Source of the DNA: Eledone cirrhosa | Taxonomy: Eukaryota | DNA: 64,000 nucleotides | NCBI GenBank assembly: GCA_964016885.1 | Contig: OZ024760.1 | Location: 20,398,001 to 20,462,000 of the forward strand | Reading direction: 5' to 3' | Made by a program: the position numbers and the translations under genes | Notes under the pieces: generated by a model | What the model saw: only the letters and a program-made list of their open reading frames with translations | What the model was told of the DNA's origin: nothing | Database searches by the model: none | Shown here: positions 1-64,000 of the stretch, one piece after another | How positions within the stretch are numbered: position 1 is the stretch's first letter | How the letters are laid out: each line of letters begins with the position of its first letter

Positions 1-1877
1 AATTAGGGCTTATTTTAATACATTCGTGATTGATATATCTCGTCAGACAATTGAATCTATTGATTATTGATTGGTTTCCTGTGATCAGAGGTATCTATCA
101 TGGAGTTATTTACAGTCCTATTGCTTAGTCTAAATAATTTATACATACTGAAATTTTTTCGAGACTTTATACTAACTACTTCTACACAATTTATATCTAT
201 TTCACAATATATATACTAATATACACATTCTCATTTTAAACGCAACATAATATGGATATTTATTTTCTAAAAAGAAAAAAAATATTTAAAAAAAATAAAT
301 AACCCCCTCCCTCGACCATCTTCAAATTTGTCTTTTCTTTAAGCACTCCATGTTTCAGTACCTACATTAATTAGTAGGTATCTACAGAATAACGCCGATA
401 ACAATGATTATGATGAGTTTCTGCAAATTTACACACTGCAAAGACTCTTAAGAAAATTTTTTTTTTTCAAAATTCTAACACAATAAATTCAATAAAATTA
501 GTATTTTTTTTCCCCTCTTTCAAAATTTGTAATTTTTTTTCATTCTCCTCCCGTCTTCCATTTAACTAAAAACCCCAAAATATATCATTCACATCAACGG
601 TTTCAATGTTTTTTCATGAAGTTTTTCTCTCACTTTTTCTCTTTCTTCTTAAATTTCCATTTTCAATTGGAAGAGCGGATGACTTTGTACTTCTTCATCT
701 CTCTCTTCAGAGATGGAGCTGCTGTTTGTAATCAGGAGAATATATATTGTTTTAGTGGAGGAAAAAAGAAAAAAAAATCTTTTGAAGAATTGTACTTATT
801 TTTTTTTTTTATTCATTTCATAATTTTCTTTTTTTTCGTACCTTGACTTAACATGTGGGTCATTGCTACTCACACATGTGGGTTATTCCTAGTTAAACAC
901 AAAAACGGGGGTTATTAAACATGTGAGTATTGGCAGTCGTTAGAGAACTGAATTAAATTTCTCAGTATCTTATCTGGCTCTATGTACTAAAACAGCAATC
1001 AACACAGTAAAATGGAGGTTCAGCCCTTGCTAAGAGGAAAAATGGATGTTAAATGATGATATAAAAAGCATCCAGTCCACCCTGTAAAGTGGTCGTGTAG
1101 GTGTCACGACAAAAAGCCCCCCAGTCCACCCTGTAAAGTGGTTGTGTAGGTGTCACGACAAAAAGCCCCCAGTCCACCCTGTAAAGTGGTCGTGTAGGTG
1201 TCACAACAAAACCTCCCAGTCCACACTGTAAAGTGGTCGTATAGGTATCGCGACAAAAAGTACCCAGTACTCACTGTAAAGTGGTCGTGTAGGTGATACA
1301 ACAAAAAGTATTCAGTACACACAGTAAATGTGGCTGGTGCTAGGAAGGGCATCCAGCTGTAGAAACCAAACCAGAAATAGTTCTGTATGTCAAGACATGG
1401 TCATCTGATCTGGCTTGTCTCACAACACGACAACTCATCTAACCCATGCTAGCATGGAAAAATGGACGTTAATCAATGATTACATAACCCACCTCCCTCA
1501 GTATATTACTGGTAAATCAACATAGAAATATGAAAAGACAAAATCAACTTCAGTAAAGTACAGGACAGGACTGGAACTAAGAAAATAAAGACAACCATGA
1601 TGTAAACCTTGGAAGAACTAAAGCCAAAGTAGATAGGTTTTATCATTATCATGATTTTTAGGTTTTATCAGTTTGCTATCTCTCTCTCAGATACTGTCAC
1701 CTACAGCTCCCATGACTTACAGAAACATTTTTACACGCTCAGTGTTGCTGAAGCATGGAACAAACTACCTGCATCAATTGTTAGCTGTCAGGACACTGCA
1801 TCCTTTAAACCTTCCATGCTTCCCGAAATTTGCCAACACTACACCTGATATTACCCCTCCATACACATGCACACATG

Positions 1878-2437
1878 TCATCATCATCATCATCATCATC
1901 AACGTTTAACGTCCGTGTTCCACGCTTGCATGGGTTTGGACGGGGGTAGTCCCACTTGAGGCAAGAGTGATTGTCTTGCTCGCATAGGACTGTCTGGCAG
2001 GTTTTCTACAGTTGGATGCCCTTCCTAACACCAACCACATTTACAGTGTGGGTCTGGGAGGTTTTTACCGTGTTGCCTACACGGCCACATTACAGCGTGG
2101 ACTGTGTTTTTTTGTCGTGACACCTACACGATCTCATTTGTTTCGGCCTGGATGGCGCGGCACCAACATAACTTTACATAGAACGGGTGGGGGTGGTGGC
2201 GGGACGGGGTGTAGTTTGTTAGAGATGCCTACTGGCAAGGCGGGTCTTCTCTGTTACTGAGTACCGCCAAAGGTCACGGTCCAGTGACATTGTCTTGGAG
2301 AGGTGTAAGTGTGTGAGGTCGGAGTTTATCAGCTCATCCCATGTTTTTCTAGGTCTGCCTATTCCGTGGCTACCGTCTATCTTTATTGCCCTGCACTTTG
2401 TAATACAGCTATCGACTTTCATGCGCATCACGTGTCC
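1878..2437 (-). mobile_element. Composite SINE-tail / RTE-fragment element; near-identical copy at ~62905-63590
   Basis: (CAT)n-CGTCCGTGTTCCACGCTTGCATGGGTTTGGACGGGG...CCAACATAACTTTACAT...GCGGGTCTTCTC..TACTGAGTACCGCCAAAGG shared; encodes GRPRKTWDELI...DRDLWR on the minus strand. Confidence 0.75.
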
Positions 2438-2438
2438 A

Positions 2439-2915
2439 CCTGACTTTTGTACATTATTTTATGTACTATACATGCACCTTTGATGAGTTGTAGTGCACAT
2501 GAGCACTGTACACAATAATTTTCATTATTATTATTATCTCCTTTCTATGTGGTTCAGCATTTTGAAATCCATTCTTACCACCTGTCCAGATCTTCTACTG
2601 TAGCTTCCTTCCACTGGTAGCTGCTGCCATTTCTTCACCCAATGACCATCCTCCATGTACATACCAGCACAGTCTTCTCTTTTGCACACTACATTTGATT
2701 CCTTTCTTATATTCAGTTTCTCCCTCTCAGTTCATCCATGCTTCGTTGTTCACACATTAACACCACACATCCACTGAAGCATGCTCACTTCATTTTTTTT
2801 TTACTTGCCTCTACTGCCCACATTTCACTACCATGCAACACCACACATCCATCAAAGCATGCTCTCTTCATGTTTTACCTGTCTTCACTGCCCATATTTC
2901 ACACACTTCTCTACC
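2439..2915 (+). repeat. Local direct duplication (~470 bp) of 6821-7450
   Basis: Near-identical composite of CR1 tail + (ATT)n + degenerate RTE fragment, with identical junctions. Confidence 0.9.
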
Positions 2916-3474
2916 ATGCAACACCACACATTACACGCAGGCAGGCATCAGATAGCCAGCCTTTTGTTGGGAGAGAGAGAAAACTTTTTACAAAAAAGAG
3001 AAAACTCGCCTGGTTTACACAAGCCCAAATGGCTTGTTGCTGTCGTTTATTTTCGGAAACATAAGAGTTATTGAAAGACATAAAATGAAAGTAAGTGAGA
3101 TTTCAACTGAAAAAGACATCAAACGACACACAGTCAGACATCTCATCAGGTTTTATATACACTCACTTTCACCACACAACCACCACGCTGGTTACTGACT
3201 GTGGTTGGAAGTCAATGAGGTCCATTATATATATATATATAAACAAAAAAAAAGGTAAAATAGTTTTTAAAAAAATTTGAATTGTGAGTGTGTGAATGTA
3301 TTTATAAATGTAATATTATATATGCTTGTGTGTGTCATCGATTATTTCCCAAATGGATGCTAATATTGATGATGCTGGTGTGATTCATGTTATCAACTTC
3401 CTGAGAACAGCCACTAAGATTTGAGAAGTTGAACAGTAGTTATCACAAATGTTACCATTACTGCCATGCTGGCC

Positions 3475-6400
3475 TCAATGTAAATCTACGTTGGTGCCAC
3501 CTATCACACGTTGAGATTCACGTTTCAAGACGTTCAGGAGAGTCTCGGAACTTTCTAAAATCTGAAAATAGAAAAATTAAGAAAACATAAGATGTTGTGT
3601 AATACTTAAGACAAAGGAACAGCAAAATTACAGTGCACCCAGTCCACTCTGTAAAGTGGTAGTGCTGTGTATATAGAAAGAGAAAACAGAATATGGCGAG
3701 TGGAAGAAAACTTTAATCAATGAAGGTTATTCTTGCAATTTCAAGAGCAAACCCATATTTAGGGCAGGTGAAGTGACGGAGCCATTTGGAAGCAAGGGAG
3801 AGAATTCCCGATCAAATGTTTTAGAATTTAAAGACTATATAGGGTTGGTACAAATGGAATTACTTCAATCATAAGTCTGCCAGATCATAAATCATCAGTC
3901 ATAAGCCTGCTGGATCATATATCATAAGTCTGCTGGATAACAAATGATAAGTCTTAAGTCTGCCAGATCAGAGAGTTTCTGGCGCTTTAACAACATCAAA
4001 TATATATACAATTATATATTTGGTCCAACCCTTTCTTGCAGGGAAAGCAGACTTTAAACTATGATGATAAATGCAGTGACAGAATTAGTTACAAACCTTC
4101 TTGTATGCAGTGAAAGAATTAGTTACCAACCTTCTTGTATACAGTGAAAGAATTAGTTACAAACATTCTTGTATGCAGTGAAAGAATTAGTTGCAAACCT
4201 TATTGTATGCAGTGAAAGAATTAGTTACAAACCTTCTTGTATACAGTGAAAGAATTAGTTACAAACATTCTTGTATGCAGTGAAAGAATTAGTTGCAAAC
4301 CTTATTGTATGCAGTGAAAGAATTAGTTACAAACCTTATTGTATACAGTGAAAGAATTAGTTGCAAACCTTATTGTATGCAGTGAAAGAATTAGTTACAA
4401 ACCTTCTTGTATGCAGTTTCTGTTTCACAAATCGTGCGATCAAATTCATTTTGGACTGTAAGCTTTCTGCTGAGGCTTTCGTTCACCTTTGACAACCTCT
4501 CTGAAAGAATGTGGATATCATTCTGAAGTTTGGCCTTCTCTTCTGCCTCCTGTTCTATCTGCCGTTTTAAAATGTCCCTTTTGTTGCACAGTTCTTCAAT
4601 ACCTACAAAAACATGAAAAAGAAACCATCATCAACATCGTGTTTAACTCGACTTTTCCATGTTGGTATAGGAATGGATGGGTGGGATGCTTTGAGACAAT
4701 GTTTTATACAGCCAGATGCTTTTCCTGGCACCAACCCTTTTAGATGTCTTTTACAACATGCAAAAATACATTGTCCCTATTCTATAAACAGAGATAGACA
4801 TGGCAGAATAAGCAGAGATCCCTAATGTGAATCAAACCCCAATGTCTATCAAACACTATCATCATTTAACATCTGATTTCCCTGCTAGCAATGGTTGGAC
4901 ATGTCTACATAGACCCTGTCAGTACTGAAGTGGGGCTACTGACCTCCCAGACAGGCCAAGGGGTCCGCATCCTGCTTACATACAGTGATAACAAATGTAG
5001 ACGGGAAGTTGTCGTGTCTTTTGAAATTATATTGTAATGAGGTCCTCAACTGACAATTCTCTAAGAAGATCCTCTGGAATATATCAAAATCATTTGATAA
5101 AATAAATTATAACGACCAACAATCAGAAATCAATGTGAAATATTTCTCTAATAAAAACTGCCTCAATTTATCAACACACTATCTCCAAGACAGGCCAAGG
5201 GGTCAGGCCTGTATCTCATTTTACCAAGTGTACAGGAAAGGTTGTCATGCCTTTGACACATCTGAGGGTCCTCCCAACATTTTGTTTGGTGAAAGAATAA
5301 ATTAAAGAACCACCACAACTCTAGGACACTGTAAATATAACAGACAGACTATATATATATATATATATATTTATATATGTAAAAGGTAAGCAGAAATAAC
5401 ACAATTGGTACAGTATATGGAAGGAATATATTAGGTTAACGCTTGAAATAGCAGGGAGAGGGTCTTAACATTTGGATGCTAGTCCTTCATCAGAAGAATG
5501 AGAAATTAGAAAGATTGGACGGGTGGGGTGGAATTGGAAAAAATGTTTTTAGAGAAAAATAACAGGTCCATTTGTGTTGCCATCTCTTGGAAAACTGTTG
5601 ATGCTGGCGTTTTGTGTATGATATACTTTTTTAGAAAAATGGATGATGGAGCAAATCCTCCTGGTTAAGAGACTATGCCACATCTCCGCTTTTTCCTCAC
5701 TCTTGGAGTGTCTGTAAAATATATAAAGTCGCTCTCCAATTTTGGGAAAATTGTACCAAGGGCTCTGTGACAAAATAAGTTTAAGCACCACAACTTATCT
5801 AGAATACTGTAAATATAACAAACAGATGTCGTGTTACCTCCGTAACTATGTGTGTTTGCACTCTTTATGAATTATCCCCTGTGATTATTTGATGTTTATT
5901 TTATATATATAAGGCAATCGATTTTTAATTTAATGTTAATAAAAGCTCAGATTTATTCCTTAGAATATTTGAGCTTATTCTACAGGTAGTATGGTGCATG
6001 CTTCTGATATTCTCAGACAGGACATCTTTAATTTAATTTTGGTAGTATATATATATGTGATGCACATCGAGGATGACTGCTGGGTGAAGAAGTGCCAAGA
6101 AATCCCAGTAGAAGGAAGACCATGAAAAACATGGGCGGAGGTGGTGAGAGCAGACCTCAGATCGCTGAAGCTCACGGAGGAGATGACAAAGGACCGTGAC
6201 GAATGGAGATGCTGTGCTTAATAGGACCCTTGCAAGCAGGGAAAAGCGGATGTAAAAGGATGATGATGATCTATATTTCCCTCTAGATTAAGCAACTATG
6301 CCACTTTGTCTTCCCAGCTGTTTCTCCTCACTCTCAGAATCATCGAACAGTACCAGACAGAAACATTAGATTCTTTTTTCAGTAACTAAACTTAACCAAA

Positions 6401-7995
6401 TATCTCTCTTAAGAGCTGTGTATAATTATAACAATCGCCAAATTTCAGATTTTAACTTTGGATATTTTGTTTCAGAATATGGTGAAGCAAGTAACTGACT
6501 TGGTTGACACCCACAACATTATTAACCATCTTTCGAACAATAACCCTGATCACCTTTTTGAATTCCATGTGTCTAACACCCGTGGATATGCTTACAAAAT
6601 CAGAAAACAGCACAGCTCCCATGACTTTCAGAAACATTTGTTTACGCTCAGTGTTGCTGAAGCATGGAACAAACTACCTGCATCAGTTGTTAGCTGTCAG
6701 GACACTGCATCCTTTAAACCTTCCATGGTTCCCAAATTTCGCCAACACTACACCTGATATTACCCCTCCATACACATGCATCTGTGTGTATATCATGACT
6801 CTTACAGTTCATTCACTTTCCTGACTTTTGTACATTATTTTATGTACTATACATGCACCTTTGATGAGTTGTAGTGCACATGAGCACTGTACACAATCAT
6901 TTTCATTATTATTATTATTATCTCCTTTCTATGTGGTTCAGCATTTTGAAATCCATTCTTACCACCTCTGTCCAGATCTTCTACTGTAGCTTCCTTCCAC
7001 TGGTAGCTGCTGCAATTTCTTCACCCAATGACCATCCTCCATGTACATACCAGCACAGTCTTCTCTTTTGCACACTACATTTGATTCCTTCCTTATATTC
7101 AGTTTCTCCCTCTCAGTTCATCCATGCTTCGTTGTTCACACATTAACACCACACATCCACTGAAGCATGCTCACTTCATGTTTTTTACTTGCCTCTACTG
7201 CCCACATTTCACTGCCATGCAACACCGCACATCCATCAAAGCATGCTCACTTCATGTTTTTTACTTGCCTCTACTGCCCACATTTCACTGCCATGCAACA
7301 GCACACATCCATCAAAGCATGCTCTCTTCATTTTTAACCTGTCTTCACTGCCCACATTTCACTGCCATGCAACAGCACTCATCCATCAAAGCATGCTCTC
7401 TTCATTTTTAACCTGTCTTCACTGCCCACATTTCACATACTTCTCTACACATATGTCTGTGTATGCCTGTGTATATCATACACTGTTCACTAACCTGACA
7501 TTTGTACATTAATCTATGTATCCTTTCGAGGTCGATAAAAAAAAGTACCAGTCCAGTACTGGGGTCGATTCGTCTTCTATAGAAAAATCAGATGTGTTCA
7601 GACTTGGAGAGGGTTGTGCTCCGCCCTAGGCGCGCCGTTTGACAGTGCTTCTACGACTCGACAAGGAGTCTTTATCCTTTTATTTTATCTATATACTATA
7701 CATGCACCTTTGATGAGCTGTAGTGCACCTGAGCACTGTACACAATAACTTCATTATATAAATGGTGTGTGTATATAATAGTGTTTATATAACGGTGTGT
7801 TGTGTCTATGTGTATATCATGACTCATACACTGTTCACTTTCCTGACTTTTGTACATTTTTCTATGTACTATACATACACCTTTGATGAGTTGTAGTGCA
7901 CCTGAGCACTGTACACAATAATGTTCATTATATAAGTACTTACATTTGACAAGTTCATTGTTGTATGTTTGCAGTGTAGCACCTTGAAGAGCCAT
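3475..7995 (-). CDS. SSNA1: Sjoegren syndrome nuclear autoantigen 1 (NA14/DIP13) microtubule/basal-body coiled-coil protein, 3 coding exons, 112 aa
   Basis: Exons 7995-7944, 4602-4403, 3561-3475 with GT-AG introns and consistent phases. Translation [36 protein letters not shown]...[32 protein letters not shown]...LH* matches recalled human SSNA1 ([23 protein letters not shown]...[30 protein letters not shown]). Confidence 0.95.
4072..4417. repeat. 34-bp tandem repeat (~10 copies) overlapping the SSNA1 exon 2 donor
   Basis: Unit GCAGTGAAAGAATTAGTTACAAACCTTCTTGTAT. Confidence 0.95.
6490..6915 (+). mobile_element. CR1/L2-like LINE 3' fragment (copies at ~1705-1875, ~23090-23330, ~38465-38945 +; ~35510-35990 -)
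   Basis: Encodes ...[39 protein letters not shown]...; the 'TRGH...FF..RV...WNxLP' motif is typical of CR1/L2 ORF2 ends; conserved 3'UTR ending in (ATT)n. Confidence 0.8.
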
Positions 7996-8583
7996 TTTTT
8001 AATATTTTCTCTCTTTTGTTGTTATATACCACAGCACAACAACCGAATCAATCACTTATAATAGCGCATAGAAATAAAGATGCAGAACAAAAAACTAAAT
8101 TTATATTACGAAAATTGGCCCCCGTGCAGTGTAACGACGGCCATCTTTTCCGTCAGTAACTATGACAACAATGGCGGCATCATCATCGTCTACAGCTGTG
8201 TGTAATTGTTGTTTACAAAATAGATTTCACTTAATTAAATAATAAACTTAGATAGATTTATTTTTTACCTCTATGACGTATATTTTCGAAATATATTTTA
8301 ATATATTTACACTGTATATATTTTTAACCGTCCAGGAAAACTTTTGCGCCAAAATATTTTGACCGGAATTTGTTTCCGGTTTGGGCTGTAAATATTTTCT
8401 GCGGATCACCAGATGTTTGTTTTACTTCCGGTACGAAGTATATGTGTTTTTACTTTCCTTTCTACGTTGTAATTAATTAATTAATATATATCAGTTTATT
8501 AAAATGTAATTGTTGAAAGTGAAAGTGAATTTATTTCCTGTGGAATACATTTGTTTTTCGTCTTTTAAGACTGGAAACAAAGA
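7996..8583. promoter_or_regulatory. Compact bidirectional promoter/5'UTR region of SSNA1 and DHX16
   Basis: 588 bp between divergent ATGs, repeat-free and locally CpG-richer. YY1-like GCCATCTT (~8140) and ATGGCGGC (~8171); X-box-like GTAACTATGACAAC (8156-8169); CRE-like TGACGTA (~8274); E2F-like GCGCCAAAA (~8346); ETS cores CCGGAA/TTCCGG (~8363, ~8374, ~8426). Confidence 0.7.
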
Positions 8584-32480
<23,897 letters not shown>

Positions 32481-32710
32481 CTGAAACAAAACAATATATA
32501 TGTGTGTATGTATGTATGTATGTATGTATGTATGTATGTATGTATGTATATTGTATGATGTGCTCAAATGCAGAGATGCTATAAAAATAACTTATGAAAT
32601 AGGGTGAAGACACTTAAAAGATGGGAAAAGAAGTTACTATCAATCACTATGACGAATTGAACCCCATATTTTCCAGATACTGGCTTGATAGTAACTTCTT
32701 TTCCCATCTT

Positions 32711-32925
32711 TTAACCCTTTAGCATTTACATTACTCTATATTTACTATTAAATTTTCACAGTAAAGGTTTCACCTCACATAATATCAAAGCTATGAGATT
32801 TTGATATTATTTATTTTGAGAACAATACCTTAACATCAGTATGAGTGGTTGGTTATGGCCAGTTTGAATAGAAAGAGGTGAGATAATTCTGGACAGATAC
32901 AACAGGTTTAAATGCTAAAGGTTAA
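32711..32925. mobile_element. piggyBac-like MITE inserted in the palindrome downstream of the DHX16 stop
   Basis: TTAA at 32711-32714 and 32922-32925; TIR CCCTTTAGCATTTA / TAAATGCTAAAGG. Confidence 0.85.
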
Positions 32926-34673
32926 GAGTCTTCACCCTATTTTATAAGCTATCTTTAAAGCATTTCTACGCTTGAGCACATCCCCTATGAATATATATAT
33001 AAATATACATGTAAATATATATATAAACGTGGTTGGTGTTGGGTTGGGAAGGGCATCCAGCTGTAGAAAACCTGCCAGACAGTCCTATACGAGCAAGACA
33101 ACCAATCTTGCCTCACGTGGGACAATTCCCGTCTAAACCCATGCTAGCGTGGGAGATAGACGTTAAAGGAATGTCAGCTCTCCCTGCTAAAAGTTCAATA
33201 AACAATGAATGCAGACATGACTGTGATTAAGAAGCTCACTTTGCAACATGGTTTGGGGTAGATGCCATCATGTATATATATACATGTATACATATATATG
33301 TGTGTGTGTATGGGTCTGTCATGTTTGTGTCTGCTTATGTTGTGTAACTCAGCAGCCTGATACAATTAGTTGAAATAAAAAGTACTGATGTTGGTCTGAT
33401 CAACTAAACCCTTTCAAGACAGTGCCCCAGCATAGCCACAATCTAATGACTGAAAACTGTAAAAAAAACATCCAAAAATTCTATTGAGGATATTCTTTTT
33501 TTTTTTTGCTAAAATTTAAAAAATTTCATCAAAAATAAATTTATATTTATTTATCTTAAAATGTGTTGTTATTTTGGGGGGGATTTTTTTCTCTTTTTGC
33601 TTTCATTTCTTTTTTAATTAACCTCTTCAGAGCCGTAGACGAGATAACTCATACTAATATGTTTGAACTCGTTTCCAAAAGTTCATAACTTTAATAAATG
33701 TTTGTTTAAATCAATAGTCATTTTACTGAAATAAAAAGCTGGCACAGCAACTGTTGCTGTGTAAAATATACACGGCAGTCAACAAGTTAAAAAGAAAATT
33801 CTTCTGCTCATATGGAACTGTATTTTAGCTGGGATTTTTACATCAGTGTAGAACAGGATGGCATGGTTATTAGGAGGGTTTGACCAGATGGCCGTGCCAT
33901 ATCTTGTACAATATCGGGACCGTTGTTGTGTTTTGGGATCTGGGTGGTCCCATGATAAGGAAGGTCTGACCTGTTGGCCATACCACACCTTACTTATAGT
34001 GGAGCCCTGGGTGGCACCTTTATGAGGAGTGTCTAGCCAGTTCACCGCACCGTACCCTGCTCATATTGGAAACATAGTTTGGGAGCTGGTTGGTGCCTGT
34101 TGGCTGCACCAAGCCCTACTCATAGTGGAGCCATGTTACTAGGTAGTCGTGTTTGAGCCAAGTCTAGCTAGATGGCCACGCTATACCTTGCACATATCAG
34201 GACTGTTACTGTGTTTTATGACTAAGTGATGAGTCTTGTTACTCTGGAGTTTCCCTTGGGGGTGCAGTCAGTTTTTTTTCTAAATGTCACATATGTAAGG
34301 TTATAATCTCTTAACATCCTATAATGGTTTATCAGAAAATATTTTTAAATGGTTTTGTTAATTCAAATGTTTGCAATAAATTTATTGGTGACAGATCATC
34401 GTGAAAATTTGCAGTAAACTAGGGTAAAGATTTTAATATTTATTGTTATACAGTCATAGTACAGTTTTGTATTTTTCAAGAATGTCTTGTTAATATTGTT
34501 TCAGGAGGTTTGTTAATTCAAATGTTTATAGTATCTTTACTGGTGGACAGATTGTTGTGAAAATTTACAGTATTAGAGTAAAGACTTTAATATTTAATGT
34601 GATGAAGTCATAGTGTTGTTTTGTATGTCTTTTAAGAATGTCTTGCTAAAGTAGTTTCACGTGGTACTGTAGT

Positions 34674-35271
34674 TTAAGAGGTACTTTTTGGACAGTTCCA
34701 GTCATCAAAGGTTCTCTCAATGGGGTGGATGATCAAACTCATGATAGTTTCAAAGACGGTATAGTAGTCTTGATCAGCGTTCAGATGAATTGACCTTTTG
34801 CCATAGTGGTCCGACAGGGGATCTTCCGTAGCACGGAAAGTGGCCACTCTGACGTTGACCATTTCCTTTGTATGTTTCGGGTTTGTTCTCAGATGAGTCA
34901 TTGTCTCCAAAGTCTGCGGAGGATTGAAATGAAGGTGATGCTGTTGCCCAGTAAATAAGTCTGTCCTCAGAGGGTTTAATCTCTCCATTATGGAGTCCAG
35001 GGATATGTCCAGGAAAAACACCCTGAAAAAAAGAAGACAATAGTGGAGCAAAGGGAAGTGAAGGGAACATTTATTAGTCATATATATAACAAAATTTAAT
35101 ATTAATATAGAAATAGCTTCTACAGGACTAGAACTGCTTCATTCGAAGGAAATCATTGAGTAGCTTAATGTGGTTACCCCCAATTGAACCTGAGACTCAC
35201 ATATATTTTTGAGCATTTTATCGGGCGATGACAATGCTCGAACACGAGTTTGCAGCTATCATATATATATA

Positions 35272-35302
<31 letters not shown>

Positions 35303-38300
35303 CATGTTTAATATTGAAATGGCTTCTACAGGACTAGAACTGTTTCTTGATTTCTTTTGAATGAAACAGTTCTGATCCTGTAAAAGCCATTTCTTTATGA
35401 AGCATGATGTTTACACTCTACTAATGTATTGAGTAACTTACTGTGGTCCCATTCCCGATTGAACCCAGGATTCTCACACATACATATATATAATAATAAT
35501 GATAATAATAATAATAATGAAATTATTGTGTAAAGTGCTCAGGTGCACTACAACTCGTCAATATAGTACATAGAATAATACACAAATGTCAGGGAAGTAC
35601 ATGTTTGTATGTGTTAGCTGTAGTGTTGGCGGATCTCGGGAAGCATGGAGGCCTTAAAGGATGCAGTGTCTCGACAGCTAACAACTGATGCAGGTAGTTT
35701 GTTCCATGCTTCAGCAACTCTGAGCGTGAAAAAATGTTTCCGAAAGTCATGGGAACTGTGCTGTTTTCTTACTTTGTGGGCATGTCCACGTGTGTTAGAC
35801 ACATGGAAATCAAAAAGGCACTCAGGGTTGTTGTTGGCAACATGGTTAACAATTTTGTGGGTGTTTACCAAGTCAGTTGCCAGGCGTCGGAGCTTCAATG
35901 AATCCATGCCCAGGGAAGCAAGGCGCTCAGAGTATGGTAGATGCCTGATGGAGGGTATTCGCTTGGTTGCACGTCTCTGAACAGTTTCCAGTATATATGA
36001 TGGCAGGTTTTAATATCAAGTATAAAAAACATTTTAAAATTGGCTGTTTTTATTTTTATCATAATACAAGGGTAGGTTTGGTACCAGATTGGCAAAATGG
36101 AGGAAGGTCCATGAAATTCAGCTAGAAAGATAAACAAATAACAAAGAGCAACTTGGAAGAGTTAAATGAGATTATACCTTGTTGGTACTAAACCCAGCTC
36201 ATCTAAACCTTTAGCTTCTTCTAAATTCCTTGGAAAACCATGTAGCACCCAACCACATGTCATGCAGTCCAGCTGTGTCAGACGTTCCTTCACAATGAGG
36301 AGGATAACTTCAAGAGGTACTAAATAGGGAGAAGAAAATATATATATAACAATATTAATAATAACAGTTTCTGATTTAGGTACAAGGCCAACCATTTTTA
36401 TTGGGAGGGGCAATTTGATTAAATCGACACCAGTACATTACTGGTACTTTATTTTATCGACTGCGTAAGGATGAAAGGCAAAGTTAACCTCGGTGGGATT
36501 TGAACTCAGACCGTAAAGTGGTGTAACTCTATGCTGCAAAGCATAGGGTCCGACCCTCTACCGATTCTGCCATAATGATGGTTTCTGATTTTAGGCATGG
36601 AACCAACAATTTTGAAGGGAAGGAAAAGTCAATTAAATTGACCCTAATGTGTTATTGGTACTTTATTTTATTGATCGCATAATGATGAAAGTTAAAAACC
36701 AGTAAAAGAGTCAAAGAATGTCATTCACTATAAATATGGTAAGAAATAGGTCGTTCCTGTTACTTACAGGGGGAATCATGGTCTAAATATGCTTTCGCAA
36801 TATCTTCAGTCATCTTTCCATTTTTGATTGCTTGCTTTATCAGTTCAGAACAAGAAACTGGAAAATAAAATATGAAATGGTGATTATTTTAGAAATAAAT
36901 AGACAATTATAATTTTGTATTTTGTATATAGTCACTCAGCAGATCCCGTCAGAAGCAACCATCACCAGCCGGACAGGTGGAAATGGTTGCTTCTGACAGG
37001 ATCTGCTGGAAAGAGTGTTTGAGGACTCTGCCCCATCGGAAAGGTACAGGAAAAAAGAGTTCTCTATTTAGAACACTCCTTTTTCCTGTACCTTTCCGAT
37101 GGAAATACATCATTTAAACAGCTCCAACCGGGAACGATCGAAGCATATTCTATATTACATAAATAATTGGCACCTTCCAGCCCGATAAGTTGAGCACTCT
37201 ACAGTTTCAGGAAATTAACCAATATACCATGGACATACATAACTATATGGCTTAGTGGTTAGAGCATTGGGCTTGCAATTGAAAGGTTGTGAGTTTGATT
37301 CTCGGACCGGGTGATGTGCTGTGTCCTTGAGCAGGACACTTGATTTCATGTTGCTCCAGATACTCAGTTGTAGAAATGAGTTGTAATGTCACTGGTGTCG
37401 AGCTGTGTCGGCCATAGCCTTTCCCTTGGACAACATCAGTGGCATGAAGAAGAGAGACTGGTATGTATGGGTGACTGCAGGTCTTCCTCAAACAACCTTG
37501 CCCAGGCTTGTGCCTCGGAGGGAAACTTTCTAGGTGAAAATCACATGGTCATTGGTGACCAAAGGGGGTCTTTCGATATATATACACGCACAAAAGAGAA
37601 AGAGGGAGAGAGTCCAGCCTATATATAGTTATACGGGGTGCTATAGTTGAAGAAGTGAACAGTTGTCTCTATATTGTGCCTTTCTCTTGTCAATAATACA
37701 AAAGTGTAATTCTTTCTCCATACTTACTGTTGACCAACTGAAAACGTTTTGCTAACAAATGTGCCTGGGTCTTCTTACCACTGCCTGTGGCACCCAGGAG
37801 GATAATGCGGGGTGTATGTGGTGCCATGGACTGTGGCTTCCGGCTCAGAAAGCAAAGTACTGAAATTCAAAATTGAATAATAATAATAATTGTTTCTACT
37901 TTTGGCACAAGGCCAGCAATTACCCAGTAGATTCCTGGTACTAATAATAATAATATTTGTTTCTACTTTAGGCACAAGGCCAGCAATTACCCAGTGCATT
38001 ACTGGTACTTTATTTTATCGACCCCGTAAGGATGAAAGGCAAAGTCAACCTCGGCGGGATTTGAACTCAGATCGTAAAGGGACGTAACTATGCTGGAAAG
38101 CATGGCGTCCGACCCTCCACCGATACTGCCAATCCACCACCCTAGCATGGCGTCCGACCCTCCACCGATACTGCCAATCCACCGCCCTAATTTAATAATT
38201 ATAATAATGACAACAATAATAATTACTAGTATCATAACTATTTCATTAAGTTGGTTTTTAAGATAAAAATAGAAAATGTTCTTCTGTAAAATTATGATGG

Positions 38301-39718
38301 AAAGATTTAATTTAGATATAAACTTTTTTTAATAAAATGAACAGTTTAATCGGAGAAGAGAACATCAGGCAGTTTCAGATGGATTGATATTAAGGTGGTC
38401 AAGATAATGGACTGGCCAGAAATAGCCACAGACCACACAAAAACCAGTTTTAGGTTGATTGATATCAACCTTTTTGATTTCCATGTGTCTAACACATGTG
38501 GGCATGCCCACAAAGTCAGTAAACAGTACAGTTCCCATGACTTTCGGAAACATTTTTTCACGCTCAGAGTTGCTGAAGCATGGAACAAACTACCTACATC
38601 GGTTGTTAGCTGTCGAGACACTGCATCCTTTAAGGCATCCATGGAACAAACTACCTACATCAGTTGTTAGCTGTCGAGACACTGCAACCTTTAAGGCCTC
38701 CATGGAACAAACTACCTACATCGGTTGTTAGCTGTCGAGACACTGCATCCTTTAAGGCCTCCATGCTTCCCGAGATTCGCCAACACTACACCTAATGTTC
38801 CCCCTCCATACACATACACACATGTATACCATGACTCATACACTATTCACTTCCCTGACATTTGTGTATTATTCTATGTACTATACATGCACCTTTGACG
38901 AGTTGTAGTGCACCTGAGCACTTTACACAATAATTTCATTATATATTATATAAAGTGGTCAAGATATTGATCCAGAATAACCAGGAATAGCCACATATCA
39001 AACTAGAGGCAGTTTTAGATGGGTTGGTATCAAAGTGGTCAAGACATTGGCTTGGAATAGCCACAAAGCAGACCAACAACCAAAACTAGCAAAAGAATAA
39101 GAATTAACAACTCCTCACCATTTGATAGAATATCTGCTTTGGGTTGGTCGGCATTTATTTTTTTGTGATTCTTAGGAAAGCGTTGGAGAAGTCCAGGCAA
39201 ATTATATTGGTACTTTAGGTATTTCTGGATTATTTCCGCTTCAGTATATCCTGGGACTTCAACCAAGTTGGCCTTGAGGTCAGAACTCAACGGCCAGTCA
39301 AATGATAAATGGTAGATGTCTGAAAAAATATTATTGAAATCATTGTTTTTTTCTTTTTCTCACAGTCACCTTGTCACTGTCTCACTGTGACATCAGGTCA
39401 CCTTGTCACTGTGTCACTCTGACATCAGGTCACCTTGTCACTGTGACATCAGGTCACCTTGTCACTGTATCACTGTGACATCAGGTCACCTTGTCACTGT
39501 GTCACTGTGACATCAGGTCACCTTGTCACTGTGTCACTGTGATATCAGGTCACCTTGTCACTGTATCACTGTGACATCAGGTCACCTTGTCACTGTATCA
39601 CTGTGACATCAGGTCACCTTGTCACTGTATCACTGTGACATCAGGCCACCCACCTTGACATCATAAATATTTTACAGATCTTTAATTTTCTCTGTGTATG
39701 TATGTGTGTGTGTGTGTG

Positions 39719-39759
<41 letters not shown>

Positions 39760-40608
39760 TTATATGTATATTATCATCATCATCATCATTTTACATCCGT
39801 TTTTCCCTGCTTGCAAGGGTGGGACGGGAACTGATTCTGGCTTGATTTCTACAGCTGGATGCCCTTCCTAACACCAACCTCATTTACAGTGAGTGCTGGG
39901 TGCTTTTTTTTCCGTGGCGCCTACACGTCCATTTTACAGTGTGGGCTGGGTGCTTTTTTGCCGTGGCACCTCCACGACCCCAGTCCCTATCATCTCATTT
40001 CTACAGCTGAGTAAACTGGAGCAATGTGAAATAAAGTGAAATAAGAACTTAAGGCTTGATTAATATTTTAGTTAAATCAGGAGTTGCAACCGGTAGATAA
40101 TATCAGCAATGGAAAAAAAAACAGGGGAAACATTGCATCCTTGGTCCGATTTGACGATCTCCAGCTCACTCAGTGAATGACGTCTAGGATCTTGTAAATC
40201 AAACTCTATGCTGTGAGAGCAATACTGAATCAATTTAACAGTTAAAAGGGAAGTAAATTATGAAACATAGAATAATTATTTCTACTTTTGGCACAAGGCC
40301 GGCAATTATCCCAGTGCATTACTGGTACTTTGTTTTATCGACCTCGTAAGGATGAAAGGCAAAGTTAACCTCGGCGGTATTTGAACTCAGACCATAAAGG
40401 GACGTAACTCTTTGCTGCAAAGCATGGCATCCTACCCTCTACCAATCCATGTGTGAGCGTGAATATGTGTGCTCGGATTACCTTGTACTAATGTTAGAAA
40501 GAATTATAGTATGCGGTAAGAAACTCTCAGCAGAGTTGGACATCAGAAGGTATTCAGAGAAGAAACCTTCCTAAAGTGTTTTGGCCCTATATACATATAT
40601 ACATATAA

Positions 40609-40641
<33 letters not shown>

Positions 40642-43600
40642 ACGAAGGAAATGTGGTAAGGAACCAGGTGGACCATAACGCACCAAAGTACTCAATACTT
40701 AGGGTAGTAGAGTGGGTAATAGGAACGAGTAGGACCCCGACGGCTGAGCTCAAGCCGTTTCGATGGGTTATTCTGGACGAGTCCAGAATTAGCCGTCGAA
40801 ACGGCTTGAGCTCAGCCATTGGGGTCCTATTCGTTCCTATATATATATATATATATATATCATCTCATCATCATCTTCGTTTAACGTCCACTTTCCACAC
40901 TAGCATGGGTTTCAGAGAAGACCCTCTTAAATCAAGAGTTTCAGCCCTTAACTTCTACAGTAGATATATAGGTATTAAACTATATCTTACCTCCATTCCT
41001 TTGATCAACCCGTTTACCAAAGGCTCTCTCTACAAGGATGCTCTCCAAGGCCTCCAAGAAAACTGAGGAATACATTGATATTAAGGAACTTATGTAGTGT
41101 AATATCGTTATGTCAATAAACATATATATATACACAAACACACACACACAAACACACATGTACAAACACACACGCACATATCTATGTGTGTGTTGTGTGT
41201 ATGCATGTGTGTGTTGTGTGTGTGTGTGCTGTGTGTGTGTCTATACAACTAGGTTGACACACTGTAAAGAAATCAAATGTTTAACCTTTTAGCATTTACA
41301 TTACTCTCATTTCATCATCATCATTTCATTTTACATCCGCTTTTTCCCTGCTTGCAAGGATGGGACGGGAACTGATTCTGGCTTGATTTCTACAGCTGAA
41401 TGCCCTTCCTAACACCAACCTCATTTACAGTGAGTGCTGGGTGCTTTTTTGCCGTGGCACCTCCACGACCACTTTGCAATGGAATGATAGGAACCCCAGT
41501 CCCTATCATCTCATTTCTGCAGCTGAGTAAACTGGAGCAATGTGAAATAAAGTGTCTTGCTCAAGGAAACAACACATCACCCGGTCTGAGAATTGAACTC
41601 ACAACCTTTCGATTGCAAGCCCAATGCTCTAACCACTAAGCCATGTGCCTCCATACTCTATATTTGCTATTGTATTTTTTGTGGTAAAGTCTTTATCTCA
41701 CATAATATCTCACAAAATATCGAATCTATGAGATATTTATGTTATTTATTTTGAGAACAATACCTTAATGTAGATATGAGCAGCCAGTTACAGCTGGTTT
41801 GAACAGAAAGAGGTGAGAGAATTCTGGCCGGATATGGCTGGTTTAAATACTAAAGGGGTAAACACAATCTATAAATACAATGATGTTACAATCTGGCTAC
41901 TGAAATAATAATTGTTTCTGATTTAGGCACAAGGCCAACAATTCTGAGAGTGGGGGGAAGTTGATTAAATAAAGTACCAGTAACGCACCTGGTTTCATTA
42001 ATGGTGCTTTATCTAATAGACCCTGTAAGGATGAAAGGCCAAGTTAACCTCGGCGGGATTCGAACTCGGAACGTAAAGGGCCGTAACTCTATGCTGCAAA
42101 GCGTGGTGTCCGACACTCTACCGGTTACTGTGAATCCAACACGCCCTATCATAATGTCGTAATGATAAAGAATGTGGAATGTTTACATCCAAGAAACTTA
42201 CTGCAGTGAGTTGGATAAATACCAGCTTGCTGCATCTTGGCAATAGACTCTTGGTTGGAAAGTAGTCCTTCAAGAACCCAACCATTTCTCTTACACTTGC
42301 CTGTTTCTGTTTCTTCCAACAACACACGCACCCATAATTCCACTGGAATCGGCTGGTGGGCGAAAAAAGAAAAGAAAAAAAATTTTTTTTCTTCTTTCTT
42401 CAAATAAAAACAAATGAATTAAAAATAAATAAAAGAACACGGCAAAAAGCACCCAGGACACACTGTAAATGAGGTTGGCGTTAGGAAGGGTATCCAGCTG
42501 TAGAAAACCAACCAGAGACAGTCCTATATGAATGAGATGCGCTCACCCAACCCAACTTGTCTCTAAATGGGACAAACTCGTCTAACCCATCTTAGCGTGG
42601 AAGATGGACGTTAAATGATATTTTTAATTCAATATATACTTTTGATATATATATATATATCATCATCATCATCGTTTAACATCAATCTTCCACAGTAGCA
42701 TGGGTTAGATGGTTTTGTTCCATTTGATGCGGGATTGGTCGGCAAACCGTGTCTTGCTCGTACGGAAGTGACTCTGGAAGGTTTTCTATGGCTGGATGCC
42801 CTTCCTAACACCAACCACCTTTACAGTGTGGACTGGGAGCCTTTTTGCCGTGTCTCCTGCATGACCACTTTACAGTGTGCACTGGGTGCTTTTTATTGTA
42901 TCACCGACACAGTGGATGGAAATGGGAGGATGGGGTAGGGTGTGTGGGGTGGGGTGTACATTGGGTTAAGATATATATTGATTTCTAACAGTCAAAAGAT
43001 ATTAGACTTGTAGAATATATTGTTAAAGCTGACCCAGGACTAAACTGATAGGGATATATTGTGCTACTGATTTCTATTGATACTGCATGGACACTGCTTC
43101 TATCTGTCTACCAGCGCTCGGACACTACTGGTGGTGCTCAGACACTGCTTCTATCTGTCTACCAGTGCTCAGACACTGCTTGTCTGTCTATCAGTGCTCA
43201 GACACTGCTTGTCTGTCTACCAGTGCTCGGACACTGCTGGTGGTGCTCAGACACTGCTTCTATCTGTCTACCAGTGCTTGGACACTGCTTCTATCAGTCT
43301 ACCAGTGATCGGACACTGCTGGAGGTGCTCAGACACTGCTTCTATCTGTCTACCAGTGCTCGGACACTGCTGGTGGTGCTCAGACACTGCTTCTATCTGT
43401 CTACGAGTGCTCAGACACTGCTTCTATCTGTCTACCAGTGCTTGGACACTGCTGGTGGTGCTTAGACACTGCTTCTATCTGTCTACCAGTGCTCAGACAC
43501 TGCTTCTATCTGTATACCAGCACTCGGACACTTCTGGCGGTGCTCAGACACTGCTTCTCTCTGTCTACCACTGCTCAGACACTGCTTCTATCTGTCTACC

Positions 43601-44490
43601 ATTTCTTGGACACTGCTCTCGTCTGTCTATCAAGTAATTCTTGGACAATGCTACTATCTATCTATTCACCAATTCTTCCTCTCATCTTTGGCCAAGAAAC
43701 CAATGCTATAATTTATCCAGTGTAAAGAATCTTAAATGTACATTCATTAAAATTATGTTGATTCTGGAAAAAGGGCAATTTAAAAATGTTTGCCCTGTTC
43801 CCATCATATGCTCCATTTGACATTAAAGTCGCTTCTAAATGGAAAATTTTCAAAATACTTTTAAAAATCAACTCAAGATCAATTCAAATATGCAAATTAA
43901 AACACACAAAACAAAAAAACAAACATTCTTTGAATTTACCTTTTTTCCGAGTTCCAAAATTTTTAGCTCATATTCTAAATCTGACGGTGCCATTCTTATT
44001 AAATATTTTTCATTCAAGTATACCAAGTTCAGCTTTTTGCAGATCATCATGGCCATGGTGGTCTTCCCTGATGACGGAGGCCCAAAAATGATGACCTTCA
44101 GGACTAAAGGGAGAAAAACAGGAAAATAATTGTTTCTAATTTAGGCACAAGGCCAGCAAATACCCAGTGCATTACTGGTACTTTATTTTATCGACCCCGT
44201 AAGGATGAAAGGCAAAGTTAACCTAGGCGGGATTTGAACTCAGATCGTAAAGGGACGTAACTATGCTGGAAAGCATGGCGTCCGACCCTCTACCGATACT
44301 GCCAATCCACGAATAATGATTTTTTTTATATAGGCACAGGGCCATCAATTTTTTTTATGGGGCGGGGGCGGGAGTCGATTAAATGAACCCCAGTGCATGA
44401 CAGGTACTTTATTTTATCGACCCCGTAAGGATTTGAGCGCAGATCATAAAGGGCCATAACTCCATGCTAGTGTGGTAGTGTATATACAGA

Positions 44491-44521
<31 letters not shown>

Positions 44522-45622
44522 ATGTGTGTGTGCGAGTGTGTGTGTGTGTGTATGTGTATGTGTGTCGTAGTGTAAAGAGATGTGTGTGTGTGTGTGGTAG
44601 TGTAAAGAGATGTGTGTGTGTGTGTGTGGTAGTGTAAAGAGATGTGTGTGTATGTGTGTGGTAGTGTAAAGAGATGTGTGTGTGTATGTATGTGTGGTAG
44701 TGTAAAGAGATGTGTGTGTGTGTATGTGTGTGTGGTAGTGTAAAGAGATGTGTGTGTGTGTGTGTGTGGTAGTGTAAAGAGATGTGTGTGTGTGTGGTAG
44801 TGTAAAGAGATGTGTGTGTGTGTGTGTGTGTGGTAATGTAAAGAGATGTGTGTGTGTGGTAGTGTAAAGAGATGTGTGTGTGTGTGTGTGTGGTAGTGTA
44901 AAGAGATGTGTGTGTGTGTGTGTGTGGTAGTGTAAAGAGATGTGTGTGTGTGTGTGTGGTAGTGTAAAGAGATGTATGTGTGTGTGGTAGTGTAAAGAGA
45001 TGTGTGTGTGTGTGTGTGTGGTAGTGTAAAGAGATGTGTGTGTGTGTGTGGTAGTGTAAAGAGATGTGTGTGTGTGGTAGTGTAAAGAGATGTGTGTGTG
45101 TGTGGTAGTGTAAATAGATGTGTGTGTGTGTGGTAGTGTAAAGAGATGTGTGTGTGTGTGTGTGGTAGTGTAAAGAGATGTGTGTGTGTGTGTGTGTGTG
45201 TGTGAAGGTAAAAGTATGTCCTTACCTTCTTTCAAATCTTTGTTCAGAATATCAATGAGAAATTGCAGAGGTTCTTCTGGTTTATATAGCAACAGCTGCT
45301 CCACTAGAAACTGTAACATCAACAACAACATCAACATCAACAACATCAACAACATCAACAACATCAACATTAACAACAACAACATCAACATCATCAACAT
45401 CAACATCAACATTAACATCAACATTAACATCAACAACATTTACAACATCATCATCAACATCAACATCAACAACATCATCATCATCAACATCAACAACATC
45501 AACAACATCAACATTAACAACAACATCAACATCATCAACATCAACATCAACATTAACATCAACAACATTAACAACATCATCATCAACATCAACATCAACA
45601 ACATCATCATCATCATCATCAT

Positions 45623-45660
<38 letters not shown>

Positions 45661-47482
45661 TTAACAACAACAACATCAACATCATCAACATCAACATCAA
45701 CATTAACATCAACAACATTAACATCATCATCATCATCAACATCAACATCCTCATCATCATCATCATCATCATCAACATCAACATCAACATCAACATCATC
45801 AACATCATCATCATCAACATTAACAACATCATCATCAACAACATGTACTTCCCTGGCATTTGTGTATTATTCTATGTACTATATTGACGAGTTGTAGTGC
45901 ACCTGAGCACTTTACACAATAATTTCATTATTATTATTATTATTATCATAATCAACATCAACAACAACATCAACATTAACAACATCAACATCAACATTAA
46001 CAACATCAACATCAACATTAACAACATCAACATCAACATTAATGTATTATATGGCAGTGATGGGGGGGGGGGGGGGGGGGGGGTATTATGTGACCATGAG
46101 GGGCCAGTGGCCCATATAGTTTGAGAACTTCTGGTTTAGAGGGTCTGATGTCAAGAAAGGGAAACTAAGGACACCCAACCACCCACCTAATGGTAAATAG
46201 AAAGATTAGATCTTAAAATAGTTTCAATGTCAACCATGGAGAGAACTTAATATAATGGTAATGGACAGAGGGGAGGGGGGTCTCCTTAAAATACAACCCA
46301 TGCTAGCATGGAAAAACGGACTGAAAACATGAAGATGTGTGTGTGTGCGTGTGTGCGTCTGTATGTGTATCTGTGTATGTATGTATATGTGCGTGTTTAT
46401 GTATGCGGGTGTGTATGTTTGTGTGTCTGTGTCTGCGTGTATGTCTGTATGTGTATGTGTATCTGTGTATGTATGTATGTATGTATGTATATGTGCGTGT
46501 TTATGTATGCGTGTGTGTATGTTTGTGTGTCTGTGTCTGCGTGTATGTCTGTATGTGTATGTGTATCTGTGTATGTATGTATATGTGCGTGTGTGTATGT
46601 TTGTGTGTCTGTGTCTGCGTGTATGTCTGTATGTGTATGTGTATCTGTGTATGTATGTATATGTGCGTGTTTATGTATGCGGGTGTGTATGTTTGTGTGT
46701 CTGTGTCTGCGTGTATGTCTGTATGTATATGTGTATCTGTGTATGTATGTATATGTGCGTGTTTATGTATGCGGGTGTGTATGTTTGTGTGTCTGTGTCT
46801 GCGTGTATGTGTGTATGTGTATCTGTGTATGTATGTATATGTGCGTGTTTATGTATGCGGGTGTGTATGTTTGTGTGTCCGTGTCTGCGTGTATGTCTGT
46901 ATGTGTATGTGTATGTATGTGAAGCTTATAATGACGATGACATTGACGAAAAAGAAATAATTGTTTCTACTATAGGCACAAGACCAAAACGATACTAAAT
47001 AATTAAATAATTAAATAATAATCAAACAAAACAAAACAAAATAAAAAATATTTATAAGAAGACATCAAACGTGTCTACATCATTTTTAGTTTCGTATAAA
47101 TCTCAATTGGAAGAAAGCAGACGAGATGTAGGGGAATGGCGGGAATTTAAGTGGAGACTTTTTACTTGACTCTCAACATTCATTTTGGTAAGTCTATATG
47201 AATATATATATATATTATTTATTCTTTCGTTTTTAAATAGACATTATATATCATTGAATTATATTTGTTAATTCTAAATAATTTATTCGTAAAAGAAATG
47301 TTTTTTTTTGTTCGTTTTTTTTCAAATGAAATTTATGTTTGATAATAGTTTAAAGAGAAAATATATTGTAAATTGATTTAAATGTATGTATAATGAAATT
47401 ATTGATTTAATAACCTCCAGATATTACCGAAATATATACATATATAATATTATATATATATAATATAATATATATATATAAT

Positions 47483-47532
<50 letters not shown>

Positions 47533-50260
47533 TATATATATATATATAATATATATTTATTAAAATAACATTTATTTTAATAAATATTTGCTCTCAGTTC
47601 TTATATACTTGATATATATTATATGGAGAACAACGTTTCTCTTATACATATGCTGTTGTTAAAAAACACGAGTATTTTCGAGTTTCAAAATCCGAGAACA
47701 CAAAAACGTGAATTAAATTATGGACTCTGGGACTTTGTTGTTCCAAACGAACTACAATGGCCTTATTAGAAAATACGAGACGATTCCAATAAAGTTGTAA
47801 CTCAAACCAACCACATGTCTGTAATATCGAAGCTGAGATCTCTCAACATTTGGAGAAGTAGCGGCTCTGTAGCTGGAGTGACTCTCTCATCTCCAAGCTA
47901 TACACTTCATTGAGTAATGTTACTCCAAAGAGACCTTTCAGATGAACCCTTCTTATTCTTCACCTACTTATTACTGAGAGAATCCTGCTGGATCCCCAAG
48001 CACATTGATGTTATCCAACCATCTTGCTCTGGGTCTCCTGCAGGTTGGTTTTGCCTATAAAATATGTCCAAGAGACATTCTAACCATAAGTAGACGAAGA
48101 AGACTCAAAATAGCCATGTCTTCGACTAAGCAGACACGCGCGCACATGTATGTGTAGATATGTATATATATAATAGAGGCACATGGCTTAGTGGTTAGAG
48201 CATTGGCCTTGCAATCGAAAGGTTGTGAGTTCAATTCTCAGACCGGGTGATGTGTTGTTTCCTTGAGCAAGACACTTTATTTCACATTGCTCCAGTTTAC
48301 TCAGCTGTAGAAATGAGATGATAGGGACTGTGGTCCCTATCATTCCACTGCAAAGTGGTCGTGGAGGTGCCACGGCAAAAAAGCACCCAGCACTCACTGT
48401 AAATGAGGTTGGTGTAAGGAAGGGCATCCAGCTGCAGAAATCAAGCCAGAATCAGTTCCCGTCCCACCCTTGCAAGCAGGGAAAAGTGGACGTGAAATGA
48501 ATGAATGATATATATATATATATATATAATTGATAAAAATAACCAGGATTAAATTACATTATTTCATATACGAACGTGTCTTTGTGATTGGAAATTTACC
48601 AATTGTATTAAACTCCTGAACTGTCATTTACCAATCTGGCTGTGGACTATAAAATCACATTTGAGCTTTGAATTATTCTTTGCCTTTATATAATTGTATT
48701 ATAAACTCATCTAAACTACTTTATATATATATATATATATATACATGATACGTTTCCGAAGAAGACGGTCTGATAGTATAGTTATATAACTGCTATAGAT
48801 TAGTCAATATTATCAACCCTCCGAAACGATCGTAAAACAATGATATGAATAGGTAAAACAACTCGACTTTGTTGTTTTTATTTTCATTGTTAAATTAATA
48901 TCTAACTCTGTATCTAAGGAATTAACTCAGTGGAACATGGAACCTTTCTATGGATTCCACTGGGTTACTCTCCATCAGATTACATTGAGTTCTATCTACG
49001 GTATGGACCCTACCACCAAGGGTAGACCACATTGAAATATATATATATATGTGTGTGTGTTCAATGTATTTTTATCTGGTGGAGCAACCAAGTGGACACT
49101 TTGGTGTCGTATTTTTTTTTTTTTTTATACTTTTTAAACAGATTAGAGTAGTAATTAAAGGGAAATCACTCGTGTCGATATTCGTCTGTTAGTTTTTTCC
49201 GATTTACTTCCCTTTGACTGTTAAATTGTTCTGATTTAACTAAAATATTGATAGCAATTGCAAGTAATTATTGTAGTATGGGGTGGTAGTGGTGTTGGTG
49301 TTGGTAGTGGTAATAGTAACAGTAGTAGTAGTAATTTTTATTTAATATTGTGTTGTTGCCTTAAATATATTTATATTGCTGTTATTGTGCCTAAAGTAGA
49401 AACAATTATTTCTAAAACTCAGGTGTTTCCTCTGTAAATCAATATATCTAGATATATATCATTACCACTGTAGATCAATATATTTACTCCTGTAGATTAA
49501 TAAATTAAAATGTTTAAACCTGTTGATAATAAATAAATGAATTCACGTCTGTAGCATTACATAGCAAATATACGATAAATAAATAAATGTATTTATATAT
49601 ACACACACAACACTTATCGAGTCCTCTGGATTTTGGTCTATTTATTTATTATTACTACTATATATATATATGAAAATAGTCAGCACCCCGACGGCCGGAG
49701 CTCAGCCGTCGGGGTCCTGACGCTTTTCCTATTACCCACTCTACTACCCGACGTATTGAGTACTCTGGTGCGTTATGGTCCACCTGGTATCTTACCACAC
49801 CCTCTTTGTTATATATCACCCCTTCCCTCGTTCGTCTGTTCTGCCTTTGAAAGGGGCAGAACCCTCAGACCTATACCTCATAGTGGCCCCAGGACAGTCG
49901 CACTTCCGCCCACCCTTCATCCGTTCGTCAGTTCTGCCTCTCGGACAGGCAGACCCCCCCCCCTATCTCTTCCCAAGTTCATACTTCCTGATGGCCCCAG
50001 CAGACAGAATAAGAGAATCTCGAGTTAGGAGAATGAGTGGAGTGAAGTAGGAGCCCATTGAGTGGAGTGAAGGTTAGCACGAGACTTAGATGTGAGAAAC
50101 AAAGTGAAACCAGGGAGGAGAGAAGAGATGTGTGTCCTAATTCGTCAATGGCGACAGTGCAGCAGTTAACACTGACCTTCATCATATCAAAGAGTTGGTG
50201 TTCTTCAGCATAGTTACCGAAAGACGTTGGTAACGACATTGGTCTAATGGTGGCGTCCAT
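34674..50260 (-). CDS. AK8: Adenylate kinase 8 (N-terminal docking segment plus two adenylate kinase domains; ciliary/flagellar), 10 coding exons, ~489 aa
   Basis: Exons 50260-50177, 45310-45226, 44103-43940, 42352-42202, 41062-40991, 39319-39119, 37859-37728, 36857-36768, 36319-36178, 35022-34674. GT-AG, phases consistent, 1470 nt. Starts MDATIRPMSLPTSFGNYAEEHQLFDMMK (human [28 protein letters not shown]); P-loops GPPSSGKTT and GATGSGKKT; GWVLHGFPRN; RVFFLDISLDSIMERL. Confidence 0.95.
35510..35990 (-). mobile_element. CR1/L2-like LINE 3' fragment
   Basis: MDSLKLRRLATDL...TRGHAHKV...[14 protein letters not shown] plus the shared 3'UTR and (ATT)n tail. Confidence 0.8.
37247..37575 (+). mobile_element. 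tRNA-derived SINE sharing the family A head but with a different body/tail
   Basis: ATGGCTTAGTGGTTAGAGCATTGGGCTTGCAATTGAAAGGTTGTGAGTTTGATTCTC head, then divergent sequence. Confidence 0.75.
37880..38190 (-). mobile_element. tRNA-derived SINE family B with (AAT)n tail (copies at ~11020-11185, ~17660-17755, ~36360-36575, ~40270-40450, ~41910-42146, ~44125-44310, ~55872-55995)
   Basis: Minus strand reads GGTGGATTGGCAGTATCGG..AGGGTCGG (A-box like)...GAGTTCAAATCCCGCC (B box)...TTTGCCTTTCATCCTTACGGGGTCGATAAAATAAAGTACCAG...GTGCC(T/A)AAAGTAGAAAC(AAT)n. Confidence 0.8.
38465..38945 (+). mobile_element. CR1/L2-like LINE 3' fragment with an internal ~61-bp triplication
   Basis: CATGGAACAAACTACCTACATC...TTTAAGGC repeated 3x inside the same family sequence. 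Confidence 0.8.
39362..39645. repeat. ~32-bp minisatellite (~9 copies)
   Basis: GTGACATCAGGTCACCTTGTCACTGT(G/A)TCACT. Confidence 0.95.
39775..40040 (-). mobile_element. SINE family A, partial
   Basis: Tail and body match; head missing. Confidence 0.8.
40641..40840 (-). mobile_element. Short palindromic Penelope/retrozyme-like element in (TA)n
   Basis: 122-bp inverted repeat 40719-40840 plus conserved tail; related copies at 49672-49812, 62740-62899, 14500-14640; carries a GAAA-stem-GTC hammerhead 3' half. Confidence 0.55.
41308..41653 (-). mobile_element. SINE family A inserted into a piggyBac-like MITE
   Basis: Full-length copy; MITE sequence TACTCT appears on both sides. Confidence 0.85.
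43085..43620. repeat. Minisatellite with alternating ~31/20-bp subunits
   Basis: GACACTGCTTCTATCTGTCTACCAGTGCTC(G/A) / GACACTGCTGGTGGTGCTCA. Confidence 0.9.
44125..44310 (-). mobile_element. SINE family B, full length
   Basis: Near-identical to 37955-38140. Confidence 0.8.
44470..45204. repeat. (TG)n-GTAGTGTAAAGAGA minisatellite
   Basis: About 20 units with variable TG length. Confidence 0.95.
45314..46040. repeat. (AACATC/AAC/ATC)n tract abutting the AK8 exon 2 acceptor
   Basis: Visible triplet/hexamer repeat, interrupted by a CR1-tail fragment at ~45842-45945. Confidence 0.95.
46335..46920. repeat. Complex (TG/TATG) microsatellite with higher-order units
   Basis: Repeated GTGTATCTGTGTATGTATGTATATGTGCGTGTTTATGTATGCGGGTGTG blocks. 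Confidence 0.95.
48175..48508 (+). mobile_element. SINE family A
   Basis: Near-identical to 13362-13705. Confidence 0.9.
48752..48838 (+). ncRNA. Degenerate type I hammerhead ribozyme motif (Penelope-like)
   Basis: GTTT | CCGAAGA | stem II (TGATAGTAT/ATATTATCA) | GAAA CGATCG TA | AAAC. Topology is correct, but there is a core C-for-U change and mismatches at the base of stem II. Confidence 0.45.
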
Positions 50261-50303
50261 CTCGGTGCTTCTTGTCTTTCTTGTTTATCTTCGCCAGATA
50301 CCT

Positions 50304-51065
50304 GTTACTATGGTAACCAAGGACAGATAACTCAGATACCTACAGTGGTGTACGACGAATCTGTGCGGAGAGGTAGATCTATAACTACACCCACTGGTTA
50401 CTATGGTGACCGGTGTAATAAACATAACCAAGGACAGATAACTCAGATACCTACAGTGGTATGAATCTGTATGGAGGTAGATCTATAACTATACCCACTG
50501 GTTTCTATGGTGACCGGTGTAATAAACATAACCAAGGACAGATAACTCAGATACCTACAGTGGTGTATGAATCTGTATGGAGGTAGTAGATCTATAACTA
50601 TACCCACTGGTTTCTATGGCGACCGGTGTAATAAACATAACCAAGGACAGATAACTCAGATACCTACAGTGGTATGAATCTGTATGGAGGTAGATCTATA
50701 ACTATACCCACTGGTTTCTATGGCGACCGGTGTAATAAACATAACCAAGGACAGATAACTCAGATACCTACAGTGGTATGAATCTGTATGGAGGTAGATC
50801 TATAACTATACCTACTGGTTTCTATGGTGACCGGTGTAATAAACATAACCAAGGACAGATAACTCAGATACCTACAGTGGTATGAATCTGTATGGAGGTA
50901 GATCTATAACTACACCCACTGGTTACTATGGTGACCGGTGTAATAAACATAACCAAGGACAGATAAATCAAGATACCTACCACAGTGGTGTGAAACTAAG
51001 TAGAGAAGAAACCCTTCCCTACCCAAACAAATGTTCGGCGCTTAACTCCTGGTTACTATGGTGAT
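50304..51065. promoter_or_regulatory. Cluster of RFX X-box motifs upstream of AK8
   Basis: GTTACTATGGTAAC at 50304-50317 (44 bp upstream of the AK8 ATG), then GTT(A/T)CTATGG(T/C)GAC at 50397, 50501, 50610, 50714, 50818, 50922 and a degenerate copy at 51052. Confidence 0.65.
50315..50990. repeat. ~104-bp tandem repeat, ~6.5 copies
   Basis: Unit AACCAAGGACAGATAACTCAGATACCTACAGTGGTATGAATCTGTATGGAGGTAGATCTATAACTATACCCACTGGTTTCTATGGTGACCGGTGTAATAAACAT. Confidence 0.95.
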
Positions 51066-52856
51066 TGCAGTAATTAGCAGAGCCAAGGACAGATAACTCA
51101 AATACCCCCTTCACACAAATAATTGTTGGAGGTGACTTGTTTGTAAAAGACACCTTCTCCAGCAGCAATCTGGTGTGCATTTGGTCATTGCTGCACATCA
51201 AGGTGAAGATAGCAAGCTGTTGAAGTACTGATCGCTTGGTGATTGGTCTATCATTGAACACGAGTAGTAGAGGGGGTGCATGCCATATAGTACTTGTCGC
51301 AGAGGGAGGTGTAGTTATATATCTCAGATCAACCCCCTCCCAAACTTTATTTAAGCAGTCCACATCCATACAAGTAAAATCACCTCTCCTATAAATAATA
51401 AGTATAGTACCAGGAAAGACTAGTCAGAAGGAGAAAAGCATAAATGAATTGAGAGAGAGAGACTGAGCCTGAGAGGAATCAAATGCTGTGTGCAGGAGAA
51501 GCGGTTGCATTGGTATGGACATGTGGTGTATATGAAGGATGACAGCGGCATAAAAAGGTGCAGAGCAGTAGAAGTCGATGGAAACCACGGATGAAGACCT
51601 GGGATGAGGTGATAAAAGCCGACGACACGCGGCCGTGACCTCTGGCGTCACGCAGTAACACAGAAGAGTAGAGTGGGACTTCTACATGTGACAACCATAT
51701 CCCAACCCCAGGAGAATGTAAAGAGGCCACTATGTTGTGTGAGACTTCTACATGTGATAGACATGTCTGTACCTCATGACAATGTAGAGAGCAGGCCTCT
51801 ACAAATTCAAAATTACCTTTGAAATTACTAATCATACACACGTACGTGTCATTGTTAACCCAAGATGGGTTTAACCAACTCTAAAGTAGTGAGTTAAGAC
51901 TGCAAATATTAAGCACCCATGTATGACAAACACCCGACATAGATATTACCAGCCAGTCACAATTGAAACAGACATTTATGTTAGAAATCAAATTTTACCT
52001 CAACATCCGACTTGATTATGCTGAGCTACATTTTGAGCTGTTTATAGTATCTTGAGGGGGAGAAGGACTCTGGTGAGACTGAATTGAGGATAAGTTTACT
52101 TCATGAGCAGCAGCGTGCATAATGAAACTAATGGAGGAAGCGTCTACTCAGGCCCATACCAGTTCCTTATGAGGCTGCACTTCATAGAGAGTTTCTTATA
52201 GTACAAACCCCAGTTTAAATGAAGTGTTTTGTTCAAGGTTGCGTGGTTTTAAATGATAGGAGCCCCAGTGAAATGAAGTGTCTTGTTCAAGAAAACATCA
52301 TGCCAATTGATCCAGGACCAGATGATTGCAAGTCCAACATCCCAACTACTCAATGTTATTGGAAGGGAACCATAGCTAGCAGCGAAGAAAATAAATAAAA
52401 CCTATCCCTCTTAAATCATGTACAAGAAATTCAGAAAGCAACTTTAAGCGTATAAAAGATTTCAAGTCAGGTTTATTAGGATTCATATATTTAACCTAAA
52501 GTTTGCTTTTACAATGACTGCAGTTTAAAAATGGAAAAAAACAAAAACATTTAAAATCAGATTTCTTTCCAAAGGAAAAAAAAAAAAAAAAGAAAAAAAA
52601 AAAAAACCTTTATTCCAATGTTTCATTTTTATATATATAGTCTTTTACTCAAGCTTCGTATTTCATATTTTCACATCTCTTCACTTTTTATTTCTTTTAA
52701 GTTAAAAGTTTGTTTTTATCATTTCTCTTCCAAATTTAAGCCAGTGTCTTGTGTCATTTCAAGCCAAACTTTCTCATGTGATCCATTTTTTTTGTAATTT
52801 TTTTTCTTTTTAAATCTTTTACAATTTTATTTATGTTTTTTTTTCTATTTAATTAC

Positions 52857-55800
52857 TCAACCAAACTGGAAGGTAAAACCTGAGAAACCTTGATTTTGAT
52901 TTCCTCCAGGTGAGCGGAATGAACAGTTCTGGTTGCCAAAAAACGTTGCAAATATCTGTGAGGGATCTATATGATCTGGAATGAAGGAATTTATATAGAA
53001 AGTAAAAAGAACGAGTAATTTACACCAAAACAACAAAACAAATAAGCTAGTCTGAAAATTACATTGTGGAAGAATGATTTAAACTATTGAAATTGTTATG
53101 ATTTTTTTTTCATCACACCTCTGCAGCATGGAATTGTTTCAGCCACCAGGTAACAAGGGTGTGATGAAAATTGAGTCAAATAGTGTATGTTTAAACAGCT
53201 CTTCCATGATGTAATTACTATTTTAAAAGTTCCTTGAAATATTTTTACCTGTCTTTTGGTACTAAATAGTCTTCTTATGGTGTAAGAAAATATCTTTCCC
53301 CATTTTCTGAATGAACTGCTAAGATTTTAGTTGTAATTGAGAGAGGGGTGGCACTCTAGATACTCTGTCAGTCAGCAATCACTGCTGATCTCTGTCATAT
53401 ACAGAAAGGTTGCAGTGTTGACACCTGGCCAGCCCTTGGACATCGTCAGAGAAGGATTTCCTTTGCCCGTCTTCCTTCTTCAATCATAGTCCTAGAAAAT
53501 AGTTTAGGACAGGGAGTTGTGAAATACACGTTCATACCAGGTAATCCTTCAACTTTTTTATCTGTTGCAAGTAGTTCCAGCCAACAAACATATATATGTA
53601 ATGATGGTGTTGTCTTCTCCACCATATATTAGTGGTTTCTGCCAACCAGCATATATATAGTGACCCTGTCTTCTCTGCTCAGTGGTTTCTGCCAACCAGC
53701 ATATATATAGTATAGTGACCCTGTCTTCTCTGCTCAGTGGTTTCTGCCAACCAGCATATATATAGTATAGTGACCCTGTCTTCTCTGCTCAGTGGTTTCT
53801 TCCAACCAGCATATGTAGTGACTTCTTCCTCCCCATTTATGAGATGCTTGAATGCCTTGACTCTTCATCCTATGTCACCTGTAAGTGACCAGCTTTTACA
53901 TCCATAAAAAGGGATCAAAGTCACCAATGATTTGCACAGTTAGAGCTAGGTGGGTGACCAATCAACCAAACAGCAGCAGTACCCAGCTGTTGGTTCAATA
54001 TAACAGAATAAGTTAAACTGTAACTACTTACCAAAACCAATATCATTGTCGTCCATATCGAAGCCGTTATCGTATCGACATCTTTTTTTACTATCAGAAA
54101 GGACATTAAAAGCTTCTCCGACTTCCTTGAATTTAGCCTCCTCTGATTTTTGAACCTCGGGATTATCATGTGAATGACGATCTGAAGTAGGAGAGAGAGA
54201 CGACAGTGGTAGAGAGAGATGGAAGTAGGAGACAGAAAGAGAGAGACAACAGTGGTAGAGAGAGAAAGAGAGAGACAACAGTGGTAGAGACAGAAAGAGA
54301 GACACGACAGTGGTAGAGACAGAAAGAGAGACACGACAGTGGTAGAGACAGAAAGAGAGAGACCCGACAGTGGTAGAGAGATGGAAGTAGGAGACAGAAA
54401 GAGACACGACAGTGGTAGAGAGAGAAAGAGAGAGACAACAGTGGTAGAGACAGAGAGACACGACAGTGGTAGAGACAGAAAGAGAGAGACAACAGTGGTA
54501 GAGAGACAAAGAGAGACCCGGCAGTGGGAGAGACAACAGTGGTAGAAAGAGATGGAAGTAGAGAACATTTCAGTCAGTGACCCAAGAAAATCTTTTGTTA
54601 ACCCATCTAATACCAACCCAGAGAAAATTGCTAGGACCTACTTCATCATAAATCCTGTGATTAAATTCTACTCAAGGTGGTGAACTGGCAGACTCGGTAG
54701 AGCATCGGGGGGGGAAATGCTTTGTAACATTTAGTTACAACCTTCTACTTTCTGAAGTCATTTAATAATGGTTTCTTATTTAGGCACAAAGCCAACAATT
54801 TCGGGGTGGGGAAAGTCAAATTGACCCCAGTACATTACCAACACTAAGTATGAAAGGTAAAGATAAACTCAGTGGGATTTGAACTAAGAACATTAAGGTA
54901 TAAAACTATATGCTGCCAAGCATGTTGTCTGATGCTCTACTGATTACTGCCAGTTCAACGCCTTTGAGTTATTAAATAATAGTAGCAAATATTTTAATTA
55001 GCAATCTATTTGCATATATCAAACGTTTAAGTGTTTATTTAAATGGACACAAATCATTTCTCCCTGGTTGTCTTTGCCTCTCACAAAGTCCCGTGTTAAA
55101 CACCACTCAAGGGGCTCTCACTTCACTCAACTCCTCTTTTCCCTGGTTGTCTTTACTTCTCACATCTGCCTAAGTCTTGTGCTAAACTCTACTCATGGGG
55201 CTTCCAACTCACTCAACTGCTCTATTCCTTTTCTTACCCAAGATTCCCTTAAATGAGAAGGAATCCTAGTCCTATCATGAAACACAATCTACTGCCACAA
55301 TCTTACACCAGTAAGTCCAACACACTGCTAAGCGACAAAATAAAACTCCTTACCAGGGTGGTGTATTAAGGCCCGTTTCTTGTATGCCTTCTTAATTTCA
55401 TCATCAGTTGCAGTTTTATTAACACCAAGAATCTTGTAGTAATCCTTCCGTTTACTTTTTTTAAGAGTTAGTTTGGCATCAGTCAATAATTGTTTGTTTT
55501 CTGAAGAAACACAAAGAAGAGATTAAAAATAATAAAACAAGGTAAATATTAATTAGACAAAATAAAATATATTTCAATTTGATATTTGTGCCGACTCTTA
55601 TCTATGGTCATAAATCTAAACTATAATAAAGTAAGGAGCGCGGGACTGCGTACGGTTTATAATTTTTTATCACATTAGTAAAATAAGTTGCATTACTTTG
55701 AAATAAACAATGAATGAACATTACATAATTTATCTACTAAATTTCGTGGCTGTTGATTAAATATATTTTGTTAATTTAAAGATTCACTTCTTTAAAATTT

Positions 55801-58800
55801 CTGAAATGTCAACACTTCCGGTTGGCCATCGATTAAATAAACATCAATTTTCTCCTAATGCAGTTTATATATAATTGTTTCTACTTTTGGCACAAGGCCA
55901 GCAATTATCCCAGTGTATTACTGGTACTTTATTTTATCGACCCCCGTAAGGACAAAAGGCAAAGTTAACCTCAGCAGGATTTGAACTCAGATCATAATTC
56001 TCTGAATTGAGAGATCACAGCTCTGATATGAGGAACATGTGCTTAGGTCTCTGGTAAGACTAATCGGCAGGAGACCCAAGTGCAGATCCCAAGCAAGATG
56101 GTTGGATAACATCCATGGGGTTGGCTGGTCACGATTGGGGAGACAAATTCTATTTTCTGCCCCTCTCAGGAATAAGCGTGCAAGGACGAAGAATAAATAT
56201 ATTTCTATTATCACTAAAATATGATTACTATGTTGACGGAAATATATAAGGGTTTTTTAAAACTTTAGAATAGAACTGTATTAAAAACAATTACAATATA
56301 TATCTATCATCATCATCATCATCATCATCTTACGTCCGCTTTTCCCTGCTTGCAAGGGTGGGACGGGTCTTATTCAACACAGCATCTCTCCACTCGTCAC
56401 GGTCCTTCGTCATCTCCACCGTGAGCTTCAATGATCTGAGGTCTGTTCTCACCACCTCCGCCCATGTTTTTCGTGGTCTACCTCTACCACGTCTTCCTTC
56501 AACTGGCATTTCTTCACCCATCGGTCATCCTCCATGCGCATCACATGTCCATACCACCTCAGTCTCCTCTCCCGTACACTGCATTCTATCCCTCTCAGAC
56601 ACTTTTATATGAACCATCCACGCAACTACGATAAACTCAACTGTTTGTTTGTAACCAAAGCTACCCAGTGTTATGACTAAATCTATTGGCTTCAACATTT
56701 AAAAGGTTACTGGAAGTTGGAGCATTCATGCTTTTCCCAAATTAGTGACAAACACATGAAGCAAAGCAATTCATGATCATCAACATTGTTGTCGTTTCGC
56801 CTCCACTTTTCCATGCTTGCATGAGCTGGAATAAAAGTAGGGCACAAAACTCACCAACATACCTCTGCTAACCCTTTCCTACAACCCCAACCTCTCCCTC
56901 CGCACATACCAGAATAATGATGTTCATGCTAGCGTAAGAGATGTCCTTATCAAATTAACAACAATCCATGAATACTCTCCTACTCATGTCTCTCCCTCAC
57001 TCTTCACAGACATACGCTAATACAATGCTGTTGACTCTAGTGTAAACATCCATAAGAAACAATGTACTTTCTCACCTGTCCCTCCCCTTCTCTCTCTCTC
57101 GACACTCACATACCAGAACAATGATGTTCACTCGAGAGTAAATATCCATAAGAATTAAAGTACAAATACTTTCTCACCTGCCTGTCTCTCTCTCTCTCTC
57201 CTGACACATGCCAAAACAATAATGTTACCTCTACTATAAGAAATGGCAATCAATGCACAATTACTTTCTCACCTCTCTCTCCACACACACCAGAACAATG
57301 CTGTTACCTCTAATGTACAATTCCATAAGGATTAATACACAAATACTTCCAAAACACTGTATGATGCCTTTAATGTGTAAAGAGATGCCAATAATATACA
57401 AATAACATCCATTTTTCTACGCTTGCAATGGGTCAAATGGGCCATTAACAAACAAATCTGGCCGGGATTGGCCATGCTGTACTTTGCTCTGACAGGCAGG
57501 CAAGGAAAAGCGGATATAAAATGATGATGATATATATATATATATACATATACACACACCACATATGATGTCAAAACAATGTGTGTAAGAAATGTCAACA
57601 TGAATGAAATAAACCAAAATTAAGATCACCTTACCTTTACTTTTATCCAACTTATAAACCTGGTCATAATCTCGCACAGCTTCTTCATATTTTTCTAAAT
57701 CTGTGTAGCTGTTGGAAATGAAAGATATATATATATATATATATTATAACCACCCAGAGACGAATCAGGTACCCCACCAATCCTGAACCACCCGGCACTT
57801 CTAGGGAACCCCTTCTCCTCCTCAAATTAACCAGCCTACAGACGCATGGTCAGACTAAGCCTACTCACACAAACCATTCTCGCCACATTCACACACCTTT
57901 TAGCAAATATACTGGGGGGCAGCACTTCTCTCTCCACCCTCACCTTCCTTTCCAAGTGAAACTTGGAGTTGAGGAGTTGGCCGAAGAGAAAAGTGCCCGT
58001 CTTCAGTTCTTTCAACCTGGTCTGCCATACAACCTGTCGCAGCTGCCACTAGACAGAGGAATATTGCCAACCCTTCTTGGCCAAAAGAAGGTGGCAGGCC
58101 GATCTTCACAATGGACTCGGCCGATAGCTAGATTCATTCTAAACACGACAACAGCTGTTTGACAACCCCACAAGTCAGTTTAATGGCAAAAAGGAGTCAG
58201 ACCTTGTAGGCTAATCCATCAGTTTAATGACAAAAAGGGATCAGACCTTGTAGGCTGTAATCGTTCAGTTTAATGACAAAAAGGGGCCAGACTAATTGTA
58301 GACTAATCCATCAGTTTAACAACAAAAAGGAGTCAGCACTACAAAGGACATTTGGCTGTAAAACAGTGTCCCAAACAAACCTGTCCAACCCATGCCAACA
58401 TAGAAAAGTATACATATGAACAATGATGACAACGGACATGATCTGTCTACCGTTGTCCCTCTCTGGAGACACTTTACCTGATTTTCTCAATATTTATAGT
58501 GATCGACCGGCACAGTAGAATGTGAGACCATAGCTAAGATAGATCCCTGACCCATCTGGGAGATCAGTGACCCCCGCTTCAATACTGACTTGGTCTATGT
58601 GGAACCGTCCAACCCTTGCTAGCAGGGAAAGAGGACGTTAACTGATGATGATAATGAGCCCTGCCACTGATAATACATACATATATAACAAGGGTTTAGA
58701 AGGACCCTTCAGTTTGTCTCAAAAGACGCAATAACTTCTCTGATCTCGGATGTCAGTAGACCTGTCAAACCCTTGCTAACAGGGAAAGCCGATGTTAATC

Positions 58801-60687
58801 GATGATACTGAAGATTTTCTATATATATGTATATATACACATATATATATATATAAACTGTCACTGACAATATAATCAACATAATATATATATAACTGAC
58901 AATATAAACATTTTTTTTAAATCCTGAATGAAAAGAAGAGAAAGTACCCCAAAGAGTAGAGAAAACCTTACCTTTTTGCTCTCCTTAAGTAGGCTTTTAT
59001 ATAATAATCATCTAACTCAACAGCTTTTGTACAGTCCTCAACTGATTCCTCTAATTTTTTCAACTAGAAAAAACAACAACAGATTTCTGTCTTAGATACA
59101 CCACCATGTTGAAATGATAAAATATAGAGATTATATAACTGATATTTAGTTACCTTTTACTTTGAAAGGGTTTGTGGCATCAAGAAACTATAAAAAATTG
59201 CTCCCCACAAAAAGGATTCAATAATGAGAATGAAGACTGCCATGCCCTTAAAATGCTTCTTTTACTCCATTTTTTTCCCCTTTCTTAAAATTTCCATGCC
59301 AACAGCCTGGGAGGTTCTACAAATGCCAAAGCTACTCCCCCACCCATATCATCTTGTCTACCAGCTCTGAAGAAACAACACACATTGCTTCCTATCTTTT
59401 CATGACATAACAATTTAACCCTTTTGATAGCAACCCAGCTAAGATTATAAAAAAATAAAACCAGCTAAAATTGGTTCAGGTTTTATGAAAAAAAAACCCC
59501 CAGCTATTTTATAAACATTCACATTTAATTTAAAATCTTCCAACAATTTTATATAAGAACCATATGTTAAATTACTATCTTGGAAATGAAATATTTTAAA
59601 TAACTCCACAAAATTCTACATTAATGAATTGAAATAGAGAGTAAGTATTTCATTGAATATACATCCGTGAAAGGGTTAAAAAAACAAAAAAACAATGACT
59701 ACTATGATGGTGGGTTCAATCAAATAATTAAAATATTTGAAACTTACCTTTGCACAGACAGTAGCTCGGTTAAAATACAACTTTGAGTTTGTGTATTTAT
59801 TGTGGGGATCAACTGAAAGAGCTTCTGTATATAGTTTGTAAGCATCTTCTAAATTGCCCATACGGAAAGCTTGGTTTCCTTCTTCCTTTTTATTCATCAT
59901 CATCTTGGCTTTCTGCAATAACAATAATAAGAAAAAGTTAATAAAATATATTAAATATATAAGGGACAGTTGCTTCAAAGAGGGCCCTGCTGGAAGGAGC
60001 ACATGAGGACTTTGCACCCTCTGACCCTCCCAGTCGGCAAAGAAGAAAGTATAACCTAACACAAAGACTGTAGCTATCTTCAGTCAGAATATATCAATAT
60101 CCTTTATTTAGCTCACACATATAAGACTGAACTGGTATGGACATATAGTGCATATGGGATGGTGTTGGGTGAAGTGGAAGGAAGCTGCAGTAGAATGAGG
60201 CCAAGCAAGACCTGGACAGAGGTTGTTGAGAGTTGATTTCAAATAACTGAATTTCAGTTAGGTTTGACAAAGGACTGCAACGAGTGGAGAGATGCTGTGC
60301 TGGGAAAGACCCGTCCAACACTAGTAAGCATGAAAAACAGGCATATGATGATGGTGATGATATTGGTGTTTGGTGTCTTGCTATAACTGTGATTGGTTCC
60401 TCATTCCTCATCCACTAATTTTACTGGTCCTTCTTCCCAGAACACCCACAAAATACTTCACCCTGTCCATCATCTCTGCTTCCATTTACCACAGATACTG
60501 ACCCAACGTGGTCAACAATCTAAAAGGCTATGTAAAGACTAAACTCCATTCCTGTCTCTATTAACTGATAAAAATCTAAAAGTTATTTCACCAGCCCCTG
60601 CCAAAGGTACAGGGTTAGGGTAGGAGAGAAGGTTTGTCTCTCTACGAAAATAACAGACCAGAAAATGTTTTGTGGTAAAATAAAACG

Positions 60688-60725
<38 letters not shown>

Positions 60726-61818
60726 ATTAAAATGGATAGGAAAATATATAAAAACCCACTTGCCTTGTAAATTTCTTTAGATTTTTGATGATCTGGAACC
60801 AACTTTAAGACTTGTTGGAAATGTTGGAATGCTTTTTCGGTGTAATCTTGGTAACAGAGACACAAGCCACGTACAAATAATGCATCTGCATTCATGTTGT
60901 CTCGTTGTAAGACATCACTGTAAAATACAGATTGTTGTAACAGATTGTGAATTATATAACAGAGTGAGGGAGAAATATAGAAGGAAAATGACTTAACATG
61001 ATGTGGAAAATAGAAAAACCGAAAGACAGTGGGGCTTTTTGGATCAACTTCAGTCTCCAGAGATTAAAGAAATATAAAATTAACAGGAAACAAACTCATG
61101 TTACAATGAGCTGACACAATTTAAGACCCTTTGATGAAACCCTGTCCCAAACCACATCTGGTCTTATTTATTAAACAGAAACACATTTTAAAGTTCTGAT
61201 TTAAATTAAAATCTCCCAACATAGTGTGAAGAAAGATCTCTGAAGTTGTGTTTCAAATATCTTAATGAAATTATTTTAGTAAACCCTTCAAAATTCTTCA
61301 TTAATTCTAATACAGTGGATTCCATGAGAATATGGTAACAAAAAGGATAAAACTAGATTTTAATTTAACCCTTTAGCATTTACATTATTCTATATTTACT
61401 ATTGTATTTTCACAGTAAAGGCTTTATCTTACATAATATTGAATGACAGATTTTGATGTTATTTATTTTGAGAACCTTAATGTAGGTATGAGGGGTCAGT
61501 TATGACCAGTTTGAACAGAAAGAGGAGAGAGAATTCTGGCCGGATATGGCTGATTTAAATAAGAATATTTTAAAACAGGTGGTTTTATTTATTGGAAAAA
61601 CAGAGTTTGGCCAAGTTGGTATCAAAATGTTTAAACTAGCCATCTGTTTCTCACTCACAAGGTAGATGGAAAAAAAAAAGAAAGAAAAGAAAAACTTACT
61701 TTGCCAGTTCCTGAGACTCTTGGAGTCGGCCCAACATAGCAAGAGCTTCAGCTTTCTTGATCTTAAATTTCAAACAATTTGGTGTTAAATTTAAGCATCT
61801 GTCGATATAAAATACTGC
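52857..61818 (-). CDS. DNAJC7: DnaJ homolog subfamily C member 7 (TPR2; TPR repeats + J domain), 3' portion; upstream exons not found in the window
   Basis: Exons 61818-61700, 60917-60764 (GC donor), 59912-59748, 59063-58972, 57708-57635, 55500-55354, 54181-54032, 52975-52857. TPR motifs (KEEGNQAF...YTEAL...[16 protein letters not shown]), J domain ([11 protein letters not shown]...HHPDRH...KFKEVGEAF), C-terminus FTFQFG* as in human DNAJC7. Confidence 0.95.
53630..53822. repeat. ~55-bp tandem repeat (~3.5 copies)
   Basis: AGTGGTTTCTGCCAACCAGCATATATATAG(TATAG)TGACCCTGTCTTCTCTGCTC. Confidence 0.9.
54185..54563. repeat. Purine-rich minisatellite forming the pyrimidine tract of a DNAJC7 acceptor
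   Basis: ACAGTGGTAGAGA(C/G)AGAAAGAGAGAC units, with GGAAGTAGGAGA matching the acceptor-proximal sequence. Confidence 0.9.
56310..56600 (-). mobile_element. RTE LINE 3'-end fragment
   Basis: Near-identical to 15000-15296 in reverse orientation. Confidence 0.85.
59415..59678. mobile_element. Second TTAA-flanked MITE family (degenerate related copy at ~61120-61350)
   Basis: TTAACCCTTTTGATA...GAAAGGGTTAA termini. Confidence 0.6.
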
Positions 61819-61964
61819 CTAGAATAAGAAAAGAAAAGAAGTTTTTGTTATCTGTTGGGTTAATGAAAACATTAGTGGTTGAAGTTAGGTTATTTTACAC
61901 CACATGAATGCACACAAGCACAAGTAGGTTGTGGCTGTGATTCTGAAAGTTCTGTAAGATAAGG

Positions 61965-62745
61965 TGCGTTTTAATTAATACCCCCCCCCCCCTTTTTTTT
62001 TCTCGGTGTGAATAAATTCTCTCTACATTTATTTTATATATCATCATCATCAATATATATATATTTATTAGATAGGGTGTGTTTTAATTAATACCCCCCC
62101 CCCTTTTTTTTTCTCGGTGTGAATAAATTCTCTCTACATTTATTTTATATATCATCATCATCAATATATATATATTTATTAGATAGGGTGTGTTTTAATT
62201 AATACCCCCCCCCCCCTTTTTTTTTTCTCGGTGTGAATAAATTCTCTCTACATTTATTTTATATATCATCATCAATATATATATATATTTATTAGATAGG
62301 GTGTGTTTTAATTAATACCCCCCCCTCTTTTTTTTCTCGGTGTGAATAAATTCTCTCTACATTTATTTTATATATCATCATCATCAATATATATATATTT
62401 ATTAGATAGGGTGTGTTTTAATTAATACCCCCCCCCCCCTTTTTTTTTCTCGGTGTGAATAAATTCTCTCTACATTTATTTTATATATCATCATCAATAT
62501 ATATATATTTATTAGATAGGGTGTGTTTTAATTAATACCCCCCCCTTTTTTTCTCGGTGTGAATAAATTCTCTCTACATTTATTTTATATATCATCATCA
62601 ATATATATATATTTATTAGATAGGGTGTGTTTTAATTAATACCCCCCCCCCCCCCCCTTTTTTTTCTCGGTGTGAATAAATTCTCTCTACATTTATTTTA
62701 TATATCATCATCATCAATATATATATATTTATTAGATAGGGTGTG
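61965..62745. repeat. ~112-bp tandem repeat (7 copies) with C/T homopolymers
   Basis: GGGTGTGTTTTAATTAATA(C)n(T)nCTCGGTGTGAATAAATTCTCTCTACATTTATTTTATATATCATCATCAATATATATATATTTATTAGATA. Confidence 0.95.
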
Positions 62746-62904
62746 GTAAAAACCAGCCAGACCATAACCCACCAGAGTACTCGGTACTTGGGGTAGTAGA
62801 GTGGGTAATAGGAAAAGATTCAGGACCCTGACAGCTAAGCTCCGGCCGTTTAGCTGTCGAAACAGCCGGAGCTCAGCTGTCGGGGTCCTGAATCTTTTCA
62901 CATA

Positions 62905-63590
62905 TCATCATCATCATCAGGTTTAGCGTCCGTGTTCCACGCTTGCATGGGTTTGGACGGGGGTTTTCCCACTTGAGGCAAGATTGGTTGTCTTGCTCGC
63001 ATAGGACTGTCTGGCGGGTTTTCTACAGCTGGATGCCCTTCCTAACACCAACCACATTTACAGTGTGGGGCTGGGAGGTTTTTACCGTGTTGCCTACACG
63101 GCCACATTTACAGCGTGGACTGTCTGGCGGGTTTTCTACAGCTGGATGCCCTTCCTAACACCAACCACATTTACAGTGTGGGGCTGGGAGGTTTTTACCG
63201 TGTTGCCTACACGGCCACATTTACAGCGTGGACTGTCTGGCGGGTTTTCTACAGCTGGATGCCCTTCCTAACACCAACCACATTTACAGTGTGGGGCTGG
63301 GAGGTTTTTACCGTGTTGCCTACACGGCCACATTGCAGCGTGGACTGTGTGTTTTTTTTGTCGTGACACCTACACGATCTCATTTGTTTCGGCCTGGATG
63401 TTGTGGGACCAACATAACTTTACATTGAAAGGGGCGGTGTAGAGGTGGTGGGACGGACGGGGGTTTGATAGAGATGCCTACTGACTGTAGTAGGTTTTTA
63501 CTTTGTATTTAGGTAAGGCGGGTCTTCTCTATTACTGAGTACCGCCAAAGGTCTCGGTCCAGTGACATTGTCTTGGAGAGGTGTAAGCGT
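62905..63590 (-). mobile_element. Composite SINE-tail/RTE element with internal ~113-bp triplication
   Basis: Matches 1878-2310; GGACTGTCTGGCGGG...TTACAGCGT repeated three times. Confidence 0.75.
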
Positions 63591-64000
63591 ACACAGACTG
63601 TTCGCTTTTTATGCGGAGATGCGTTCATGAACACACCGCATAAAACAAATTTACGCAATTCAATATTATATTTCTGATAAGTCCCACCCTTGCAAGCAGG
63701 GAAAAGCGGACGTAAAATAATGATGATGATGATAATTAATAAATAAAAAAAATTAAAAACCACACAATTCACGCAGAGTGAATATCTAATATTTTTTCAA
63801 GATGTGTTGAAAAAGACCCGCCCAACCCATGCACGGAAATAGGATGTAAAACTGAGACGATGATGTTGACAATATAGTTGTGTTCACATGTCAGAAATAA
63901 CTTGTTTCATGAATTATAGAGAATTAAGCAAGTACTCAAAATGATAAATGAAGTTATTGTTATTAAGGTAAACACTATCTTACTTCCCCCAAGTACCTAC

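What the first reader, a model, noticed from the sequence alone, without database searches (positions are those of the whole stretch)
50304..51065. Tandem repeat has amplified an RFX X-box about 8-fold in the AK8 promoter
Seen: a 14-bp palindromic X-box GTTACTATGGTAAC sits 44 bp upstream of the AK8 ATG. Each unit of the adjoining 104-bp tandem array carries a further X-box-like site (GTTACTATGGTGAC 50397/50922, GTTTCTATGGTGAC 50501/50818, GTTTCTATGGCGAC 50610/50714, degenerate 51052). Reverse complements such as GTCGCCATAGAAAC fit the RFX consensus GTYRCCATRGHAAC. Known: RFX factors drive ciliary genes through promoter-proximal X-boxes, and AK8 is an axonemal/flagellar enzyme. Inference: a promoter VNTR acting as a copy-number dial for RFX occupancy (104 bp is ~10 helical turns, so sites would be phased), potentially tuning sperm or motile-cilia energy metabolism.
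Basis: partly seen in the sequence, partly recalled or inferred. Interest (0 to 1): 0.72.

Follow-up and report, generated by a model that had tools for sequence, protein, structure and literature searches.

The report
Repeat-multiplied RFX sites, octopus AK8 promoter
Just in front of an octopus gene for the cilia and sperm-tail enzyme AK8, a 104-base tandem repeat carries seven extra copies of a motif that likely binds the cilia regulator RFX, but similar motif-bearing repeats occur elsewhere in this repeat-rich genome, so it is likely an accident of repeat growth rather than a selected expression dial.

Summary
Observation confirmed. AK8 starts at 50260 (minus strand). A strong X-box lies 44-57 bases upstream, followed by six X-box-like sites in a 104-bp array that is unique in the genome, and one older copy. 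A spliced AK8 contig begins at 50280, so the array is likely proximal promoter. Mouse Ak8 is a direct RFX target, and RFX genes are present here.

The 'dial' reading is not supported. Copy-number variation could not be tested. Helical phasing is weak: 3 of 7 spacings are off-phase and the fit holds only near 10.3 or 10.5 bp/turn. Four of six repeat sites fail the strictest consensus. Nine other X-box-bearing arrays exist in the genome: two lie in introns of non-ciliary genes, and none was placed at a promoter. Control motifs fall into arrays at 0.3-0.5% per site, so one to a few captured ciliary promoters are expected by chance.

Verdict: a real RFX-type promoter caught by an ordinary minisatellite, with extra binding likely and any effect unmeasured. 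The scan noted the same pattern before at promoters in cartilaginous fish (unchecked notes).

The parts
50177..50260 (-). AK8 coding exon 1 (MDATIRPMSL...FDMMK), then GT donor
   Evidence: 75% identical to a cuttlefish protein labelled adk (P0005), 50% to turtle AK8 (P0002)
34700..50260 (-). AK8 gene, at least 11 coding exons matched
   Evidence: tblastn; homologue names; ADK Pfam
50261..50280 (-). 5' untranslated leader seen in a spliced contig; the start site is at or upstream of 50280 (contigs cannot show a start)
   Evidence: run X4, record 32: 1589 nt, first 104 nt on 50177-50280
50282..50288 (-). Forkhead-type motif ATAAACA between X-box and ATG (consensus RYAAAYA recalled)
   Evidence: common motif, 206 in the window
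50304..50317 (.). Proximal X-box GTTACTATGGTAAC; fits all six published consensus strings tested
   Evidence: consensus strings from PMC2375033
50314..50980 (.). 104-bp tandem array, 6.3 copies, found only here in the genome
50397..50935 (.). Six repeat-borne X-box-like sites (50397, 50501, 50610, 50714, 50818, 50922); the outer two fit all six consensus strings, the inner four fail the two strictest
50418..50949 (+). One forkhead-type ATAAACA per unit, 7 bp behind each box (50418, 50522, 50631, 50735, 50839, 50943)
   Evidence: chance of one in 104 bp about 0.28
51052..51109 (.). Older diverged copy of the module: box 13 of 14 identical, spacer 10 of 17, following block 24 of 27
51435..51670 (.). 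Fragment of a high-copy dispersed repeat, not part of the element
   Evidence: very high depth and loose ends
52600..52966 (-). Last exon and 3' UTR of the upstream neighbour, a TPR plus J-domain gene (DNAJC7-like, name recalled); stop 52857-52859, AATAAA 52609-52614

Best explanation
This is the AK8 promoter region with a strong X-box 44 bases before the start codon, and a local minisatellite that copied a box-containing module six more times, likely as a by-product of the repeat growth common in this genome; RFX likely binds some of the extra sites, with a likely small and unselected effect on expression. Shown: gene, sites, array, uniqueness of the unit, transcript cover up to 50280. Inferred history: an early duplication of a roughly 60-bp module (box, spacer, CCAAGGACAGATAA block) gave the proximal, middle and distal copies, the proximal one lacking 18 bp of spacer; recent slippage or unequal exchange then amplified the middle copy with its flank into near-identical 104-bp units. 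Inferred mechanism: an RFX1/2/3-type dimer on the proximal box sets the start site in ciliated cells and spermatocytes, and the weaker upstream copies add occupancy.
For: The window holds 14 complex minisatellites covering 8.4% of it. The same X-box pattern occurs in pairs at 10 loci genome-wide (59 of 59 matches listed); all 9 others lie in tandem repeats with unrelated units (3 of 55 pairs near chance level). Two are in introns of an EF-hand myosin-light-chain-like gene and a CHCH-domain gene. Control 14-mers fall into arrays at 0.26-0.53% per site, X-boxes at 0.34-1.06%; for 412 target promoters that predicts 1-4 captured ones. Proximal box: fits all six consensus strings; spliced contig starts 24 nt downstream of it; mouse Ak8 has RFX1 and RFX3 peaks at -1 and -16 and falls in Rfx3 and Rfx2 mutants, logFC -1.39 and -1.50 (PMC7498320 supplement); an unnamed marine animal AK8 has a half-perfect box at -61 and a forkhead motif at -43 (L080); RFX DNA-binding domains at 5 loci. 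Synthetic RFX motif repeats have promoter and enhancer activity in mouse neurons (PMC4971761 passages).
Against: The old copy keeps the box better than the spacer (13 of 14 against 10 of 17, Fisher p 0.045, boundaries partly chosen afterwards). Both substitutions inside the repeat boxes keep a published consensus, although 18 of 42 possible changes would. X-box arrays outnumber control arrays before normalising (9 loci against 5-8 loci over 7 control patterns), and one of four normalised comparisons stays at p 0.024. The second metagenome AK8 locus (L076) has no half-site within 300 bp. No binding or expression data exist for this species in my calls.
Confidence: 0.52

Rival explanations
1. 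Selected homotypic RFX cluster: the extra sites were kept because they raise AK8 output, and copy number varies between animals and sets expression, as for the human TRIB3 33-bp repeat.
For: Five of eight sites fall within 500 bp of 50280, the 'robust' window for human X-boxes (PMC5838959 passages). The module was duplicated in two rounds and the box is better kept than the spacer. Each unit also has a forkhead-type motif. At 10.5 bp/turn only 3 of 51 periods give as much phase coherence. Unchecked scan notes report such arrays at ciliary promoters in other animals.
Against: No variation shown; contig depths fit a single array layout in the one sample. Four of six repeat sites are weaker than the proximal one. 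A 109-bp unit and the 93 and 130 spacings break phase, and coherence is reached by 23 of 51 periods at 10.4 and 17 of 51 at 10.6. Other X-box arrays have periods 33-61 with no helical preference.
Confidence: 0.17
2. Inert passenger: only the proximal box is used, and the array is nucleosomal or methylated and unbound.
For: The array is CpG-poor (o/e 0.41, window 0.43) and the inner sites fail the strict consensus. In Drosophila an X-box upstream of a gene was not predictive without conservation (PMC2375033 passages). Nine of 15 sampled perfect X-boxes sit in the first ORF of one dispersed retroelement-like family, so the motif alone does not mark a promoter here.
Against: The two outer repeat sites fit every consensus tested, and the nearest is only 93 bp from the proximal box.
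Confidence: 0.2
3. Dampening element: the weaker distal boxes compete for RFX, or start upstream transcripts whose leaders carry one short upstream ORF per unit, lowering AK8 output.
For: In C. elegans F25B4.2 a weak distal X-box represses and its deletion raises expression (PMC3245922 parts 1, 3, 4 of 6). Each unit has an ATG on the AK8 strand opening a 27-46 codon ORF that stops before the AK8 start. RFX repeats can act as promoters.
Against: No X4 contig lay on the units examined; the AK8 contig starts at 50280. This is one run of unknown tissue.
Confidence: 0.1

Closest known systems
Human TRIB3 promoter 33-bp VNTR (PMC7425993; abstract and outline seen)
   Same: A conserved promoter transcription-factor element tandemly multiplied in one lineage, next to the start of the gene.
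   Different: TRIB3 has shown alleles of 1-5 copies and a shown copy-number effect; here neither is shown, the unit is 104 bp, and the factor is RFX.
RFX X-box promoters of motile-cilia genes, including mouse Ak8 (PMC7498320 supplement rows; 10.1101/085571 passages)
   Same: Strong 14-bp X-box within 60 bp of the start of AK8; RFX motifs are the top motif of ciliary promoters from sea anemone to human.
   Different: Mouse Ak8 has two peaks per factor (about -1 to -16 and -413 to -423), and no repeat is mentioned in the rows I saw. Here eight sites come from tandem copying.
Multiple X-boxes in C. elegans promoters, F25B4.2 (PMC3245922; parts 1, 3, 4 of 6 read)
   Same: Strong proximal box plus weaker distal boxes in one promoter.
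   Different: Two or three independently evolved boxes, tested in vivo, distal one repressive; here repeat-made copies, untested.
Synthetic tandem RFX motif reporters (PMC4971761; passages read)
   Same: Repeated RFX motifs, in tandem or spaced.
   Different: Artificial 87-bp constructs with close spacing in mouse neurons; here natural, 104-bp spacing, mollusc.

Membership tests
RFX X-box promoter element | 14-bp imperfect palindrome matching published consensus | tested here: met
   Proximal site fits 6 of 6 strings, two repeat sites 6 of 6, four repeat sites 4 of 6, old copy 3 of 6 (strings)
RFX X-box promoter element | Close to the transcription start | tested here: inconclusive
   Spliced contig begins 24 nt downstream of the box; contigs cannot show a start, one run only
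RFX X-box promoter element | Conserved at the orthologous promoter | tested here: inconclusive
   Half-perfect box at -61 in L080, none in L076 (1 of 2 genomic loci with exon 1, of 11 fetched); mouse ChIP peaks; no other cephalopod promoter available
RFX X-box promoter element | RFX protein encoded in the genome | tested here: met
   PF02257 over cut-off, 7 matches at 5 loci
RFX X-box promoter element | Bound by RFX and needed for expression | not testable with these tools
   needs EMSA, ChIP or reporter
Functional promoter VNTR (TRIB3 type) | Tandem unit contains a factor site and lies in the promoter | tested here: met
Functional promoter VNTR (TRIB3 type) | Copy number varies between individuals | tested here: inconclusive
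   Only one sample covers the array; RAD reads of two other samples stop near 51130
Functional promoter VNTR (TRIB3 type) | Expression scales with copy number | not testable with these tools
   no paired genotype and expression data
Helically phased site array | Spacings are whole numbers of turns | tested here: not met
   8.86, 9.90, 10.38, 9.90, 9.90, 9.90, 12.38 turns; coherence depends on the assumed pitch
Dispersed (transposon-borne) repeat | Unit found at other loci | tested here: not met
   7 of 7 genome matches lie in this array (that search skips very common words)

The most novel reading that the evidence does not exclude
RFX sites are preferentially captured by newborn minisatellites in animal genomes (through open germline chromatin, or selection), repeatedly turning single X-boxes at ciliary promoters into site clusters whose copy number tunes expression; octopus AK8 would be one natural, testable dose series.
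Probability: 0.15. Interest if true: 0.65.

Novelty: new member of a known kind. Interest (0 to 1): 0.3.

Why it matters
If copy number varies and sets AK8 level, this would be a natural dose series for RFX site number at a sperm and cilia gene, and a first concrete RFX target promoter in a cephalopod as far as my searches go (searches listed no such paper). On present evidence it mainly shows how a minisatellite-rich genome multiplies regulatory sites by chance, and it supplies the background rate against which similar findings should be judged.

Tried and rejected
Genome-wide excess of perfect X-boxes (1475 against 78) as evidence of selection: rejected, because 9 of 15 sampled sites (the first on C1) belong to one dispersed family; the class without it is 848 against 595. 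Array as 3' UTR of the upstream gene: the X4 contig runs 52619-52967 next to an AATAAA, with no cover nearer the array apart from repeats (absence in contigs is weak). Divergent partner gene sharing the promoter: the neighbour is on the same strand. Common origin of the X-box arrays: no homology outside the box. No run was on record as RNA; X4 is treated as RNA only because its contigs are spliced. Genes near the other arrays: 134 of 309 listed ORFs, picked by length and nearness, went to Pfam and 4 hit; five arrays (L067, L068, L070, L071, L074) stay unplaced, and the gene around L073 was not identified. The phase count printed (0 of 51) was a rounding error, corrected. The half-site pattern was mis-specified, corrected. 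NR5A-like CCAAGGACA and GATA-like AGATAA in each unit (consensus recalled) are leads only. No position weight matrix was available, so consensus strings were used. The search on minisatellites and recombination hotspots was seen as a listing only and is not used.

Full report
Setting. The window is G000:C21:20398001-20462000 of a 3.0-Gb genome. An exon search hit proteins named adenylate kinase 8 from Octopus (73-75% identity), Argonauta and a turtle, and a cuttlefish 'adk', so the animal is likely an octopod. tblastn places AK8 on the minus strand from ATG 50260 to about 34700. The upstream neighbour is a TPR plus J-domain gene on the same strand (DNAJC7 by recall), whose stop lies 2.6 kb from the AK8 start. 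AK8 is part of an axonemal nucleotide module in mammals (PMC7606486, abstract).

Observation. All eight sites and the array are as described. The unit matches nowhere else in the genome (7 of 7 matches in this array). Contigs from three DNA runs of one sample show the unit types at depth ratios of about 4, 2 and 1, as in the assembly, so the array is real; the tool warns that such depths are not copy numbers, and this may be the assembly's own sample.

Position. Run X4 is not on record as RNA but gives spliced contigs. One of 1589 nt lies on 50177-50280 and stops at the exon 1 donor. Another covers the neighbour's last exon to 52619, beside an AATAAA. The AK8 start is therefore at or upstream of 50280, likely just below the X-box, and the array is likely promoter rather than transcript. 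This rests on one run of unknown tissue. Five of the eight sites lie within 500 bp of 50280, the robust window for human X-boxes (PMC5838959, passages).

Site quality. Against six consensus strings from PMC2375033 (passages), the proximal site and the two outer repeat sites fit all six, the four inner sites four, and the old copy three. Mouse Ak8 has RFX1 and RFX3 peaks at its start and is down in Rfx2 and Rfx3 mutants (PMC7498320, supplement rows and legends). RFX motifs top ciliary promoters across animals, while forkhead motifs are poorly conserved there (10.1101/085571, passages). The genome encodes RFX domains at five loci. Of 11 metagenome AK8 loci, two genomic ones include exon 1: L080 has CCTGTCATAGCAAC at -61 and a forkhead motif at -43, close to the octopus layout (-57, -28); L076 has no half-site within 300 bp. 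The proximal box is likely a real RFX element (about 85%, my estimate).

History. The proximal box, the units and the copy at 51052 share box plus CCAAGGACAGATAA block; the proximal copy lacks 18 bp of spacer (read). The old copy keeps 13 of 14 box letters, 10 of 17 spacer letters and 24 of 27 in the following block (p 0.045), a weak sign of constraint. Among five complete units four columns vary, two inside the box. Both keep a published consensus, but 18 of 42 changes would, and one weakens the site.

Phasing. Spacings are 8.86, 9.90, 10.38, 9.90, 9.90, 9.90 and 12.38 turns. Coherence of the six repeat sites is 0.71 at 10.5 bp/turn (3 of 51 periods reach it) and 0.65 at 10.3 (6 of 51), but 0.34 at 10.4 (23 of 51) and 0.46 at 10.6 (17 of 51). 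A half-turn insertion in one unit was tolerated. The other X-box arrays deviate from whole turns by -5 to +5 bp. Phasing is not supported.

Background. Tandem repeats cover 20.5% of the window, and 14 complex minisatellites 8.4%. Pairs of GTYRCCATRGHAAC 90-120 bp apart occur at 10 loci, all 59 matches listed; this search misses some periods. All nine other loci are tandem arrays of period 33-61, unrelated outside the box. One lies in an intron of an EF-hand, myosin-light-chain-like gene, one in an intron of a CHCH-domain gene, one between exon-like stretches of an unidentified gene, and one is a 58-bp satellite with only five matching units; five have no gene identified within 5 kb (134 of 309 ORFs scanned). 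A looser pattern adds a 45-bp satellite with 192 matches in 10 kb. Seven control patterns gave 1, 0, 0, 2, 0, 4 and 4 matches, or 5-8 loci. For the three controls with single-site counts (658, 369, 111) the rate is 0.26-0.53% per site, against 0.34% (all 2680 X-box matches) to 1.06% (848 matches of the class without the dispersed family); p ranges from 0.024 to 0.87. An excess of X-boxes in minisatellites is possible but not established. At these rates, 412 target promoters (the Drosophila count in PMC2375033) would give 1-4 captured boxes, so the AK8 case needs no selection.

Mechanism. Shown: gene, sites, array, uniqueness, transcript cover. Inferred: an RFX dimer on the proximal box drives AK8 in ciliated cells and spermatocytes; repeat growth copied a neighbouring weaker box; RFX likely occupies some copies. 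Direction is open: synthetic RFX repeats activate (PMC4971761, passages), a weak distal box represses in C. elegans (PMC3245922, parts 1, 3, 4 of 6), and each unit would add an upstream ORF if transcription began inside the array.

Known kinds and novelty. It is built like the TRIB3 promoter repeat (PMC7425993, abstract and outline) but lacks tested variation and effect, so it is not filed as a functional VNTR. Searches for VNTR, promoter, RFX and copy number, octopus promoter minisatellite (35), RFX, X-box and minisatellite (53, no paper), tandem repeats with RFX motif (54) and cephalopod, RFX and cilia (71) listed no report of this locus or of natural X-box arrays; these were listings, and the library lacks most subscription papers. 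Supplements of the bioRxiv paper were not seen and may list Ak8 binding. Earlier notes of this scan describe X-box arrays at promoters in cartilaginous fish; they are unchecked and count as leads only. Verdict: new member of a known kind, interest 0.3.

Noticed in passing
L016, L020, L022-L029 (G000:C1), around position 1501: A dispersed retroelement-like family carries a perfect X-box (GTTGCCATGGCAAC or a one-letter variant) inside its first long ORF; 9 or more of 15 sampled strict X-boxes belong to it, so it likely supplies hundreds of sites genome-wide.
   Followed up: partly
L062:9381-10000 and L065:1-10000 (G000:C1, 10.55 and 30.25 Mb): A 45-bp satellite with an X-box-like GTCACTATAGTAAC in nearly every unit, 192 matches in 10 kb.
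   Followed up: partly
L069:4417-6591: A 61-bp array with 32 X-box-like sites in the last intron of a CHCH-domain gene (CHCHD1-like by recall).
   Followed up: partly
L072:4853-5092: A degenerate X-box-rich repeat fills an intron of a myosin-regulatory-light-chain-like gene.
   Followed up: partly
L074:4317-5488, L071:4476-5605: 33-bp and 47-bp arrays with 30 and 22 X-box-like sites; no gene found within 5 kb.
   Followed up: partly
L064:4995-5037: Two X-box-like sites as an inverted pair 29 bp apart in non-repetitive DNA.
   Followed up: no
window 50214-50226: A 13-bp loose X-box match (GTTACCGAAAGAC) inside AK8 exon 1, next to a TGGTAAC half-site.
   Followed up: no
window 16450-17223 and 27252-27493: Two separate arrays share the same 48-bp unit.
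   Followed up: no
window 52600-61825: TPR plus J-domain gene (DNAJC7-like), 8 exons seen, spliced contig in run X4.
   Followed up: partly
L080, ATG at 2444: An unnamed marine animal's AK8 has the same order of box and forkhead motif before the start codon as the octopus gene.
   Followed up: yes
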